A DNA stretch of 64,000 nucleotides from positions 3,040,001 through 3,104,000 of the forward strand of contig OZ242326.1 of the NCBI GenBank assembly GCA_965208325.1, written 5' to 3'. Under the pieces are notes generated by a model. It ran no database searches and was not told where the DNA came from. It worked only from the letters and a program-made list of their open reading frames with translations. This document shows positions 1-64,000 of the stretch, one piece after another. Position 1 is the stretch's first letter. Each line of letters starts with the position of its first letter. A program made the translations under genes and the position numbers. The stretch comes from Candidatus Poribacteria bacterium (GTDB lineage: Bacteria > Poribacteria > WGA-4E > PCPOR2b).

Positions 1-99
1 TAAGCTAAGCTTAAAAAACATCGCCCTCTTCATAAGAGTAATCCTTCATTAGGAAGCTGTTTTTGGGAAAATTTGGTTTCTGACTCCGAATGTTCGGTC

Positions 100-2310
100 C
101 TACTTGACAACCACCATCCGCCTTAGCGCGGTGAGATCGCCCGCTCGGAGTTGATAGTAATAAGTGCCGCTTGTGACGGGTTCGCCGTTTTGGTTCCGGC
201 CGTCCCAATACGCAGCGCTCGCTTTATCGCGGTAGATTCCTGAAACTTGATGCCCAATGTCAAGGATGCGGACGATATGCCCGCTCTGGTCGTAGATGCT
301 TAAGGTTACGACCGAATCGTTTGCCAATTGATACGGTATCCAAGTTTCGGGGTTGAATGGATTCGGATAATTCTGCAGCAGCGCCGTGCGTTTGATGTTT
401 CCAAAGGTTGTGATGCGTCGTTCCGACGGTTCCACCGCTAATTGGATTGAAGACTCAACTTCCCACAGCAATACGGTGCCGTCGCGACTCCCGCTCGCGA
501 GTATCCGTCCATCAGGATTGTATACGATACTCCAGACATCATCCGTATGCCCGTTGAGCGTTCGCAGAAGTTCTCCCGTATCGGCGTCCCACAGACGGAC
601 GGTATCGTCTGAACTCCCACTGGCGATAGTCTTGCCATCGGGGCTGAACGCAACGCTATTGACGAAACCCGTTTGCTCGCCGAGCGTGAGTCGGTGTTTT
701 CCCGTATCGGCATCCCACAGACGGATGGTATTGTCCTCACTCCCGCTAGCAATCGTTTCGCCATCGGGACTGTATGCAACGCTCCTAACTATATCCGAAT
801 GTCCGTTGAGCGTTCTCAGGTGTTTCCCAGTATCGACGTTCCACAGCCGGACGCTATCGTCCAAACTCCCGCTGGCGATAGTCTTACCATCGGGGCTGAA
901 CGCAACGCTACCGACTGAATTAGCATCCTCATTAATTGTTCTTAGACTTTCTCCGGTATTTGGGTTCCACAGTCTTATTGTCCCATCCGTACTACCACTG
1001 GCAAAGGTGCGCCCATCGGGACCGAACACAACGCTAAAGACCCGTTCCGTATGCCCTTTTAACTTTCGCTTTTGTTTTCCGGTATCGAAGTCCCAAAGCC
1101 GTATGGAAGAGTCTGAATTTCCACTGGCAATTGTTCTGCTATTGGGACTGAACACAACGCTATCGACCGAGACAACACTCGGTACGGTGAGCCCTCGGTC
1201 TTGTTTTCCAGTATCGCTCCTCCACAAGCGGATGGTAGTGTCCAAACTGCCGCTTGCGACGTAACGTCCATTTGGACTGAACGCAACACAATTGACCGAC
1301 CGCGTATGCCCTATGAGTGTTGGCAGGCTTTCACCTGTGTGCGCGTCCCACAGACGGATTGTAGCGTCCCGGCTCCCACTTGCTATGGTCTTTCCGTCGG
1401 GACTGAAAGCAACGCTATAAACAAAATGCGTATGCCCTCTGAACGTACGCATATGTTTTCCAGTTTTGGTGTGCCAAAGACGGACGGTATCGTCCCTGCT
1501 TCCAGTTGCGATGGAACGGCCATCCGGACTGAACACAACGCTAGCGACTAAACCCGTGTGTCCTTTGAGAGTTCGGAGGTGTTCTCCTGTATCGGCCTCC
1601 CACAATCGGATAGTTGCGTCTCCGCTTCCGCTAACGATGGTCGTGCCATCCGGACTGAACGCAACGCTACGGACCAAATTCGTATGCCCATTGTGCCCCT
1701 TGAGTGTTCGGAGGTGTTCTCCGGTGTCGGCGTCCCACAGACGGACGCTTGCGTCCTCATATCCCCCGGCGATAGTTCCTCCATCGGGACTGAACGCTAC
1801 GGTATATACCTTAGACCTGAGTCCGCTAAACTTTCGCAGTTGTTCTCCTGTATCGGCCTCCCACAATCGAATAGTGACCCCACTCGCACTAGCGATAGTT
1901 CCTCCATCGGGACTAAACACCACGCTATCAATCGAATTTGTATGTCCCTTGAGCGTTTGCAGTCGATCTCCTGTATCGGCGTCCCACAGACGGACGCTTG
2001 CGTCCTCATATCCCCCGGCGATAGTTCCTCCATCGGGACTAAACGCTACGCTAACCACCGACGTATTCCCGGCGAATAGTGCGACCTCTCGATGGGACAC
2101 CGTATCGTAGAGCCAAATTCCGATACTGCTGGCAACTGCAAGGCGCGTACCATCCGGCGAATATTGTATTTTGCTTAAACTGCCTTTACCAAGGCGGAAT
2201 TTAGCCCCTTCGGGCAGCCCCCATTGCGGAAAATCTTGGGCATAGCTGTGCGGATATAACGCGTACACAAAAAGCAATATGTTAAACGCCAAAAACATGG
2301 CTTTCTTCAT
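100..2310 (-). CDS. Secreted WD40-repeat protein (14 repeats) with C-terminal FlgD-Ig / T9SS type A-like domain
   Basis: Signal peptide MKKAMFLAF...SYA; 14 (F/Y)xP(D/N)x repeats with GH...LWD; ends LLQNYPNPFNPETWIPYQL...YWDGRN..GEPVTSGTYYY..RRMVVVK. Start moved to ATG 2310 (AGAGG upstream). Confidence 0.9.
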   Translation of the reverse strand: MKKAMFLAFNILLFVYALYPHSYAQDFPQWGLPEGAKFRLGKGSLSKIQYSPDGTRLAVASSIGIWLYDTVSHREVALFAGNTSVVSVAFSPDGGTIAGGYEDASVRLWDADTGDRLQTLKGHTNSIDSVVFSPDGGTIASASGVTIRLWEADTGEQLRKFSGLRSKVYTVAFSPDGGTIAGGYEDASVRLWDADTGEHLRTLKGHNGHTNLVRSVAFSPDGTTIVSGSGDATIRLWEADTGEHLRTLKGHTGLVASVVFSPDGRSIATGSRDDTVRLWHTKTGKHMRTFRGHTHFVYSVAFSPDGKTIASGSRDATIRLWDAHTGESLPTLIGHTRSVNCVAFSPNGRYVASGSLDTTIRLWRSDTGKQDRGLTVPSVVSVDSVVFSPNSRTIASGNSDSSIRLWDFDTGKQKRKLKGHTERVFSVVFGPDGRTFASGSTDGTIRLWNPNTGESLRTINEDANSVGSVAFSPDGKTIASGSLDDSVRLWNVDTGKHLRTLNGHSDIVRSVAYSPDGETIASGSEDNTIRLWDADTGKHRLTLGEQTGFVNSVAFSPDGKTIASGSSDDTVRLWDADTGELLRTLNGHTDDVWSIVYNPDGRILASGSRDGTVLLWEVESSIQLAVEPSERRITTFGNIKRTALLQNYPNPFNPETWIPYQLANDSVVTLSIYDQSGHIVRILDIGHQVSGIYRDKASAAYWDGRNQNGEPVTSGTYYYQLRAGDLTALRRMVVVK

Positions 2311-2674
2311 TGGTAAACCTCTACGTAATTCAGTAAGGAGATGTAGCTCCTTTGAAAATAAATTAGGATTGGGCGTATTTACACTCCCAACACAAGATGA
2401 AGACTTTCTCTTGCGCGCGAGCGCGATAACATAGCCTATATGGTGGATACACATGCAGGTGACAACTACATCCCAATCCGACCGATTTATTGACATAAGA
2501 AGTGATATGGGTTTTGACAAAACTTTCGTTTCAACTCCAACCGCATCAAGGCTAAAGAAATACCTGTGACAGTCTTTTTAAATACACCAAATGTATGTTC
2601 ATGCTGGTGCCTTCTTTGCACGCAGCACGGACGGACTTCGGGAATTCGGCAATTTTTTATTGAGTTCAACCATC

Positions 2675-3319
2675 TCACCTACAGTAAGGAACACGTGCAC
2701 GGTTACCTGGTTGATTACAATAGTCAACAAGGATATCCTTAGGTTTATAACCAGACTTTCTATAATCAACTAACTTCAGACCGGGGTACTGCGCCATATA
2801 TGCGCCTTCACCCGTCATCATCTCTTTCATCTCCGCCTCGGTAAGATGCTTAAACTCATCTCCATTTACTTTACTAGTGAACTTAACCGCATCTCGAGCT
2901 CCGATTGCGAAACTGATATACTTCAAAAGTTCACCGTCAGGTCCCGGTTCTTTATGATCTCTCCACTGTACATAGACCACCTCCGGATAGATCGGATAAA
3001 CCTTTCGTAACGGCAATCCATCACCGACGACGTTTACAAAATCGTGGTCCCCCTGATTCCACAACTCTATCAAGACACGGTACATTATTTCATGGTCCGG
3101 CTTGTCTCCTTTTTGATAATTGGGTGCGAGCCAAACTACAATGGACTTCAGGTCTGGGGGAAACCCTTCAGGTACTTCAGGGAAAGCGCGTTCCCCCTTG
3201 ACCGGTTCCACTGTTTCTACACGATGAATTATGGGTGAACCTTTATCGCCACTATTGTTGCTATCTCCAAAAGCCAATATGGCGATCAAAACAACCGATA
3301 GCATGAAAATGAATTTCAT
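2675..3319 (-). CDS. Uncharacterised exported/membrane-anchored protein, paralog of 17398..18195
   Basis: Hydrophobic N-terminus, GGAGG RBS; shares PEVP.GFP, YR.LIELWN.G.HDFVN, VYPIYP.V.YV.W, GPDGE and PG.KLV.Y blocks with the 17.4-kb ORF. Confidence 0.85.
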   Translation of the reverse strand: MKFIFMLSVVLIAILAFGDSNNSGDKGSPIIHRVETVEPVKGERAFPEVPEGFPPDLKSIVVWLAPNYQKGDKPDHEIMYRVLIELWNQGDHDFVNVVGDGLPLRKVYPIYPEVVYVQWRDHKEPGPDGELLKYISFAIGARDAVKFTSKVNGDEFKHLTEAEMKEMMTGEGAYMAQYPGLKLVDYRKSGYKPKDILVDYCNQPGNRARVPYCR

Positions 3320-3348
3320 GGCTGTTGGTCCTCCAAATTCAGTATGCC

Positions 3349-3382
3349 AGTGGCCAGAACCTATTGTTCCGTTCTGGCCACT
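3349..3382. terminator. 12-bp hairpin between the small secreted gene and its partner (attenuator/stabiliser candidate)
   Basis: agtggccagaac-N10-gttctggccact, perfect inverted repeat. Confidence 0.5.
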
Positions 3383-3399
3383 AGCTGCGTTATTAACTA

Positions 3400-3771
3400 C
3401 TAGTCGGGAGAAGGGTAGTAAGTCGCAAAATCTGTCTTACTACGAAATTCTCCGGCCTGCGGATCCGTGCCACTGATGTAAGCCTCCGCATAAACACTTT
3501 CGTCATCATCGTTGCTCGCCGAAACACCCTCAGAAAGGTTGTTACCATTTCCATACGGGCCGTGCTTGTGGTCATCCGGATCTTTAAGTTCACCATCAAT
3601 CTTCACTAGCACACTGTATGTGCCATTGACAAGACCCCAACCATTAACTCCAGCACCGCCACCGCTCTCACTAGCATATGCGTAAGCGTTATACGCATAG
3701 ACACTTACGCAAACAATAAGAGTCGTCAACACCAAGAAACTACCCAACATAACCAACGATTTCGTTTTCAT
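3400..3771 (-). CDS. Small secreted beta-rich protein, paralog of 17029..17385
   Basis: Signal peptide MKTKSLVMLGSFLVLTTLIVCVSVYA; RBS AAAGGAGAGTATC-ATG nearly identical to that of the paralog. Confidence 0.85.
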   Translation of the reverse strand: MKTKSLVMLGSFLVLTTLIVCVSVYAYNAYAYASESGGGAGVNGWGLVNGTYSVLVKIDGELKDPDDHKHGPYGNGNNLSEGVSASNDDDESVYAEAYISGTDPQAGEFRSKTDFATYYPSPD

Positions 3772-3894
3772 GATACTCTCCTTTTTCATTGTAGTCAAGA
3801 ATAGCCGCGGATTTTAATCCTGCGCGAAACCTTGATTCAGCCAAAACATCTTTAGTGACTGCAGACCGTTCTGCAGCTTGTGATATTGTCTATG

Positions 3895-3910
3895 AGCAAA
3901 ATGCATGCCA
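3895..3910 (-). promoter_or_regulatory. sigma54 (-24/-12) promoter of cassette copy 1
   Basis: Minus strand TGGCAT-GCATT-TTGCT; matches TGGCAC-N5-TTGC, conserved in copy 2. Confidence 0.75.
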
Positions 3911-4034
3911 AAACCTATATTCCCTTTCATTTTAGATTCGATTTTGGCTAATTAACCCTGATGTGTCAAGGGATACGGGCAATTTTATTTTTTTTGGTTT
4001 GGGACGGCATGGCTTTGAATGCCTATGGCAAAGG

Positions 4035-4152
4035 GTGCGACATTTGTTGACACAATTTAGGGAAATTTGGGGTTGCCGGAGCGTGAAGCCTTGCCACACC
4101 AGGGTTTTGGCGGATGTGCGACAAAAGTTGACAAAAGCAAAAAATGTCGCAC
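4035..4152. promoter_or_regulatory. Putative upstream activator (enhancer) sites, copy 1
   Basis: GTGCGACA-N3-GTTGACA at 4035 and 4116; inverted TGTCGCAC at 4145. Confidence 0.6.
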
Positions 4153-4959
4153 CCTATTCTTGAAACGGGGAAGCGAATGCAAGAGGGACATAGCGTAGAA
4201 TGCTAGGGTTGAAAAAAGCAATCGCCGCTCCGCATTTCATTCGCTGATTCACGGCAACCGAATGAACGCCGGCACGTCGCATATCTTGACCTCCCCAAGA
4301 GTTTGGCGCTAAGCGTCTGGTTGTCATAGGCACGCATGAGGGAATCGAATATCAAACGCGCGCTGCGGCTTTCAAACCGGGAAGTGCGGCTTGCGCGGAC
4401 AATCCATTCGCCAACGCGCCTGCTTTAAGCGTCGTGTTCTTCCGGCAATCGAAAGATTGCATGTCAATCTCTTGCCGGGCTTTTTTTGTACCTGTTTTCC
4501 AATAACCCTTCCCAATCTTGCTGCCAAACCCGATGCTCCGGCACCTGCATTCGCCGTAATTCGGGGCACACTTCACGCCAGTCTGCCTCGGAATCTTGAA
4601 ACCGTTTTGAAAATAAAGTGATATACTTGATATCAACTCCAAAATTTTCCCGCGAGATGAGCGGCATTTAGTATCATAAGGCGAATACTCTTGCGGGGGT
4701 ATACGTAACGCGAAACGAAAAAATATGAAGATTGAACCGTTTAAAAAAATTTTGGACTTATCGCCTATAGCCTTTATGTGTTAATCGCCAAAATTCAAAG
4801 CGTCGAATTGAAAAAAAGAGCGTATACTATCGGGAAGAAAGAAATACCCTAGGCATGAACTGCGGGTTGATTTACAGAAAGCATTGTCGTTACAGTCCAA
4901 CCGGCGCACAAAGACGCTTTAGCCAAAAAACTTACTCACCCGAATGAGATGAAAGAACG

Positions 4960-6690
4960 TTGAAACGACCGAGGAAAATTTCCAGGCGGGCATTCCTGCA
5001 GCAGTCCTCCGGCGCGATTGCGATGGGATTCGCAGGATTAAATAGACTCTTTGCTGATTCCGAATCTGGACAGGGTTCAGGCGGTTTAATTGTAGAGCGG
5101 TACGGTAATCTGATTGCTGATCCCGACGGAATTCTTGACCTGCCGCCAGAATTTGCTTATCGGGTCTTCTCCAGGACAGGCGATATCATGGATGATGGCT
5201 TGTTGGTACCGGGCGACCACGACGGCATGGCCGCCTATCCGAGGCAAGACGGAAAGACGGTTCTTGTCCGCAACCACGAGTTAAGCGCTGACGAAATTGA
5301 AAAAAGCCCATACGGCACAGCGAACGAACTTGTCGGCCAGGTGCCGCTCGAAAAAATGTTCGACCCGGGCCTGCCGGATATTGGCGGTACCACAACCATG
5401 GTTTATGACACTCGAACCGGAACGCTCGAAAGCCATTTCTTGAGCCTTGCCGGTACGCTTCGGAATTGCGCTGGAGGACCGACGCCTTGGAATAGTTGGG
5501 TTACTTGCGAAGAATCCGTCCAGAGAGCGGTAGACGGCCATGAGCGAGATCACGGTTATAATTTTGACGTTCCCGCCGATGCAGCCGAATTAGTAGATCC
5601 GGTACCTCTGATAGATATGGGGCGGTTTTATCATGAGGCGATTGCTGTAGATCCAAAAAGCTGGATTGTCTACCAAACCGAAGACCGAAGTGATGGACTC
5701 ATCTATCGCTTCATTCCGAATCAACCCGGCAACCTCGCCGCGGGCGGCCGTCTTCAGGCGCTGGCAATTAGAGATATGCCAAGCGTGGACACTAGGAATT
5801 GGGTGCGCCGCGCCGTCCACGTCGGACAGACTTTAGAGGTCTCGTGGATTGATATTGTTAATGTCGAATCGCCGGAGGACGACCTGCGCCACCAAGGCTT
5901 CTCAAACGGTGCCGCGATGTTCGCGCGGGGTGAGGGTATGTGGTACGGCAACGGCGCAATTTACTTCGCGTGCACCAACGGCGGCGCCGCAAGGACCGGG
6001 CAGATTTGGCGGTACATTCCCAGCCGGTTTGAAGGCACAACAGGAGAGGATATCTACCCCGGCCAGCTTGACCTATTCATCGAGCCGAACAATAGCAATC
6101 TTTTGGAAAATGCCGACAATGTCACCGTCGCGCCGTGGGGTGATTTGATTCTGTGTGAAGATGGTGTCGGAGTACAGTTCCTAGTGGGTGTAACACCAGA
6201 AGGCAACCTCTATAAATTTGGAAAGAACTCTTTAAACGATTCGGAATTTGCGGGCGTTACGTTTTCGCCGGACGGTACAACCCTGTTCGTCAACATCCAA
6301 AATCCCGGCCTGACACTCGCCATCACGGGGCCTTTTCATTCAGCACGGGTTTTAGGTGAATCTGCGCGGAAACCCGCCGCAACCTTCGGTCAAATCAGGC
6401 GCGCCGAGCTGTTCCAAAACTACCCCAACCCCTTCAACCCTGATACATGGATTCCCTTTAAACTCGCCGAGGCTGCCGACGTAAGAATGGATATCTTTAG
6501 TTCGACCGGCAGCCTGGTGAGGCGGCTAAATCTGGGATACCTACCCGCCGGCGACTATCGCCATCGTTCTAAAGCAGCGTATTGGGACGGCCGAAACAGC
6601 TACGGAGAAAGAGCATCAAGCGGACTCTATTTCCTGCAGATGCACGCCGGTGATTATACATCCAGGCAGAAACTAGAGGTCCGGCAATAG
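4960..6690 (+). CDS. PhoX/DUF839-family alkaline phosphatase with Tat signal and C-terminal Ig-like (T9SS type A-like) domain
   Basis: SRRAFL twin-arginine motif; HDGMAA, RNHE, NCAGGPTPW.SWVTCEE, MGRFYHEA, ADN, CED and SEFAG motifs; C-terminal LFQNYPNPFNPDTWIP. Confidence 0.88.
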   Translation: MKRPRKISRRAFLQQSSGAIAMGFAGLNRLFADSESGQGSGGLIVERYGNLIADPDGILDLPPEFAYRVFSRTGDIMDDGLLVPGDHDGMAAYPRQDGKTVLVRNHELSADEIEKSPYGTANELVGQVPLEKMFDPGLPDIGGTTTMVYDTRTGTLESHFLSLAGTLRNCAGGPTPWNSWVTCEESVQRAVDGHERDHGYNFDVPADAAELVDPVPLIDMGRFYHEAIAVDPKSWIVYQTEDRSDGLIYRFIPNQPGNLAAGGRLQALAIRDMPSVDTRNWVRRAVHVGQTLEVSWIDIVNVESPEDDLRHQGFSNGAAMFARGEGMWYGNGAIYFACTNGGAARTGQIWRYIPSRFEGTTGEDIYPGQLDLFIEPNNSNLLENADNVTVAPWGDLILCEDGVGVQFLVGVTPEGNLYKFGKNSLNDSEFAGVTFSPDGTTLFVNIQNPGLTLAITGPFHSARVLGESARKPAATFGQIRRAELFQNYPNPFNPDTWIPFKLAEAADVRMDIFSSTGSLVRRLNLGYLPAGDYRHRSKAAYWDGRNSYGERASSGLYFLQMHAGDYTSRQKLEVRQ

Positions 6691-6791
6691 CCACCTGAAG
6701 CTTGTCAAACAATCGTCTCAAAATCTCCATCGCTTTGTTGCAATCCCTCCAAATTATTGTCACATTCCAACCGTAAAATAAATTAAAAAAC

Positions 6792-7032
6792 TAGGGCGTG
6801 TTGACATTTCATGACAACTGAACAATCATGGGGGCAGTGCACAGCCCCGAGACGATTCGTAGGGGTTGGGTTACCCAACCCTCTTTTCTCAATCATATCT
6901 GTATGTTTAGGAGTTTGCCGCCAGCGGTTGATTTGTGGGCGGGGTGCCCTAATAAACACTATCGCCCTCGCTATTCACTCGGTTGATCCCCTACGGTTAC
7001 GGAGGGATTTACACAAATGTCAACACGCCCTA
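6792..7032. mobile_element. MITE-like element with 16-bp perfect terminal inverted repeats and TA flanks
   Basis: TA-gggcgtgttgacattt (6794-6809) ... aaatgtcaacacgccc-TA (7015-7030); no transposase ORF; contains REP-like repeats. Confidence 0.7.
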
Positions 7033-7191
7033 ATATATGGCTCTGTTTTAATCGTCGATCCAACCTTGGCAGATATCTATGATGCCATAATTTTCCCCGT
7101 CCCAGCCCGCCGGAAACCTCGCAACTCGCCGCCTCGCATCGAAATTCCTTTTTTGTTGCACCAGCGCCCGAAGTGTGCTAAAGTAAAATAC

Positions 7192-8265
7192 ATGACACGC
7201 ATACGTACCCAAATTACGGCTAACTTAAAATCGAATTTCTGGCGAGGCACAAGCCTGCTGGTAATACTTCTGATCGGCTGCCATTCAGCCGTGTGGGCTG
7301 AAGGCATAAGCGGTTACTTCTTCGGCGATTACTACTACACCGCTAAATCTCACGATTCAGCCCTTGACAATCGGAGCGCATTCCAGTTCCGCCGCATCTA
7401 TTTTACCTACGACAAAGCCCTGTCGGATGAACTCTCAACACGGTTGCGGCTTGAGATGAATAGCCCTTCCTTTCCCACCGCCGGTGAAAAAAAACGTTTA
7501 GAACCGTTTGTCAAACACGCCTATCTCCAATGGAAAAACCCTGCATGGCGAACCGCATCCTACTTCGGTCTTTCCGGCACTCCGACCTGGGCAAATATCG
7601 AAAAGGTATGGGGGTATCGCCACGTTACGAAGACCTTGCTCGATTTACAAAAACTCGCAGCCAGCACAGACTTCGGCGTAGCAGTCAAAGGGAACATTGA
7701 TGCAGAAAAGAAACTTAGCTACAATCTCATGATTGCAAACGGAATGGGTACCAGCGGCGAGATTGACCAGAACAAGAAAGTCTATCTTTCTGTGGCTGCC
7801 AGACCCATTAGCGGCGTTGTAGCGGAGGTTTATGCGGATGTTGGAGATACCGAAGGCGGCCTCAATCAGCGCACCGTTCAAGGCTTTTTGGGTTATCAGC
7901 ACGACATTTTCCGGCTTGGCGTCCAGGCTGCAAATCAAACCCGTGAACAGGACGATAATGCAGAAGATTTGAATCTTTCGGGAATTTCGGTTTTCGCCGC
8001 AGCACAGATTACGGAAAATAAGGTATGGGGATTTGCACGATTTGATAGGATGTTCTCGGCGAACCCTGACGGCGAAAGGATTTCCTATACGCCTTATAGC
8101 GATACGGCGAAATCGAATACGATTATCATCGGGCTTGATTGGCAAGTAATCAAAGACCTTAATATTATCCCGAATCTGTTCCTTGTTTTCTACGATCAAC
8201 CCGATATAGGCGATAAACCAAATACAGATATTATGCCGCGTTTAACAGCGTTCTTCAGGTTTTAA
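7192..8265 (+). CDS. Outer-membrane beta-barrel porin (OprO/P-like, possibly phosphate-selective)
   Basis: Signal peptide ending VWA; FQFRRIYFTYD and FVKHAYLQW motifs; amphipathic strands; C-terminal Phe. The longer upstream ORF runs through the MITE. Confidence 0.75.
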   Translation: MTRIRTQITANLKSNFWRGTSLLVILLIGCHSAVWAEGISGYFFGDYYYTAKSHDSALDNRSAFQFRRIYFTYDKALSDELSTRLRLEMNSPSFPTAGEKKRLEPFVKHAYLQWKNPAWRTASYFGLSGTPTWANIEKVWGYRHVTKTLLDLQKLAASTDFGVAVKGNIDAEKKLSYNLMIANGMGTSGEIDQNKKVYLSVAARPISGVVAEVYADVGDTEGGLNQRTVQGFLGYQHDIFRLGVQAANQTREQDDNAEDLNLSGISVFAAAQITENKVWGFARFDRMFSANPDGERISYTPYSDTAKSNTIIIGLDWQVIKDLNIIPNLFLVFYDQPDIGDKPNTDIMPRLTAFFRF

Positions 8266-8504
8266 TCTTTAGGGAATGAGTAAGCACGCGCGACCATTGG
8301 GAGCAAGGAGATATAACTAGACATCGGCCTGATGCGCAGTCAGAGCATGAAGTTGAGCGAGTTGATAGAGCTTGAGTTAAGAATTTGGGTGGATGCGGCG
8401 CAAAACGAAAGCCGCTGCTTGTCTTTCGCGGTTGTCCCAAAAAAATCATCAATTGAGCGGATAGCGAAAGCGATAGTTGCTCCTAGTTGGGCGATAGTCT
8501 TCTA

Positions 8505-9854
8505 ATGGCAAACCACCTTTACGACCTCATCGTCATCGGCGCCGGGCCGGGCGGATATATCGCGGCCGAGCGCGCTGGCGCCAAAGGCAAAAAAGTCCTG
8601 CTAATTGAAAAAAGCAATCTCGGCGGCGTTTGCTTGAATGAAGGGTGTATTCCGAGTAAAACGCTGCTGCACTCCGCAAAGCTGTTCGTCCAAGCCTGCA
8701 ACTCCCAAGCCTACGGTGTCACGGTTGAAAACCCGCGATTCAACCTTGCGGACGCAATGTCGCATAAAGCTGAAGTTATTCAGAAACTGCGGGCGGGGGT
8801 CGCCTATCAGATAAAGCAAAACCGGGTCGAATTGCGTCACGGGCAAGCCCGCTTCGCCAACCGCAATACAGTTCACGTTAACGGCAAGCAATTTCAAGGC
8901 GAGAATATAATCATTGCGGCGGGTTCCTCACCCGTCCGTTTGCCCATTCCCGGCGCGGATGCGGCGCATGTACTCACCAGCACGGAAATCCTCGAAATTG
9001 AAAATTTGCCGGAAAACCTAGCCATTATCGGCGGTGGTGTCATCGGCTGTGAGTTTGCATCCTTTTTCTCCAACGTGGGCGTGAATGTTTCGGTCGTCGA
9101 AATGTTGCCGGAAATAATCCCGACCCTAGACCCCGAATTTGCCCGGATGCTGCGGAAGTCGATGGTGGATGTAGATTTCCATCTTGGCAGCATTGTGGAG
9201 TCTATCGGCGAAGATACGGTGACGTTTTGTCAAAATGGGGAGTCCACTTCGATTCCTTGTGATCACGTCCTGATGTCCGTTGGCAGAAAGCCGAACATAG
9301 AAGGATTAGGGTTGGATGAAATTGGGGTTGACCACAATAGCCGCGGTGTTACAGTCAATGAGTTCATGCAGACCAACATTCCGGGCATCTACGCTATTGG
9401 GGATATCACGGGCAAATCTATGTTAGCCCACGCCGCCGCGCGGATGGGCGAAGTCGCGGTTAAACACATCCTCGGCAAATGGGATGTCATGCGGTACCAC
9501 GCGGTACCTTGGGTGGTGTATACATATCCGGAAGTCGCTTGGGTCGGGCTGGCAGAAGCGGATGCTGCGGATAAAGGCGTATCCGTGAAATGTGCGAAGT
9601 TGCCCATGAGCGCCAACGGCCGTTTTCTAGCTGAAAATCTGGGAAAGCGCGGCTTATGTAAGGTAGTAATTGATTCCGAAAGCAATGCGCTGTTAGGCGT
9701 ACAGATGATTGGCGCCGCATGTTCCGAGATTATCTACGGCGCCGCAGCCATGATTGAAGATGAATTCAGGGTTCAAGACATTCAAGAGGTCATTTTTCCG
9801 CATCCGACCGTATCGGAAATATTCAAAGATGCCCTTACGGCAATGCACGCCTAA
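8505..9854 (+). CDS. lpdA: Dihydrolipoamide dehydrogenase (E3)
   Basis: GAGPGG FAD motif, GGVCLNEGCIPSK disulfide, GGGVIG, HPTVSE. Confidence 0.95.
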   Translation: MANHLYDLIVIGAGPGGYIAAERAGAKGKKVLLIEKSNLGGVCLNEGCIPSKTLLHSAKLFVQACNSQAYGVTVENPRFNLADAMSHKAEVIQKLRAGVAYQIKQNRVELRHGQARFANRNTVHVNGKQFQGENIIIAAGSSPVRLPIPGADAAHVLTSTEILEIENLPENLAIIGGGVIGCEFASFFSNVGVNVSVVEMLPEIIPTLDPEFARMLRKSMVDVDFHLGSIVESIGEDTVTFCQNGESTSIPCDHVLMSVGRKPNIEGLGLDEIGVDHNSRGVTVNEFMQTNIPGIYAIGDITGKSMLAHAAARMGEVAVKHILGKWDVMRYHAVPWVVYTYPEVAWVGLAEADAADKGVSVKCAKLPMSANGRFLAENLGKRGLCKVVIDSESNALLGVQMIGAACSEIIYGAAAMIEDEFRVQDIQEVIFPHPTVSEIFKDALTAMHA

Positions 9855-9883
9855 AACCCGATAATTGCCCGACCTGTATAATC

Positions 9884-9960
9884 TCGCAGACGAATAGCGA
9901 GCCATCAACCGAGCGAATAGCGACGGGATCAACCGAGTGAATTGCGAGGGCGATAGTCTT
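9884..9960 (+). repeat. Tandem copies of the dispersed GATCAACCGAGCGAATAGCGAGGGCGATAGTCTT repeat family
   Basis: Related copies at ~6957-6990(-), 8447-8501, 12461-12494, 12550-12584(-), 15263-15296(-), 18938-18973(-), 31460-31498, 44553-44586 and 50471-50532(-). Confidence 0.75.
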
Positions 9961-9995
9961 AGCAGTACCGATTAGGAGAAGGAGTCGATAGGGGA

Positions 9996-12452
9996 ATGCC
10001 CAAGTCACTCACAATAGACCCGTCTGACGTTCGCAAAAAGTCAGTCATAAAAAGCCAAGAAATACCCGTAAACGCCTATGCAGCGGATCCAAAACAGGAG
10101 GCTGCACAGTACGGTTCGGAAAACCTAGTACGCATCTATAGAGATATGCTCTATATCCGGGAATTTGAGGCGATGTTGGACGCAATCAAGAAAGAAGGCG
10201 TTTACCAAGGTATCCAATACAATCATAAGGGCCCCGCGCACCTTTCCATCGGCCAGGAAGCCGCTGCTGTAGGCCAGTCTTACCACCTTTCCCCGGTGGA
10301 CTTTATCTTTGGTTCTCACCGCAGCCATGGCGAGATTCTCGCCAAGAGTTTCGCCGCCATTGAAAAATTGAGCGAAGCAGCGTTGATGGATACCATGGAA
10401 TCTTATATGGATGGCGCTCCGCTTCGCGCCGTAGAGACGTTTACTAAGGGAAATGCCAAAGATCTCGCCGTCAACTACACCCTCTACGGCACGCTCGCCG
10501 AGATTTTTGGCAGAGAATACGGATTTAATAAAGGCATGGGCGGATCCATGCACGCCTTTTTCCTTCCGTTCGGTGTTATGCCCAACAACGCCATCGTAGG
10601 CGGTTCCGCCGATATCGCCGCAGGTGCCGCACTCTTCAAGCGCGTGAACCGAAAACCGGGAATGGTCATCGCCAATATCGGCGACGCCTCTTTGGGATGC
10701 GGCCCAGTTTGGGAAGCCATGATGTTCGCCGCTATGGATCAGTACCGTACCCTATGGGACCCGGATGTAGGAGGAAACCCGCCAATATTATTCAATTTTA
10801 TGAACAATTTTTACGGGATGGGCGGCCAACCAAAAGGCGAAACCATGGGCTTTGATGTGCTAGCTCGCGTGGGGTTAGGTGTCAATCCGGAAGCCATGCA
10901 CACGGAGCGGGTAGACGGCTACAACCCGCTCGCCGTGGCGGACGCGGTTGCTCGAAAACAGAAGGTGTTGGAAGCGGGCAATGGTCCCGTCCTGTTGGAT
11001 ACGGTGACCTACCGATTCTCCGGGCATTCACCCTCTGACGCCTCCTCTTATCGAGACAAATCGGAAATTGATCTCTGGAGCCAACAGGACTCACTGGCAA
11101 ATTACGGGAAATATCTCAAGGAAAACGGCCACGCGGATGATAGCCAACTGGACGAATTTCGGGTTGATATCGGCGCGCGTCTAAGCAAAGTGTTGGAAGC
11201 CGCTGCCTCCTTGGAAATTTCTCCCCGCATAGATGTTCAAGTCGACGCGATTGGCGATGTGATGTTCTCCAATGAATTCAAAGACCGCATGGACGAACGC
11301 GAGCCGGAGGTGTTAATTCCCAAGGAGAATAGCCGCCTCAAAACGACGTTGAGTAAGAACCGGTTTGGATTGAAAGATGGGCAACCGCTGCCTAAACTTC
11401 GGACCTTGACCTACGCGGAGGCGCTTTTCGAAGCCATGATTCACCGATTCTATGAGGACCCTACCATGATCGCCTACGGCGAGGAAAACCGGGATTGGGG
11501 CGGCGCTTTTAGCGTCTATCGCGGTTTGACCGAGTGCCTGGCATATCATCGGCTATTCAACTCTCCTATTTCCGAGGCGGCGATTGTAGGAACAGCCGTT
11601 GGATACGCCCTCTCCGGCGGACGCGTGGTGGCGGAGCTAATGTATTGCGACTTTATGGGGCGCGCCGGAGATGAAATTTTCAATCAGATGGCGAAATGGC
11701 AATCTATGTCCGCCAATGTCTTGCAAATGCCGCTGGTGTTGCGGGTATCTGTCGGCTCGAAGTACGGCGCGCAGCATTCCCAAGACTGGACTTCAATCGT
11801 AGCGCATATTCCCGGCTTAAAGGTCATGTTTCCGGCGACCGCATACGATGCGAAGGGTATGTTGAACCTGGCGCTGCGCGGCACCGATCCGGTTGTTTTC
11901 TTTGAGAGCCAGCGGCTGTATTCCGAGCCGGAAACCCTCGTAGAAGGCGGTGTACCAACCGAATACTATGAAGTAGAGATGGGCGAACCGGCGCTCCGCC
12001 GCCAAGGGGCGGATTTAACTATTGTCACCATTGGCGCGGCGCTCTACAGAGCCATTGAAGCGGCTGACGAACTCGAAGAAAAGCACAGCATCTCTACGGA
12101 GGTGATTGACGCCCGCTTTCTCAACCCGCTGAATTACGAAATTATCGTTGAATCCGTGAAAAAGACCGGGCGGGTCGTCCTAGTCTCTGATGCCTGCGAA
12201 CGCGGCACTTTTCTCCACACTATGGCGTCGAATATTTCCCAGTTGGCATTTGACCATCTGGACGGCCCCATTGCCGTGGTTGGCGCCCGCAACTGGATTA
12301 CACCGCCTGCAGAGATGGAAGAAGCCTTCTTCCCACAGAAGGACTGGATCATTGATACAATTCACGAGCGGATTTTGCCGATTGCCGGCCATAAGGTAAC
12401 CACTATTCAAACCACGGGAGAGATTCTCAGGCGCAATCGGCTCGGGGTATAG
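9996..12452 (+). CDS. Fused E1 alpha/beta thiamine-diphosphate-dependent 2-oxoacid/acetoin dehydrogenase
   Basis: [16 protein letters not shown]...NN TPP motif, YRFSGHS.SD; beta part NSPISE, GAQHSQ, DPVVFFE. Confidence 0.9.
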
Positions 12453-12538
12453 GGCGGGGCAATCAACCGACCCAATAGGAAGGGCGATAGTCTCGTTCTC
12501 GCTAACCAACGTACAATAACCGCGATGGTCTTCGCTCT

Positions 12539-13792
12539 ATGGTTAGCATAAGACTATCGCACTTACTATTCGTTCGTTTGATCGTGGCGCAAATGGTTAC
12601 GTATCTTATTGGAACCGCATATTTTTTCCTTATTGTAGAAATCTTAATCATCATCAAATCATTCGTCTATGCACGTCATGAAAGGAAAGCGAAAAGACCC
12701 GATTTTACGCCAAAAGCAGCCATAATTGCGCCGCATTACGGATGGGATACACAGACCGCAGAAAATGCGAAGCGGTTATTGGACCAAGATTACGGCGGCG
12801 ATTACGAGGTTTTATTCGTCACACATCAGACGGGAACATCAGGATACGATATATCCTACCCACACCTCCTTGAGATCGCCGAGGGTAGAACCAACGCGCG
12901 TGTGCTCCTGGCGCCGAACATCATCGATAATTCGCTGCCGCGGTCCCAGAAGGTGGAGAATCTGATGACGGCGATCGCCGAATTGCCGGACGATGTCGAC
13001 GTAATCGCCTTTGTCGATGCAGATTCAACGGTTCAAAAAGATTGGCTCCGATTGCTCGTCCAGCCTCTACAGGACAAAGATGTCGGCGCAACAGTTGGCG
13101 CACGGTTTTATGTGCCGCAGCGATTGAATTTTGCTTCCCTCGTCGAGACTATCTGGATCAATTTTCAGATTGCCCTCCAAGGCGGTCACTCGCTTACTAT
13201 GGTTTGGGGCGGATCAAACGCCATTCGGCGAGACCTCCTTGATGCCGGGTCAGTATTGAAACGTTGGGAAAATGCGACTATCGAAGATCACAACCTGACC
13301 CACACCGTGAAAGATCTCAAACTCAAGGTGCATTTCGTTCCAGACTGTATCGCCGTCACGCATACGGATAACCGCACATGGAGACAGATTCTTGAATTTA
13401 CCAACCGGCAGATGGTCATGACGTTCAGGATGGGGCTCAAAGCACAGTGGATCCTCACCCTGTTGGTATTTTTGCCGAAAGCGCTAATTGTGTTCGCATC
13501 TATCCCGCTCGTGTTTCATTATAATCGTCTCATTCTTGTGTTTTTGGTGCCATTTATCGAAATTCAAAGCTATCGGCTTTTCTCCAAAAATCTACCGCAA
13601 TGGTTAAAGGATGACCCGCAGGTGCATGAAAAAATCAGAATATCCTCGTTCGCTGCGCCAACATCGATGTTCCTTGCAGGGCTGAATGCCGTGTACGCCC
13701 TATTTCAGAACAAAATCGTCTGGGGCGGTGTACGCTACGAAATCCTTTCAGCCACAAAATGCCGTATCTTGGGAAGAATACACACGAAGTGA
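12539..13792 (+). CDS. Membrane GT2/GT21-like glycosyltransferase (ceramide/hopanoid glucosyltransferase-like)
   Basis: N- and C-terminal TM helices, KVENL, FVDAD, WGGS, IED, IVWGGVRY; start could be 12593. Confidence 0.8.
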   Translation: MVSIRLSHLLFVRLIVAQMVTYLIGTAYFFLIVEILIIIKSFVYARHERKAKRPDFTPKAAIIAPHYGWDTQTAENAKRLLDQDYGGDYEVLFVTHQTGTSGYDISYPHLLEIAEGRTNARVLLAPNIIDNSLPRSQKVENLMTAIAELPDDVDVIAFVDADSTVQKDWLRLLVQPLQDKDVGATVGARFYVPQRLNFASLVETIWINFQIALQGGHSLTMVWGGSNAIRRDLLDAGSVLKRWENATIEDHNLTHTVKDLKLKVHFVPDCIAVTHTDNRTWRQILEFTNRQMVMTFRMGLKAQWILTLLVFLPKALIVFASIPLVFHYNRLILVFLVPFIEIQSYRLFSKNLPQWLKDDPQVHEKIRISSFAAPTSMFLAGLNAVYALFQNKIVWGGVRYEILSATKCRILGRIHTK

Positions 13793-13923
13793 AACTAGTA
13801 CCCAATATAAACAATCTGTAATGGTCATGTAGAAATTAATTCTTGAATCCGAGGTTTTTTCTTCAAAACTCGGTTTCTGTAACTAGTTACCGCAAGGCGG
13901 ATAAACTTGGAAAGGAATTTTCA

Positions 13924-15144
13924 ATGCCTGAACGCAGTCGAATATCGCCGCGTTTTTTTGTTAATCAGCTCGCCTCCACACTGTTAGAAGACTGGTGGAC
14001 CTCCTATACGTTCGTCAAATATCAAATCGCAAAAGAGAGTTTTAACTGGCGGCACCCGTTCGGGGCAAAACACGGCCGAGGCGACGCGGTACAACTGGTC
14101 AGCCTGCGTATCACAGATATGTGCAATCTGCGCTGTCACTCCTGCGGTCAATGGGGCGATAACGGTTACCTGCTCGGGAGTTCACTCAAGGAATTGAAAC
14201 AGCGCGAGGTACCCGTCGAAACATACAAACGGCTCGTCGATCAGATTGTTGATGCCGGTTGGTCGCCGCTATGGTATATTTGGGGCGGCGAACCCATGCT
14301 TTACCCCGGCTTAATAGAGTTGTTGTATTACATCAAAGAGCGGGGGATGCCAATCTCGCTCGTGACCAACGCCACAAACGTCGCGAGACGCGCAGACGAC
14401 ATTCTCGACACCTGCAAAATTCTCTACGTGAGCGTTGACGGTCCCAACGCGGACATCCACAACACGCAGCGCCCGGGCGTTACCGAGAACTACGACAACT
14501 TCAAGGATGTCAAAACGGCGCTCGAAACTATCAGCGAAGAGAAAAAACGCCGCAATCAGAAATTCCCGTACGTTGTTCCGTTGAGCTGCATCACACAATA
14601 CAACATCGACGAGGTGGTAGACCTCTACGGATTCACCAGCCAGTACGCAGACACGCAAATCTTCTATCTCACGTGGTGGATCGATTCGCAGTCCGCACAA
14701 GAACACTCGATGGATTTCGAGCGGCGGTTCGGTTTTAAACCGCAAACCCATTTCGGTTGGATTGGCACCTGGAAAGATTTCGATCACGGCGTTATCCTTG
14801 ATAAGTTTGAGGAGATGGAAAACATCTCCCGAACCCAAGGACGATGCCCGCCCATGATGATGCCAAAGCTTAACACTCGGGACGATATCAACCGCTACTA
14901 CACCAATCACGGCGATTCCTTCGGATATAACCAGTGCGTCAGCATCTTCATGACCCTGGAAATCGACAGCAACGGCGATGTCAGCCTCTGCCGCGATTAT
15001 CACGATTACATCATCGGCAACATCAAAACCGACGCCGTCACAGACATCTGGAACAACGAAGCCGCCGTAAAGTTCAGACACTCCATCAGCACCGAAGGCA
15101 TAATGCCGGTATGCCGCCGCTGCTGCGGGTTAATGGGTTATTAA
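13924..15144 (+). CDS. Radical SAM protein with SPASM/twitch domain
   Basis: CNLRCHSC, GGEP, C-terminal C..GDVSLC..IGN..CRRCC; start at ATG 13924 after AAGGA. Confidence 0.9.
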   Translation: MPERSRISPRFFVNQLASTLLEDWWTSYTFVKYQIAKESFNWRHPFGAKHGRGDAVQLVSLRITDMCNLRCHSCGQWGDNGYLLGSSLKELKQREVPVETYKRLVDQIVDAGWSPLWYIWGGEPMLYPGLIELLYYIKERGMPISLVTNATNVARRADDILDTCKILYVSVDGPNADIHNTQRPGVTENYDNFKDVKTALETISEEKKRRNQKFPYVVPLSCITQYNIDEVVDLYGFTSQYADTQIFYLTWWIDSQSAQEHSMDFERRFGFKPQTHFGWIGTWKDFDHGVILDKFEEMENISRTQGRCPPMMMPKLNTRDDINRYYTNHGDSFGYNQCVSIFMTLEIDSNGDVSLCRDYHDYIIGNIKTDAVTDIWNNEAAVKFRHSISTEGIMPVCRRCCGLMGY

Positions 15145-15223
15145 CCAGTGTAAAGAAAATGGTAGGAGGGACATCCCTGTCCCAATAATCGGGGTAGTGT
15201 TTGTAGGTTGGGTAGAATACTAG

Positions 15224-15256
15224 AGAAACCGAGTTTTTTGGAAAAACTCGGTTTCT
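15224..15256. repeat. Palindromic REP-like family AGAAACCGAGTTTT..AAAACTCGGTTTCT
   Basis: Copies at 13845-13878, 15224-15256, 44445-44477 and 47171-47203; degenerate copy at ~52-81. Confidence 0.8.
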
Positions 15257-15322
15257 TAAAGTAAGACTATCCCCTCGTATTCCGCTAAGTCGATCGTTTA
15301 AAAGGAAAGGAAAATCCAACGA

Positions 15323-16186
15323 ATGAAAATTGGTTTACGCATACCGGGCGCAGGCGCGCAAATGCCCTTTGATTCCTTCTGCGGTTGGTGTGTAGACAAC
15401 GGCTTCGAAGCAGTTGACGTGGGCACCGTCACTCCCCAAATCGCAAAAACCGCAAACGACGCCGGCTTGGTCATCGGCAGCGCAGATATACAGGGTGTCG
15501 GCGATCTGTTGAGCGTCGATAGATCCAAGCAGAAAAAAGGCGCGGAAGCCGCGAAAGCCTCAATTCAGGCTGCCGCTGACAACGGGGTCTATATCATGTT
15601 TTGCGTCCTTGTACCTGGAGATGGAAGCCTCGGGCGAGTCCAAAACTTTGAAATCTGGAAGGCGGCGTTTCCGCCGATTGTCGAATTTGCGGAGTCCAAG
15701 GGTGTCACCATTGCGCTCGAAGGTTGGCCCGGACCCCCGCCGCACTATCCTACACTGGGCTGTACCCCCGAAATGTTGCGTCTGATGTACGCCGAGTGCC
15801 CATCCCCATCGCTCGCCCTAAACTACGACCCATCCCACATGATCCGAATGGGTGTGGATTACCTGCGTCTGCTCAATGAATTCGCCTCGTACGTCCGGCA
15901 CGCACATGGAAAAGACACGGTTTTCGATACAGAAGCCTACTACCTGCACGGCAATCTCGGCCCCACCTTCTACGAACCCCAGACCTTCGGCGAAGATTGG
16001 TGGCGCTACTGCATCCCCGGCGAGGGCTTGACCGATTGGCCCAAGGTAATCAAACGCCTTGAGGACGAAGGCTTTGATGGCATCATCAGCGTCGAACTGG
16101 AAGACATCCGCTATTACGACGATTGGGAAGCACAGGCTGACGGCCTCCGCCGTTCACGCGACCACCTCGCACAATTCATGCGCTAG
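15323..16186 (+). CDS. Sugar phosphate isomerase/epimerase (xylose isomerase-like TIM barrel)
   Basis: IALE, NYDPSH, HAHGKD, PGEG..DW and SVELED motifs. Confidence 0.88.
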   Translation: MKIGLRIPGAGAQMPFDSFCGWCVDNGFEAVDVGTVTPQIAKTANDAGLVIGSADIQGVGDLLSVDRSKQKKGAEAAKASIQAAADNGVYIMFCVLVPGDGSLGRVQNFEIWKAAFPPIVEFAESKGVTIALEGWPGPPPHYPTLGCTPEMLRLMYAECPSPSLALNYDPSHMIRMGVDYLRLLNEFASYVRHAHGKDTVFDTEAYYLHGNLGPTFYEPQTFGEDWWRYCIPGEGLTDWPKVIKRLEDEGFDGIISVELEDIRYYDDWEAQADGLRRSRDHLAQFMR

Positions 16187-16246
16187 CACAACCGTACCCC
16201 GCCTCCAAAGCATGTAGGAGGGAATTCCGATTCCCGACAATGCGCT

Positions 16247-16503
16247 CATCCCCTTGCTTACTAAAGCGGGCAGCATTCATCCCCTTCCTTGCTAAGAAGC
16301 GGGCAACTCTCATCCCCCTCCTTACCAAGGAGGGGCTAGGGGAGGTTATTAGCCGTGTTAAGCAATCAAGCAACGGCACATTAAGCGCAACTTATCTCTT
16401 CCTCACCCCCAATCTCCCTGCGCTTCCTACCCAAAGAGTAGTCAGCAATCCTCCCCTATCTTACCAAGGACGGTTTAAGATTCATCCCCCTACTTACCAA
16501 GGA
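16247..16503. repeat. Cluster of ~5 REP-like palindromes (ATCCCCCTCCTTACCAAGGAGGGG type)
   Basis: Imperfect copies starting ~16247, 16278, 16311, 16449 and 16484. Confidence 0.7.
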
Positions 16504-16956
16504 TGAAGGAGGTTGTAGAGGTGCAAACTGCCGGCAGGTCGCAGGATTCAAAGATGACGGTGCATTACGCCAAGGGGGAACTCGCAGAACACGGCGCCGT
16601 AGCTCGGTTGAGATATGGGAAATGAGAGAAGCGGCGACAGATGAAGGAATATTTTGATTGGTTCAGGCGGTTGGATGGGTATTGTTGAGTGCACCAGGCA
16701 TTTCCGAGAGCTAGATGCAATTTATTTATAGACCTGAAACGCGAAACGCTTTAATACTAGTACTTGTCACTGCTTCTACGGCGTTTGTTGCGTTTTTTGA
16801 TAGTCAGCACAAGCTATTGGGTGTGTTGGCTGTGCGCGGAGCATAGAATGTGGTTATTTGAAATAGGCGGTGAATCCGTGAACATTCGCTTTGCGTGGGT
16901 TCGGTAGTCTTGCTAGTGGTCTCGAAACAAGAAACAAGCGAGGGGTATTTAGATTA

Positions 16957-16991
16957 GAAACCCCGCCCACGAGGACATCCGTGGACGAGGT
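16957..16991 (-). terminator. Intrinsic terminator after cassette copy 2
   Basis: Minus strand CCTCGTCCACG-loop-CGTGGGCGGGG followed by TTTCT. Confidence 0.6.
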
Positions 16992-17028
16992 ATAGCTGCT
17001 GGAACATGTCAATCGTCTAAAGACAGCT

Positions 17029-17385
17029 TCATGGATGGGTCACACTATCAAATTTCGAACAAAAGGTGTTAACCACATTTATACCATCCACATAAGCACT
17101 TCCATAACCGTACTGGGAAATGCTACCTGAAGCCTTCAAAGATAAACTTATATCCTGATTTCCATACGGATTCTTTAGGGTTGTGCCAGGCGGAGGGCCA
17201 ACCCGAGCATGTACAGAATAGTATCCGTTATCAAGACCTGTATTATTCATTGATGACTTAATTTCAAGCTTGTTATTGCTTACCGACTTGCTACAGTACG
17301 CGTTATACGCATATACACTGACACAAATAATAAAGGTCGTGAGGACCAAGAGACTACTCAACATAACCAATCTTTTCGATTTCAT
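17029..17385 (-). CDS. Small secreted beta-rich protein, paralog of 3400..3771
   Basis: Signal MKSKRLVMLSSLLVLTTFIICVSVYA-YNAY; shared GL.NG.YSV, PYGN, AY..G, SK.D. Confidence 0.85.
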   Translation of the reverse strand: MKSKRLVMLSSLLVLTTFIICVSVYAYNAYCSKSVSNNKLEIKSSMNNTGLDNGYYSVHARVGPPPGTTLKNPYGNQDISLSLKASGSISQYGYGSAYVDGINVVNTFCSKFDSVTHP

Positions 17386-17397
17386 GATATTCTCCTT

Positions 17398-18195
17398 TTA
17401 ATAGTCGCCAAGAAGGGTAGTCAGGTCATACCCTGCATTATCGTACTCAACTAATTTTATACCGGGAAACTTTGTCTTATAAGCCCCCGACAGTATTTCT
17501 TCCTCTGTAAAAAGGTCCTCATCGCTATTCAATAGAGGATCAACTGTGCTGGAAGCCCCAAGCCTAGCGCTGATATAAGGCACCTCAATAGACTCTCCAT
17601 CAGGACCTTCACGGGTATAACTATCCCACTTAACGTATATCACGTCCGGATAGATTGGGTAGACCCTACCAGTGTCTTCATCTAAGGTACCATTCACGAA
17701 ATCGTGATTACCCCGATTCCACAATTCTATCAACGCACGGTATAACGTGACGTGGGCGGAAAAATCACGTTCATGAAAATAATCTTCCAACCACACCGGA
17801 GTCATGGGAAACCCATCAGGTACTTCAGGATATTTACTAGATTCCGCTTCCTCCTGTTCCAGCGCCTCAGCAAGAGCAGTTAACTCCTCATCGCTAAGCG
17901 CCGCCAACTGAGCCTCCAAATCTTCATCAATTTTAGCAGAGTCAGTTTCAGTTTCAGAATCATCGGCATCACTGAGTGATTGTTCAAGTTCTGATACCCA
18001 ATCTGTCCCTGACACCGATGGCGTATCTGGAGAAACAGAGGTGGCATAGGAACGTTCCGCCGTCAATAGGTGTTCCGGTGTAGGTTCAACATCGGGACCA
18101 AAGAGCCAACGGCTACCGAAGTAACTACCCGCAACCAGTAGCACTGAAAGCAAGACTGCCCCACCTAGAAACAGCTTCTGTCTAATCGTAAACAT
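17398..18195 (-). CDS. Uncharacterised membrane-anchored protein (TM, acidic linker, conserved domain), paralog of 2675..3319
   Basis: N-terminal TM helix, D/E-rich linker, conserved C-terminal domain; start at ATG 18195 after GGGGGTG. Confidence 0.85.
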   Translation of the reverse strand: MFTIRQKLFLGGAVLLSVLLVAGSYFGSRWLFGPDVEPTPEHLLTAERSYATSVSPDTPSVSGTDWVSELEQSLSDADDSETETDSAKIDEDLEAQLAALSDEELTALAEALEQEEAESSKYPEVPDGFPMTPVWLEDYFHERDFSAHVTLYRALIELWNRGNHDFVNGTLDEDTGRVYPIYPDVIYVKWDSYTREGPDGESIEVPYISARLGASSTVDPLLNSDEDLFTEEEILSGAYKTKFPGIKLVEYDNAGYDLTTLLGDY

Positions 18196-18298
18196 GGTTA
18201 TCACCCCCCTCACGCTGTCAATTCTTGGTTGAGAGAAATTTATGTGATCACTGCGGACCGTTCCGCAGTTCTAAGTGTTACTTGATGGCTATCTTATA

Positions 18299-18314
18299 AG
18301 CAAATTGTGTGCCA
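18299..18314 (-). promoter_or_regulatory. sigma54 (-24/-12) promoter of cassette copy 2
   Basis: Minus strand TGGCAC-ACAAT-TTGCT, perfect consensus. Confidence 0.8.
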
Positions 18315-18439
18315 AGACGAATAATTCCCTACAATTTGGCAACAGATTAGCCTCGGAAACCCTGATGTGGCAAGGGATGGGGACAGTTAAATTGTTTTTC
18401 AAATTGGAGTGGCAGCGTCCTGACGAGATTTGGAAAGGG

Positions 18440-18557
18440 GTGCGACAAAAGTTGACACAATTCAAGGAATTTTGGGAATACCAGTGCGCTAAGCCTTGCC
18501 ACACAAGGGTTTTGGGGGATGTGCGACAAAAGTTGACAAAAGCAAAAAATGTCGCAC
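18440..18557. promoter_or_regulatory. Putative upstream activator (enhancer) sites, copy 2
   Basis: GTGCGACAAAAGTTGACA at 18440 and 18521; TGTCGCAC at 18550; same 81-bp spacing as copy 1. Confidence 0.6.
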
Positions 18558-19067
18558 CCCTTTGAAGGAATGGTTGTCGGTAGGAGGAATTGAACCGGGC
18601 GTCGCTTAAAAAATTTTAGCAAAAGTCGTTAGATGCTGCTGTCGGACTTAGAAATAGCCATTATAGCGTCCATCCAGAGCAAAATAATTCCAAAAGCCGT
18701 AGGAGTTACACACTTGATTGAAGCGTATAAAGGGGTTGAGCCAAATAATCACGGACAGCCTTTAATCACACAAATCAAAGCTCAACCAGCTCCTATAGGT
18801 TGCACCTAGCGGCGAATCGTTCCGCCGCCAATCTAGAATCCAACCCGGTAGGCGCAATCTCCGAATCGCGACACATAACTCTACGGCAAACTGAACGCTT
18901 CAAATACGCCGGATACAAGTCAAGACTACAAGTGCTGAAGACTATCGCCCGCCCTATTCGGTCGGTTGATCCCTAAATCATAGCCCATCATTTAATCACA
19001 CGAATCACAGTTCAGACAATATCCAATCGGCGCCTGCATTAGCTCCCACACAGAACTTTGTCGCAAT

Positions 19068-19721
19068 TTAAAACACCCTACAAACCGCCCCCGAACCCGC
19101 ATCACAATACCAGAAGCAATCATCCCAGCGGGTCATGCCGTGCGGCTCCGGATGCGGTTCGGGAATTTCAATCTTGTCAATGATTGATCCGTCCTTGAGG
19201 CTCAACCGATAGAGCGCCCGGTGATTTGTTTCAACGCACCACAGGTCGTCGCCCTCCCACGCAAGGCCGTGCGGACGGTCTCCCGGCGCCGGGATAGAAT
19301 GCAGCACGGCAAGATTATTATCCGGATCTAACTGGTAAACCGCCGCAGAAGGCGGCACCGCCATCCATAACCTGCCGTCGCGCCATTCTAATCCGTGCGC
19401 CCCTGACCCCTGCGCGCCCGGTGTCGGATAGCAGGCTAGCGTCTTCCCGCTTGCGGGGTCGGCTTTCAAAATTGCAGGTCCATCGGCTGCTATGCGCGTC
19501 GGCGTTAGAGTCGATGCAAGCCAAAGGTTCCTGCCGTCCAACGTAATGCCGCTCCCGTGCACGGAATCTGTGTCGATAGCCTTCAAAGCTTCCCCTGCAT
19601 AGGAGACCAACATGGCTTGATTCGAGACCTGATCCAGAAACCAAATCCCTCCTTCTGTGGCTTGCATTCCATTTGGTTGGCGTCCCGGAAAGTCAAACAT
19701 TTTCTCTATTTTAACTTCCAT
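19068..19721 (-). CDS. Small beta-propeller protein (glutaminyl cyclase/Vgb-like)
   Basis: Repeated (P)HG(L/M)xW.G..LW blades; GAGG RBS. Confidence 0.7.
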   Translation of the reverse strand: MEVKIEKMFDFPGRQPNGMQATEGGIWFLDQVSNQAMLVSYAGEALKAIDTDSVHGSGITLDGRNLWLASTLTPTRIAADGPAILKADPASGKTLACYPTPGAQGSGAHGLEWRDGRLWMAVPPSAAVYQLDPDNNLAVLHSIPAPGDRPHGLAWEGDDLWCVETNHRALYRLSLKDGSIIDKIEIPEPHPEPHGMTRWDDCFWYCDAGSGAVCRVF

Positions 19722-19766
19722 ACGGAATCCTCATATTGACGCGCATCTGCCGTGTAATCTGACGTA

Positions 19767-20795
19767 CTAATCGAAGAGTTTTGACTTCGTTTCAATGATT
19801 TGTATCCGGCGTTGGGCTTCGGCTATCAAATCTTTTAAGGCGGCATTCTCGCTTGCAAGACGGATAAACGACCTGTATTGGGCAATCGCTTCTGCATTGT
19901 GCCCCTGCCGCTCATAAATAAATCCAAGATTCGCGTATGTCTCTGCCAAGTTCGGGTTGATTTGAATCGCCTCCATGTACGCAGCAATCGCCTCATCCCA
20001 TCTGTTCAATTCCTCATAGACATATCCGAGATTGTTGTGCGCCTCCGCGTAGTTTGGGTTGAGGCGGATGGCTGTCTTGTACGCCTCAACCGCTCCCTCG
20101 AATCTGCCCTGTTTACGATACACGATTCCCAGATTGGTATATGATTCTGCGTAGTTCGGGTTAATCTCAATCGCCTTCTTGTATGCGGAAATAGCGCCGT
20201 CGAATTTGCCCTGTTGCTGATACACAATTCCTAGATTGGTGTGCAGCACCGGACTGATCGGGTCAATTTGCACTGCCGTTGTGAACGCTGCTATCGCCGC
20301 TTCAAAATCGCCCTGTATTCCATACGCTTTACCGAGATTGTTATACGCCGCGGAAAAGTCTGCCTTGATACGGATTGCCGCTTTGAATTCAGGGATAGCT
20401 TTGTCAAGCTCCCCCATCTGCTGATAGATAATTCCCAGATTGTAGCGCACCGCTTCATCGGTGGGATTGACCTCGACCGCCTTCTGCCATCTAGAGAGGG
20501 CATCACTCAACGCTTTTTTTGCGTCGGGCGTGTCTATCCCCCCAAGAGCAAAAGCGGCGCCGCTCCGATTCAACGCCGCCTTATCATTCTGCAGCATCTC
20601 TGTTAATGCCGGAACAGCTGCGTGAGCGAGTTCGCCCATCCCGCCCAAGGTAATCGCAGCGCGCCGCCGAACGGACGCGTCCGCCGCTTCAAGCTGTTTT
20701 ATCAGCGACGCTATTCGCGGTTCATCGGCGCCGAACAAGTTTATCGTGGTACCCAAAAAACATAAAAGCGCAAAAACACTCGTCCTGCGTCTCAC
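19767..20795 (-). CDS. Secreted HEAT-repeat + TPR protein
   Basis: Signal peptide, VRRRAAITLG..AVPAL HEAT repeats, ~6 TPRs (AYNNLG..Y). Confidence 0.88.
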   Translation of the reverse strand: MRRRTSVFALLCFLGTTINLFGADEPRIASLIKQLEAADASVRRRAAITLGGMGELAHAAVPALTEMLQNDKAALNRSGAAFALGGIDTPDAKKALSDALSRWQKAVEVNPTDEAVRYNLGIIYQQMGELDKAIPEFKAAIRIKADFSAAYNNLGKAYGIQGDFEAAIAAFTTAVQIDPISPVLHTNLGIVYQQQGKFDGAISAYKKAIEINPNYAESYTNLGIVYRKQGRFEGAVEAYKTAIRLNPNYAEAHNNLGYVYEELNRWDEAIAAYMEAIQINPNLAETYANLGFIYERQGHNAEAIAQYRSFIRLASENAALKDLIAEAQRRIQIIETKSKLFD

Positions 20796-20937
20796 TGGAA
20801 ATTTTTCCTATTAAGTCAGGAACAAATGAAAAGTCTGTATGCTTCAGAATGAATCTGCACACCCTACACAAAAATTGCCGTCAACCTCGTGTTTGACGCT
20901 CTCTAAACGGGTGTTTCATCACCTGAATCTAACTGAT

Positions 20938-21155
20938 TAGACATCTTTCCAAAATAATTCCACCGCCCGATAGCCCCAGAGGGGCGACAGGTATATAGAA
21001 ATCACTGTTACACATTAACATCTAGCCCCAGCGGGGCGGCAGGTGTAAAACGACTACCCTCACGTTGGGCTAATACCCTGTAGGGGCAACCCTTGTGGTT
21101 GCCCTTAACGCTTCGGTTTTGTCAACCACATTGAGTTAATTAGGAAAGATGTCTA
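20938..21155. mobile_element. Second MITE-like element with ~22-bp imperfect terminal inverted repeats
   Basis: tagacatctttccaaaataatt ... agttaattaggaaagatgtcta (13 bp perfect including TA); encloses two gcccc.g.ggggc hairpins and a GTAG REP. Confidence 0.6.
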
Positions 21156-22142
21156 TTATTCGTCACGTCCAACCTGCTTCAGCCAACCCCATGTCAGTGC
21201 GTGCTTGCCGCCAGGCGACACGGAGAAAACCGTCACAAATTCAGGGTCGAACCACGCTGCGGCGCGGTTAAAGTTGCCTATCGTTGGAAGTTCTGTGCGA
21301 TTTCCTTTTCCATCAGCATCTTGAATGATAATCTTCGCTACGCCGCCCCCGAACGTAGTCGTTGCAAGTTCTTTGCCGTCCGGTGACCACTCAGGGTCTC
21401 TACAACACCCGATTTTTATCTGGTTTTTGCCATTTGCGCCCATTACAAAGATTTCAGCATGCCCGGAACGTTCCGTAATCCAGGCGATTTTTTCATTGTC
21501 CGGCGACCATGCAGGGTGCGAGTCCTTGGCGCGGTGATTGGTCAGATTTTGCAGATTTTCTCCGTTCGCGTCCATGAGGTGGAGGTCTCCAATCGTCTTA
21601 CCCCGTTTCGAAGAGAAGGCAATCTTTCGGGCGTCCCGCGACCACGCGGGTTGGATGTCGTCAGCGGGGTCGTTTGTAATATTCTCAATGATTTGCCCTG
21701 CCGCGTTCATGGTGTAGATTTCAAAGTTCCCGTCGCGGTTGGACGTGAAGGCTAGCTTCCCACCCCCAGGATGCCAGTTCGGCCAGCTGTCTTCTGCGGC
21801 ATCGTCGGTGAGCCGTTTCAACTTCATTCCATCCCCATTCACAACGTAGACATCAATGTTCTTCTTCGATTCAGTGTGGAATGCCAACCTTGTGCCATCC
21901 GGCGACCACTCCAATCCCAAGGGTTGCCCGTTAACCAACAGCAGTGCACGCTGATTGTTGCCGTCGGGGGTCATCAACCAGATATTGCCCTCGTCCGCGT
22001 TAGTAGAGACCGCGAGGGTTGGATTGTCCGGTGCTTTCGACTCGGCGCGTGACAGGAACATTGCACCCATTAGAAAAAGCACAACCAAACTAATTTTCAA
22101 GATTTCTGTTTTCTGATTTTGGATAGCCCTCACCCCCTGCAA
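21156..22142 (-). CDS. TolB-like PD40 beta-propeller, array copy 8
   Basis: Signal peptide, WSPDG repeats, C-terminal SVSPGGKHALTWGWLK. Confidence 0.9.
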   Translation of the reverse strand: MQGVRAIQNQKTEILKISLVVLFLMGAMFLSRAESKAPDNPTLAVSTNADEGNIWLMTPDGNNQRALLLVNGQPLGLEWSPDGTRLAFHTESKKNIDVYVVNGDGMKLKRLTDDAAEDSWPNWHPGGGKLAFTSNRDGNFEIYTMNAAGQIIENITNDPADDIQPAWSRDARKIAFSSKRGKTIGDLHLMDANGENLQNLTNHRAKDSHPAWSPDNEKIAWITERSGHAEIFVMGANGKNQIKIGCCRDPEWSPDGKELATTTFGGGVAKIIIQDADGKGNRTELPTIGNFNRAAAWFDPEFVTVFSVSPGGKHALTWGWLKQVGRDE

Positions 22143-22207
22143 TACGTTAGATAAGATAGTTCTCTCAAATCAAATCGGGCGGCAACTGAAAACTCTGGTA
22201 TAGTTTA

Positions 22208-23182
22208 TTATTCGTTACGCGCCGCCCTCTTCAGCCAGCCCCAAGTCAGCGCCTGCTTCTCGGCAGGCGACACTGAAAATACCGTCACAAAATCCGGGTC
22301 GAACCACGCGGGCGCACGGCTGACGTTGCTGACCCCCGGTAGTTCCAGCTGAGGCCCTTTTCCGTCCGCATCCCGGATGAAAATCCTTGAACCGCCCCCA
22401 AATGTCGCGCCGGCAATCTTTTCTCCGTCCGGAGACCACTCCGGATCGCGGCAACACGCGATGGGTACCTGATTTGCACCATCGGCAGCATCCATCGCAT
22501 AGATGTTGGCAGCACCCGTTCGGTTCGAGATAAACGCAATCTTCCGCTCATCGGGCGACCACGCGGCATGGGTATTCGCGGATCGGTTTTTCGTCAGATT
22601 TCGCATGTTCTCCCCGTTCGCGTCCATGACGTAAATGTCCCCAAGCGTCCTCCCCCGTTTGGAAGTAAACGCCATTCTTCGTCCGTCCGGCGACCACGCC
22701 GGATCGGTGTCCTTGACCGCGTCGTTCGTAACGTTCTTCAGTGCCTGACCCCCATCCGTCATCGTGTAGATTTCAAAGTTACCGTCCCGATTGGTCGTGA
22801 AGGCAATCGTTTTGCCGCTGGGATGCCAACTCGGTCGGCTGTCTTCCGCAGCATCTTCGGTGAGCCGTTTGAGGTTTTTCCCGTTGGCATTCACCACGTA
22901 GACATCAATATTCTTCCTCACCTCGGTATGGAACGCAAGCCTTCGCCCGTCTGGCGACCATTCCAGACCCAACGGCAGTGGATTAGCGTCAATCGCCAAC
23001 AGCGGGCGGACATCTTCCCCTTCCAAATTCATCAACCAGATAATCGCACCCTCGCCTACACTGGAAACCGCAAGCGTTGGCTTCTTAGGCGCTTGCGCAT
23101 GGACGTGCGTCAAAAGTACGCCATTGACAAAAAGAAACACGCCGACAAACACAACATAACGCCGCATTTTCTGAATTTGCAT
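22208..23182 (-). CDS. TolB-like PD40 beta-propeller, array copy 7
   Basis: Signal peptide, WSPDG repeats, SVSPAEKQALTWGWLK. Confidence 0.9.
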   Translation of the reverse strand: MQIQKMRRYVVFVGVFLFVNGVLLTHVHAQAPKKPTLAVSSVGEGAIIWLMNLEGEDVRPLLAIDANPLPLGLEWSPDGRRLAFHTEVRKNIDVYVVNANGKNLKRLTEDAAEDSRPSWHPSGKTIAFTTNRDGNFEIYTMTDGGQALKNVTNDAVKDTDPAWSPDGRRMAFTSKRGRTLGDIYVMDANGENMRNLTKNRSANTHAAWSPDERKIAFISNRTGAANIYAMDAADGANQVPIACCRDPEWSPDGEKIAGATFGGGSRIFIRDADGKGPQLELPGVSNVSRAPAWFDPDFVTVFSVSPAEKQALTWGWLKRAARNE

Positions 23183-23249
23183 AAATTGCTACCTCACTGT
23201 TTGATATCCGGAATCTGACTGATGGTTAAAACTCCAATACCAAAGCGTA

Positions 23250-24260
23250 TTAGTCATCGCCGCCAACCTGCTTAATCCAACCCCACGTTAATACTTGTTT
23301 GTCAACAAGTTCAACGGAGAATTCAACCACGAAATCAAGATCGAACCACGCTGGCGAGCGGTTCTGCAAGCCGATGTTTGGGAGATCATTCCAGTTCAGA
23401 TTGCCGGTCGCCGGGTGGATACGGATGTTCGCTTGGCCGCCGCCGAGCGCCGCCGCAGCAATGTGTTTCCCGTCCGGCGACCAACTCGCCTCCCTGTTGG
23501 GGAAACCGCCCGCCTTTGGGTCTTGAAGGTCGCTAATCTTCAAAATATTCCCGCCGTCCGCGGCATCCATTGTCCAAATCTCATCATTGCCGCTTCGACG
23601 AGACGTCCAAGCAATCATTTTGTTGTCCCACGACCATGTCGGTTGGATATCCTCGCCTCGAACATCAGTAAGGTTCTGCAGAATCTCCCCTTCACCATCC
23701 ATAAGGTAGATGTCTCCAAGGGATTTGCCTCGTTTCGACGCAAAGGCAATCTGCCGCCCGTTTCGCGACCATGCCGGATACTGGTCCTTGGCTGGATCGT
23801 TCGTCAGGTTACCCAAAATGTCACCCCGCATATTCATCGTGTAAATCTCATAATTCCCGTCACGATTAGTTTGGAATGCCATCCTTAGGCCGCTAGGATG
23901 CCAGGTGGGCCAACTGTCTTCCGCCTCGTGGTTGGTAAGTTTTTCGAGATTTTCGCCGTTGGCATCCACCACGTAGATATCAATGTTGTCTTCCAATTTG
24001 GTGAAGAACGCAATTTGGTTGCCATCCGGAGACCATTGCAAGCCCGAGGGTATCGGGTCTCCGTCAATTTCTAGAATCAGTCGCGGGTTCTTCCCATCGG
24101 GGCTGCGCATCCATATACCTACCCCTTCACCCGCATTAGTCGTGAGTGCGATAACTTCCCTCGCGGGCGCTTTTGCACCCGCCCCCACAACTAATACTGC
24201 GTTGCTCAATACCAACATCCCCAATAACCAGACGCACATCAACACTATTCGATTTTGCAC
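23250..24260 (-). CDS. TolB-like PD40 beta-propeller, array copy 6
   Basis: GTG start 24260 after GAGGTG; SVELVDKQVLTWGWIK tail. Confidence 0.88.
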   Translation of the reverse strand: MQNRIVLMCVWLLGMLVLSNAVLVVGAGAKAPAREVIALTTNAGEGVGIWMRSPDGKNPRLILEIDGDPIPSGLQWSPDGNQIAFFTKLEDNIDIYVVDANGENLEKLTNHEAEDSWPTWHPSGLRMAFQTNRDGNYEIYTMNMRGDILGNLTNDPAKDQYPAWSRNGRQIAFASKRGKSLGDIYLMDGEGEILQNLTDVRGEDIQPTWSWDNKMIAWTSRRSGNDEIWTMDAADGGNILKISDLQDPKAGGFPNREASWSPDGKHIAAAALGGGQANIRIHPATGNLNWNDLPNIGLQNRSPAWFDLDFVVEFSVELVDKQVLTWGWIKQVGGDD

Positions 24261-24337
24261 CGTAATCACCTCATTGATTAAAGGTTTATGCGTAACCGCG
24301 TTTAAGAGTGTGAGGTCTCGCATATCAATCTAGCAAG

Positions 24338-25339
24338 TCAATCATCTTGCACTATTTGCTTTACCCATCCCCACGTCATAGGACGTTTCTCGACTGGCGT
24401 AACGGAGAACTCAACTACGAATTTCGGATCGAACCACGCTGGGGAACGGTCTTGGGCGCCGATTGCCTGCAGGTCCATCCAATTCAGGTTGCCCTTTGCC
24501 GAATGCACGCGAATAGTCGCGCTGCCGCCCCCAAGTGCCGCCGAAGCGATGAGTTTGCCATCCGGCGACCAAGAGGGTTCCCGAACTCGAAAGCCTGCCG
24601 CTTTTGGATCCTGCAGATCGCTAATCTGCCTTGTATTCGCGCCGTCCGCGTCCATCGCCCAAATTTCTGCTGCGCCATTTCGAGCAGAGGTCCACGCAAT
24701 CTGCTTGCCGTCCCAAGACCACCTGGGTTGAAAATCTTCACCCCGAACGTTCGTGAGATTTTCCAAAATCTCGCCATTCTGGCTCATCAGGAATATATCG
24801 CCCAGCGTCTTCCCGCGTTTGGAGGCAAACGCTATCCGTCGAGCGTCCGGCGACCACGCCGGATAGTGGTCCTTGACAGCGTCGTTGGTCAGGTTGTCCA
24901 GAATATCCCCGCGTGATGTCATTGTGTAAATCTCAAGATTGCCGTCACGGTTGGTGTGGAAGGCTATCTTCTGCCCGCTGGGGTGCCATGTGGGCCAGCT
25001 GTCCTCTGATTCGTGTTCCGTGAGCTTACGAAGGTTTTCTCCGTCGCCGTTAACCACGTAAATATCAACGTTTTTATCTATCTCCGTGTGAAATGCTATC
25101 ATTGTTCCGTCCGGAGACCACACCAAACCCGACGGCATAGGATTGCCGTCAATCGGCAAAATGAGGCGGGCGCCACCGCCGTTATCATTCATCAGCCAAA
25201 TGCCTACGTCGCCATCACTTGCAACCGCAATGGTCGACCGATTCGGCGCTTGTGCTTCTACGTCCATCGCAAGCACCGTGCTGTACAAGAGCGGAAGACA
25301 GAAACAAATTACACGTGATAATGTTTTTTGTATTTCCAT
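24338..25339 (-). CDS. TolB-like PD40 beta-propeller, array copy 5
   Basis: AGGAGG RBS; SVTPVEKRPMTWGWVK tail. Confidence 0.9.
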   Translation of the reverse strand: MEIQKTLSRVICFCLPLLYSTVLAMDVEAQAPNRSTIAVASDGDVGIWLMNDNGGGARLILPIDGNPMPSGLVWSPDGTMIAFHTEIDKNVDIYVVNGDGENLRKLTEHESEDSWPTWHPSGQKIAFHTNRDGNLEIYTMTSRGDILDNLTNDAVKDHYPAWSPDARRIAFASKRGKTLGDIFLMSQNGEILENLTNVRGEDFQPRWSWDGKQIAWTSARNGAAEIWAMDADGANTRQISDLQDPKAAGFRVREPSWSPDGKLIASAALGGGSATIRVHSAKGNLNWMDLQAIGAQDRSPAWFDPKFVVEFSVTPVEKRPMTWGWVKQIVQDD

Positions 25340-25465
25340 AGCTTACAACCTCCTAACGAAAGCGTGCGTGTACGAAGGAATATGTGATGCCGCCCTATCT
25401 ACGCCGCTGCCCATAATTTCCAAATCGGTTTTCAACTGAAAATAAATATAGGTAGTTAGTATTCG

Positions 25466-26473
25466 TTATCGTCCTGCCAGCTTCAACCAGCCCCAGGTCA
25501 AAGGCTGTTTCTCCGCCGCGGAGACGGAAAATGCACCCACGAAGGCCGGATCAAACCAAGCCGGCGATCTATCTTCACCGCCCACCGCCGGTAAATCTTG
25601 CCACTCCAGATTGCCATCCGAAGGATGGATTCGGATGTTAATTACTCCTCCCTGCCCAAACGCCGTCGAGGCAATACGTCCGCCGTCAGGCGCCCACGTA
25701 ACATCCCTATTTCTCACTCCCGGTGCTCTGGGGTCCTGGAGGTCGCTTATCTTCATCGGATTCGCTCCATCCGCCTCCATTGACCAAATCTCCCCAGCAC
25801 CGTTACGGCGAGAGGTCCAAGCAATTCGATTCCCGTCCCGCGACCACTTGGGTTGAATATCTTCGCCGCGAACGTTGGTGAGATTTCGCACGTTCTCACC
25901 GCTAGCATCCATCACAAAGATGTCCCCAAGAGTCTTCCCCCGTTTGGAAGCAAAGGCTATCGTTCTACCATCTGGCGACCACGAGGGGTACTGGTCTTGC
26001 ACCGAGTCGTTCGTGATATTTTCCAATGCCTCTCCCGCCGATGTCATTGCATAGATTTCAAGGTTCCCATCGCGATTCGTGGAAAAGGCAAGCCTTTCCC
26101 CTTCCGGGTGCCAAGCCGCCCAGCTATCTTCTCCCGGATGGTCCGTCAGTCTGCTGAGATTTTCCCCGCCGGCATCCACAACGTAGACATCCATGTTCCC
26201 TTCTAATTCGGCATGGAACGCAATCTGTTTCCCGTTGAATGACCAAGTTAAGCCCGACGGCAGCGAGTCCTCTCCAACCTCTAAAACCAACCGAGGATTC
26301 TCTCCTTCGGGGGTCATAAACCAGATGCCTACCCCTTTCCTCACGTCCGTAGCAAACGCAATAGTCGGCTCGTCAGGCACCTCAGCCGGCGCGTTCCCGA
26401 TGAGTATCGCACTCAGTAGTAGTAACAGCCAGACCGAATATACCGCACATATCAAAAATTTCTGAATGCACAT
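25466..26473 (-). CDS. TolB-like PD40 beta-propeller, array copy 4
   Basis: Signal peptide; SVSAAEKQPLTWGWLK tail. Confidence 0.9.
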   Translation of the reverse strand: MCIQKFLICAVYSVWLLLLLSAILIGNAPAEVPDEPTIAFATDVRKGVGIWFMTPEGENPRLVLEVGEDSLPSGLTWSFNGKQIAFHAELEGNMDVYVVDAGGENLSRLTDHPGEDSWAAWHPEGERLAFSTNRDGNLEIYAMTSAGEALENITNDSVQDQYPSWSPDGRTIAFASKRGKTLGDIFVMDASGENVRNLTNVRGEDIQPKWSRDGNRIAWTSRRNGAGEIWSMEADGANPMKISDLQDPRAPGVRNRDVTWAPDGGRIASTAFGQGGVINIRIHPSDGNLEWQDLPAVGGEDRSPAWFDPAFVGAFSVSAAEKQPLTWGWLKLAGR

Positions 26474-26549
26474 CCTGTGGTCCCTTTTATGTTATTGAAA
26501 ATTCGAGGTGTGTGTCATCGCGTCATTCCGCCGCACACACAGTCCATTG

Positions 26550-27533
26550 TTAATTGTCCGATCGCACCTGTTTCACCCATCCCCAACTCAAGAGCCGCGC
26601 CTTGATAGGCGTCACGGAAAACTCCGGAATAAAACCAGGGTCGAACCAAGCTGGAGACCGATTCGGGAAACCGATGTCCGGTATCTCTTTCCAGTCGCCT
26701 TCTCCGTTGGGGTTGCTAGTAAAAACTACAGCTCTGCCGCCGCCAAAACCCACACCGGCGACCCTCCTGCCATCTGGTGACCACTCAGGGTCGCGCTTCA
26801 CTCCCGCATAACCGATTAGCTCAACTATGTTCCCGCCATCCGCAGCATCCATCACGAAGAGTTGACCGTTCCCCGGCCGAAAAGAGATCCATGCTATCTT
26901 CTCATTATCCGGAGACCACGCAGGTTGGCTGTCTTCCGCTTTATGATTGGTGAGATTGGTCAGGTTTTGACCATCGACGTCCATGGTGTAGACATCTCCC
27001 AGCGTCCGCCCGCGCTTCGAGCTAAACGCAAGCTTACGGCCGTCCCGCGTCCACGCCGGATGGAGATCGTTGGCAGGGTCATCTACAAGTTTCTTCTGGA
27101 TAACTCCATTCGGCGTCATCGTGTAGATGTCAAAGTTTCCGTCACGGTTTGTTGAAAATGCAATACGTTGACCGCTAGGATGCCAGTCGGGCCACGCGTC
27201 CTCCGCCTCGTGGTCGGTGAGTCTTTTGAGGTTAGCCCCGTCGCCGTCGACAATGTAGATATCAGTGTTCAACTTCAGATGTGTATGAAAAACCAGTTTT
27301 TCGCCGTCCGGGGACCAGTTCAAACTCAAGGGAACTGGATCGCCGCCAACTTCAAGGATAGGGCGTTGATTTTCCCCATCAGTATCCATCACCCAAATAT
27401 TCCCGCCCGCTGCATCGCTAGAGACCGCAATGGTCGGGTTTTTGGGCGCCTGTGCCTCAACACTCACGATGCACCCTATTCCAATCAAAATGAACATACC
27501 GATGTACAGGACATATAGCTTCCGTAATTGCAT
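26550..27533 (-). CDS. TolB-like PD40 beta-propeller, array copy 3
   Basis: Start ATG 27533 after AAGGGGG; SVTPIKARLLSWGWVK tail. Confidence 0.88.
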   Translation of the reverse strand: MQLRKLYVLYIGMFILIGIGCIVSVEAQAPKNPTIAVSSDAAGGNIWVMDTDGENQRPILEVGGDPVPLSLNWSPDGEKLVFHTHLKLNTDIYIVDGDGANLKRLTDHEAEDAWPDWHPSGQRIAFSTNRDGNFDIYTMTPNGVIQKKLVDDPANDLHPAWTRDGRKLAFSSKRGRTLGDVYTMDVDGQNLTNLTNHKAEDSQPAWSPDNEKIAWISFRPGNGQLFVMDAADGGNIVELIGYAGVKRDPEWSPDGRRVAGVGFGGGRAVVFTSNPNGEGDWKEIPDIGFPNRSPAWFDPGFIPEFSVTPIKARLLSWGWVKQVRSDN

Positions 27534-27655
27534 AGCCGATAACCCCCTTCCGGTACGATTACGGATTATTCTTCGCATCGTTAATCGAATCGCTCCGTTT
27601 GTAGAAAGGTTTCACATACTTACCGTCACACTTTGCTTCAAAATATGCGCCGAAT

Positions 27656-28501
27656 TTATGCAAGCCCCGTCAGTTTTTCGCTTAGCTCCCAAAGCCCCTT
27701 CTGTAGTTGCGTATCTTTAAATTTGGGCGGTATCGCTTTGAGCTTCTTTTTGTCAAAATATCCGCCGGTAACCCCTTGAACCTCATCGGAACTCGCCAAA
27801 TAGATACTGGTCTGCGCGGCCTCTTCCGGGGAATGGGTAAACCTTTTCATGATTTTACTCATCAAGGGTTGGTACCACTTCTGCGGATGCACATTCCAAA
27901 TTCCAGTAGAGGCCTGGCCCGGATGCAATGCGTTTGCCGTGACGCGTGTATCTTTCAAACGCTCCGCAATTTCCATGGTGAACAGAACAACAGCCAGTTT
28001 GGAAGTCGCATACGCCTTGAAACTCTTATACTTCCTTTGGAAATGTGGATCGTCAAAGTCAATTTTGCCCTGAACATACGCATTGGACGCAACGTTCACA
28101 ATGCGCGCTTCGGGTGCTTGTTTGAGCATTGGCAGTAGCAAATTCGTAAGGAGAAATGGCCCCAGATAGTTAACTCCCATGGTCGCTTCAAATCCATCCG
28201 GCGTCTCTTCCCTTTCAGGGCGAAAGATGCCCGCATTATTTATTAACACGTGCAAATGGCTATATCTCTGCGATAATTCATCGGCGAACTCACGAATTGA
28301 AGCGAGCGATGCCAAATCAACCTGCATCATCTCAACCTTCGTGTTCCCGCTTTCCAGTTTAATCGATTCGTACACAGGTCTAGCATCGTTTAGATCAATG
28401 CATGCCATGACAATGGTCGCACCTTTTTTAGCGAGAGCTTTGGTAATTTCTCTCCCAATGCCGCCGTCAGCGCCGGTAATCAGTACCGTTTTTCCATCCA
28501 C
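27656..28501 (-). CDS. SDR oxidoreductase (retinol dehydrogenase-like)
   Basis: TGADGGIG, NNAG, YATSK, ANALHPG. Confidence 0.92.
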   Translation of the reverse strand: MDGKTVLITGADGGIGREITKALAKKGATIVMACIDLNDARPVYESIKLESGNTKVEMMQVDLASLASIREFADELSQRYSHLHVLINNAGIFRPEREETPDGFEATMGVNYLGPFLLTNLLLPMLKQAPEARIVNVASNAYVQGKIDFDDPHFQRKYKSFKAYATSKLAVVLFTMEIAERLKDTRVTANALHPGQASTGIWNVHPQKWYQPLMSKIMKRFTHSPEEAAQTSIYLASSDEVQGVTGGYFDKKKLKAIPPKFKDTQLQKGLWELSEKLTGLA

Positions 28502-28591
28502 GGTTAGTGTGCTTTCTGAAATGAGTTAATTGAACATCTCCTGCGCAATGCTGTCGATCAACGCGCCCATCGTTTATCATACGGCAAATTG

Positions 28592-29602
28592 TCAATTGCC
28601 ATGAACTGCCCGTTTTAGCCAGCTCCAAGTTAAAATGCGCTTAGCCGCAGGGGAAACGGCGAATGCACCGATAAAATCGGGGTCGAACCAAGCAGGTGAC
28701 CGAGTTCGTGCACCAATCTGCAAGCGCCCTTGTTCTGCTTCATCAGCCCCGGCGATAGCCAAGATAATGAAACTATCCCCGCCCCCAGCCGTCACGTAAG
28801 CAACCATCTCCCCATCGGGAGACCAAGTGGGCTCAAGTTCCTCCCAATGGTCACGAGGCGCGGCAAAGGCATTGAGTTTCGCAGCGTTCGCACCGTCTGC
28901 GTCCATTAGAAAAATATCACCCGTTCCATCGCGATGGGATGTCCAGAGGATTTGCGAGCCATCCGGCGACCACTTGGGTTGTGAATCTAGAGCGCGATGA
29001 TTGGTGAGATTACGCAAGTCTTCACCATTGGCATCCATCACGAAAAGATCGCCGAGGGTTTTCCCTCGCTTAGAAGAGAAGACAATGCTCCGGCCATCCG
29101 GCGACCAGGCCGGGTCGATGTCGATGACAGGGTCATTTGTTAGGTTTTCGATGCCTTCACCCTCCGCCGTCATCACGTAGATATCAAAATTGCCGTCTCG
29201 GTCAGACGTGAAGATAATTCGCTGGTTGCCGGGGTGCCATTGAGGCCAACTGTCTTCTGCAGGCGCTTCGGTGAGCTGTTTGAGATTACGCCCATCGGCG
29301 TTCATTACATAGATGTCAACATTTCCATTTACTTCGGTGTGAAACGCCAGTTTTCGGCCATCCGGCGACCACGCCAATCCTAGCGGCAACGGGTTTCCGA
29401 CTATGTCTAGAATGGCACGTTGGTCCGCTCCATCGGGGTCAATCAACCAAATCGTGCCTCCCTCGCGCGGGTCAGCGGTAACCGCGATTGTCGGTTTATC
29501 AGGCGCTTGCTGTGCTAGCGCAATCGCCGGCAGGATGACATTCACCAAGAAAACCAGACCGGCACATACTATCCGCACGGCCGAATTTCGGACGTCTTGC
29601 AT
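28592..29602 (-). CDS. TolB-like PD40 beta-propeller, array copy 2
   Basis: Probable start MQDVRNS (29602); AVSPAAKRILTWSWLK tail. Confidence 0.87.
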   Translation of the reverse strand: MQDVRNSAVRIVCAGLVFLVNVILPAIALAQQAPDKPTIAVTADPREGGTIWLIDPDGADQRAILDIVGNPLPLGLAWSPDGRKLAFHTEVNGNVDIYVMNADGRNLKQLTEAPAEDSWPQWHPGNQRIIFTSDRDGNFDIYVMTAEGEGIENLTNDPVIDIDPAWSPDGRSIVFSSKRGKTLGDLFVMDANGEDLRNLTNHRALDSQPKWSPDGSQILWTSHRDGTGDIFLMDADGANAAKLNAFAAPRDHWEELEPTWSPDGEMVAYVTAGGGDSFIILAIAGADEAEQGRLQIGARTRSPAWFDPDFIGAFAVSPAAKRILTWSWLKRAVHGN

Positions 29603-29715
29603 CTGTGCATTCCCTATCTCGCCCGCGCTAGCCCAACACCAAAAAGCCCCATCTTCCCGCCGCACGCCGCGGGGAAGTTTCCGCAGTGCCCCATAAACGC
29701 TAGCACCAGCGGTCA

Positions 29716-30720
29716 TCAATTGCCTCGTCTTAACTGCTTAAGCCACCCCCACGCCAACGGGCGTTTCTCAACCGGTGAAACGGAAAACGCTCGGACAAAA
29801 TCAGGGTCAAACCACGCTGGAGAGCCGTGGATTACCCCGATGTCCGGCAACATCGGGTGTGCGACTAGCTCATCATCTTTGTCTACTTCCGCGATAAAGA
29901 TGGGACTGCGGCTGATGTAGACTACCTTTTTACTGTCAGGCGACCACGAAACCTCGCGGTCATCCCATTGTCCAATAGCGTCTTTCCGAACCCCGGAAAT
30001 CTGCCTGAGATTCTCGCCCTGGGGATCCATCACGAAGATATCGCCGTTGCCATTCCTTTGCGAGGACCACACAATCCACTTGCCGTCCGGCGACCACTTC
30101 GGTTGAATTTCCTTCCCGCGAGTGTTCGTCAGATTCCGCGGCTCATCTCCATTCGCTTCCATCACCCAGATGTCGCCAAGCGATTTACCCCGCTTGGTAG
30201 CAAAGGCTATCTGCCGGCCGTCCGGCGACCAGGTGGGTTGAGTGTCCGGGGCGGGGTCGTTTGTGAGGTTTTCCAAAACCTTACCCACTAGATTCATCAC
30301 CTGGATTTCAAGGTTCCCATCCCTGTCCGACGCGAACGCAAGCCTACGGCCGCTAGGGTGCCACGTCGGCCAACTATCTTCCCCTTCGTGGTCAGTTAGT
30401 CTTTTGAGTTTTTCTCCGTCGGCGTTCATCACGTAGACATCCACGTTCTTTCCCACTTGGGTGTGGAACGCAAGCTGACTGCCGTCCGGCGACCACTCCA
30501 TCCCCCAAGACAGCGGCGCGCCTTCTATTTTCAAAATTGAGCGCGGGTCTCCGCCATCGGGGTCTATATACCATATTGCATTATTGCCTCCTGAATCGCT
30601 CGAGACTGCGATGGTCGGTTTTTCAGGTGCCTGCGCTTCGGTACCTGCCGCGAGCACGGCGTGAATCAACAACAGTATGCTGAAGTACACAGTCGGCATT
30701 GACACTTCTCGGGACAGCAT
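29716..30720 (-). CDS. TolB-like PD40 beta-propeller, array copy 1
   Basis: Start ATG 30720 after GAGGTG; SVSPVEKRPLAWGWLK tail. Confidence 0.88.
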   Translation of the reverse strand: MLSREVSMPTVYFSILLLIHAVLAAGTEAQAPEKPTIAVSSDSGGNNAIWYIDPDGGDPRSILKIEGAPLSWGMEWSPDGSQLAFHTQVGKNVDVYVMNADGEKLKRLTDHEGEDSWPTWHPSGRRLAFASDRDGNLEIQVMNLVGKVLENLTNDPAPDTQPTWSPDGRQIAFATKRGKSLGDIWVMEANGDEPRNLTNTRGKEIQPKWSPDGKWIVWSSQRNGNGDIFVMDPQGENLRQISGVRKDAIGQWDDREVSWSPDSKKVVYISRSPIFIAEVDKDDELVAHPMLPDIGVIHGSPAWFDPDFVRAFSVSPVEKRPLAWGWLKQLRRGN

Positions 30721-30880
30721 TTTTATCACCTCATTACAGATTTTCAATACGCGGTTTTTGCCTTCCTAGCCTTTGACCTTACCGGTTGTGGACATTCGGC
30801 CTCTTCAGTTCAATTTTTCAGCACAAATCTTGTCAGGTTTGGCGCTGCGCCCGTCTGCTCAAGACTCAAGCCGAACTTCC

Positions 30881-31294
30881 CTAGCTCACCTCGTTATCAT
30901 CCAGCACACAACCAATTACCGCCGCCACCAGCGGCTCGTCACCTACCGCGGTTATGTCGTGTTCGACCTTCGCCGGCATGTATGCGGAACTGCCCGGCCC
31001 CACAATCTTTTTCTCGTCACCCACAGTAATTTCCGCCTTGCCCGCGAAAACGTAATAGCACTGTTCCCATTTGGGATGGTGGTGACTGCCGTGTGTCTTG
31101 CCCGGCGGCCATGTATGAATGCCAATCATCAATCGATTTGTCGAAAGCTGATTCAATTCCTGCCCGTATAATTCATCAGGCCCCGCGATAATTACCGAAT
31201 ACCCCGCCTCTTCATGAGCAATCCCCGGGACCGTGTCATCGCCAAATCCCGTGAAAGTGCCTTTTGAATCCTCTGGAGTGCGAATGTATTTCAT
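30881..31294 (-). CDS. Cupin domain protein
   Basis: HHHPKWEQCYYV..G and G...YMPAKVEH cupin motifs; start at ATG 31294 after GGGGAG. Confidence 0.85.
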   Translation of the reverse strand: MKYIRTPEDSKGTFTGFGDDTVPGIAHEEAGYSVIIAGPDELYGQELNQLSTNRLMIGIHTWPPGKTHGSHHHPKWEQCYYVFAGKAEITVGDEKKIVGPGSSAYMPAKVEHDITAVGDEPLVAAVIGCVLDDNEVS

Positions 31295-31552
31295 CTTGAT
31301 TCTCCCCCTTGTATACAGCAAAATCATCACCACAACCAACCCACTGTAGAAGCAATCTCCGAATCGAGACAGCTCCGCTCATAAAAACCTCGCAGCCGCC
31401 GCTCGGCACTTGGAAATGTCAAGCATACAATTTAAACGAATCAACCGTGTAAATAACAAGGGATCAAGCGAACGAATAGTGAGTGCGATAGATTTCCACA
31501 ACCTTAACTGCCAGTAATTACTATCACGCTCACCATCCATTCGTTTAATTGG

Positions 31553-33553
31553 TTAATCCCGGTTCTGTTCCTGTCGTGCCTTTTGAATCGCTTTAAGACC
31601 CTCTTGATAGGTTCGGTTTTCCGGCTGCAAGGAGAGCGCTTGTTGAATGGCGTCCTCCGCATTCGCATAGTCGTCGTTCCGGTAATGCAACCACGACAGC
31701 GTATTTAAATAACGGGCTGAATCCGGTTGAAGTTCGACAGCCTTTTCCGCAAGTGCTAACGCCTTTTCGAGGTGCGCGTCCCGGGACCCGTATAAATGCG
31801 CCAACCGTTCATATGCAGGGTCAAAAGCAGGGTTCAGTTCAATCGCACGCTGATATGCCTGTTCTGCCAAGCCAACCCGGTTCTGCCCTGAATGGACTAG
31901 ACCGAGGTAATAGTGCGCCTCAAACATGTCCGGTTGCAGCGCTACCGCAGTATTCAGGCGTTCCGCCGCCGCATCAATCTGATTTTGACTCAAAAAAATT
32001 CTACCGAGGAAATAGTGCGCCTCAATCATTTCCGGCTGTAACCTCACCGCGGCCTCGAAGCTGTTCACCGCTGCATCAAATTGACTCTTATCCAGCGCGA
32101 TGAGACCTAGTCTATAGTATGGCTCCGCGAGACTTGGGTCTTGCTTGATAACTTCCCGGTAATGACCTGCAGCGAGCTGAAAATCCCCCTGTTTAAAATA
32201 AGCATGCGCCAGTCTTAAGCGAATCTGTAATCGATCTGGTTCAAGAGTCAGAAGTTTTTCGTAAGCCGCTTGAGACTCCTCGAATAGTTCAAGTTGAAAT
32301 GCGATACTGCCAATATTCAACCACGTCTGCGGGCTGTCCGGCTTCAACCCGGCCGCCTTGCGATAGGAAGAAATCGCCTTTTCATAGTCTTCCCGCCGGT
32401 CTGAACTTTGCGCCTTTTTAAGCCAAACCAGCCCCAACCCGCTGTGCACTGAAGCCATATCGGGCTTTAACTCGACCGCGCGCTGCTGCGCTTTAAGCGC
32501 CTCTTCCAGTTGTCCTCGGGTAGCATAGATATAACCTAGTCCGTTATGTACTGCTGCGATATCCGGATCGTGCCAAAGTGCTTGTTCAAATTGCTGCAGC
32601 GCCGCATCGAGTTTTTTTTCGTGAATGTATTTCCAGCCCAGATTCGACAACGCGGCGGCTTTTTCCCTCCCTTGAGATGCACGCAGAACCGCGAGTTCAT
32701 CTACCTGATCGTCCCGCAATTGCCGGAACTTCTTCATCTCCGCTTCTGCTTCCGCTTTTTTGCCCTGCTTAAAATGTAGCAGCGCAAGCCGGTAGTATGC
32801 GCTAGTCAATTGAGAGTCAAGACGAATTGCCTCCTGAAACGCACGCTCCGCTTCACTGCCCTCCTCCTTCCGGATGTGGACCAGTCCAAGCCGGAAATGC
32901 GCTTCCGCCAAAGAAGGTTCCAAGCGAATCGATTGCCGGTAGTATGCAGCCGCCTGATCAACCCGCCCATACTCAAATGCGACTCGGCCTAGAAAGTAAC
33001 TCACCATGCCCGCGGTCAGCGGACTCATCCGAGATTGCCGCTGGATAACTGAGGACGGTTCAAGCCGATAGTTTCGAGATTTCGACGTCGTCATCAGGTT
33101 AAACGCCTTTTTCCATGCGGTTTCCGCTTCATCATATTCGTGCTGCCGAAACCAAGCCATCCCCAACTGTGCATAGGCTTGAGCCCAATCAGGAAAGTAC
33201 CGAATGGCTTGTTCAAATACATCTATGGCTTTTTCGTAGTGCCGCTGCCGCAAATGGGTTCCCCCCAAGCAGTAGTAAGCAGCCGTGTCATTCGGATCCA
33301 ATCGCAGCGCGCCTTTGAACGTTTCTGCCGCTTCGTCCATAGCGCCCAACGACACATACGCTAGGCCCAGGTTCAGGTGGGCATCAATAGATCCTGGATT
33401 CGCATCGCGTATTTGCTGATATTGAGCAACTGCCTTGTCAAAACGAGATTTACCCTGGGCTGCCGCCATCTTGCCAAAATTCAGCAAGATAACTGTAAAA
33501 AAAGCGCCGATGATGAAATAGGTACAATTTCTTGAAGGCGAGTGATAATTCAA
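31553..33553 (-). CDS. Secreted/anchored tetratricopeptide repeat protein
   Basis: Hydrophobic N-terminus followed by many TPRs (AH..LG..Y ... A..L.P). Confidence 0.9.
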   Translation of the reverse strand: MNYHSPSRNCTYFIIGAFFTVILLNFGKMAAAQGKSRFDKAVAQYQQIRDANPGSIDAHLNLGLAYVSLGAMDEAAETFKGALRLDPNDTAAYYCLGGTHLRQRHYEKAIDVFEQAIRYFPDWAQAYAQLGMAWFRQHEYDEAETAWKKAFNLMTTSKSRNYRLEPSSVIQRQSRMSPLTAGMVSYFLGRVAFEYGRVDQAAAYYRQSIRLEPSLAEAHFRLGLVHIRKEEGSEAERAFQEAIRLDSQLTSAYYRLALLHFKQGKKAEAEAEMKKFRQLRDDQVDELAVLRASQGREKAAALSNLGWKYIHEKKLDAALQQFEQALWHDPDIAAVHNGLGYIYATRGQLEEALKAQQRAVELKPDMASVHSGLGLVWLKKAQSSDRREDYEKAISSYRKAAGLKPDSPQTWLNIGSIAFQLELFEESQAAYEKLLTLEPDRLQIRLRLAHAYFKQGDFQLAAGHYREVIKQDPSLAEPYYRLGLIALDKSQFDAAVNSFEAAVRLQPEMIEAHYFLGRIFLSQNQIDAAAERLNTAVALQPDMFEAHYYLGLVHSGQNRVGLAEQAYQRAIELNPAFDPAYERLAHLYGSRDAHLEKALALAEKAVELQPDSARYLNTLSWLHYRNDDYANAEDAIQQALSLQPENRTYQEGLKAIQKARQEQNRD

Positions 33554-33714
33554 GGCCGTCCCTCAACTCCGCACCTGAACACGGTGCACGTTTCGCATCT
33601 CAGAGTGGCAAAAAACACCTCTCCAAATCCATGTGCGCTTGAACGCATGGCACTATCCGTTTCTTATTCTCTAGCAACGCTTATCCGGGGTAATATTGAG
33701 GTGCTAAACTATGC

Positions 33715-34557
33715 CTATCCGGTTGACGCGGGAACTTGTCTATGAAATCCTTTGGGTTTCCACATGATTGGATAACCCGGCGGCCAACCTTCGCCGCCCA
33801 AAACCGCTTTGAATTCATCAGTTAATCCGCAGAGCCAGTAAAACATCTCCGCAGCGTCATACCAATCGCGAAACTGCTGCCGAAAGTTGGGACCGTCTAG
33901 ACTGTATATAGGGGTGTGATCGTGCCCGAAGTCAAAGTCGGGTTCGATAATCCAATCCCGCTGCGGCGGCGTCGTTCGCCAGTAGCAGTATTTCAGCATA
34001 TTACGAATACCGCTTGCTGTGGACTCCGAACGGCGATGCCATATCGAATAAACCGTGAGAAAAATCGATCCTGCGGGCGCGGCGGTTTTAACCCTGCCTT
34101 GAATCCCCCCGTAGTGCGACATCCAACTCTGTAAGCAAAAGAAAAAGTGGGAGCCCGGCACCACTTCCGTGGGCCCCATCTCCACCGGTGCATCCTGCGG
34201 GTAATAGAATACCTGCAAATGATTCAGTTCCGGCGCATAACGTGAGCCGCCGTCGCGGTGCCAATTCTGATTTGGAGCCGGGCATTCCATTCGATGGTTA
34301 GCCATCCCCTTGGGTAGCGCAAAGTTCTTGCCCAGCAATGAACGCACCGCACCCGCTGCCTCGTGATTGAGCAGCACCTCGTCCACAAACCACTCCTCCT
34401 GCAGAAGGGGGCCGTGGCCATGGGTTTCAATGAATTCAAACGTTTTCCGGTTAATCTCATCTGGAACAACGGCCTCCAACATTACATAGCCGTTCTTGCA
34501 GAATTCCAATACCTGCGTATCGGTCAAGGTTGGTTCACAGTCGTTCGTACTTTTCAA
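33715..34557 (-). CDS. Phytanoyl-CoA dioxygenase (PhyH) family protein
   Basis: F..NGY, WHRD, GPTEVVPGSH, AGS, WHRR; TTG start after GGAGGAGG. Confidence 0.88.
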   Translation of the reverse strand: MKSTNDCEPTLTDTQVLEFCKNGYVMLEAVVPDEINRKTFEFIETHGHGPLLQEEWFVDEVLLNHEAAGAVRSLLGKNFALPKGMANHRMECPAPNQNWHRDGGSRYAPELNHLQVFYYPQDAPVEMGPTEVVPGSHFFFCLQSWMSHYGGIQGRVKTAAPAGSIFLTVYSIWHRRSESTASGIRNMLKYCYWRTTPPQRDWIIEPDFDFGHDHTPIYSLDGPNFRQQFRDWYDAAEMFYWLCGLTDEFKAVLGGEGWPPGYPIMWKPKGFHRQVPASTG

Positions 34558-34578
34558 AGTAAGCCTCCTCCAAACAAA

Positions 34579-34607
34579 ATTTTACACGAATTTCAGCTTT
34601 TTGTCAA
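34579..34607 (-). promoter_or_regulatory. sigma70-type promoter of the PhyH gene
   Basis: Minus strand TTGACA-17 nt-TAAAAT. Confidence 0.65.
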
Positions 34608-34873
34608 GATCAGCAAACTACATCAATACACTGAAGGATTTTTTTGAAATTTCCAGCGGCATACACTTCAATTGCCATGTTATAAAAATGATAAATTTTC
34701 CTTATCGGTTTGTGGGAGAGGCTTCCTAGCCTCGATCGTAAATCACTCATCGTATAAATGCCCACCCAGAAGATTCCAATTCAGCACAAACTCCGAATTT
34801 TGCTCAGAATGGCAAAGCCGAATTTCTATTGCAATAGGGAGCCTTTCCACGTATAATATTTCGCTTAAAGACT

Positions 34874-34898
34874 GTAGGAGCGATCTCCGAATCGCGAC
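34874..34898 (+). repeat. GTAG-type REP family (GTAG + short palindrome), representative copy
   Basis: GTAGGAGCGATCTCCGAATCGCGAC; relatives at 6859, 15162, 16214, 18848, 21080, 31346, 34712, 37174, 38954, 39052(-), 43331, 44412, 49245 and 49342(-). Confidence 0.8.
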
Positions 34899-34983
34899 TT
34901 CTTCATTAGCAAGAACTACGTCCAAATCGCGGCATCTTAATACCTAGAAACTTTCCCCGAACCGCGGCATTTATTTTAAACTC

Positions 34984-36744
34984 ATGCAAATCTCGCTCCA
35001 ATGCTTTCCCTCCCAAATGCCAGCCAATAACCGCAGTTGGATCACAACACCCGGCACACGCGTTCAATTCCACGCCTACAGCCTCTTGTTCACAATCTAT
35101 TGCCTTACGCTTTTTCTTGCCAGCACATTCGCTGCCGCGGATGCCGACGTTCAATTCGTCGATGTTACGCAATCTGCGGGCATCCATTTTAATCATGTCG
35201 ATGGGCGAAGCGGACAAAAATTTTTCATGGAAACCATTGGTTCCGGCGCTGCATTTTTTGACTATGATAATGATGGATACCCGGATCTGTATTTCGTAAA
35301 CGGCGCCCCTTTACCGGGATATCAGAGCGCAGAAGCGCCAATCAACCAACTCTACCGAAACAACGGGGACGGTACCTTTACTGATGTAACCGAAAAGGCA
35401 GGTGTGGGCGACACTAGCTACGGGCACGGCTGCGCTGTCGGCGATTACAATGGTGACGGTTATCTCGACCTCTACGTTACAAATTACGGCTCAAATGTCC
35501 TCTTTCGAAACAACGGGGATGGTACTTTCACCGATGTAACAGAGGACGCCCGCGTGGGAGAACCGAAATGGAGCAGCAGTTGTGCATTCGCCGACTATGA
35601 CCGCGATGGAGACCTCGATCTCTATGTTGTCAATTATATTGAGTTTAGAATTGAAAACAACCCATGGTGCGGTCGAAAGGATAAGGGGATCAGAGGCTAC
35701 TGCCAACCTGACGATTTTCTAGGGCTGCCCGATACACTCTATCAGAATAATGGTGATGGCACATTCACCGATGTCACGCGGAATTCTGAAATTTACAATC
35801 CGGACGGGAAAGGCTTGGGGGCGGTGTGGGGCGATTACGACAATGATGGGTATCCGGACATCTACGTCGCCAATGACTCTACAGAGAACTTCTTATTCAA
35901 GAATAAAGGCAACGGCAAATTTGAAGAAGTCGGCTTCTTCATCGGCGTCGCGTTCAGCGACGTTGGTGTCGCCGAGAACGGTATGGGCACAGCTTTTGGC
36001 GACTGGGACAACGATGGGTGGTTGGATTTAACTGTTACTAACTACGCAGATCAGGCAAACACGCTCTATCGTAATGACCAAGCTAGCTTTTTCACCGACG
36101 TGTCGTCCGCGTCGAAAACGGCGATTGTTAGCTATCCATATCTCGGTTGGGCGACAGAATTTATCGATTACGACAACGATGGCTACCTAGACCTGTTTGT
36201 CGCCAACGGACACCTCCACGATAATCTCGAAGAGATGGGACAAGACGGCACCTATGTGCAGCGAAACTTCATGTTCCGAAATAATCGAGACGGCACTTTC
36301 GTTGAAATCTCCAACCAACTAGGTCCCGGCATGCGGCTGGAGGATGTCAGCCGCGGCGCGGCGTTCGCCGACTACGATTTGGACGGAGACATTGATATTC
36401 TGGTAACCAACTCCAACAGCCGCCCCCGCCTCTTGCGCAATGATGGGGCAAACAAGAACAATTGGTTGGCTGTCAAGTTAATTGGAACAAATGGAGTCAC
36501 AGACGCAATCGGTGCGCGTGTGACGCTCAATATGGGTGAATTTTCCCAAATGAAAGAGGTCCGTAGCGGTTCAGGTTATTTATCGCAAAACGAACTTAAA
36601 CTCCTGTTTGGCCTCGGTAAGGCCGCCGCTGTTTCGAACATAGAAATCCGATGGCCAAACGGAGAAAAGCAACACCTAAAAAACATCGTCGCAAACCAGT
36701 GCATCATTATTACCCAAGGCGGCGGCTGGAAGCGAAAAAGATAA
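34984..36744 (+). CDS. CRTAC1/ASPIC-UnbV family FG-GAP repeat protein
   Basis: Repeated DYDNDG..DLYV.N ... RNNGDGTFTDV; C-terminal AIGARV..SGSGYLSQ..LFGLG; true start may lie downstream. Confidence 0.9.
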   Translation: MQISLQCFPSQMPANNRSWITTPGTRVQFHAYSLLFTIYCLTLFLASTFAAADADVQFVDVTQSAGIHFNHVDGRSGQKFFMETIGSGAAFFDYDNDGYPDLYFVNGAPLPGYQSAEAPINQLYRNNGDGTFTDVTEKAGVGDTSYGHGCAVGDYNGDGYLDLYVTNYGSNVLFRNNGDGTFTDVTEDARVGEPKWSSSCAFADYDRDGDLDLYVVNYIEFRIENNPWCGRKDKGIRGYCQPDDFLGLPDTLYQNNGDGTFTDVTRNSEIYNPDGKGLGAVWGDYDNDGYPDIYVANDSTENFLFKNKGNGKFEEVGFFIGVAFSDVGVAENGMGTAFGDWDNDGWLDLTVTNYADQANTLYRNDQASFFTDVSSASKTAIVSYPYLGWATEFIDYDNDGYLDLFVANGHLHDNLEEMGQDGTYVQRNFMFRNNRDGTFVEISNQLGPGMRLEDVSRGAAFADYDLDGDIDILVTNSNSRPRLLRNDGANKNNWLAVKLIGTNGVTDAIGARVTLNMGEFSQMKEVRSGSGYLSQNELKLLFGLGKAAAVSNIEIRWPNGEKQHLKNIVANQCIIITQGGGWKRKR

Positions 36745-36807
36745 CACATAGCTCAATCTAAATCTATCTTGTCTCCCGTAGTCTGCATTCCTGAGCGTAA
36801 ACCTCCT

Positions 36808-37128
36808 TCATTCCGGCACATTGATTTCCATACTCAACAACAGAAACGAATATGACTTCCCGTGCATATCGAGCGCTAACGATTTGGTCACCCCGCCCCC
36901 CAAACAATTTTCGAGTACGAAATTCAGCGCTGAAACGTTCGGCACTTCATAGCGTACAATCTCGCCGTGGCAAATGTCTTTGAACAATGCTCGAACCCGT
37001 TCCACCGTGACTTCACGGCACACCAGGTCGTAATCTTCCTCCCGGTACGGGATGACCGACAGATTCACCGCATCTCCTTTATCGCCCGATCGGCTGTGCG
37101 CTATTTCACGTAGTTGGACTCTTTTCAT
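36808..37128 (-). CDS. AtuA-related small protein (AtuA C-terminal-like domain)
   Basis: IAHSRSGDKGD, V.RYEVPN..ALNFV...LGGG...SL..D.HGKS. Confidence 0.8.
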   Translation of the reverse strand: MKRVQLREIAHSRSGDKGDAVNLSVIPYREEDYDLVCREVTVERVRALFKDICHGEIVRYEVPNVSALNFVLENCLGGGVTKSLALDMHGKSYSFLLLSMEINVPE

Positions 37129-37266
37129 CCGCCGCCTCTATATTCAATTCCATTCATATTTACACATGTTTCGGTAGGTGAGGTTTCCAACCGCACCTAC
37201 CGCAGTGTATAGGTAATTATAGGTTTTACTTTATTATTGGGAATTAAAACCTTCCCCGGCCAATCT

Positions 37267-38850
37267 TTACTTCGAACCGTTTGGATTAATCGGGGCCGCG
37301 GTTTGCCCATTCACCAACAGACGTACCGCAAGCCCAAACGTATGTGTGAACAGGCGCCCTTTTTCTTGAAGGTGCCAGTTTTCCAAAAGGCATGCGTTGA
37401 GAGATTGTGCATCAATCTCGATGGCATCGTCGTGGATATTGACTTTCACGCCCTGAACAACCGATTTGTGTTGATGGTCTAGTGCATCCGCAATCCGCAA
37501 AATAGCAGCCAGCTTCGTTACCCGTTCCTTGTCTGCAATCGAAAGCGCCTGAAAATGAGCGTGCTTCTGTTCGTTGGGGAACGCTTTGCGATGATAACGA
37601 GCGATATTGGCGATGAGTTCAAGTTGCTGTGGCTGAAGCCCAACAATCTCCGAATTTGATATCAAATAATACGAGTGTTTATGGTGGGCGCTCGAGTTGA
37701 TATATCCGCCAATTTCATGCAGTGTCGCAGCTACACGCAGAAGCATTCGAAATTCCCGTGACAACTGATGCAGAGGTTGCAACTGATCAAATAGTAACTC
37801 CGCCAAATAACGCACCTGTTGTGCATGCCCCACATGAAACTGGTACTTGTGCCCAAGTGCGGCCGCCGCTTTCAAGATTTCCCCTTCTTCCAATGTCGTG
37901 TCCCACGAATTTCGGAAGCGATCGACCATCTCTGCAAGCACACCATCCTTGAGCCCGACATTCGCGGCATATAGCCCTCGCGCACCTACAACATTACTCA
38001 GCACTTCGGTGAGCACTAGGCATGCCGGCAGAATGACGTCCGCCCGATCTGCGCGCATGTCGTACCGATTCATACGTTCACCCACGCTCTGTTTGGAAAT
38101 CTCTTTGACGAAACGCCGAAAATCACGCAATGGAATAAAACTAACATCTTCCGGAAAACCGTTACCTTCGATTTCAGCCATCCCTATTTGTCTGCCAATC
38201 TCTTCAACATTGCCGCCGGTGCCCAGCACCAAATCAATTTTGTAAGTGTTGATTGCATCCAAAGTCGTTTCAAGCAGTTGCTCCATGTAAGCCTTTAGCA
38301 GTAATACCTGAAGGTCGGAGATGGTATCAGTTCGCAAAAAGGTCTCGCACAACCGCACCGTTCCTAATCGCAGGCTGTTGGAGTAGACAATCGAACCGTG
38401 GTCGATGACATCGAACTCAACACTTCCGCCCCCGATGTCGATGACCAGAGCGATTTTGTCGTGCAGATTGATTTTACGGGTTACCGCGATTTGCACCAGG
38501 CGGGCTTCCTCCCCGCCGGAAATTCGCTCCAATTGGATGCCTGAACTACTGTAAATGCGTTTTACAAAATTATCGCCGTTGATAGCTTCACGCGCCGCGC
38601 TAGTCGCAATGGCGCGGGTGGAATGGACTTTCGACCGCTTGAGGACATCTCGGAATTCTCCAAACGCCTCAATCGCTTTCTGGATCGCGTCTTCAGCTAA
38701 AAAACCCGTCAAGAAAACTTCATGCCCTAAACGCACAGGGGCGCGGCATTGATAAATTGGTTCAACGGACCCATCTCCCCGCACTTCAACAATTTTCAGC
38801 CGCATTGCGTTGGATCCAACGTCAATGGCGGCAAACGATGCACTTTCCAT
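37267..38850 (-). CDS. ppx: Ppx/GppA exopolyphosphatase with HD-like C-terminal domain
   Basis: AAIDVGSN, ATSAAREA.N, EEA, DIGGGS.E, RADVI, H.KHS, RYHRK. Confidence 0.92.
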   Translation of the reverse strand: MESASFAAIDVGSNAMRLKIVEVRGDGSVEPIYQCRAPVRLGHEVFLTGFLAEDAIQKAIEAFGEFRDVLKRSKVHSTRAIATSAAREAINGDNFVKRIYSSSGIQLERISGGEEARLVQIAVTRKINLHDKIALVIDIGGGSVEFDVIDHGSIVYSNSLRLGTVRLCETFLRTDTISDLQVLLLKAYMEQLLETTLDAINTYKIDLVLGTGGNVEEIGRQIGMAEIEGNGFPEDVSFIPLRDFRRFVKEISKQSVGERMNRYDMRADRADVILPACLVLTEVLSNVVGARGLYAANVGLKDGVLAEMVDRFRNSWDTTLEEGEILKAAAALGHKYQFHVGHAQQVRYLAELLFDQLQPLHQLSREFRMLLRVAATLHEIGGYINSSAHHKHSYYLISNSEIVGLQPQQLELIANIARYHRKAFPNEQKHAHFQALSIADKERVTKLAAILRIADALDHQHKSVVQGVKVNIHDDAIEIDAQSLNACLLENWHLQEKGRLFTHTFGLAVRLLVNGQTAAPINPNGSK

Positions 38851-39178
38851 ATTTTTCCCTTAACTCCCAACAAATTTACACGCCGTGAGTTTAGCACATC
38901 CCCCTCGCCAGGTCAATTCAATCCAAGCAAACTTGAATTCGCAAATTGTAACCGTAGGGGTGAGGTTCCCTCGCCCACTGACCGGCGTATGCAATCAACT
39001 CCCAACCATGCAGGTTGAACCGTGTGAAATCGCGTCTGATGTGTGAATGACGGGTAGGGCAACCCAACCCCTACGAAAGGGTTATGTGTTTGTGCACTAC
39101 TCTTAATTGACCGATTGCAGTGAATTGTCACCAAAACCCAATACAAGGATAAGAAATCCTTATTATCCGGCAGACCGA

Positions 39179-39207
39179 TTGACATCAATCCAAAATTCGT
39201 GTAAAAT
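39179..39207 (+). promoter_or_regulatory. sigma70-type promoter of the BMC vertex genes
   Basis: TTGACA-17 nt-TAAAAT. Confidence 0.65.
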
Positions 39208-39252
39208 GACAGCGCTAAACATCAAATAGTATACCCTTCCCCAGCAAGTACC

Positions 39253-39534
39253 ATGGATATTGGAAAAATCATCGGAACTGTAGTTGCCACTCAAAAAGAC
39301 CCGAGCTTAACCGGGACGCGGCTGCTAGTTGTACAACCTCTCGATGCGAACGGCAAATCTGTGGCATCCCCCCTTATCGCGGTTGACCCGCACGGCGCCG
39401 CCGGCTATGGCGATACCATCTATATGGTCACGGGCGGTGACGCCATTGGCGTAATGTCGGGGCGTGAAATGCCCGTCGACGTTGCTGTTGTCGGAATCGT
39501 GGATTCCATGACCGTAGCAAAAGCAGAGGATTGA
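39253..39534 (+). CDS. EutN/CcmL bacterial microcompartment vertex protein
   Basis: GKIIGTVVATQKD..L.G..LL.VQ..AVD..A.VGIVD. Confidence 0.92.
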   Translation: MDIGKIIGTVVATQKDPSLTGTRLLVVQPLDANGKSVASPLIAVDPHGAAGYGDTIYMVTGGDAIGVMSGREMPVDVAVVGIVDSMTVAKAED

Positions 39535-39536
39535 GG

Positions 39537-39833
39537 ATGTATATCGCAGAAGTAATCGGTAAGATTGTCTCGGTGATTAAACACTCTGCTTACGAGAATC
39601 GAACCCTATTACTCATTCAACCTTTGAATTTAGAATCCAAACCCGTCAAAACCCCGACAATCGCTGTTGATTACGTCGGAGCCGGCGAAGGCGACATCGT
39701 CCTCGTTGGGGCAGGGCCGGGCGTGGCTCAGGAGGTCTTTGGCGTCCAAGATGCACCGATTAGAGAACTTGTAATGGGCATTATTGATCGATTTGACGTT
39801 GATGCAATTGACGCAACCGGGTACAAAAGTTAG
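39537..39833 (+). CDS. Second EutN/CcmL microcompartment vertex protein
   Basis: AEVIGKIVS..K..AVDYVGAGEGDIVLV..GIID. Confidence 0.9.
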   Translation: MYIAEVIGKIVSVIKHSAYENRTLLLIQPLNLESKPVKTPTIAVDYVGAGEGDIVLVGAGPGVAQEVFGVQDAPIRELVMGIIDRFDVDAIDATGYKS

Positions 39834-39963
39834 CAAAATGTGAAATCATCTAACACCTTTCTACGTTGTATACTTGCGCACAACATATAAATCGTTCTAA
39901 TCCGGGCGTTAACTGATTATTCTAATCGTCAACTTGCATCAATCAACATAAGGAAACCGTACC

Positions 39964-40731
39964 TTGTTAATTCCATTGCCCAGTCCGCCTCGGGCGGAAA
40001 AATCTTCTAAACTACCTAGCGCAGTGCAGTTGTTAATTGCTGCCAATATCCTCGTTTTTGCGTGTCAGCTCTATTATTGGCATTATCGCGGCTTGAATCT
40101 CTCTTTACATTTCGGCGCTATACCCCAAAGGATTAGCGAATTTATCCTCGTTTTTCCGCAATTGCCGGACTTATCGCGTCCAACCCTAATCACCTCACTA
40201 TTTCTGCACGATACATATAACCTCCAAGGGGGCTTCGTCCATCTCATAGGTAATATGCTGTATCTCTCGGCGTTCGGCCCCAATCTTGAGAATGCAATTG
40301 GACGAATGAAATTCTTCTTTTTTTATCTGCTATGCGGGGTGTCAGCCACTCTCTTGTACGTTGTATTTCACTACAACTCCGACGTACCACTGATCGGCGC
40401 GAGCGGCGCAATTGCCGGCGTGATGGGCGCCCACCTTTTCGCTCGCCCCAAATCCCGTATTCGATGTCTGTTTCTAATTTATATCGTCTCATTGCCGGCA
40501 ATTGTTGTGCTTGTCCCTTGGATACTAGTGCAATTGTTTAATTTTGTTTATCTTTCATCTCAAGATGCTGCAGTGGCTTGGTTGGCGCACATCGGCGGTT
40601 TTTTGGCAGGAATCTTTCTAATAGGCAAATTCCAAATGTCTTGGCGGCCGCCTCGAAAACATGAGACCGCCAATAGCCTAAACCATACATATTCAAATTC
40701 CAATGTCCCTTTGATGAAGATTGGACGCTGA
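39964..40731 (+). CDS. Rhomboid intramembrane serine protease
   Basis: HLIGNM, IGASGAIAG, AHIGGF. Confidence 0.92.
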   Translation: MLIPLPSPPRAEKSSKLPSAVQLLIAANILVFACQLYYWHYRGLNLSLHFGAIPQRISEFILVFPQLPDLSRPTLITSLFLHDTYNLQGGFVHLIGNMLYLSAFGPNLENAIGRMKFFFFYLLCGVSATLLYVVFHYNSDVPLIGASGAIAGVMGAHLFARPKSRIRCLFLIYIVSLPAIVVLVPWILVQLFNFVYLSSQDAAVAWLAHIGGFLAGIFLIGKFQMSWRPPRKHETANSLNHTYSNSNVPLMKIGR

Positions 40732-40854
40732 CCGTTCAAACCGTTCATCATCTCTTCACTGCAACAGAAAACAATGCCATCGGACATTTCATCGTTCCAA
40801 CTGCATGGCGCGATTGGAAAAACCGTAACTTACAAAATATAGGAGACCGATGAA

Positions 40855-42048
40855 TTGACAGGTAATTATCGACATCTGCTTTTGGGGCTGTCGCTTTGTG
40901 TATTTTTGACATCTTTTGCCGTGCGTGATAGTGCAGCCCGCCCGGAGTTTGCAGCGCGGGAAGATAAGGATTGTATTTTCTGCCATATCGATCCCGCTGG
41001 CGGCGGCCCGCGCAACGCTGTCGGACAAGTTTTTGAAGAAAATTACTTCGAGTTCCCTCAAGATTTCGACCCCGAGTCGTTAATGGCTGAGGCGAAAGAA
41101 ATCGCGCAAAGGCTAACAACCGCAGTGGACATTCGCACCGCTTACATCAAGACGACCGATGTCGTTCACGAAGAGGAGATGCTCGCCAACTGTACCTCAT
41201 GCCACTCCTCCGTTGATAGCTTCTTGATGATGCAGGGGGAACTAACCGTCAACGCAGAGGCGTCCGATAAACTCAGATTGACCCTGTCCAACAACTTAGG
41301 CGCAATGCTCAACGCTTTTGCCACCGTCGATGCAATTCCCGAACACCTCTACGTTAAAGTCGGCCAATTCCGAATTCCGTTCGGCCTCAAACAAAAAGAC
41401 CATAACATTCTCGTTAAAGGCGGATACAATCTTGGATCGAACAAACGGGAGGTTGGGATTGAATTCGGCGGTTCATACGGCGGCTTATTCTATAACGCAG
41501 CCGTATTCAACGGTGGAAACGCGACAATCTTCTCCGGCGGCCGCTCAGCCGATGTGGATGAAAACCACCACAAGGCGTGGGTTGCGACTGCGGGCGGCAA
41601 CGTGGGTCCGCTGCGCGCGGGTGTTTCCTATCTGCGCAATAAATCGCGGGATCAGCGCAGCATGACCGTTGGTACGTTTCTGACCGCGGTTCACAAAGAC
41701 TTGGTTCTCGAAGGGGAATTCAATTTTGGCGGAAACTTCCGGGACGGTGAGAGTATCAGTTTCGGGGATGAGGACATTGACTCCAAAGGCTACTATGTCG
41801 GCGCCAAATATCATTTGAGGCGGGGGCTAGTATTGTCGGGCCGCTACGGCCTGTTTGATTCAAATCGAAGGATATTAGGAGATGCCCAACAGCGTGTAAC
41901 AATCGCCGCACAATACACGTTTATGAAGAGTGGTTCCCTTGAGTTGCTCTATTGGCTCAACATTGAGAATGAGAACCGGACCGATAATAATTCACGGCAA
42001 CTTCGAGGCGTAGATCAGCTAATTTTAATGTCCCACTTCTGGTTCTAA
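40855..42048 (+). CDS. Outer-membrane porin with two c-type heme motifs
   Basis: Signal peptide, CIFCH and CTSCH, KVGQFRIPFG porin motif, terminal HFWF. Confidence 0.75.
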   Translation: MTGNYRHLLLGLSLCVFLTSFAVRDSAARPEFAAREDKDCIFCHIDPAGGGPRNAVGQVFEENYFEFPQDFDPESLMAEAKEIAQRLTTAVDIRTAYIKTTDVVHEEEMLANCTSCHSSVDSFLMMQGELTVNAEASDKLRLTLSNNLGAMLNAFATVDAIPEHLYVKVGQFRIPFGLKQKDHNILVKGGYNLGSNKREVGIEFGGSYGGLFYNAAVFNGGNATIFSGGRSADVDENHHKAWVATAGGNVGPLRAGVSYLRNKSRDQRSMTVGTFLTAVHKDLVLEGEFNFGGNFRDGESISFGDEDIDSKGYYVGAKYHLRRGLVLSGRYGLFDSNRRILGDAQQRVTIAAQYTFMKSGSLELLYWLNIENENRTDNNSRQLRGVDQLILMSHFWF

Positions 42049-42128
42049 AGTAGCATCCACACGCCGTATGCCGTAGACCGCATTACGTAATTATTTTCAT
42101 CATTCCAAATATAAAGAAAGGATTAATT

Positions 42129-42461
42129 ATGTCTGTTGCGCTACGTATTCACAATCGCCGGTTAAAACTTAAGATGACGCAGACCCAGCTCGCGCAGAAA
42201 GCGAATCTGACACCTGCGGCAATATCCCAGTTTGAATCCGGCACACGTAAGCCGTCATTCGATACACTTTCAAGTTTAGCCGATGCCCTGAAAGTTACTA
42301 CCGACTATCTACTCGGCAAAAAGGAACAAGGCTACGACGACCTTTTAGCCGATCCGAAAGTCAGCATCATGTTTCGCGGCATCATGGAATTCCCCGAGAA
42401 AGACAAAGAGACGATGTTTGAATTTTATGAATTTCTCAAAGCTAAAAATGAAAGTGAGTGA
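42129..42461 (+). CDS. XRE-family HTH transcriptional regulator
   Basis: MTQTQLA..ISQFESGTRKPSFDTL..LADAL.VTTDYLLG. Confidence 0.92.
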   Translation: MSVALRIHNRRLKLKMTQTQLAQKANLTPAAISQFESGTRKPSFDTLSSLADALKVTTDYLLGKKEQGYDDLLADPKVSIMFRGIMEFPEKDKETMFEFYEFLKAKNESE

Positions 42462-43318
42462 AGCAAAGTATTTGCGGACTGAAGATGGCTGGACGAAATT
42501 CCCTTAACTGGTCTAACGTTGCACACGGGCTGTCATACAATTCTCGTCATCCCGCTGAATGTGCGCGTCGCTTGCTGCAAGAGTTAAACATTCATGCCCT
42601 ACCGATTCAGCCCCAAAATATTGCCAAAAAACTTGAGATTGTCATCTGGGAACGCGACATGGAAAGCCAATATGACGGCTGCCTAATGCGGGTCGGAGAT
42701 ACCTGGGGCATACTCATCAACAGCCAGATTCAGTCTCAATCCAGAAAAAGGTTCACTATCGCTCACGAATTGGGGCACTATCACCTGGATCGGGAGGCAA
42801 CCGGAGATCGGCGCTGCCGCGGAGGCGAACTAGGCTTCTTTAACGCACGCGGCCCGGAAGAGCAGCGCGCTAACCAGTTTGCCGTTGAGTTATTGATGCC
42901 ATCCCCGTTTTTTCAGGAGGACGCCGAGAATCTGCCGAACGTCGGCCTAGCCGCAATTGACGCACTCTCCGCCCGTTACGCCACTTCCCTTACCAGCACG
43001 GCAATTCGCTACACCCGATTGAGCCCGCATAATTGCGCTATCGTGTTCTCCGAAAATCGACAAATTAAATATTTCGCCTATTCAGATGACTTTCGCCGAA
43101 ATAGCGACTGTTACCTTGTTAAAAACAAGCCGCTTCACCCGGAGGCGTTGGCATCTTCCCTCGCTGATACCTCGCTTAATGAAACTAGGGACAAACGGGG
43201 GAAGGTGCCCCTGTCATGCTGGTGTCCCGCAAAATCAGACCGGCTAATTATCGAGCATTCTCGCTTCCTGCCCCGCATTAACAAGGTGGTCTCTTTCCTT
43301 TGGATTCCGCAGGATTGA
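42458..43318 (+). CDS. ImmA/IrrE-family metallopeptidase
   Basis: RKRFTIAHELGH, E..ANQFAVELLMP, SLTSTAIR; GTGA overlap with the XRE gene. Confidence 0.9.
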   Translation: MKQSICGLKMAGRNSLNWSNVAHGLSYNSRHPAECARRLLQELNIHALPIQPQNIAKKLEIVIWERDMESQYDGCLMRVGDTWGILINSQIQSQSRKRFTIAHELGHYHLDREATGDRRCRGGELGFFNARGPEEQRANQFAVELLMPSPFFQEDAENLPNVGLAAIDALSARYATSLTSTAIRYTRLSPHNCAIVFSENRQIKYFAYSDDFRRNSDCYLVKNKPLHPEALASSLADTSLNETRDKRGKVPLSCWCPAKSDRLIIEHSRFLPRINKVVSFLWIPQD

Positions 43319-43410
43319 GCACATCGTTTTGTAGGAGAGGCTTCCCAGCCTCGATTTACAATCAGACAATCGCCCCATTGTGTAAATATGAACCGATAAC
43401 GCGTATAACT

Positions 43411-44250
43411 TTAGCCGCACTGAGCAATCGCTAGTTTCAACGTGTTTTCTAGCAATATCGCACGAGTCATCGGACCAACCCCGCCCGGCACCGGCGTAAT
43501 GTACCCCGCCGTCTCCTTGACACTCTCGTAATGCACATCCCCGACTAGCCGACCCTCAAGCCGATTGATTCCCACATCAATCACGATTGCACCCGCTTTA
43601 ACCATATCTGCCTTAATCATTTCGGGTTTGCCCGCCGCGACAATCAATATATCCGCGCTTCGCGTCTGTTCCGCCAGATGCCGCGTACGCGAATGGCAGT
43701 ATGTAACCGTCGCATTGCGGTTGAGTAAAATCAACCCAATTGGTTTCCCGACAAGGCTGCTGCGCCCCACGCAAACCGCATGTTTACCTTCGATTTCCTC
43801 GCCTGTTGATTCGATGAGCCGAACAATCCCCGCCGGCGTGCACGGCAGTACGCACTCGCGGTTTATCATCAAATTTCCCAAGTTCGCTGCGCCCAGCCCG
43901 TCTGTATCTTTTTCCGGTGCGATCGCGTCAATTACCGCCTGCCCATCAATCTGGTCGGGGACTGGCATTTGTGCCAGAATCGCGTGTATCTCCTTGCGCC
44001 CGTTCAACGTCTGTATTTGGTCAATTACCTCGTCTTGAGTCGCCCTTTCGCTCATACGGTAAACTTCCGAATGAAAACGAACGCGCTCGCAGTCCTTCTG
44101 TTTGTAATCTACATAAATCGTTGAAGCCGGATCGTCACCGACCTGCACCACTGCAATCCCGGGCGTAAACTTCAGCTTTTTCACTTGCCGCCGCGTCTCG
44201 ATTCGAATTGATTTTGCGAGGCGGTTCCCGTCAATTATCTCTGCTGGCAT
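43411..44250 (-). CDS. folD: Methylenetetrahydrofolate dehydrogenase/cyclohydrolase
   Basis: PCTPAG, GRSSLVGKP, VIDVGIN, TPVPGGVGPMT. Confidence 0.97.
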   Translation of the reverse strand: MPAEIIDGNRLAKSIRIETRRQVKKLKFTPGIAVVQVGDDPASTIYVDYKQKDCERVRFHSEVYRMSERATQDEVIDQIQTLNGRKEIHAILAQMPVPDQIDGQAVIDAIAPEKDTDGLGAANLGNLMINRECVLPCTPAGIVRLIESTGEEIEGKHAVCVGRSSLVGKPIGLILLNRNATVTYCHSRTRHLAEQTRSADILIVAAGKPEMIKADMVKAGAIVIDVGINRLEGRLVGDVHYESVKETAGYITPVPGGVGPMTRAILLENTLKLAIAQCG

Positions 44251-44998
44251 TTATTGATGTCTCTCTCCTCACTCAACTGTACAACATAGGTCAAATCCCA
44301 AAATCACGAATGTCTGAATTCATACGAAAACACCTACAATTATAGCATACGCAACATCCTTCCATCCATACATACTCATGTTTCGGCAAATGACGTTTTA
44401 ACCCCTCCCCCGTAGGAGCGATCTCCGAATCGCGACCCTTATTTGAAACGGAGTTTTTTCTTCAAAACTCGGTTTCTTAAAGGCACTCCGTACGCGCAAT
44501 GTCCCAATTCCATTGCTGTGACCTCGGAAAAACTCGCACAGCGAAACCCTACGATCAAATGAGCGAATAGCATAGGCGATAGTCTTCTCCCAAATACCAA
44601 ATCCGCCCCGACCCAAACACACCGCAACATATTCCATAACATCAACTGACCGATTCACTGCAGCATACTGTGAATGTCCTAAATCTCCCTTATATTTACT
44701 GCTAATAAATTAGCATGTTTATCCGCTCGAACGACGTACAGATCTTTTTTTCTTGGTTACCTTTTGGTTACCCCACGATTTCAATGAACCCGCACCACAA
44801 GCGGGCCGGTGCATTTCAAAGAAAGGTAACCACTAACCTCAGCCCAACCGGAAATCCGCCATTTTCCCATTGCTCTACGCAACCTCCAACTTCTCATGTA
44901 AACAATGCGCCAGAATCCCACCCAAATTTTACATCTTGACATATCAACCATATTCTGGAATAATCAAAACAGCCATTTCCGCCAGAAAGCACTGGAGC

Positions 44999-46213
44999 AT
45001 GAATATTCTTTTTCTATCTATCACGGTTCCCTTCCCGCCCAACGATGGCGGACGCATCCGCATATTGAACTTGCTCAAACAGATTGCCTCAAAAAACCGG
45101 ATTTCCCTGCTAGCGCTGGAAACTGCACCGACGGATAGTGAAGGAATTGCCTACCTCCGCGATTTGGGGATTGACGCCCACCTGGTGCAGCGAGCCCCGA
45201 ATTTGCCGCCGCTGCGCCCGAACACGGTTTTACGCGCCCTTTTAAACAGGCAGCCCATTACCGTGGCCCGCTACTATTTCCCGGCATTCAAACAGAAATT
45301 GCATGCGCTGTTGACGCAAAACACCTTTGATTTGATTGACCACGAATACCTGCATACGGCGCCATATCGCGTAAAGGCGAATCTGCCCACGTTACTCACC
45401 GCACATAATGTGGATTCCCACATTTGGCACCGCCTATGTCAACAGACTAATAATCCCGCACGAAAATTCCTATTCTGGACACAGAAATACCTCTTTGAAC
45501 GCTACGAACGCCGAACACTGCCTAAATTCGATGCGATTGCATGCACCTCAGAAACCGATCGCGCTGTACTCCAGAGTATCGCTCCCAATGCCGCCATTGA
45601 AGTGATTCCCAATGGGGTAGACTTGGAATTGTACCAACCAAACCACACGTGTGAGGACGAAGCCGCCCTGGTCTTCACCGGTAGTATGGATTGGTATCCA
45701 AACGAGGACGCCGTAATCTATTTCGCGGATGAGATTTTTCCAATGATTAAAGCAAGGCGGGCAGATGCAAAATTTTACATCGTTGGGCAGCATCCCACGA
45801 ATCGAGTGCAAAAACTAGGGGAGCGTCCGGGGATTATCGTTACCGGGCGAGTCGAAGATACCAAGCCGTACATCGCGCGCGCAACGGTTTACGTCGTACC
45901 CCTGCGGATTGGCAGCGGCACGCGGCTGAAAATCCTTGAAGCGCTCGCCATGGAAAAAGCCGTTGTTTCAACAACGGTTGGGGAGGAGGGTTTAAATCTA
46001 ACGGGCGGTGAAGAAATTATCATCGCTGATGAACCGGTGCGCTTTGCCGATGCCGTCGTTCAACTCATTCGAGATAAACAGATGCGCCGGCAGCTCGGGG
46101 AAAACGGCTGGAAGCGCGTCGAGGCTGATTACGACTGGCGGCGCATCGGTGAGAAATTGCATCGGCTTTACGAATCAACAGTAAAGCAGTGGCCAGCGGT
46201 CAGTGACCAGTAA
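44999..46213 (+). CDS. GT4 glycosyltransferase
   Basis: PFPPNDGGRIR, HNVD, FTGSMDWYPN, GSGTRLKILEALA; start at ATG 44999 after GGAG. Confidence 0.9.
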   Translation: MNILFLSITVPFPPNDGGRIRILNLLKQIASKNRISLLALETAPTDSEGIAYLRDLGIDAHLVQRAPNLPPLRPNTVLRALLNRQPITVARYYFPAFKQKLHALLTQNTFDLIDHEYLHTAPYRVKANLPTLLTAHNVDSHIWHRLCQQTNNPARKFLFWTQKYLFERYERRTLPKFDAIACTSETDRAVLQSIAPNAAIEVIPNGVDLELYQPNHTCEDEAALVFTGSMDWYPNEDAVIYFADEIFPMIKARRADAKFYIVGQHPTNRVQKLGERPGIIVTGRVEDTKPYIARATVYVVPLRIGSGTRLKILEALAMEKAVVSTTVGEEGLNLTGGEEIIIADEPVRFADAVVQLIRDKQMRRQLGENGWKRVEADYDWRRIGEKLHRLYESTVKQWPAVSDQ

Positions 46214-46312
46214 AAAACAGTGGATAGTTGCCAGTGGACAGTGGCTAGTAAAGAACAAGGCTTTTTCTGGATACTGGTCACTGGCTACTGGACACTGGAC
46301 ACCGGTCACTAG
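46186..46312. repeat. Inverted arrays of heptamer repeats (CAGTGGC-like) between convergent genes
   Basis: cagtggc/cagtgac run followed by its complement; similar arrays at ~47311-47353 and ~48550-48632. Confidence 0.65.
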
Positions 46313-47214
46313 CTATACCAATTATGGATGACGTAAACCGGATCAGAACCTTTGTCGAGCTGAATCACAGCGCTGTCTGCATCCGGTATGAACTCGTTTC
46401 GCAGCGTACTCGGGACATCCGCGTCCAAGTCCGGATCGACTCGCAACGCTGCTAAATCCCAACGTAGATTCTCGCTGCTTGCTACAATCACATGGGGATG
46501 CGCTGCAACCAGTGAGATCCGCTGCAACCCCTCGTTTTTTCGTTCTAATGTCAAATCCGACACTACAAAATGAATCGTTTGGAAAACGTCCCGCATTTCA
46601 GCACGGTAAGCATTCCGAGAAACGGAAAGAGGCTCGCTGCTCCGATCGGCCTGATTCATCAGTGATAGCGGCTGGGTTGAATTAATGGCTTTTACCAGTT
46701 TTTTTGAAAAGACGCCAAAACCGAAGCGCATGAGTTTCAGATTCCCAAGGAAATGGTCGGTTTCATAGCCATTCGACTTAGGCAACCCGCCGTAGATGAT
46801 AATCTGGGCGCAGTTGAATTCCTCTATTGCATAGGCTGCCGCTAATTGTCCATCTGTATAGTCCTTGTCAACCCTGCCAACCCACTCGTGGATAATTCGC
46901 ATGCCGCCTGCTCGGAAACGTTCGATACCGCTCATGGCCTGGACATCATCCAATGAATCGAGATCGCCGATTAGAACCGTCGGGGCAAATTGAGTGCCAA
47001 AGGTCTGATTAACGTTACAAAAACACCGCAACCCTGCATCAGCGCAGATTAATGGGCATCTGTTCTCCAATCCCCATTCAATCTCCTGTCTGTAGAATTC
47101 AGGATGCTCTGAGTCGTAATTGCCGTTAAGGAAGATTAATGCAGGTTTGATAGGGATTTGGCTCCGTTGCAGAAACCAAGTTTTGAAGAAAAAACTCGGT
47201 TTCAAATTACACAT
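46309..47214 (-). CDS. Thiamine pyrophosphokinase-like protein
   Basis: ICADAG, IGDLDS, DKDYTD and DHFLGN motifs; start uncertain (overlaps a REP). Confidence 0.72.
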   Translation of the reverse strand: MCNLKPSFFFKTWFLQRSQIPIKPALIFLNGNYDSEHPEFYRQEIEWGLENRCPLICADAGLRCFCNVNQTFGTQFAPTVLIGDLDSLDDVQAMSGIERFRAGGMRIIHEWVGRVDKDYTDGQLAAAYAIEEFNCAQIIIYGGLPKSNGYETDHFLGNLKLMRFGFGVFSKKLVKAINSTQPLSLMNQADRSSEPLSVSRNAYRAEMRDVFQTIHFVVSDLTLERKNEGLQRISLVAAHPHVIVASSENLRWDLAALRVDPDLDADVPSTLRNEFIPDADSAVIQLDKGSDPVYVIHNWYS

Positions 47215-47426
47215 CTTACATTGAATAAAGAGATTTATGCGGATTAGGTATTAGCCGATTTGAGCTTGTGTTTCAGAAGAATTGAAAGGCGAGTATAGTA
47301 TATCATAAAACCAGTTGCTAGTTGCCAGTGGTCAGTAAAAAAACTGGTCACTAGCCGCAGGCAGCGGGGCACTGCTTTTAGAGCAACTCCCTCTCGGGGT
47401 CGCCCAGACATTGAAAGGAAAAACGA

Positions 47427-48563
47427 TTGTTAACTTGGGGCCGCAATTTTCGGTTGTTGGCATGCGCCGTATTTGGTACCGGCGTGTTTTTCGGAATCCA
47501 GACGGCGCTCTTTTACAACTTCATTGTGGATCGAATCGGTATCGATTCCGTTGAATTGGGCTATATGGAATCGCTGCGGGAAGTGCCCGGCTTCCTCAAC
47601 GCGTTCTTTACCGCTATCACCATCTATTTTGCGCCGCCCATTCTCAGTGGATTTGCCCTCATCGTCATGGGATTTGGGTTGGCGGCATACTCGCAGGCGA
47701 ATGTATTTTTGGAGGTGCTCATCTACTCGTTTGTATGGAGCATCGGCTTTCACGCCTGGCTGCCCCTGCGCGGCGCAATGACGCTAGCCTACTCCGAGGG
47801 AGACGAGAAGGGAAAATGGCTGGGTCAATTGAGAAGCGTGGAGAGTTTTGCTACTTTAGGGGCAATCCTGCTGTGCCTGCTCGCTGTGAACGCCTTAGAG
47901 TTTGAAGGGCTGTTTCAAATTGGCGGCGGGGTAGTTGCAGTCGGCGGAGTAATTCTGATGTTCGCTTCGCGCCAGTTACAAGCTGAACGCGAGCCGCGGC
48001 TTGTGCTTCGAAAACGCTATTGGCTCTATTATCTATTATCCTTCCTTCAAGGCTGCCGCAGGCAAATTTTCATTACTTTTGCGATATTCGCGCTTGTCAA
48101 GGTGTATGGCACCGATAGAAATCTGATTATTAAACTCGTCCTGATTAATCAGGTCGTAGTGCTGGTTGTGGCTCCAATTGCAGGTCAACTTATCGACAAA
48201 CTCGGCGAACGCAAGATGTTGAGCGCCAGTTATATCGGCTTATTTTTCGTGTTCATTGGTTATGCGGTGCTGCATAATGCAAACCATTTGTATATCCTCT
48301 ACTGTATCGATAATTTCTTGTTTATTGGAGGAATCGCGCTAACCACCTACCTGAACAAAATCGCGCCGAAAAGCGATCTCAAGCCAACGCTCGCGATGGG
48401 CGTAACCATGAACCATGTCGCTGCAGTGGCGGTACCGCTAATCGGCGGACTAGCATGGAAACAATTTGGCTATCAAGTTATCTTCATTAGCGGCGCAGTT
48501 TTCGTATTAATCTCGTTGATAGTCACGCAGTGGATTAAAACGGGACGAAGCAGTGCCAGTTGA
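47427..48563 (+). CDS. MFS transporter
   Basis: ~12 TM segments, ESLREVPG, G.LIDKLGER motif. Confidence 0.88.
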   Translation: MLTWGRNFRLLACAVFGTGVFFGIQTALFYNFIVDRIGIDSVELGYMESLREVPGFLNAFFTAITIYFAPPILSGFALIVMGFGLAAYSQANVFLEVLIYSFVWSIGFHAWLPLRGAMTLAYSEGDEKGKWLGQLRSVESFATLGAILLCLLAVNALEFEGLFQIGGGVVAVGGVILMFASRQLQAEREPRLVLRKRYWLYYLLSFLQGCRRQIFITFAIFALVKVYGTDRNLIIKLVLINQVVVLVVAPIAGQLIDKLGERKMLSASYIGLFFVFIGYAVLHNANHLYILYCIDNFLFIGGIALTTYLNKIAPKSDLKPTLAMGVTMNHVAAVAVPLIGGLAWKQFGYQVIFISGAVFVLISLIVTQWIKTGRSSAS

Positions 48564-48633
48564 AAGGCAGTGACCAGTGGCCAGTGTCCTGTTTTTTACT
48601 GGCAACTGACCACTGGCTACTGGCACTGTTTTT

Positions 48634-49185
48634 TCAGTCAAGGATTTTTACATTCCCTAATTTATCAGTAACGGCGACCGCCCCGCCGTCTTCACTAATA
48701 CCAATCGCCACCCCCGATTTCTCATCCCTACCCAAGACACCGACAAAACCACCGTTTGACCCGTAATCGAGCGACGCCACCGGTTTCCCGTCTTTGTTCC
48801 GGACCTCGACAATCCCGCCGTGCTCACCGATACCAAGCCACGCCATCGATTCCCCGTCCTTACCTTTAGCAGTCACACGCCCGCTGTCTTCATCGGATTG
48901 GAGAATCACCCGGAATTCCCCGTCCTTGCCCAAGACTCCGACACGCCCGCCGTGTTCATCACCAATGACACTCACCTTTGCGTCGGTTTCCAGCACGCTT
49001 GCGTATGTACTTGTAGTGAGAATCACCCTCACCTTGCCTGACGCATCAACGACTCTCAAACTTGCGCACTCAATATCCCCGAATTTATCGCGTTGCGCTG
49101 TCACTGACGACACCACCAACGCCGTGATGATACTGCCTACAATACCGCCAATGATACCGGTGATAACCTGATGTTTCGTGTGCAT
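48634..49185 (-). CDS. Hypothetical exported protein with G.V.V..KDG beta repeats
   Basis: N-terminal hydrophobic helix, ~22-aa repeats; AAAAGGAG RBS before ATG 49185. Confidence 0.75.
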   Translation of the reverse strand: MHTKHQVITGIIGGIVGSIITALVVSSVTAQRDKFGDIECASLRVVDASGKVRVILTTSTYASVLETDAKVSVIGDEHGGRVGVLGKDGEFRVILQSDEDSGRVTAKGKDGESMAWLGIGEHGGIVEVRNKDGKPVASLDYGSNGGFVGVLGRDEKSGVAIGISEDGGAVAVTDKLGNVKILD

Positions 49186-49389
49186 TGTAATCTCCTTTTG
49201 GGTTGGGTTAGCTACGAAAATCAACTTCAGACACTACACCTATCGTAGGCGGGGCATCTTGCCCCGCATTCATGTCGCCTGCCCATTGGAATTTCTACTT
49301 TTGAGTCGGGTTAGCTACAAAAATCATCTTAGGTAGTCAATATCGAGGCTAGGAAGCCTCTCCCACAAGCCAAATTCGGTCGGTTGATC

Positions 49390-52300
49390 TCACTGAAATT
49401 CGCCGCGCACCGTCACGGAACTCGCAATTGATAAGAAATCCCGCCCCTCCTCGACATGGTCGTTGTTATAGCTGAGGCCGAGGTTCAAATTCGCAGTCAG
49501 GCGGGTGCTTAGGTTGTACCGCGTTCGTAACGTCGTCTCGTATCGTTCCGATCTCTCCTCCCGATTCTTGCCATAGTTCTCCCGGCGGATAACCGTAGAC
49601 AACGTATTCGTGAGATCCAAATCGTGCTTGAGAGGGATTCGCCCGAGAATCGGTATTGGAAGACCTCCCTCTAAACGCAGCTTGTAATCAATGCTGAGAT
49701 TCGGCGTGATTATCAACGCCGAACTGTCAATTCCGCCGCCGCGTACCTGGTCTCGCATTGTCATGCGCACACCGAGCGCGCCCCTCGTTGAAGCACCCAG
49801 CGACTGGCTCCAACTGACGGACGGTTCTTGTGAGACACTCTCGTTAATAGTTGTATTGATGTTACTCTGATCCCGCTGCGTATGCCGGTATCTTAGCTGA
49901 AAGCTGGAGTTGGCATTAAACAGCTTGAGATTTCCTTCGTAGCTTACGGTTAGGTTGTCAGACGAAGTGCTTAGCGATTTCGTAAAACCCTTGCTCCGGG
50001 AGACGTTTGTGCCGAGCGACACCCATGACCATGGATCGACCGAAGTGCGAAATCCATACCGGTTTCGCTGCCGAGATTGGCTGCGCTCCGGTGTGTCGGC
50101 TGGTAGTTCCAGAATATCTCGAATTGAGGTTCCCGGTGCCAGTCGCTGAAGGGAGTCTTGCGTATCAAAACTAACATCAGCGTTTAACGCAAGACTCTCC
50201 ATGCTTCGACGAAGTAGACCGAATTGGCCATCACCCTGTTTGCCCTGCCTCTCCTTCAGCTTGCGCTCTAGTTCAGCTTTGTCTCGGGAAATCCAATCTC
50301 CCCTTTGGCTCTCTGCCTCTTCGAGCATGTCCATATCAACGTCCATACGCTCCAGCCGATCCAGCTCGCGTTGCCGTTTCTCTTCGAGTTGTATTTCTTC
50401 TTCAAAGCTGTCGAGTGTCTCTTGGCTTTTGTCCTTCAAATCTATCGCCTTCTCTGTTTGTTTAGAACCATGGAAGTCTATCGCACTCCCTATTCGTTCG
50501 CTTGATCCCTCCCTATTCGGTCTGTCGATCCCGTCCCCAATCGTATCAGTATTCGGCTCTCGGAACAGCCATCCAAACCATACTCTTGGGCGCATGCTAA
50601 GCCCAAAGCGTATATTCGCGTTGATTCGGGCGTTCTTCTGGTCGCGAAACCAGTCTTCACGGAAACTGATGCGGTTGCTGATTGTTGGACGAACGCCAAA
50701 AAAATCGCGGTTCAAACGCGGGTTCAAAGACAGCCGATGTTCACGGCCGCCGATGGTAAACTCCGATTTGGTTTCGGTTGACTCAGGTTCATCCGTAACG
50801 GTTAGGTCGGTTGTTACCGGCGTTGTTTGGAACGGTGTTCCAAAACTAGCCGAACCGAATCCACTTGAGCGATTCAGATTATCGTCGCGCCTTTCGAGCG
50901 TACGGCTAACCTCGTATGTCGGATTCAGGCTAAAACTTGCAACCGGACTGATATTGATTGAAATCGAACCGCTGTCAACTTTCTCGTCTCGGTTACGCCC
51001 ATAACCATAACCAAAAGATGAAAAACTGCTGCCGCCAGACTCTGTTGCCGTTAATGGATCGACCTCAACATCTTCGTGTCGGTACTGCACATCAAGCCCA
51101 AAGATTTGGCCAAGTCCGTATCGGAATGTGGATGTGTAGAGATTGCTAACCTCAGTCCCCTGGCGTTCGTTCCAGAAATTCTGTCGATTGTATGCAAAAC
51201 CTAAGGCAGGCACGAATCGGTGCGGACTAAAGCGCGCAGACAGATCACGGTTATGCGTTCTGCTTTTCCCGCTTTGAAAGGTGCTAAATGATCCGCGGCG
51301 GCTCTCCGTCTCAGATTCCTGTTCGCGGATGGAGTAGGTAATTGGCAGCCAGCGGAAAAGATGAAGATCGGCATCAACATTGTAATCGTTGCTGGTGGTG
51401 CTAAACCCTAGATCCTGCCGGCGTTGACGCCCTGTTTGTCCGGATGAACTTTCAAAATCCTTGTCCTGTCTTGCAAATCCGCCGCGGACACTGAGAAAAG
51501 GGCCAAGTTCTATAGACATGTTGGCGCGCCGCGCCCAGCCCGACCGTACAAGCGGATCACTCAAGTGGATTTCGTTTACCCAAACTTCCCCGCCAACCTC
51601 ATATTCCGTGTCGTTGCGAATGCCGACCAAAATTCCGCCAATGCTCTTAATTGAGAGTTGCGTACTGTTTGTACCACGGACGGCAAACCCATCCGGATGG
51701 CCGTCGGTTTCGTTTGTATCGACCGGCTCATTCATCTCCCCCTCAATGGTGTCAAGTGATTCTTCCTCCTGTGCCGCAGGTAGGTTTAAATCTGGGTACT
51801 CATTCCGTTTCACATCCTCCAGATCGATTTCTATCAGCTCCCATCCCTCAAAATCAATCACGCGCGTATATTCATAAAAGTCGTTAAGATTCTCAAAGAT
51901 ATTCACCCCTTCCTCCGGTTCCCGACTCGGTTCATCAAAGGACCCCGATGAATAAAAGGACGATCGGTAATTGGTGCGAATGCTCGGCGCCAGCCGCATC
52001 ACAAACGTGGAGTAACTCTTGTCGCCGTAAATCCACAGCTTGAGTTTATCATGTTTTGAGAAATCTTGGCCCTCGCCCTGCCGAAGACCCCGCAACTTTT
52101 GCGAAGTAACCCCGAAAGAACCCGGTAGTAAATTGTAGGTTAAAGTCAGCGTTTGTTCGCGCTGTTCCTGTTGGAATCCAAAAACACTGCTCGAAACAAA
52201 CGGATGGAGTTTCTTAAATGCCTTGTTGTCTTTAATCTGGTCGTAGGCATCTTGATAATCATCAAAGTTATAGTTGTCTTTCGTGGCAACAGTAAACACT

Positions 52301-55300
52301 TCTGCCGTCTCAGTTACAACGTTTCCCTGCTGAGTGACAACACCCTGTTGCCATTGGTTTCCTACGAGCTCGATTGAAGCCCACTCAAAAGCCCCATTAA
52401 CAGTGCCGGGGCGGTTCTTCCGCAGCCAAAAACGCAGGTGTTGCACAAACCCCAAGTTTGGGAGACGGCTACCCGCAGACGCCGCTTCCCGCAGCGGAAT
52501 GCTCAGGAATGTCCAACCGCTCTGGTTACGTTTCTTGACCCACTCCTCCGGAATATCGTTCAAGGGGATGGCAATCTCAAGGTAGGCGTCGATTGTGTCC
52601 AGAACCCCGTCGCCGTTCAAATCTTCAGTATCGAACTCTTTATTGTCCGCGCCAACCCGCCTCGGCTGGAGAGTAGCATTGTAATCCCATCCTTCATCTT
52701 CGCCGGTATCTAGCGACCCATTCGCACTGAATTTCTGAGAAGGGGGTAAATTTTCCAAATCTAGGTCAAGCGTATCAACTTTCCCGTCCCCGTTAGTATC
52801 TTCCAGACTCTTCGGAAGGTCTTCGGAATCAAGTCGGTTGTCAAAATCGCTGTCCTCGCTGACAACACCGAGATCGAGATATAACGTAACATCATCATCG
52901 CCGCGCACACGCAACCAAATTTCTAACGCCTCTCGATCGGAAAAATCAGCCCCAGAAGCTGATAGTCCATAAGAAAATCCACCCCATTCTTCAATGACAT
53001 CCGTAAAATCATACCCGACCTCCATCACAAGACGCTGCTCCGTCGATAGTGCGAAAGGGTTAATGGAGGATGCCGGTACGTCACGGTTCCGCATGTAATT
53101 GCCGACAGCCTTGGAATCGTCTTTATCTCTTAGCAGGACGCGAAAGAGCGCGCGATTCTCCGGTGTCAATTCCTCTATGAAGGGCGGACTGCAAACCCGC
53201 CAACTATGCTTAAACGTAGACACGCTTGTCGCCTCTCTCGCGCCTTCCATGCTATCAATTAACGCGACTCCTACGCTGTTGGGGTTGTTATGGGAGAATG
53301 CTGTCTCGCCGCTGAAATCAATCGACAGTGGAAAGTGCTTCACGGTAACAAAAGGCATTGGATTGAACAGCCATGCAAGGTTGAAGCTACGCCCGAAGCT
53401 CGTATTGACGTTGAAAGCTTGCAGACGATTCGGCGCATCGTTCACATCAGGAATACGGCTCGGCTTCTGCCCTGTATTCAGAATATAGCCCGTTGACAGG
53501 CTAAATCCCTTTCGGAATACCGGGTTAAAATACGAACTTGCGCCCGTGTAAAGCCGCCGCCGGGAACGTCCGCCCAAGCTTGAGTAATCGCTGCCAAATC
53601 CGCCTCCAAAACCGCCGCGACCGAATTGATTGCCAAAACCGCCAAAGGAGGTTCCCTTCCCAAAGCTATTGCTCTCTTCGCGTCTATCAAGACCGCCGCC
53701 TAACCGGTCAAATCGATTAGATTGATCTTCCTCGGCGGGCGTCTTCGACTTGGGAACGTAAGCGTATTCCAACCATACGCCAGCGACGGTTTGCTGCAAC
53801 GCGCTGCCGAAAGGCGTGCGCTCAAATTCAACCTCGATCTCGTCATATTCATCAAGCTTGGTAAAGAAGCGCAGGCTCCCCACCTCATAAATCATTGTGT
53901 AATCAATATCACGCTGTAGCAGCCGATTGTTAAGGCGCACCTTTTCGCTGCCGGGAATCACAAAGAGACCCACGTTGTAAGTTTCGGATTGGTAGGCGTA
54001 GTCGCACACTATTGTGTACACCTGATCACTGGGACGCGGGTTTTCGAGGTAAATCAGTTCGTTGTTCAGTTGCTCACGGAACGGGTAGTACGGGCTTGCC
54101 GGTTCTTCGATTACAAACGGCCGCAAGCTGGGAAAGATTAGAAGGCCGCGGTCAAAATCAATAAACTCCGGATCTACAACACCATCCCCGTTCCTGTCTA
54201 GTCCAAAGATTTGAATATAAGGAGTCGGTCCGTCAGGTGTATCGAACGCTTCACTGCCGCCCTGCTGCCAGATTGCAATCTGATAATCGCGAGGGTTGAT
54301 ATTTCGGTTGCCGAGGCTGTACACACGGCGCGCTTCAGTGCCGCGCAAACTTTTTTCTTTGAGGACGACGTAACCAACTTCTTCGCCCTCTTCATCAATC
54401 GAACCATCGCCGTTTTCATCTTCAAAGACATTACCCGGTTTCCCTACAACGCCTCCGCCATCCCCTAGATACTCATAGGCAACGACAATTCGGTAACTTG
54501 GTGAAATTTGCGTTAGGAATTCAATCTCTCCAGTTTCATAATCGATGTTATAGTCCTGGCCCGGGAATTGGAGGTTGAAATATCCCTGCACCGTCCGCTG
54601 GCCGCCTTGATTGTTGCCCGCAACGTTATCATCAATGTAAATTTCTTCGCTCCCTTTTTTTATTGGAGGATAGGAGCCGTGGAGGAGGCCGTCTTCTCCC
54701 AGTGAGATTGAGTAGAAACGCTCTTTTACGTAGTTTGCATCCGGAATCTGAACGCCTCCGCCATACCCCGAACCCGCACGCCTTGATTGTCCGCTGAAGC
54801 GGCGTGTCTCGGATATGCCTTTGCTGCGTGAACCAAACGCCGTCATTTTGACATCACCCAACGCCGCCACAGCTTCGAGCCCGAATAAATTCCGGTTGAC
54901 GTTCAGGAAACGAGTGTTTGGCAAATTCAGCGTAATATCGCCGAAAGAGAGTGTTTTGAGGATGCTGTCGTGTCCGCCCTCGTACCACACGCGAATTTTC
55001 TGTTCCTTTGCACCGCCGAATCCGCCGCTGTAGCCTCCATAGCCGCCATAACCGCCACCGAATGCATCACCGGAATCGCTATAATCAACCTCGACGTGTG
55101 TATGTTCCCCGACTCGACCGTGCAGGCCGACTTGAAGGGTTTGTCGGATAGTCGGTCCGGAGGCGCGGGGTACACCCCCAAAACGGGTCGTTCCAAAACC
55201 CCCGCCGAACCCACTGCCGTAACCGCCGCCGTAGCCGGTACTCCCATAGCCTCCGCCGAACCCACCCCCGAAATCGTCATAGCTGTCGTAGCCGTAAGAA

Positions 55301-55956
55301 GAGGTCAGTCCGAGATCCAGCCCAGAACCGAAACCGCCCTGGTACCCGCCCCCGAAGCGGTTAATGTCGCCCTGGCCGAAGTAGTGCGTATGATTCATTT
55401 CAACAGTTACCGATTTGTGTCCTGTAATCTGCAAAGTAGAATTCAGAGGCAGTACCAACCCTTTCTCTTCCTTTCCTGGCTCGTCATCGCGCAGTCGGTA
55501 CAAATCTCGAGGTTTAATCGCGAAGGGAGAATCCTTCCACCGCCGCAGCGCTTCAAGGTATGGCGTCACCATCTCTAGGGACGGATCTTCTTCCGGTGTG
55601 GACTCGAGTCCTGTATCCACTTTCCATGGATCGGCCCATTTTTTGCGCGGGGTTTTATGCTTTCTGAAAAAATCGAGAGCGGGCGCCTTACTTTCCGAAG
55701 ATGATTCAAATTTCTGCTTCACCGACTCATCAGAATCCTCTTCTACAAAGGTCTGTGAAGTGCCCTCAGATGCCTCCGCTCTGTCCTTTGGCGGCACCGT
55801 TCGGAGTTCCAAATAGCGATGGGTTAAGGCAGCATCTTTGCGGACAGGTTCCGCCTGGACGCGGGTGATAGAAGAGATAATTAAAATCACTCCGGAAGCG
55901 ATAAGCGTGAAGCGCGGAACGGAACGTACCGTGATGGGATTTGTTTTAGACTTCAT
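49390..55956 (-). CDS. sprA: SprA/Sov-like giant outer-membrane translocon (T9SS-like)
   Basis: Signal peptide; blocks recalled from SprA: YEG..DSILKTLSFGDITLNLP..LFG, SEKV..N..LLQRDIDYTMIYEVG, IDSMEG, EDLNGDG.LD, GEVWVNEIHL..GWA; long C-terminal beta-strand run ending EFQ. Confidence 0.78.
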   Translation of the reverse strand: MKSKTNPITVRSVPRFTLIASGVILIISSITRVQAEPVRKDAALTHRYLELRTVPPKDRAEASEGTSQTFVEEDSDESVKQKFESSSESKAPALDFFRKHKTPRKKWADPWKVDTGLESTPEEDPSLEMVTPYLEALRRWKDSPFAIKPRDLYRLRDDEPGKEEKGLVLPLNSTLQITGHKSVTVEMNHTHYFGQGDINRFGGGYQGGFGSGLDLGLTSSYGYDSYDDFGGGFGGGYGSTGYGGGYGSGFGGGFGTTRFGGVPRASGPTIRQTLQVGLHGRVGEHTHVEVDYSDSGDAFGGGYGGYGGYSGGFGGAKEQKIRVWYEGGHDSILKTLSFGDITLNLPNTRFLNVNRNLFGLEAVAALGDVKMTAFGSRSKGISETRRFSGQSRRAGSGYGGGVQIPDANYVKERFYSISLGEDGLLHGSYPPIKKGSEEIYIDDNVAGNNQGGQRTVQGYFNLQFPGQDYNIDYETGEIEFLTQISPSYRIVVAYEYLGDGGGVVGKPGNVFEDENGDGSIDEEGEEVGYVVLKEKSLRGTEARRVYSLGNRNINPRDYQIAIWQQGGSEAFDTPDGPTPYIQIFGLDRNGDGVVDPEFIDFDRGLLIFPSLRPFVIEEPASPYYPFREQLNNELIYLENPRPSDQVYTIVCDYAYQSETYNVGLFVIPGSEKVRLNNRLLQRDIDYTMIYEVGSLRFFTKLDEYDEIEVEFERTPFGSALQQTVAGVWLEYAYVPKSKTPAEEDQSNRFDRLGGGLDRREESNSFGKGTSFGGFGNQFGRGGFGGGFGSDYSSLGGRSRRRLYTGASSYFNPVFRKGFSLSTGYILNTGQKPSRIPDVNDAPNRLQAFNVNTSFGRSFNLAWLFNPMPFVTVKHFPLSIDFSGETAFSHNNPNSVGVALIDSMEGAREATSVSTFKHSWRVCSPPFIEELTPENRALFRVLLRDKDDSKAVGNYMRNRDVPASSINPFALSTEQRLVMEVGYDFTDVIEEWGGFSYGLSASGADFSDREALEIWLRVRGDDDVTLYLDLGVVSEDSDFDNRLDSEDLPKSLEDTNGDGKVDTLDLDLENLPPSQKFSANGSLDTGEDEGWDYNATLQPRRVGADNKEFDTEDLNGDGVLDTIDAYLEIAIPLNDIPEEWVKKRNQSGWTFLSIPLREAASAGSRLPNLGFVQHLRFWLRKNRPGTVNGAFEWASIELVGNQWQQGVVTQQGNVVTETAEVFTVATKDNYNFDDYQDAYDQIKDNKAFKKLHPFVSSSVFGFQQEQREQTLTLTYNLLPGSFGVTSQKLRGLRQGEGQDFSKHDKLKLWIYGDKSYSTFVMRLAPSIRTNYRSSFYSSGSFDEPSREPEEGVNIFENLNDFYEYTRVIDFEGWELIEIDLEDVKRNEYPDLNLPAAQEEESLDTIEGEMNEPVDTNETDGHPDGFAVRGTNSTQLSIKSIGGILVGIRNDTEYEVGGEVWVNEIHLSDPLVRSGWARRANMSIELGPFLSVRGGFARQDKDFESSSGQTGRQRRQDLGFSTTSNDYNVDADLHLFRWLPITYSIREQESETESRRGSFSTFQSGKSRTHNRDLSARFSPHRFVPALGFAYNRQNFWNERQGTEVSNLYTSTFRYGLGQIFGLDVQYRHEDVEVDPLTATESGGSSFSSFGYGYGRNRDEKVDSGSISINISPVASFSLNPTYEVSRTLERRDDNLNRSSGFGSASFGTPFQTTPVTTDLTVTDEPESTETKSEFTIGGREHRLSLNPRLNRDFFGVRPTISNRISFREDWFRDQKNARINANIRFGLSMRPRVWFGWLFREPNTDTIGDGIDRPNREGSSERIGSAIDFHGSKQTEKAIDLKDKSQETLDSFEEEIQLEEKRQRELDRLERMDVDMDMLEEAESQRGDWISRDKAELERKLKERQGKQGDGQFGLLRRSMESLALNADVSFDTQDSLQRLAPGTSIRDILELPADTPERSQSRQRNRYGFRTSVDPWSWVSLGTNVSRSKGFTKSLSTSSDNLTVSYEGNLKLFNANSSFQLRYRHTQRDQSNINTTINESVSQEPSVSWSQSLGASTRGALGVRMTMRDQVRGGGIDSSALIITPNLSIDYKLRLEGGLPIPILGRIPLKHDLDLTNTLSTVIRRENYGKNREERSERYETTLRTRYNLSTRLTANLNLGLSYNNDHVEEGRDFLSIASSVTVRGEFQ

Positions 55957-56195
55957 AGAATCTGGGAATGGAACACGTCGTTAGTTTGTAACCACGGTTC
56001 TAAATGAATTGATAACGATAAGGCTAGGGATTAAACGGGAAAACGAAAAGGCTAGTTTACCGCGGGAATGGAAGATTGGGAGGTGAGTGAGGCAATCTTG
56101 CCCTTCTTGATGCCTTTAAGCGAATATGGTAGAATCCTCAGGTGGTTTTTGTGTACAGAATCCGAATCAAGACTAAAGAAAATACATAATCAAGC

Positions 56196-56223
56196 GAACC
56201 ATTCCCTCTTGAGATCCGCCTAA
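56196..56223 (+). promoter_or_regulatory. Possible ECF auto-promoter
   Basis: GAACC-N16-CGCCTAA about 20 nt before the ECF start. Confidence 0.4.
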
Positions 56224-56244
56224 TAACGTGAAGAGATTTTAACA

Positions 56245-57918
56245 ATGAGTCGAATCCCAGACAGAGAACTGATTAAACGGAGTATTGATGGTGACAGCCA
56301 AGCTTTCTCGATCCTGATAAAACGCATTGAGACGCCGCTGGTGAAACTTGTCAAATCCAAAATCCCTGACACTGCATCTGCCGAGGACATTTTACAAGAA
56401 GTTCTTTTGGATGTGTGGCAAGGTTTAAAGGGACTTCGGGACCCGGACAGGTGGGCTGCATGGGTCATGCAGATTGCTCGGAACCGATGCCATGATTTCT
56501 TCCGGTTAGCTCAGCGTCGAGAAGCGCCCATGGCGAATAGCGATCTTGAACCCATCCTCAATAGACGAAGCCAACACGGCAGCTTTCAGGCTGATCTGCT
56601 TGATACTGTGCTCCAAACCCTGTCCCATGCGCCGCCGGATCATGTCGAAGCCGCTCACCTATTCTATCTCGAAGGTTTAACCATAAGACAAATTGCAGTG
56701 CAGTTGGGAAAGCCGGAAGGAACAATCAAGCGATGGCTTTCACACACCCGTAGTTTTGTTAGGAATCGCCTCGGATTGAGGCAGATGAGAATCGAAAGGA
56801 GGAAGACCATGACTTCCGCTAGCCCTTTAACCGGCAACTACCCTCAACAGAACACCCTCTGTTTACCGCCCGGCGCCGTCGCCCGGTTCGGCAAATACGG
56901 AAAGGATCAACCAGTTCAACACTCTCAAGAGATTAACCGTTGGATTGCCGCTTTTTCACGCAATGGGAAACACCTCGCCGGTCTCGACACAGACTACTCC
57001 CTGACGCTGTGGGATATTGAAAACGGGAAAAAAATCCGGACATTCGAGCAGGTGACAGGGCATAGTTTGCATGTTAATTTATGCCGAGGGGAAACTGTAA
57101 CCTGCTCATCCGATGGGCGCTTTCTGGTTATCAGTTTTTTTACAACCGGCGGGCAAGAAACAGTCAGATTGTGGAATGAGGGGGCTATCGCGGACTTCAC
57201 GCCGGAACAACCTGTATTTGCTGCGGCGGTATCACCGGATGGCCAACACATGGCAACTGGCGGCTGGGATAGAACAGTCACACTCTGGAATGTGGAAACC
57301 CAAACTGTCTATCGATCTCTGACAGGTCATACCGGCGAAATCTATGTGCTTGCGTTTTCGCCCGATGGAAAATTTCTAGTAAGTGGAGGAGCGGACAATT
57401 GGATAGAACATCCAGAGAGTGTAACTAGAAACACAGACGGTGAACTTGTGTTTATAATGAAAGAGGGTAAATCTCATTTTTTTACCCCTGATGAGAACCA
57501 TATTGACAAAACCGCCCGAGTTTGGGAGGTCGCCACGGGCAAAAATATTGCCACGCTCGAAAACCCGTCCCAGGTTAGAGCGGTTGCGTTTTCACCTGAT
57601 GGACATCACGTCGCAGCCGCTTCAAATGAACATGTTAATCTATGGCATACAGGGACATGGCAAAATATAGCGGCTCTCGATGTCAGAAAGGTTTCGTATA
57701 TTGCGTTTTCGCCGGACGGCTCCCGCCTCGCCACCGGCGGAACTTTGCCGGAGCAAACCATTAGGCTGTGGGATGTAGAATCTGGGAACCTCGTTGCTGA
57801 ATTTTCAGGACATAATAGCCAAGTTGAATCGCTCGCCTTTTCCCCCGATGGCCGTCTGCTTGCAAGCGGCAGTTTTGACCGCTCTATCTTGCTGTGGGAT
57901 GTCACACCGTACTCCTAA
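56245..57918 (+). CDS. ECF sigma factor fused to a WD40 propeller
   Basis: sigma2 (AEDILQE, W..QIARN), sigma4 (EGLTIRQIA..LG..EGTIKRWL), then LPPGAVARFG and WD40 repeats. Confidence 0.9.
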   Translation: MSRIPDRELIKRSIDGDSQAFSILIKRIETPLVKLVKSKIPDTASAEDILQEVLLDVWQGLKGLRDPDRWAAWVMQIARNRCHDFFRLAQRREAPMANSDLEPILNRRSQHGSFQADLLDTVLQTLSHAPPDHVEAAHLFYLEGLTIRQIAVQLGKPEGTIKRWLSHTRSFVRNRLGLRQMRIERRKTMTSASPLTGNYPQQNTLCLPPGAVARFGKYGKDQPVQHSQEINRWIAAFSRNGKHLAGLDTDYSLTLWDIENGKKIRTFEQVTGHSLHVNLCRGETVTCSSDGRFLVISFFTTGGQETVRLWNEGAIADFTPEQPVFAAAVSPDGQHMATGGWDRTVTLWNVETQTVYRSLTGHTGEIYVLAFSPDGKFLVSGGADNWIEHPESVTRNTDGELVFIMKEGKSHFFTPDENHIDKTARVWEVATGKNIATLENPSQVRAVAFSPDGHHVAAASNEHVNLWHTGTWQNIAALDVRKVSYIAFSPDGSRLATGGTLPEQTIRLWDVESGNLVAEFSGHNSQVESLAFSPDGRLLASGSFDRSILLWDVTPYS

Positions 57919-58017
57919 CATGGACAACTTCACGCCTGCCCGGAGTCCAGCCGAGATATGACAATTGGGCACACCCGCTTTTTGGAAAACTGTTTTGCAC
58001 GGAAAATCAACCTCATA

Positions 58018-59238
58018 ATGAGTTGTATCTCAGACAGAGAACTGATTAAACAGAGTATTGACGGTGACAGCCAAGCTTTCTCGATCCTGATAAAACGCGT
58101 TGAAGCGCCGCCGAATTATGCCGAAGCCGCTCACCTATTCTATCTCGAAGGCTTGACCATCAGACAAATTGCGGTACGGTTGGGGAAGCCGGAAGGAACC
58201 ATCAAGCGATGGCTTTCCCACACCCGTAGTTTTGTTAGGAGCCGCCTAGGATTGAGGCAGATTAGAACCGAAAGGAGGAAGATTATGACTTCCGATGCGC
58301 ACGAATCCGAATATTACCAACGTCGAGCGCTACGCGATATCGCCGCCTGCCGCGAAGACGGGGCAGCGTCGCTCAACCTGAAAAATCCCGTTGGGTCAAA
58401 AGAACTCCCCAGTGAGGTGTGGACACTGACTCAGTTGAAAGATCTCTCGCTGTGGTGGAACAATCTTGAGAGCATCTCAGAGGAAATCGGAAGATTGAAG
58501 CACCTGGAAAGTCTTTATGTAGAGAGTGACCAACTCAAACAGTTGCCAAACCAGATTGTTTCCCTGTCACGCTTGAGGCATCTGGAAGTTATTGGCGGCC
58601 AAATGACTGAATTGCCGGCGGACTTCTGCCGTCTTAGTGCATTACGGACGGTTATTTTCCAGCGCACGCAACTCCAGGAATTGCCCGCCAGCTTTGGGGA
58701 TTTAAACCGCCTTGAAGTCGCTGAGATGGACAATAACCAGTTTAGTAAGTTACCGGACGAATTGAGCGGATTGACCAATCTCCGCGTGTTAACGCTGCAA
58801 AGCCACCAGCTTTCGGTGTTACCCAAAACATTAGGTCAGCTCTCCGCTATGGAAGAACTGTATCTTGACTACAACCACTTAGATAGCTTACCCGAGGAAA
58901 TTTGTAATCTTCGAAACCTTGAGACGCTAGCCATAGCGAATAACCAAATTCACTCGCTGCCGCCGTGCATAGGCAATTTTTCCAAGCTACAGTATCTTTT
59001 CGTAGAGTCAAATCAGCTCGCGAATATTCCACGAGAAATTGGGCAACTTACCGAATTACGGGAGTTGGCGTTGAGTAACAATCAGTTAACTTCCTTACCT
59101 AAAGCGCTTGCAGACCTCCCAAACTTGCAAATTTTAAAACTCCACGACAATCCCCTGCCTGACCGGTTGATTCAGGCAGCGGAAAACGGAATTGATGAGT
59201 TTCGTCGGGCGGTCGCGGAGGTCACCTGTCAAGTTTAA
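58018..59238 (+). CDS. sigma4-only (sigma2-deleted) ECF remnant fused to leucine-rich repeats
   Basis: N-terminus nearly identical to the 56245 gene minus 99 aa; ~11 LxxLxLxxNxLxxLP repeats. Confidence 0.87.
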   Translation: MSCISDRELIKQSIDGDSQAFSILIKRVEAPPNYAEAAHLFYLEGLTIRQIAVRLGKPEGTIKRWLSHTRSFVRSRLGLRQIRTERRKIMTSDAHESEYYQRRALRDIAACREDGAASLNLKNPVGSKELPSEVWTLTQLKDLSLWWNNLESISEEIGRLKHLESLYVESDQLKQLPNQIVSLSRLRHLEVIGGQMTELPADFCRLSALRTVIFQRTQLQELPASFGDLNRLEVAEMDNNQFSKLPDELSGLTNLRVLTLQSHQLSVLPKTLGQLSAMEELYLDYNHLDSLPEEICNLRNLETLAIANNQIHSLPPCIGNFSKLQYLFVESNQLANIPREIGQLTELRELALSNNQLTSLPKALADLPNLQILKLHDNPLPDRLIQAAENGIDEFRRAVAEVTCQV

Positions 59239-59377
59239 CTGAATCGTAGAGCAATAAATCAATAAGTTTTCAACTATTCGAATTTGGGAATTCGTGCTAT
59301 AATCTATGAAGTGTGCGTCCTTGTGCAAATGATGTAAGCGGGGAACGAGTATAGTTCGCCGATAATATCTACTGCTA

Positions 59378-60358
59378 GTGACGGGAGGTTATTTGAAAGC
59401 TGCTCAAATAGTTGCGCCGCGTCAATTTGAAGTCATTGACATAGGCGTACCCGATATTTCCTCGGAACCTAAAGGCGCAGTGCTTATTAAAGCCCGTCTC
59501 AGCGCAGTCTGCGGAACGGATATGCCGTATTTTTCGATGGAACACCCGGCGGCCGATTATCCACTTACGCTGGGGCTGTCCATCCATGAGTGCATCGGAA
59601 CGATTGCTGCAAGTAAATCCGATCGCTTCAAGGAGGGTGACGCTGTGCTTGCGCTTCCGAACGAGATGCGCGGACTCTCAGATTACTTTTTGTCGCATGA
59701 AGATGTCACCGTCCCGCTGCAAAAATTCAATCGCGGCGATTGTATTTTGATGTCACAACCGTTAGGCACCGTCATCTGGGCATGTCGGAAGTTAGGCAAT
59801 TTACTGCATCAGCACGTCGTGATTGTGGGTCAAGGGCCAATGGGTTTGATCATGGCGCATATGTTGAGTAATCTCGGTGCGAAGACGATTATTGCGACAG
59901 ATTTGCTGGATTATCGTCTAGCGGTCTCAAAACAGATGCGCGCCACGCACATAATCAACGCAAGCAAAGAAGACGCGGTTGCCCGTGTTGCCGAGCTGAC
60001 ACATGGCAAGATGGCAGATCTTGTGGTTGAAGCGGTGGGACACCAGACGGAGACAATCAATGACTGCCTAAATCTCGTGAAGCCAGGCGGGACAATCCTT
60101 GCGTTTGGTGTGCCTGATGACGATGTGTACGATTTCCATTTTGGCGGCTTTTTCCACAAAAACGTGCGTTTCATTGCATCGGTTGGACCAGATGTCCAGA
60201 ACGATTTCCCGCTGGCGATGGATATGATCTCGCAAGGACGTATTGATGTGTCGCCAATCATCACTCATAATCTACCGTTCACTGAAGTACAGCGGGCGTT
60301 TGAGTTGTCCCTTTATAAAAAAGATGGCGCAATCAAGATTACCCTTGAATATAATTAA
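59378..60358 (+). CDS. Zinc-binding MDR dehydrogenase
   Basis: VCGTD, HEC.G, GQGPMG; start may be TTG 59393 after GGGAGG. Confidence 0.88.
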   Translation: MTGGYLKAAQIVAPRQFEVIDIGVPDISSEPKGAVLIKARLSAVCGTDMPYFSMEHPAADYPLTLGLSIHECIGTIAASKSDRFKEGDAVLALPNEMRGLSDYFLSHEDVTVPLQKFNRGDCILMSQPLGTVIWACRKLGNLLHQHVVIVGQGPMGLIMAHMLSNLGAKTIIATDLLDYRLAVSKQMRATHIINASKEDAVARVAELTHGKMADLVVEAVGHQTETINDCLNLVKPGGTILAFGVPDDDVYDFHFGGFFHKNVRFIASVGPDVQNDFPLAMDMISQGRIDVSPIITHNLPFTEVQRAFELSLYKKDGAIKITLEYN

Positions 60359-60511
60359 CCCAACCGATATGCCTGGATGGGAGGAAGAGTCGTGCGGAAG
60401 CAGGAGGATGGAAGAAATTACAACCTGAAAGCGGCCGGAAGAAGAAATAGGCTGATTGCTGAAATTGCATTTTAACCCGCATCATGCAAATCGTCAGGTC
60501 TAAATTTGCGT

Positions 60512-61567
60512 TTATTGTTCCAACGGCAAGTGGACAATCCGCCCTTCGCGGCTGGATTTATAGATGGCAAGGATAATCTCAACTGCTTTTCGCCCCTCGC
60601 GCCCATCAACAAGATGAGGCGTATCGGAATTGATACTGTGGATAAAATCTGACATTTGCCGTCGATGGTTAGCATGCTTAATTTCTCGCGGATCAGCCGC
60701 ACCGCCTCCTCCTGATTGTCTCGCCGCATATTTGCGGCGTATCTCGGCATCTTCCGGCAACTCCGGATGGAACTCCCAAGTTGTAATATCTTCTTCTTCC
60801 AAAATGACCGTGCCGCGGCTGCCGGAAATCTCAATACGTTTCAAGAACCCTGGGTATACAGCGGTTGAACCCTCAATGATTCCCAAGGCGCCGTTTTCAA
60901 AACGTAGAGCAGCAACAGCAACATCCTCGACCTCGATTCGCTCATGCGCCAATGTACTCGTGAATGCCTGTACCGCTTTGACAGGCCCCATGAAGTATTG
61001 GAGGAGATCGATGGCATGAATGGACTGATTCATGAGTGAGCCGCCGCCGTCAAGTTTCCACGTGCCTCGCCATCCGCCGCTGTCGTAATATGCTTGCGAA
61101 CGGTTCCACTTAACGTAAGCGTCGCCCAAAGTAAGTGTCCCGAAACGGCCGGAATGGATTGCCTCCTTTAACAACCGACTCGCTTCGACAAATCTCGAGT
61201 TAAAGATTGCACATAAACGCACCCCGGCTTCGTCACAAGCTTGGATGATTTGATCGCACCGATCCAATGTGATTTCCAACGGCTTTTCAACAATGACATG
61301 TTTGCCGGCTTCCGTAGCCGCGACTGCCGCCTCCAGATGGACACCGCTAGGCGTGCATACACAGACGATGTCGAGGTCATCGCGTTTGAGCATCTCACGG
61401 TAGTCCGAATAGCCGTCCACATGATATCTATCTGCTAACCGCCTAACGTTTTCGGAATGTTGGGAACTGACGGCGGCTAATTGCCCAAGGTCTAGCTCTG
61501 CGATTGCCGCCGCATGGACATCCGCAATCATGCCGCAGCCGATAATTCCGAAACCATAAGTTTTCAT
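60512..61567 (-). CDS. Gfo/Idh/MocA oxidoreductase
   Basis: GIIGCG.IA..H, VEKP, WRGTW.LDGGG.LMNQSIH..D. Confidence 0.93.
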   Translation of the reverse strand: MKTYGFGIIGCGMIADVHAAAIAELDLGQLAAVSSQHSENVRRLADRYHVDGYSDYREMLKRDDLDIVCVCTPSGVHLEAAVAATEAGKHVIVEKPLEITLDRCDQIIQACDEAGVRLCAIFNSRFVEASRLLKEAIHSGRFGTLTLGDAYVKWNRSQAYYDSGGWRGTWKLDGGGSLMNQSIHAIDLLQYFMGPVKAVQAFTSTLAHERIEVEDVAVAALRFENGALGIIEGSTAVYPGFLKRIEISGSRGTVILEEEDITTWEFHPELPEDAEIRRKYAARQSGGGGAADPREIKHANHRRQMSDFIHSINSDTPHLVDGREGRKAVEIILAIYKSSREGRIVHLPLEQ

Positions 61568-61662
61568 GTCAATGACCGCCTTGAAGCAAGTAACTCTCAA
61601 GATTTTACGAAAAACTTCATTTCATATAGTAAATTGATTGGAGATGCGCAGGATTAGTCATC

Positions 61663-62238
61663 ATGAAAAAGCTAATCATGGCGTTCTGCCTAATTGTGAC
61701 GATTGGATTCATCTGGATCTGGCACCATCAAATTCAGTTTAACGATCAGTCGCGCAAAGCCTTTTTTCATCTGAAGAGCGGCGAATTTGACCAAGCAATC
61801 AATGCTTATACTATCGCCATCAAGCATAAAAAGCGTACTCTCTTTTTTTCCAAAGCCCCTTCCCTATATAACAACCTCGGTCAAACCTATCTGAGTAAGG
61901 CACAATATGATGAAGCGATCGCAGCTTTCAAGCATGCCCTCGAAATCAAACCGGATTCAGTGGAAGTTTATATCAATCTAGCAACGGCTTACCTGAAGCA
62001 GAATTTGCCTCGCCGAGCACTCGAGGCGTGTCAGCAGGCCATCCGGATTGCCCCTCGCTCTCCCTTCGCCCACTACAACTTGGCTTGTGCTTACGCGCTA
62101 GCCGACGACCCTGCAAAAGCGATTGATTCCCTGAAAAGTGCAATTGAGCTGGACAAACAAATAATAAAGTACGCGCAAGAAGAAAGGGCGTTCGATACGC
62201 TTCGTTCACACCCTCAGTTTCCAAAATCCAATCCCTAG
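61663..62238 (+). CDS. Membrane-anchored TPR protein
   Basis: N-terminal TM helix, TPRs, HYNLACAYA. Confidence 0.87.
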   Translation: MKKLIMAFCLIVTIGFIWIWHHQIQFNDQSRKAFFHLKSGEFDQAINAYTIAIKHKKRTLFFSKAPSLYNNLGQTYLSKAQYDEAIAAFKHALEIKPDSVEVYINLATAYLKQNLPRRALEACQQAIRIAPRSPFAHYNLACAYALADDPAKAIDSLKSAIELDKQIIKYAQEERAFDTLRSHPQFPKSNP

Positions 62239-62325
62239 CCAACAACCACCCTTCCAATATCATTTCCGAAATTAAAAACAACGAGCAGTGGCGAGTGCTC
62301 AATTGCCAGTTAAATGTGTTTCTTG

Positions 62326-63054
62326 CTACCCACGGTTCACTGGCTGCCGGCCGCTGTTTTTTATCTTACTTCCATATCGGCGAGACAACGCTTCTAATCC
62401 AATTTCACCCTTAACAGCAACAGATTCAATCTGCCCATTCAGTAAAAAAAGGAAACGCGAACCGGCTAGATATCCCAGTTCTGTATCGTGGGTCGTGAGC
62501 AGAACGCCTTTACCACTTGCACGCTCTTTCTCAATCAACCTGAGCGCAATCTCTTTCGCCGCCGCATCGAGTCCCGAAAACGGCTCATCAAGAAGGAGGA
62601 TACTCGAATCATGTATAAGGGCTTTGGCAATCATAAACCGTTGCATCATGCCGCGTGAGAAGATTCGGACGGGTTCGTGGGCAAAGGCGGTGAGTTCAAC
62701 ATCGGCGAGGATTTCAGAGATTCGCCCTTCCAAATCATCAATACCGTAAATCCGTCCGAAAAATTTTAGGTTTTCATACGGACTTAACTCGCGATAGGCA
62801 AGCGGCTCGTGGAGCACCAGTCCTAATGATTGACGAACGCGCTGGGGTTCAGCAAGCGCATCTACATCGCCAATTTGTAGACTGCCAGAGGTGGGTTTGA
62901 TTAACGTGGCGAGAATCTTGACGAGTGTTGTTTTGCCCGATCCGTTTGGCCCAAAAATCGAAACTACTTCGCCCGGCTGGACGACAAGATCCACACCGTT
63001 TAAAATGTTCCGATGACCATAACATTTCGTGATTTGCCTTGCTTGTAAAAGCAT
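62326..63054 (-). CDS. ccmA: ABC ATP-binding protein, CcmA (heme exporter)-like
   Basis: GPNGSGKTT, FSRGM, LLLDEPFSGLD, YRELSPYENL. Confidence 0.65.
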   Translation of the reverse strand: MLLQARQITKCYGHRNILNGVDLVVQPGEVVSIFGPNGSGKTTLVKILATLIKPTSGSLQIGDVDALAEPQRVRQSLGLVLHEPLAYRELSPYENLKFFGRIYGIDDLEGRISEILADVELTAFAHEPVRIFSRGMMQRFMIAKALIHDSSILLLDEPFSGLDAAAKEIALRLIEKERASGKGVLLTTHDTELGYLAGSRFLFLLNGQIESVAVKGEIGLEALSRRYGSKIKNSGRQPVNRG

Positions 63055-63114
63055 CCTCGGTACATATTAAAATAGGACCAGAACACAATTAGCCCCAACG
63101 GGATTTTTTTAGTG

Positions 63115-64000
63115 TTAAAACAAATCACGCATTGAGCGTCGGCGATCTTCTTCCACTTGGTCCTGAAATTCCTCATCGCTTGGTCGTTGCCACGCGGTTG
63201 GTACACGTGATGTGTACTGCGCCACCTCACTCTTCCGCTTGAATACCCGAAAATACTCGAACCGCGTGAGTGTAGGAGGAATATTGCCCGGACAAAGCGC
63301 ATGCAAACCAACCTGAACCGGATCGCCCATGCCGACATGTGTTTTTCCGCAGCTTTGCCAGTTCGTACCATCAGAACTAGCGAATCCAGAGAAGAGATTC
63401 CCTGTGCGTTCAAGTCGAAGGAAGAGCGCCCTTCCTCGATTATGACTCGCCGACACGCCTATCAATCCCGTACCGCGGCCAACGAGGGAGTAAACTCTAT
63501 TCATATGCCGTTCAAAACGAACATCGCCTCTGAACGCGTGGGGAGCGGAAGTTTTCTCTAACCTAACGAAGGCATGCGGCCCTTTCCATACAATGAGCCC
63601 GCCGTGTTCTCTCTGCTCAGGGGTTACGCGAATCCGGCACTCAATGGCAAAATCGCCAGACACCTCCATTAATAGACGCGGGGCATCCATGTTGCCGCCA
63701 TGTCCCGGTGGACTGCCGTGCCATAAATCCTGTCCGGGCTGAACATGCATTTCTAGATATCCCTGGCTCTCTGACCACGTACCGCCGCCATGGGGATCCT
63801 CCCATTTCCATTCCGGGCGCATCTGGTTGCCGATGAATTCATCTTCAAAGACTATCTCAGGAAATTCGCTGGAGGAAGACCAGCCTTCAATCTTAATTGA
63901 GGAAATTGTATCTCCGAAATTCTGAGGCAGCACGTGGAGGTTTTCAATTTCCTTTTTATAATCCTTAGGTTCCATCTGGATTCGTACTTGAGCACCTTCG
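63115..64000 (-). CDS. Beta/gamma-crystallin-like motif + DUF1349/ConA-like domain protein, truncated by the window edge
   Basis: Frame open to the window end; FGDTISSIKI crystallin-like motif; DLW..APRLL..GDF..LRLERTG..S.DG.NW. Confidence 0.7.
   Translation of the reverse strand, partial: EGAQVRIQMEPKDYKKEIENLHVLPQNFGDTISSIKIEGWSSSSEFPEIVFEDEFIGNQMRPEWKWEDPHGGGTWSESQGYLEMHVQPGQDLWHGSPPGHGGNMDAPRLLMEVSGDFAIECRIRVTPEQREHGGLIVWKGPHAFVRLEKTSAPHAFRGDVRFERHMNRVYSLVGRGTGLIGVSASHNRGRALFLRLERTGNLFSGFASSDGTNWQSCGKTHVGMGDPVQVGLHALCPGNIPPTLTRFEYFRVFKRKSEVAQYTSRVPTAWQRPSDEEFQDQVEEDRRRSMRDLF

Follow-up and report, generated by a model that had tools for sequence, protein, structure and literature searches.

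Poribacteria are an uncultured phylum and important sponge symbionts. A 64,000-nucleotide stretch of one Candidatus Poribacteria genome (contig OZ242326.1, positions 3,040,001 to 3,104,000; hereafter the window) carries an array of eight exported proteins that end in closely similar short tails, and a degenerate form of this tail stands ahead of an Ig-like C-terminal domain (CTD) in two other proteins. What does such a peptide do at the end of a protein, and what might read it? C-terminal sorting signals define the building of bacterial surfaces, and those that are well described are, to our knowledge, all either folded domains (the CTDs of T9SS) or a motif combined with a membrane helix; the tag analysed here is neither. 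We argue that it is most likely a sorting or attachment signal not previously described. That it is a functional tag recognised in trans, for sorting, processing or docking, we consider highly probable, while the fuller statement, in which the portable and disordered tag is a stand-alone T9SS linker motif whose likeliest reader is a C25 sortase, appears plausible but a little short of an even chance.

The array and its tails are placed in the window as follows.

21156..30747, minus strand: eight PD40 beta-propeller genes in tandem, encoding exported proteins (the cargo), from ORFs and PD40 matches
21156-22142, minus strand: ORF of PD40 paralog 1; tag and stop 21156..21227 (minus), ending FSVSPGGKHALTWGWLKQVGRDE
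22208-23182, minus strand: ORF of PD40 paralog 2; tag and stop 22208..22279 (minus), ending FSVSPAEKQALTWGWLKRAARNE
23250-24323, minus strand: ORF of PD40 paralog 3; tag and stop 23250..23321 (minus), ending FSVELVDKQVLTWGWIKQVGGDD
24338-25339, minus strand: ORF of PD40 paralog 4; tag and stop 24338..24409 (minus), ending FSVTPVEKRPMTWGWVKQIVQDD
25466-26473, minus strand: ORF of PD40 paralog 5; tag and stop 25466..25531 (minus), ending FSVSAAEKQPLTWGWLKLAGR
26550-27578, minus strand: ORF of PD40 paralog 6; tag and stop 26550..26621 (minus), ending FSVTPIKARLLSWGWVKQVRSDN
28592-29719, minus strand: ORF of PD40 paralog 7; tag and stop 28592..28663 (minus), ending FAVSPAAKRILTWSWLKRAVHGN
29716-30747, minus strand: ORF of PD40 paralog 8; tag and stop 29716..29787 (minus), ending FSVSPVEKRPLAWGWLKQLRRGN

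All eight paralogs match the PD40 domain (E 1e-27 to 4e-42), and an SDR oxidoreductase gene (27656-28501) interrupts the array. The initial annotation had described eight TolB-like proteins ending in a common motif 4-6 residues from the stop; the tails agree with this, sharing the consensus F(S/A)V(S/T)Pxx-K-xxx-(T/S/A)W(G/S)W(L/I/V)K with 4-6 residues after the conserved Lys in 8/8. The proteins themselves are, judged by their domain matches, PD40 propeller proteins and not TolB: the Tol-Pal TolB model TIGR02800 gave 163-190 bits (cutoff 343) in the three of eight paralogs scanned, and its matches covered only propeller positions ~163-386 of 418.

An HMM built from 66 tails placed the tag 1-11 residues before the stop in ~115 ORFs of this genome, which has ~3,700 genes. 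The core consensus, (A/S)V-x-P-x2-K-x3-(T/S)-W-G-x-(I/L/V)-K followed by 1-11 unconstrained residues, has 17 conserved positions. Among the 66 seed tails the Trp is invariant (66/66), and five further positions (numbered with the Thr/Ser as 0) are 83-97% conserved: G+2 in 62/66, K+5 in 64/66, V-9 in 64/66, K-4 in 60/66 and P-7 in 55/66. The conserved Lys is never the last residue (0/115 tagged ORFs). The tail pattern exceeds chance: a search of every six-frame ORF of ≥60 aa in the genome (17,879 in all) finds the core [TSA]W[GS].[ILVM][KR] 85 times, 69 of these within 15 residues of the stop, against near-stop shares of 4/26, 9/32, 5/34 and 9/27 for four scrambled-core controls. A register-exact pattern gave 57 genome matches, of which 46 are C-terminal, 11 lie exactly 96 residues before the stop ahead of a T9SS-like CTD, and none is found elsewhere, in keeping with the earlier proposal that the motif sits either at the C-terminus or at the junction of cargo and CTD. 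No Pfam or NCBIfam model matched the tag (0/21 tails at E ≤10), and literature searches found no published description of it.

The tag is portable. Its carriers belong to five or more unrelated Pfam folds, with PD40, Laminin_G_3, 3keto-disac_hyd, DUF3108-like and Cohesin proteins among them, or have no Pfam match, and most of the tagged cargo consists of small binding modules. The initial annotation was right to call the motif common to unrelated folds, and of the two observations that it named as counting against its proposal, confinement to the propeller family and commonness in cytoplasmic proteins, neither was made: the motif extends outside the propeller fold, and signal-peptide-like N-termini are present in 112/115 tagged ORFs, compared with 1010/2342 background ORFs of ≥250 aa (export signals being called by eye and by a hydrophobic-window heuristic). 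A tail HMM and genome scan, of the kind that the initial annotation proposed, yielded both C-terminal bias and signal-peptide enrichment. By the same calls the tag is tied to exported proteins generally, and the N-terminus of the PhoX protein, with SRRAFLQ, reads as a twin-arginine signal.

The tag is also spread across the phylum. The string K-L-x-T-T-W-G-x-I-K is present in 163/176 Poribacteria genomes (reversed-pattern controls, 0), and one family without the exact pattern (f8) has a terminal TWGx(L/I/V/M)K nonetheless; the tag is present in every Poribacteria family examined. All 80 matches fetched from species genomes have a stop within 1-12 codons, and 71/80 of the records are titled Poribacteria.

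A second form of the motif lies at the junction of cargo and CTD, for which the window offers two examples.

391..435, minus strand: junction motif VEPSERRITTFGNIK, with F for W, in the flexible linker that joins the final WD40 blade to the CTD (sequence and AF2)
103..390, minus strand: CTD of the WD40 protein, T9SS-like type A / FlgD-Ig, RTALLQNYPNPFNPETW...VVVK (domain match and AF2)
6355..6399, plus strand: degenerate junction motif GESARKPAATFGQIR before the CTD of a PhoX phosphatase (sequence)
6400..6687, plus strand: CTD of PhoX, FlgD-Ig / Por_Secre_tail-like (domain match)

The two degenerate copies are therefore where they had been reported, ahead of an Ig-like CTD. Both directly precede (R)TALLQNYPNPFNPETW / RAELFQNYPNPFNPDTW and then a CTD of FlgD_ig/Por_Secre_tail type. 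In the junction form, 8 residues separate I+4 from the Y of YPNP. The WD40 copy is in exact register (V-9, P-7, a basic residue at -4, T-1, T0, G+2, I+4, K+5), while the PhoX copy retains only K-4, T0, F+1, G+2, I+4 and R+5. The two forms differ at +1, which is W in terminal copies and L or F in junction copies; W directly ahead of a CTD occurs in 0/176 Poribacteria genomes, L/F ahead of a CTD in 26/176 (8/31 genera). The equivalence of tail and junction forms rests on the gap-free register match, because the tail HMM did not recover the junction copies at E ≤10. The junction motif is carried by ~16/45 CTD proteins of this genome, mainly WD40 propellers, and in family f4 the exact pattern occurs in 0/112; as only some CTD families have the motif, CTD processing does not generally depend on it. 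No cargo family was seen in this genome to switch between tag-only and tag-plus-CTD at the level of orthologs.

Both forms are disordered in structural models. In PD40 paralog 2 the tail (residues 303-324) has an AF2 pLDDT below 50, against 90-97 for the propeller, and in the WD40 protein a single segment, residues 37-54, drops below 50; it contains the junction motif V40-K54 and joins the blade to a CTD predicted as a beta-sandwich (pLDDT 85-93). These models bear on the explanation that the tail is a structural strand closing the cargo fold, or a functionless relic left behind when CTDs were lost. The array copies on PD40 and the junction copies mainly on WD40 would allow a common propeller-linked origin, but the explanation is very improbable in view of the variety of tagged folds and of the position in which AF2 leaves the tail, outside the fold. 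Among 120 homologs listed, the tail is present in 54 and absent in 66 (a CTD in 0), and many of the untagged ones stop directly after the last blade with the propeller complete, so that the tail, on the models, is not a propeller strand. Moreover, the invariant Trp and the five strongly conserved positions persist despite only 22-37% identity among the paralogs over their last 40 residues, and the tag is kept across the phylum, where a relic would decay.

A tail disordered on its own could instead fold on binding, for instance by beta-strand addition, to a common envelope receptor or scaffold, and so serve as a docking peptide without any cleavage. Both faces of the predicted strand carry conserved residues (K-4, T0, G+2 and I+4 on one, L-3, T-1, W+1 and K+5 on the other), as for a buried bound strand, and the prevalence of small binding modules among the cargo would suit such a role. 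Many small lectin-like and propeller modules would in this way be gathered at a single site in the manner of cohesin and dockerin, or be carried with CTD partners through the wide T9SS-like pore; one tagged cohesin protein does resemble the cohesin at the N-terminus of two giant CTD-bearing proteins (33-35% identity). TPR proteins, classic peptide binders, lie within three genes of tagged genes in 6/21 and 9/31 cases, against a background rate of 0.086, but these neighbour enrichments are modest and common to several expanded families in the same islands. Docking accounts neither for the same motif exactly at the cargo-CTD linker nor for the residue or residues that always follow the conserved Lys, and we judge it rather unlikely.

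The core parts of T9SS are the Sov/SprA translocon, the PorV shuttle, the PorU sortase and the GldK/L/M/N (PorK/L/M/N) motor and ring; in characterised systems PorU works at the cell surface, once the cargo has crossed the translocon by means of its CTD. The window contains a candidate translocon, already named in the initial annotation and given here for context only.

49390..55956, minus strand: SprA/Sov-like protein of 2188 aa (TIGR04189 160.6 bits, cutoff 200)

Its SprA_N match (22.8 bits) is below cutoff, and the best of the PorV-like barrels in the genome scores 104 bits against a cutoff of 250; GldM, GldL and GldN gave no match in this genome, but none in the control genomes either. The tail alone might be read by this SprA-like/PorV-like machinery, as the initial annotation had suggested for the SprA-like machine, and so be a minimal export signal that moves the protein across the outer membrane. 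The genes are at hand, and the CTD signature is found in 176/176 Poribacteria genomes with no tag in any genome that lacks it, although this co-occurrence is uninformative because every Poribacteria lineage has both features. A precedent comes from P. gingivalis HBP35, for which PMC10202324 describes the last 22 CTD residues as enough for GFP secretion and the conserved lysines of motif E as needed for secretion. In alignment, however, the tag corresponds to the linker that precedes the CTD, not to the last strands of the CTD (motifs D/E: ...SGTYYYQLRAGDYTALRRMVVVK), and the shortest CTDs documented in PMC11969387, at 43-55 aa, still keep motifs B, D and E, to which PorV is modelled to bind. 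Export by the tail alone thus seems quite improbable.

In characterised T9SS, as set out in PMC11969387, the linker ahead of the CTD is acted on by the PorU sortase, not by SprA. In P. intermedia the cleavage-site motif, PT/GI with a small residue at +1, sits in a flexible linker, 6-11 aa ahead of Motif B in short CTDs and 19-30 aa ahead of it in long ones (PMC11969387). The position of the junction motif matches such a site and suggests a PorU-like reader. Two C25 proteins of ~2100 aa are encoded in this genome, each with a full-length Peptidase_C25 match (E 3e-81 and 2e-80), a Propeptide_C25 and a FlgD_ig CTD of its own. C25 matches at E ≤1e-30 occur in 46/46 sampled Poribacteria genomes, with two or three copies in 45/46, and the His and Cys of AGHGG...LSCYNG, presumably the C25 catalytic dyad, are invariant in 30/30 orthologs. 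With PorU-model scores of 282 and 257 bits, below the curated cutoff of 420, the two giants could also be gingipain-like proteases and not sortases. No dedicated processing enzyme was found beside the tagged gene clusters in the neighbourhoods of this genome.

We tentatively favour a mechanism, its C25-sortase part taken alone having a probability clearly below even, in which the tag on the C-termini of Sec/Tat-exported binding-type proteins is the stand-alone form of the cargo-CTD linker motif and a common envelope factor, most likely a PorU-type C25 cysteine peptidase acting as sortase, recognises it in trans. The peptidase would cut inside the motif or just after it, the near-invariant Gly at motif position +2 resembling the small +1 residue of known PorU sites, and would then either release the cargo or join its new C-terminus to a surface glycan by an amide link. 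W versus L/F before this Gly may mark two substrate classes, possibly for two conserved C25 paralogs. Against this C25-sortase reading, the tag-only proteins are without Motifs B, D and E, which leaves their route to a surface sortase unexplained. The strongest version is unlikely; in it, the 17-residue tag alone suffices for exported proteins to be processed and attached to the cell surface by a PorU-like C25 transpeptidase or by the T9SS-like pathway as a whole, with W versus L/F routing them to different C25 paralogs.

If this version is true, the tag would represent a new signal class of a diderm bacterium, with neither a domain nor a membrane anchor, a "T9SS cleavage site without a CTD" on ~3% of the proteome and across a whole phylum. 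The link to the T9SS linker and cleavage site makes for a concrete and testable idea of the reader, and with it C25 sortase-type processing would reach beyond Bacteroidota. Surface lectin-like proteins of Poribacteria probably mediate host contact, and a profile of the tag would improve the annotation of exported proteins in Poribacteria genomes.

Among known systems, the signals of LPXTG/sortase, PEP-CTERM/exosortase, GlyGly-CTERM/rhombosortase and MYXO-CTERM are similar in that a short near-C-terminal motif is shared by many unrelated exported proteins of one lineage. In all four, the motif is followed by a transmembrane helix and a basic cluster; a tripartite signal of this type was rejected here, as only 1-11 mostly polar residues follow the tag motif. 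Within the final 40 aa of the 115 tagged ORFs, the most hydrophobic stretch of 15 residues has 5-10 hydrophobic residues in 114 ORFs and 12 in the other one. The outer-membrane beta-signal has an aromatic residue at the very C-terminus, and this too was rejected: the last residue is F in 5/115 and R, N, E, K, D, Q or H in 96/115 (counted over the eight commonest last residues). The T9SS type A CTD (TIGR04183 / PF18962), dozens of which occur in the same genomes as the tag, likewise occupies the extreme C-terminus of Sec/Tat-exported proteins of many folds, but it is a folded Ig-like beta-sandwich with 3-7 strands and 43-100 aa (lower size limit of about 43 aa from PMC11969387) in which motifs B, D and E are present, whereas the tag is a disordered peptide of ~20 residues, without these motifs and with no TIGR04183/PF18962 match. 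Closest is the PorU cleavage-site linker as portrayed in PMC11969387, from which the Poribacteria motif differs in its greater length (17 positions, of which six are 83-100% conserved), in standing alone at the C-terminus without a CTD in ~115 proteins of one genome, in having W in the terminal tag and L/F at the junction, in belonging to a phylum other than Bacteroidota and in a cleavage that is putative. Only the junction form occupies the linker position 6-30 aa upstream of Motif B. The PorU site and the Poribacteria motif are nonetheless alike as short conserved sequences of a flexible linker, close ahead of Motif B (8 residues here, compared with 6-11 for short CTDs), in which a small residue (Gly) is soon followed by an Ile, and they occur on exported proteins of genomes that encode C25 PorU-like peptidases.

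We show that exported proteins of Candidatus Poribacteria carry a real, strongly conserved, disordered and portable tag, (A/S)V-x-P-x2-K-x3-(T/S)-W-G-x-(I/L/V)-K followed by 1-11 residues, which is found only at their very end (terminal form) or in the linker between cargo and a T9SS-like C-terminal domain (CTD; junction form). The array at 21156-30747 (-) of the window consists of eight ORFs of 324-375 aa, each with a match to the PD40 beta-propeller repeat at E 1e-27 to 4e-42. The initial annotation called their products TolB-like; they are propeller proteins of the PD40 type rather than TolB, because the three that were scanned against the NCBIfam TolB model (TIGR02800) scored 163-190 bits, far below the cutoff of 343, and over propeller positions only. 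Its description of a shared ending held for all eight, which close with F(S/A)V(S/T/E)(P/L/A)xx(K/A)xxx(T/S/A)W(G/S)W(L/I/V)K, then 4-6 residues and the stop. The degenerate copies reported in a WD40 protein and a PhoX phosphatase were confirmed as well, each directly followed by a FlgD_ig/Por_Secre_tail-type CTD starting (R)TALLQNYPNPFNPETW:

391-435, minus strand: junction copy VEPSERRITTFGNIK in the 806-aa WD40 protein
6355-6399, plus strand: junction copy GESARKPAATFGQIR in the PhoX phosphatase

An SDR oxidoreductase gene without a signal peptide (27656-28501, -) splits the array, and array genes 7 and 8 overlap by 4 bases (29716-29719). The PhoX phosphatase (4960-6690, +) combines an apparent twin-arginine signal (SRRAFLQ) with its T9SS-like CTD; if the twin-arginine reading holds, a Tat-exported, pre-folded protein would pass to the CTD pathway.

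The genome, a single contig of 4.71 Mb, was scanned over all 17,879 six-frame ORFs of at least 60 aa. The core [TSA]W[GS].[ILVM][KR] occurred 85 times, 69 of them no more than 15 residues from the stop; for four scrambled core patterns the near-stop fractions were 4/26, 9/32, 5/34 and 9/27. Three ORFs without the upstream part of the motif were left out of the seed set, and the consensus of the remaining 66 tails, numbered from the residue preceding the tryptophan as position 0, comprises V-9 (64/66), P-7 (55/66), K-4 (60/66), W+1 (66/66), G+2 (62/66) and K+5 (64/66), with T/S/A at 0 and I/L/V/M at +4. About 50 further terminal copies (TTWAxIK, xIWGxIK and similar) were added by the tail HMM. 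Defined by an HMM score of at least 9 bits, a match ending within 16 aa of the stop and an ORF of at least 150 aa, tagged ORFs number 115, or ~3% of a greedy 3,734-gene set. A signal-peptide-like hydrophobic N-terminus, judged by a heuristic and not by SignalP, is present in 112 of these 115 vs 1010 of 2342 background ORFs. Once their tails had been removed, the 69 first-pass ORFs formed two large families of 30 and 27 members, unrelated to each other, with 12 singletons left over, and 13 representatives were assigned by Pfam to Laminin_G_3 (3), PD40 (2), 3keto-disac_hyd (2), DUF3108-like (1), Cohesin (1) or no family (4). The portability over unrelated folds, C-terminal position bias and export bias proposed for a sorting tag are all borne out at this scale; the proposed function and the link to SprA stay candidates. 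Downstream of the motif the 115 tagged ORFs hold only 1-11 mostly polar residues, nothing hydrophobic, and none of them ends at the conserved Lys itself. Tripartite signals are ruled out by this lack of a hydrophobic stretch, and an OMP beta-signal by the anatomy of the same 115 ends.

The initial annotation had also raised the alternative that the motif is a structural strand of the propeller family. In an AlphaFold2 model of propeller paralog 2, built from 60 aligned homologs (mean pLDDT 88.6), the propeller, as far as the strand SRAPAWF (288-294), scores 90-97, and the motif (residues 303-319 and 321-324) lies below 50. Among the best 120 homologs listed, the tail is present in 54, with tailed ones down to ~33% identity, and absent from 66, many of which stop just past the last blade and none of which has a CTD. 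A propeller strand is ruled out by this low pLDDT and by homologs whose propeller is complete without the tail. A second AlphaFold2 model, covering the C-terminal 150 residues of the WD40 protein (22 sequences), gives the CTD as a confident sandwich (pLDDT 85-93, about residues 70-150) and places the junction motif (V40-K54) inside the sole segment below 50 (residues 37-54), predicted to be a flexible linker between the last WD40 blade and the CTD. The tag is an add-on rather than part of the cargo fold, and we regard a structural element or a relic as highly improbable.

The tail HMM recovered no junction copies at E <= 10, and the equivalence of the terminal and junction forms was therefore tested with a register-exact pattern. 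Over all ORFs, V.P.{6}[TS][LFWMIV]G.[ILVM][KR] gave 57 matches: 46 terminal, 11 junction and none elsewhere. The two forms are one motif in a shared register. The residue at +1 is W in 45 terminal matches and V in one; the 11 junction matches, one of them preceding a CTD that reads NYPNAF, sit in front of the CTD, each precisely 96 aa from the stop, and carry L (10) or F (1). The CTD signature N[YF]PNPFN is found in 45 ORFs of this genome, about 16 of which have the junction motif (mostly WD40 proteins, plus PhoX and one 943-aa protein), and the remaining CTD families have junctions of a different kind. W directly before a CTD was found in 0 of 176 Poribacteria genomes vs L/F in 26 of 176 (8 of 31 genera; by exact pattern, 0 of 112 genomes of f4, the largest family), and from these counts it follows that across the phylum W marks stand-alone copies and L/F marks junction copies. 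The idea of one cargo family switching between the two endings was rejected, as only domain-level similarity was found.

The tag is phylum-wide. K-L-x-T-T-W-G-x-I-K occurs in 163 of the 176 genomes (reversed-pattern controls, 0), and the terminal W tag in all 112 genomes of family f4 (G064-G175). The exact pattern is found in 0 of the 8 genomes of another family, f8; terminal variants rule this out as a tag-free lineage, T-W-G-x-(L/I/V/M)-K matching 40 v 0, 63 v 2, 13 v 0 and 4 v 0 times against control, in terminal position in 11 of 11 looked at. No tag-free lineage for contrast was found among the 176 genomes, and because the CTD signature is universal in the phylum (176/176), co-occurrence of tag and CTD is uninformative. 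Over one genome per prokaryotic species, the back-translated pattern gave at least 128 stretches. Among the matches listed, 80 loci comprise by title 71 Poribacteria, 7 "uncultured bacterium", 1 Pseudomonadota and 1 Deltaproteobacteria, and in all 80 a stop follows within 1-12 codons. The two loci with titles from other phyla (L039, Pseudomonadota; L068, Deltaproteobacteria) hold the terminal tag in full, V.P/V..KL.TTWG.IK and 3 further residues, which could reflect mis-binning or a wider distribution.

This Poribacteria genome holds a T9SS-like set made up of an SprA-like giant, two C25 giants, PorV-like barrels (at least four) and 45-46 CTD proteins, among them:

window 49390-55956, minus strand: SprA/Sov-like protein, 2188 aa (TIGR04189, 160.6 bits, cutoff 200)
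genome 4021620-4027898, plus strand: C25 giant (Peptidase_C25)
genome 3715227-3721577, minus strand: C25 giant (Peptidase_C25)

Both PorU-like C25 giants (about 2100 aa) combine full-length Peptidase_C25 with a C25 propeptide and a FlgD_ig CTD of their own. At E <= 1e-30, every one of the 46 Poribacteria genomes sampled has C25, and 45 of them have two or three copies; a third paralog (about 1750 aa), absent from this genome, occurs in family f4. In all 30 of 30 orthologs, the His and the Cys of AGHGG...LSCYNG are conserved without exception. The best PorV-like barrel scores 104 bits vs a cutoff of 250, and searches for GldM, GldL and GldN gave no match in this genome or in the control genomes. 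SprA-like and PorV-like proteins, scoring below these cutoffs, would be the readers if the tag were a self-sufficient minimal export signal, a reading we consider improbable. The SprA-like gene is adjoined by an ECF sigma factor of 557 aa that has a long extension at its C-terminus (56245-57918, +) and a neighbouring 426-aa leucine-rich-repeat protein (57958-59238, +) with sub-threshold matches to LRR-type effector families.

Three genes on each side of all 52 tagged clusters were surveyed, neighbour families being named from sequence features and not Pfam. Against a background rate of 0.086, the paralogs lying within three genes of tags were 16/31 for PhyH-like dioxygenases, 6/21 and 9/31 for TPR proteins, 7/24 for a 640-aa polytopic membrane family, 5/15 for CRTAC1-like and 4/12 for FGE-like proteins. 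A dedicated sorting enzyme beside the tagged genes was rejected, the recurrent neighbours being co-expanded families in shared islands with no single-copy candidate. Tagged genes and expanded families share islands throughout the genome, in the window at 33715-34557 (-), 19767-20795 (-) and 31553-33553 (-); such islands may be capture-and-uptake or catabolic cassettes.

We infer that the motif is very probably recognised by a partner in trans. Sortase-type processing or attachment is tentatively favoured, because in characterised systems no factor other than the PorU sortase is known to work on the linker, and the genome has conserved C25 enzymes of the PorU-like kind; such an enzyme would act on the tag to process or attach exported cargo. 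Counting against sortase-type processing, tag-only proteins have no CTD to bring them to an enzyme on the cell surface. A docking peptide that is not cleaved is a rival reading, which we hold to be somewhat unlikely.

Pfam and NCBIfam models gave no match to 21 tails even at E <= 10. In a literature search with most subscription journals outside its reach, no description of the motif strings was found, Poribacteria with type IX secretion returned only papers unrelated by title and abstract, and Poribacteria with C-terminal sorting signals returned nothing. In a 2023 review (PMC10202324), CTD proteins are said to be confined to Bacteroidota, and the final 22 residues of the HBP35 CTD to be enough for GFP secretion. 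According to PMC11969387, T9SS CTDs can shrink to 43-55 aa and still retain motifs B, D and E, the parts modelled as binding PorV; PorU cleaves in the flexible cargo-CTD linker, at a conserved PT/GI motif with a usually small +1 residue, which precedes Motif B by 6-11 aa for short CTDs and by 19-30 aa for long ones; and the new C-terminus is then amide-linked to glycan. The Poribacteria motif does not resemble the last strands of T9SS CTDs; the likeness lies in position, since in the junction proteins 8 residues separate G-x-I-K from YPNP, which puts the junction motif where T9SS cargo has its cleavage-site motif.

Follow-up and report, generated by a model that had tools for sequence, protein, structure and literature searches.

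The window analyzed here, a 64,000-nucleotide stretch of poribacterial DNA, carries on its reverse strand (49390..55956) a sprA/sov-like gene whose 2188-amino-acid product is predicted to be a giant outer-membrane β-barrel translocon. In type IX secretion, proteins ending in an Ig-like C-terminal domain (CTD) cross the outer membrane through SprA/Sov, a giant barrel; its 36 strands enclose a channel that opens laterally and has a plug site on the periplasmic side, and it binds PorV and allows passage of CTD-bearing cargo. The poribacterial frame is uninterrupted over 2188 residues from an ATG start, and its N-terminus, read by eye from the sequence, runs from charged residues through a hydrophobic stretch to ...RVQA/EP in the manner of a Sec signal, in agreement with the signal-peptide protein described in an earlier note on this DNA.

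Two candidate cargo proteins proposed in the same note are also encoded in the window. The first, on the reverse strand at 100..2310, joins WD40 repeats to a CTD (Pfam WD40, 13 stretches for 13 repeats; TIGR04183, 27.4 bits, over the 23-bit cut-off). Its frame is open over 100..2520 on this strand; the probable start, in line with the limits given in the note, is an ATG within the frame at 2310, which precedes the signal-peptide-like MKKAMFLAFNILLFVYALYPHSYAQD. The CTD comprises the last 95 residues (103..387, reverse strand; TALLQNYPNPFNPETWIPYQL...RRMVVVK). The second, on the forward strand at 4960..6690, is a predicted PhoX-type alkaline phosphatase (Pfam PhoX, 278.8 bits) with a twin-arginine-like N-terminus (SRRAFLQ). 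Its last 95 residues (6403..6687, forward strand) form a CTD recognized by Pfam FlgD_ig (30.1 bits, over the cut-off of 27); the TIGR04183 match here scores 18 bits by itself, or 23.4 bits when neighbouring matches in the same frame are counted with it. As had been claimed, both proteins close with an Ig-like domain carrying QNYPNPFNP, here within a shared ...QNYPNPFNP[ED]TWIP... ending. Among the 25 window open reading frames (ORFs) scanned with Pfam, no other type IX secretion system (T9SS) gene adjoins the sprA-like gene and no porK, porL, porM, porN or porV gene is present, as previously stated; the PorV-family matches of the genome all lie outside the window. The neighbourhood of the sprA-like gene is not conserved in eight other Poribacteria genomes.

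Relationship of the 2188-residue protein to SprA

The SprA blocks that the first reading had recognized correspond to a match with TIGR04189 in four stretches, spanning model positions 133–1502 (E 3.2e-47, 160.6 bits). This match is significant and misses the 200-bit equivalog cut-off required for naming, an annotation threshold trained on Bacteroidota. Pfam SprA_N (PF14349) likewise scores 22.8 bits, under its 27-bit cut-off, and neither cut-off is reached in any of 151 sampled Poribacteria; we therefore class the protein among divergent homologues or orthologues rather than equivalog-level members. Because the single protein and a Poribacteria-only profile (A2) found no match at E ≤ 0.01 in a Protein Data Bank (PDB) search, the link to solved SprA depends on the HMM and on intermediates. 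Distant SprA_N-bearing homologues (A3) provide these. A2 aligns with A3 over 1579 columns, covering residues 266–2113+ (hhalign, probability 100%, E 7e-118), and A3 in turn aligns end to end with the solved Flavobacterium johnsoniae SprA (6h3i_A, chain 4–2385, E 2.3e-261). A mixed profile (A1) matches 6h3j_A at E 1.8e-192. The nearest non-poribacterial homologues share about 20% identity with the window protein, and one distant homologue comes from Longimicrobiales, which belongs to Gemmatimonadota. We conclude that the 2188-residue protein is a genuine SprA/Sov homologue, though a highly diverged one.

Within the phylum, the protein is strongly conserved. We found 95 homologues of comparable length at 39–95% identity, and the public records in its cluster carry the name "hypothetical protein." The close homologues are named Candidatus Poribacteria, confirming the lineage that had been guessed from sequence; NCBI taxonomy places this phylum outside any named superphylum. 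The gene occurs in 150 of 151 sampled Poribacteria, including all 131 high-quality genomes, and its ORFs are intact, at about 2000–2330 amino acids, in nearly all 151. A search of RNA runs found none containing the gene. The probability that we are dealing with a frame open by chance, with a pseudogene or with an error of assembly is negligible: the frame is open for 2188 amino acids, the A2 alignment contains hundreds of invariant columns, and conservation of intact ORFs and of length across the homologues rules these readings out. The protein also contains Gly/Tyr-rich low-complexity stretches at residues 218–257, 299–315, 781–793 and 1640–1653.

Structural modeling points to the same family. 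An AlphaFold2 model of residues 1000–2188 (mean pLDDT 70, pTM 0.55) shows, over the last ~750 residues, about 26 long strands in antiparallel order, consistent with the terminal β-strand run reported earlier, and a charged helical insert near residues 1850–1921. In a Foldseek search with this model, SprA chains occupied ranks 1–4 (E 5e-26 to 3e-19; next match, 7e-6). The comparison with SprA that had been proposed as a check was favorable in this ranking but not by every measure: TM-scores for this C-terminal-half model were low (0.32–0.35), and VIA-align ranked MtrB, a generic barrel, marginally ahead of SprA, which it did not separate from other barrels. Together with its size and signal-peptide-like N-terminus, the model suggests a protein of more than 2000 residues with a giant β-barrel of the SprA fold.

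A C-terminal tag shared by many predicted secreted proteins

Genome-wide searches, which covered the complete 4.7 Mb contig, returned 56 matches to TIGR04183, 51 of them over the cut-off. An iterated local HMM of the CTD found 64 ORFs, and in every one the domain lies no more than 15 residues from the C-terminus. A conserved ...MVI[VL]K tail closes the domain. A crude rule assigns a signal-peptide-like N-terminus to 50 of the 64 proteins, and a similarly crude count of motifs gives 13 with at least three that resemble WD40. A Tat-like motif is found in one. Alignment of 12 CTDs (A5) gave a mean column identity of 71%. The genome therefore appears to encode many signal-bearing proteins with a type-A-like CTD at the extreme C-terminus, a pattern expected of a T9SS.

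The CTD of the WD40-repeat cargo is modeled by AlphaFold2 as an eight-strand Ig-like sandwich (pLDDT 89.7), and its fold matches include three T9SS CTDs, those of PorU (E 4.7e-4), PorZ (8.9e-4) and the substrate NucA (6e-3). FlgD Ig domains match at least as closely in sequence and fold (E 1.2e-5 and 1.1e-4) and are the best PDB matches of the CTD profile. They lend some weight to an alternative in which the SprA-like barrel does something else in the outer membrane, the CTDs are FlgD-type adhesion or anchoring Ig domains exported by type II secretion or vesicles, and the likeness to a T9SS reflects shared ancestry only. We regard this alternative as improbable, since the invariant terminal position of the domain and its conserved tail are signal-like.

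The distribution of CTD genes also speaks against it. CTD genes were present in all 41 Poribacteria sampled (17–106 matches each). With the sprA-like gene in 150 of 151 genomes, a contrast within the phylum is uninformative, and the co-occurrence check suggested earlier could be carried out only outside it. As a control, we sampled 51 genomes from across Bacteroidota, the phylum to which a Flagellimonas genome belongs. CTD genes were found in all 41 SprA-positive genomes, whereas among the 10 SprA-negative genomes nine had no CTD match and one had a single match below the cut-off. CTD genes thus track SprA exactly in this sample.

Partner proteins and the undetected motor

Two PorU-like proteins are encoded elsewhere in the genome, of 2092 amino acids (NF033707, 427.4 bits; cut-off 420) and 2116 amino acids (364.7 bits). 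Both have their own CTD and a C25 propeptide besides Peptidase_C25 (274 and 271 bits), and phmmer aligned the 2092-residue protein with Porphyromonas gingivalis PorU (6za2_A) at E 4.3e-29, including the GHGG and Cys motifs. These features are those of a PorU-type C25 sortase with a catalytic His/Cys pair. PorU-like proteins occur in all 61 Poribacteria sampled, with about two to three large copies each (1–4 matches; ORFs of ~1700–2300 amino acids). The presence in all 61 genomes of a PorU-type peptidase with catalytic motifs and its own CTD counts against a barrel that serves a role other than secretion.

Candidate carrier proteins are numerous. Five proteins exceed the PorV/PorQ-family cut-off (NF033709, 99–234 bits versus 90), two pass Pfam PorV (63.6 and 29.3 bits versus 27), and a local HMM detects 15 PorV/PorQ-family barrels in total; the PorV family is over cut-off in 61 of 61 Poribacteria. 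No PorV-family protein of the window's genome passes the PorV equivalog NF033710 (best, 119.9 versus 250 bits) or the PorQ equivalog (best, 138.3 versus 220 bits), and these shortfalls, like that of SprA, would fit a barrel with another role. So would the association of this family with OPT-like transporters: for 8 of the 15 genes, a DUF6785 gene resembling OPT transporters is found no more than 7.5 kb away, a count reached in none of 5000 shuffles, and some PorV-family proteins may accordingly be uptake channels rather than secretion carriers. We found no description of this association in the literature. On the other hand, carrier genes adjoin cargo genes, with 5 of the 15 within 200 bp of a CTD gene (shuffle mean 0.9; 7 of 5000 shuffles reach 5). 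A PorP/SprF-like gene (C1:1954623-1955576, reverse strand) also lies directly upstream of a CTD gene and scores 28.9 bits with Pfam PorP_SprF (cut-off 22.3) and 34.3 bits with TIGR03519 (cut-off 90.55); it is a putative PorP/SprF-like carrier adjoining its cargo. PorZ matched in the genome through CTD or propeller fragments only.

The genome-wide inventory that the earlier note had called for is thus filled for PorU-like, PorV/PorQ-family and PorP/SprF-like proteins but lacks detectable PorZ and GldK/L/M/N. In the complete genome, the GldL, GldM and GldN models gave no match at E ≤ 0.1, and GldK matches were confined to the generic FGE-sulfatase domain. None of the 12 FGE-like genes of the genome is accompanied by a K-L-M-N-like gene order, and a topology screen of the genome found no L/M-like membrane pair.

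One explanation is that the T9SS is complete and works as in Flavobacterium, its proton-driven PorL/M motor and PorK/N ring being too diverged for Bacteroidia-derived models. The control sample offers support: GldL, GldM, GldN and Pfam GldM_1st each match the same 12 of 51 Bacteroidota genomes and are silent in 29 of the 41 SprA-positive ones. To these models the 29 are equally motor-less, yet all 41 have CTD cargo. Non-detection is weak evidence for this reason. In addition, the motor is reported to be required for secretion in studied species. However, the GldM model is not narrow within Bacteroidia: of 10 named genomes ranging from Flavobacteriales to Bacteroidales, 9 score above the cut-off. 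Among 61 Poribacteria, just 2 gave even marginal GldM matches (E 0.004–0.006, 16–17 bits). The lack of a K-L-M-N-like order or an L/M-like pair in a complete genome also weighs against a hidden motor. We hold a complete system of this kind to be a possible but somewhat doubtful explanation, and lean slightly toward a true absence of PorK/L/M/N homologues from Poribacteria, with coupling or energy supplied by something else. A motor that is not found would also suit a non-secretory barrel.

A proposed export route and comparison with known systems

Taking the sequence evidence together, we consider it likely that the window gene is the poribacterial orthologue of SprA/Sov, encoding the type IX secretion channel for CTD proteins. 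About 64 proteins, including both cargo proteins of the window, would reach the periplasm via Sec, with the PhoX-type cargo probably using Tat instead. There, the CTD would be recognized at the SprA-like channel, and the cargo would cross it and pass to carrier barrels of the PorV/PorQ/PorP families, some of whose genes lie next to those of their cargo. One of the two giant PorU-like C25 peptidases would then remove the CTD and perhaps re-attach the protein to the surface. The suggestion of a divergent T9SS-like route for eukaryote-like repeat proteins is supported by the SprA homology and the set of parts, but needs widening, since repeats characterize only part of the cargo (13 of 64 WD40-like).

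The host is a sponge-associated Poribacterium, and the route taken by the tagged surface proteins of this phylum had been an open question. A 2014 Poribacteria paper reported the tags and found no structural Por genes, and our literature search found no report naming a poribacterial type IX machinery. With the SprA-like channel and the other parts described here, there is now a likely way for the many tagged "eukaryote-like" surface proteins of Poribacteria to be exported.

Compared with SprA of F. johnsoniae (6H3I, 6H3J, 8GL6, 8GL8) and Sov of P. gingivalis, the poribacterial protein is of similar size class (2188 versus 2403 amino acids) and has in common a signal peptide and near-full-length homology through intermediates. 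In its model it also shares the long barrel strands toward the C-terminus and a jelly-roll insert among them, SprA being the best fold match. Its gene likewise stands alone and is found in genomes that also have CTD cargo, PorV-family and PorU-like genes. Unlike SprA/Sov, it has Gly/Tyr-rich stretches, a charged helical insert and no detectable GldK/L/M/N partners. T9SSs have been reported or suspected in Fibrobacterota, Gemmatimonadota, Chlorobiota, Ignavibacteriota and Cloacimonadota, where CTD-tagged proteins and T9SS-like genes similarly occur outside Bacteroidia; in the accessible portions of these reports, Poribacteria are not among the listed lineages and no comparable component inventory is given (PMC11285876, PMC5837995, PMC6851124).

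The partner proteins show a similar mixture of likeness and divergence. With P. gingivalis PorU (6ZA2), the poribacterial peptidases share the C25 domain, C25 propeptide, own CTD and aligned GHGG and Cys motifs, but at 2092 and 2116 amino acids they are roughly double the 1156-residue chain, are present as two copies, and have no PorZ partner that we could find. The PorV, PorQ and PorP/SprF shuttle barrels of F. johnsoniae are reported to have genetically linked cargo (PMC12618676); their poribacterial counterparts belong to these families at the HMM level and adjoin CTD genes in 5 of 15 cases, but form a family expanded to 15 that falls short of equivalog cut-offs and lies beside DUF6785 genes in 8 of 15. 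Finally, the FlgD Ig-like domain (PF13860; 3OSV, 7EH9) is the best sequence and fold match for the core of the poribacterial CTD. Unlike the FlgD domain, the CTD invariably comes last in secreted proteins that are otherwise unrelated. Its N-terminal strand reads NYPNPFNPETWIP, its basic end reads ...RRMVIVK, and it also matches TIGR04183 over the cut-off.

A divergent SprA/Sov orthologue and predicted channel

The minus-strand gene at window positions 49390..55956 encodes a genuine, very divergent poribacterial orthologue of SprA/Sov, the outer-membrane channel of type IX secretion (T9SS). Its 2188 codons are open from an ATG, and the product reads as having a signal-peptide-like N-terminus and several Gly/Tyr-rich low-complexity runs. 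The model for the T9SS outer membrane translocon Sov/SprA (TIGR04189) matches this protein at E 3.2e-47 in four collinear stretches extending to model position 1502 of 2319. At 160.6 bits the match is significant, though below the equivalog cut-off of 200 bits, and Pfam SprA_N likewise scores 22.8 bits, under its 27-bit cut-off. Because the protein falls below naming cut-offs, public cluster records call it a "hypothetical protein." The open reading frame and the TIGR04189 match together bear out the earlier note, which had described a 2188-aa signal-peptide protein with SprA blocks and proposed a comparison with SprA family models.

Searched against PDB sequences, neither the protein alone (phmmer) nor a profile of 17 poribacterial sequences yields a match at E ≤ 0.01. 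SprA is reached in the PDB only by profiles that include distant homologues. We assembled 19 of these (about 20% identity), most with PF14349 and one from Longimicrobiales. The hhalign alignment of the poribacterial and distant-homologue profiles (probability 100%, E 7e-118) is 1579 columns long, starting at residue 266 and extending past residue 2100. The distant profile in turn covers solved F. johnsoniae SprA (6H3I) from one end to the other with E 2.3e-261, and a mixed profile matches SprA 6H3J at E 1.8e-192. Through these intermediates, the link between the poribacterial protein and solved SprA is robust.

Structure prediction was applied to residues 1000-2188, the part least covered by HMMs, using a 30-sequence alignment. 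In the resulting model (mean pLDDT 70, pTM 0.55), about 26 long strands are accompanied by two inserts, one a jelly roll and the other helical. The earlier note had suggested comparing a predicted structure with Flavobacterium SprA; in Foldseek, ranks 1-4 are SprA chains (E 4.9e-26 to 2.7e-19), followed by MtrB at 6.8e-6. Mapping of insertions relative to distant SprA proteins identified two short poribacteria-specific segments only. A charged insert, EEEIQLEEKRQRELDRLERMD, predicted to be helical with low to moderate confidence, breaks the C-terminal barrel strands at residues ~1850-1921 and differs among Poribacteria.

The genome is a single contig of 4.71 Mb with a marker-gene completeness of 95.6%, and the window spans its positions 3,040,001-3,104,000. 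We found 118 homologues of the SprA-like protein, 95 of them at 39-95% identity and of similar length. Named homologues are labelled "Candidatus Poribacteria bacterium, hypothetical protein," and all named cluster members are Poribacteria except one partial record marked Thermotogae inside a Poribacteria cluster; the names of the close homologues confirm the lineage guessed from the DNA. NCBI taxonomy places Poribacteria in "Bacteria candidate phyla," with no superphylum. The SprA-like gene is present in 150 of 151 sampled Poribacteria genomes, the single miss being an 81%-complete genome, and in 131/131 of high-quality ones. A look-up of RNA runs listed none that contains the gene.

No other T9SS gene lies near sprA in this genome, and no sprA neighbours are conserved across eight Poribacteria genomes of other genera; downstream genes in three of those eight encode GH2, dehydrogenase, and aminotransferase proteins. 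Here, a 196-aa ORF (window 48634..49224, minus strand) lies 166 bp downstream of sprA; its product has a single membrane helix at the N-terminus and short repeats rich in Gly (GGRVGVLGKDGE). It has no Pfam match and was not found beside sprA in the eight other genomes. Directly upstream and divergent from sprA are two plus-strand sigma-70/repeat fusion genes (window 56245..57918 and 57958..59238). One of the two combines Sigma70_r2 (residues 24-91) with WD40, the other Sigma70_r4_2 with leucine-rich repeats. In several genera, sprA and a PorU-like gene lie on the same strand, about 10-40 kb apart. This loose linkage was seen in G044, G034, G048, G054, G059, G016, G049, G053, G024, and G032, which are related and not independent genomes; the distance between the sprA and PorU HMM matches is about 10 kb in G044 and more than 600 kb in the present genome.

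Candidate cargo proteins, sortases, and carrier barrels

Two proteins encoded in the window carry an Ig-like C-terminal sorting domain (CTD). The first is a WD40-repeat protein (ORF 100..2520, minus strand), with a likely ATG at 2310 followed by a signal-peptide-like stretch; the second is a PhoX phosphatase (4960..6690, plus strand). Both end in a domain of ~95 residues that begins ...LLQNYPNPFNPETWIPY... and finishes ...RRMVVVK or ...KLEVRQ, and a short TTFGNIKRTALLQNYPNPF stretch is seen ahead of this domain in both. The two secreted proteins with a shared C-terminal domain reported from the sequence are therefore present, and since the sprA ORF, both cargo proteins, and their end domain were all found as described, the original observation was correct throughout.

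The same domain recurs across the genome. TIGR04183 gives 56 matches, 51 above cut-off, and iterative HMM searching that started from the CTDs of the two window proteins recovered 64 ORFs, 114-3126 aa in length. The distance from the end of the domain to the stop codon is at most 15 residues in every one of the 64, and a crude hydrophobicity rule assigns a signal-peptide-like N-terminus to 50. The CTD is modeled as an Ig-like sandwich (pLDDT 89.7). Structures matched by this fold include Ig domains of FlgD (E 1e-4), PorU and PorZ CTDs (5e-4 and 9e-4), and translocon-bound CTDs of T9SS substrates (6e-3 and 2e-2); by sequence profile, the best PDB match of the CTD is FlgD. The PhoX cargo carries a twin-arginine-like N-terminus, KISRRAFLQ, alongside its CTD, a motif found in one of the 64 CTD proteins. 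If this protein is exported folded by Tat and then passed to a T9SS-like channel, the route would be unusual. Several minus-strand genes at contig positions 3021426-3042520, a run that starts just ahead of the window and extends into window 100..2520, encode paralogues of about 734-806 aa that combine WD40 repeats with a CTD. Comparable runs occur at 2707517-2716767 and 4361444-4370911; repeat-protein cargo genes have been amplified locally.

Candidate sortases are encoded at contig positions 4021620-4027898 (plus strand; 2092 aa) and 3715227-3721577 (minus strand; 2116 aa). Both of these PorU-like proteins combine a Peptidase_C25 domain with a C25 propeptide and carry a CTD of their own. The score of one exceeds the NCBI PorU cut-off (427.4 versus 420 bits); in a direct alignment of this protein with P. 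gingivalis PorU, the GHGG and Cys motifs, which we take to hold the catalytic pair, are in register. P. gingivalis PorU is roughly half as long as the poribacterial proteins (about 2100 aa), in which ~1000 additional residues separate the peptidase domain from the CTD.

Putative carrier barrels of the PorV/PorQ/PorP type form an expanded family. In this genome, five proteins pass the PorV/PorQ family cut-off and two pass Pfam PorV, but no protein reaches either the PorV or the PorQ equivalog cut-off; a local HMM recovers 15 PorV-family members. Five of the 15 genes have a CTD gene no more than 200 bp away, compared with a mean of 0.9 under random placement (at least five in 7 of 5000 shuffles). 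One member also exceeds the Pfam PorP_SprF cut-off, and its gene directly precedes one for a protein with a tail weakly similar to type B CTDs. This arrangement echoes the carrier-cargo pairs of F. johnsoniae (PMC12618676).

A second association of the carriers is with multi-pass membrane proteins containing Pfam DUF6785 and DUF6784. This genome encodes about 25 such paralogues of ~640 aa (for example, at contig positions 159519-161459, 4248651-4250588, and 2934867-2936792), and in one neighbor cluster in the Atlas, 11% of members carry the OPT oligopeptide-transporter family. Eight of the 15 PorV-family genes have a DUF6785 gene at most 7.5 kb away (random mean 1.4; none of 5000 shuffles reaches eight), and no ExbB, ExbD, or TonB was found among the genes beside four PorV-family loci. 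The shared loci may be uptake loci, or DUF6785 proteins may be an unknown inner-membrane partner of the carriers.

These components are conserved across the phylum. PorU-like genes occur in 61/61 sampled Poribacteria (1-4 matches each, in ORFs mostly of about 1700-2300 aa), PorV-family genes above cut-off in 61/61 (8-15 matches each), and CTDs in 41/41 (17-106 matches each). Together with the SprA homology, this supports the proposal of a T9SS-like system outside Bacteroidota: SprA/Sov, PorU-like sortases, PorV/PorQ/PorP-family barrels, and CTD proteins constitute an export pathway of this type conserved across Poribacteria, each functional step of which we infer.

Ring and motor components in Poribacteria and Bacteroidota

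The earlier note had called for a genome-wide search for further T9SS parts, which was successful for PorU-like and PorV-family proteins and not for the ring and motor (GldK/L/M/N, or PorK/L/M/N). In this genome, the GldL, GldM, and GldN models have no match at E ≤ 0.1, and GldK matches are limited to the generic FGE-sulfatase domain. No porKLMN-like operon was found beside the 12 FGE-sulfatase-like genes. A genome-wide screen for genes encoding two transmembrane helices followed by one encoding a single helix returned three pairs, none of them L/M-like; we rejected these as periplasmic binding proteins, lectin-like proteins, and a PorP-like/CTD pair. Matches to PorZ are confined to CTD or propeller fragments. 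Across 61 Poribacteria, GldM has two matches only, at 16-17 bits.

We calibrated these models on Bacteroidota. In named control genomes obtained by a 16S probe scan, the GldM model scores above cut-off in 9/10 Bacteroidia, which range from Flavobacteriales to Bacteroidales. Of 51 genomes sampled evenly from this one GTDB phylum, 41 have SprA, and GldL, GldM, GldN, and Pfam GldM_1st exceed their cut-offs in the same 12 only. SprA and CTDs thus occur with no GldL/M/N matches in 29 of the 41 SprA-positive genomes, as in Poribacteria; among five of the remaining SprA-positive genomes tested for GldK, one has a match at E ≤ 1e-20. With GldL/M/N in 12/51 and SprA in 41/51, SprA plus cargo without a detectable ring and motor is a common state, which may reflect real absence or divergence past recognition.

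The control sample also addresses whether cargo occurs without the channel. Within Poribacteria, co-occurrence of CTDs and SprA is uninformative because the SprA-like gene is present in every high-quality genome. All 41 SprA-positive control genomes carry CTD matches (8 to at least 91 each), and among the 10 SprA-negative ones, a single match, below cut-off, occurs in one genome and none in the other nine. CTD cargo thus follows SprA and not GldL/M/N matches.

We tentatively raise the possibility, to which we give rather less than even weight, that Poribacteria use a stripped-down type IX pathway consisting of an SprA channel, an enlarged set of PorV/PorQ/PorP-type carriers, and PorU sortases of double length, that they lack the PorK/L/M/N ring and motor altogether, and that the same holds in those 29 control genomes. 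If so, the channel-carrier-sortase module would be a widespread, possibly ancestral, type IX core to which Bacteroidia later added the rotary motor; translocation across the outer membrane via SprA would then be unpowered or driven by something still unknown. Poribacteria and the control sample together make it reasonable to ask whether the PorKLMN motor truly belongs to every type IX system.

Comparison with known type IX systems

Poribacteria rank among the most abundant and widespread marine-sponge symbionts, and the many "eukaryote-like" proteins they secrete, WD40 and LRR proteins among them, are considered to mediate host contact. The sprA-like, PorU-like, and PorV-family genes point to a concrete, testable export pathway in essentially all sampled Poribacteria. 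In their single-cell genomics study, Kamke et al. (2014; PMC3909097) reported TIGR04183 on many poribacterial eukaryote-like proteins, above all WD40 proteins, did not find Por-system structural genes, and stated that the export pathway "remains to be revealed." Among openly accessible papers, we found none describing T9SS machinery in Poribacteria. BLAST has hinted at T9SS in Chlorobi, Fibrobacteres, and Ignavibacteriae (PMC5837995), T9SS signals have been proposed in Fibrobacter cellulases (PMC6851124), and T9SS in Flavobacterium has been presented as the first record among putative sponge symbionts (PMC13052501). These genes extend T9SS machinery to a phylum missing from current review lists, and an HMM retrained on poribacterial sequences would mend annotation phylum-wide. 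Compared with the textbook T9SS, the poribacterial set has no ring or motor detectable with the models used, and it is distinguished by extreme sequence divergence, double-length sortases, and an expanded carrier family that is partly linked to OPT-like transporters.
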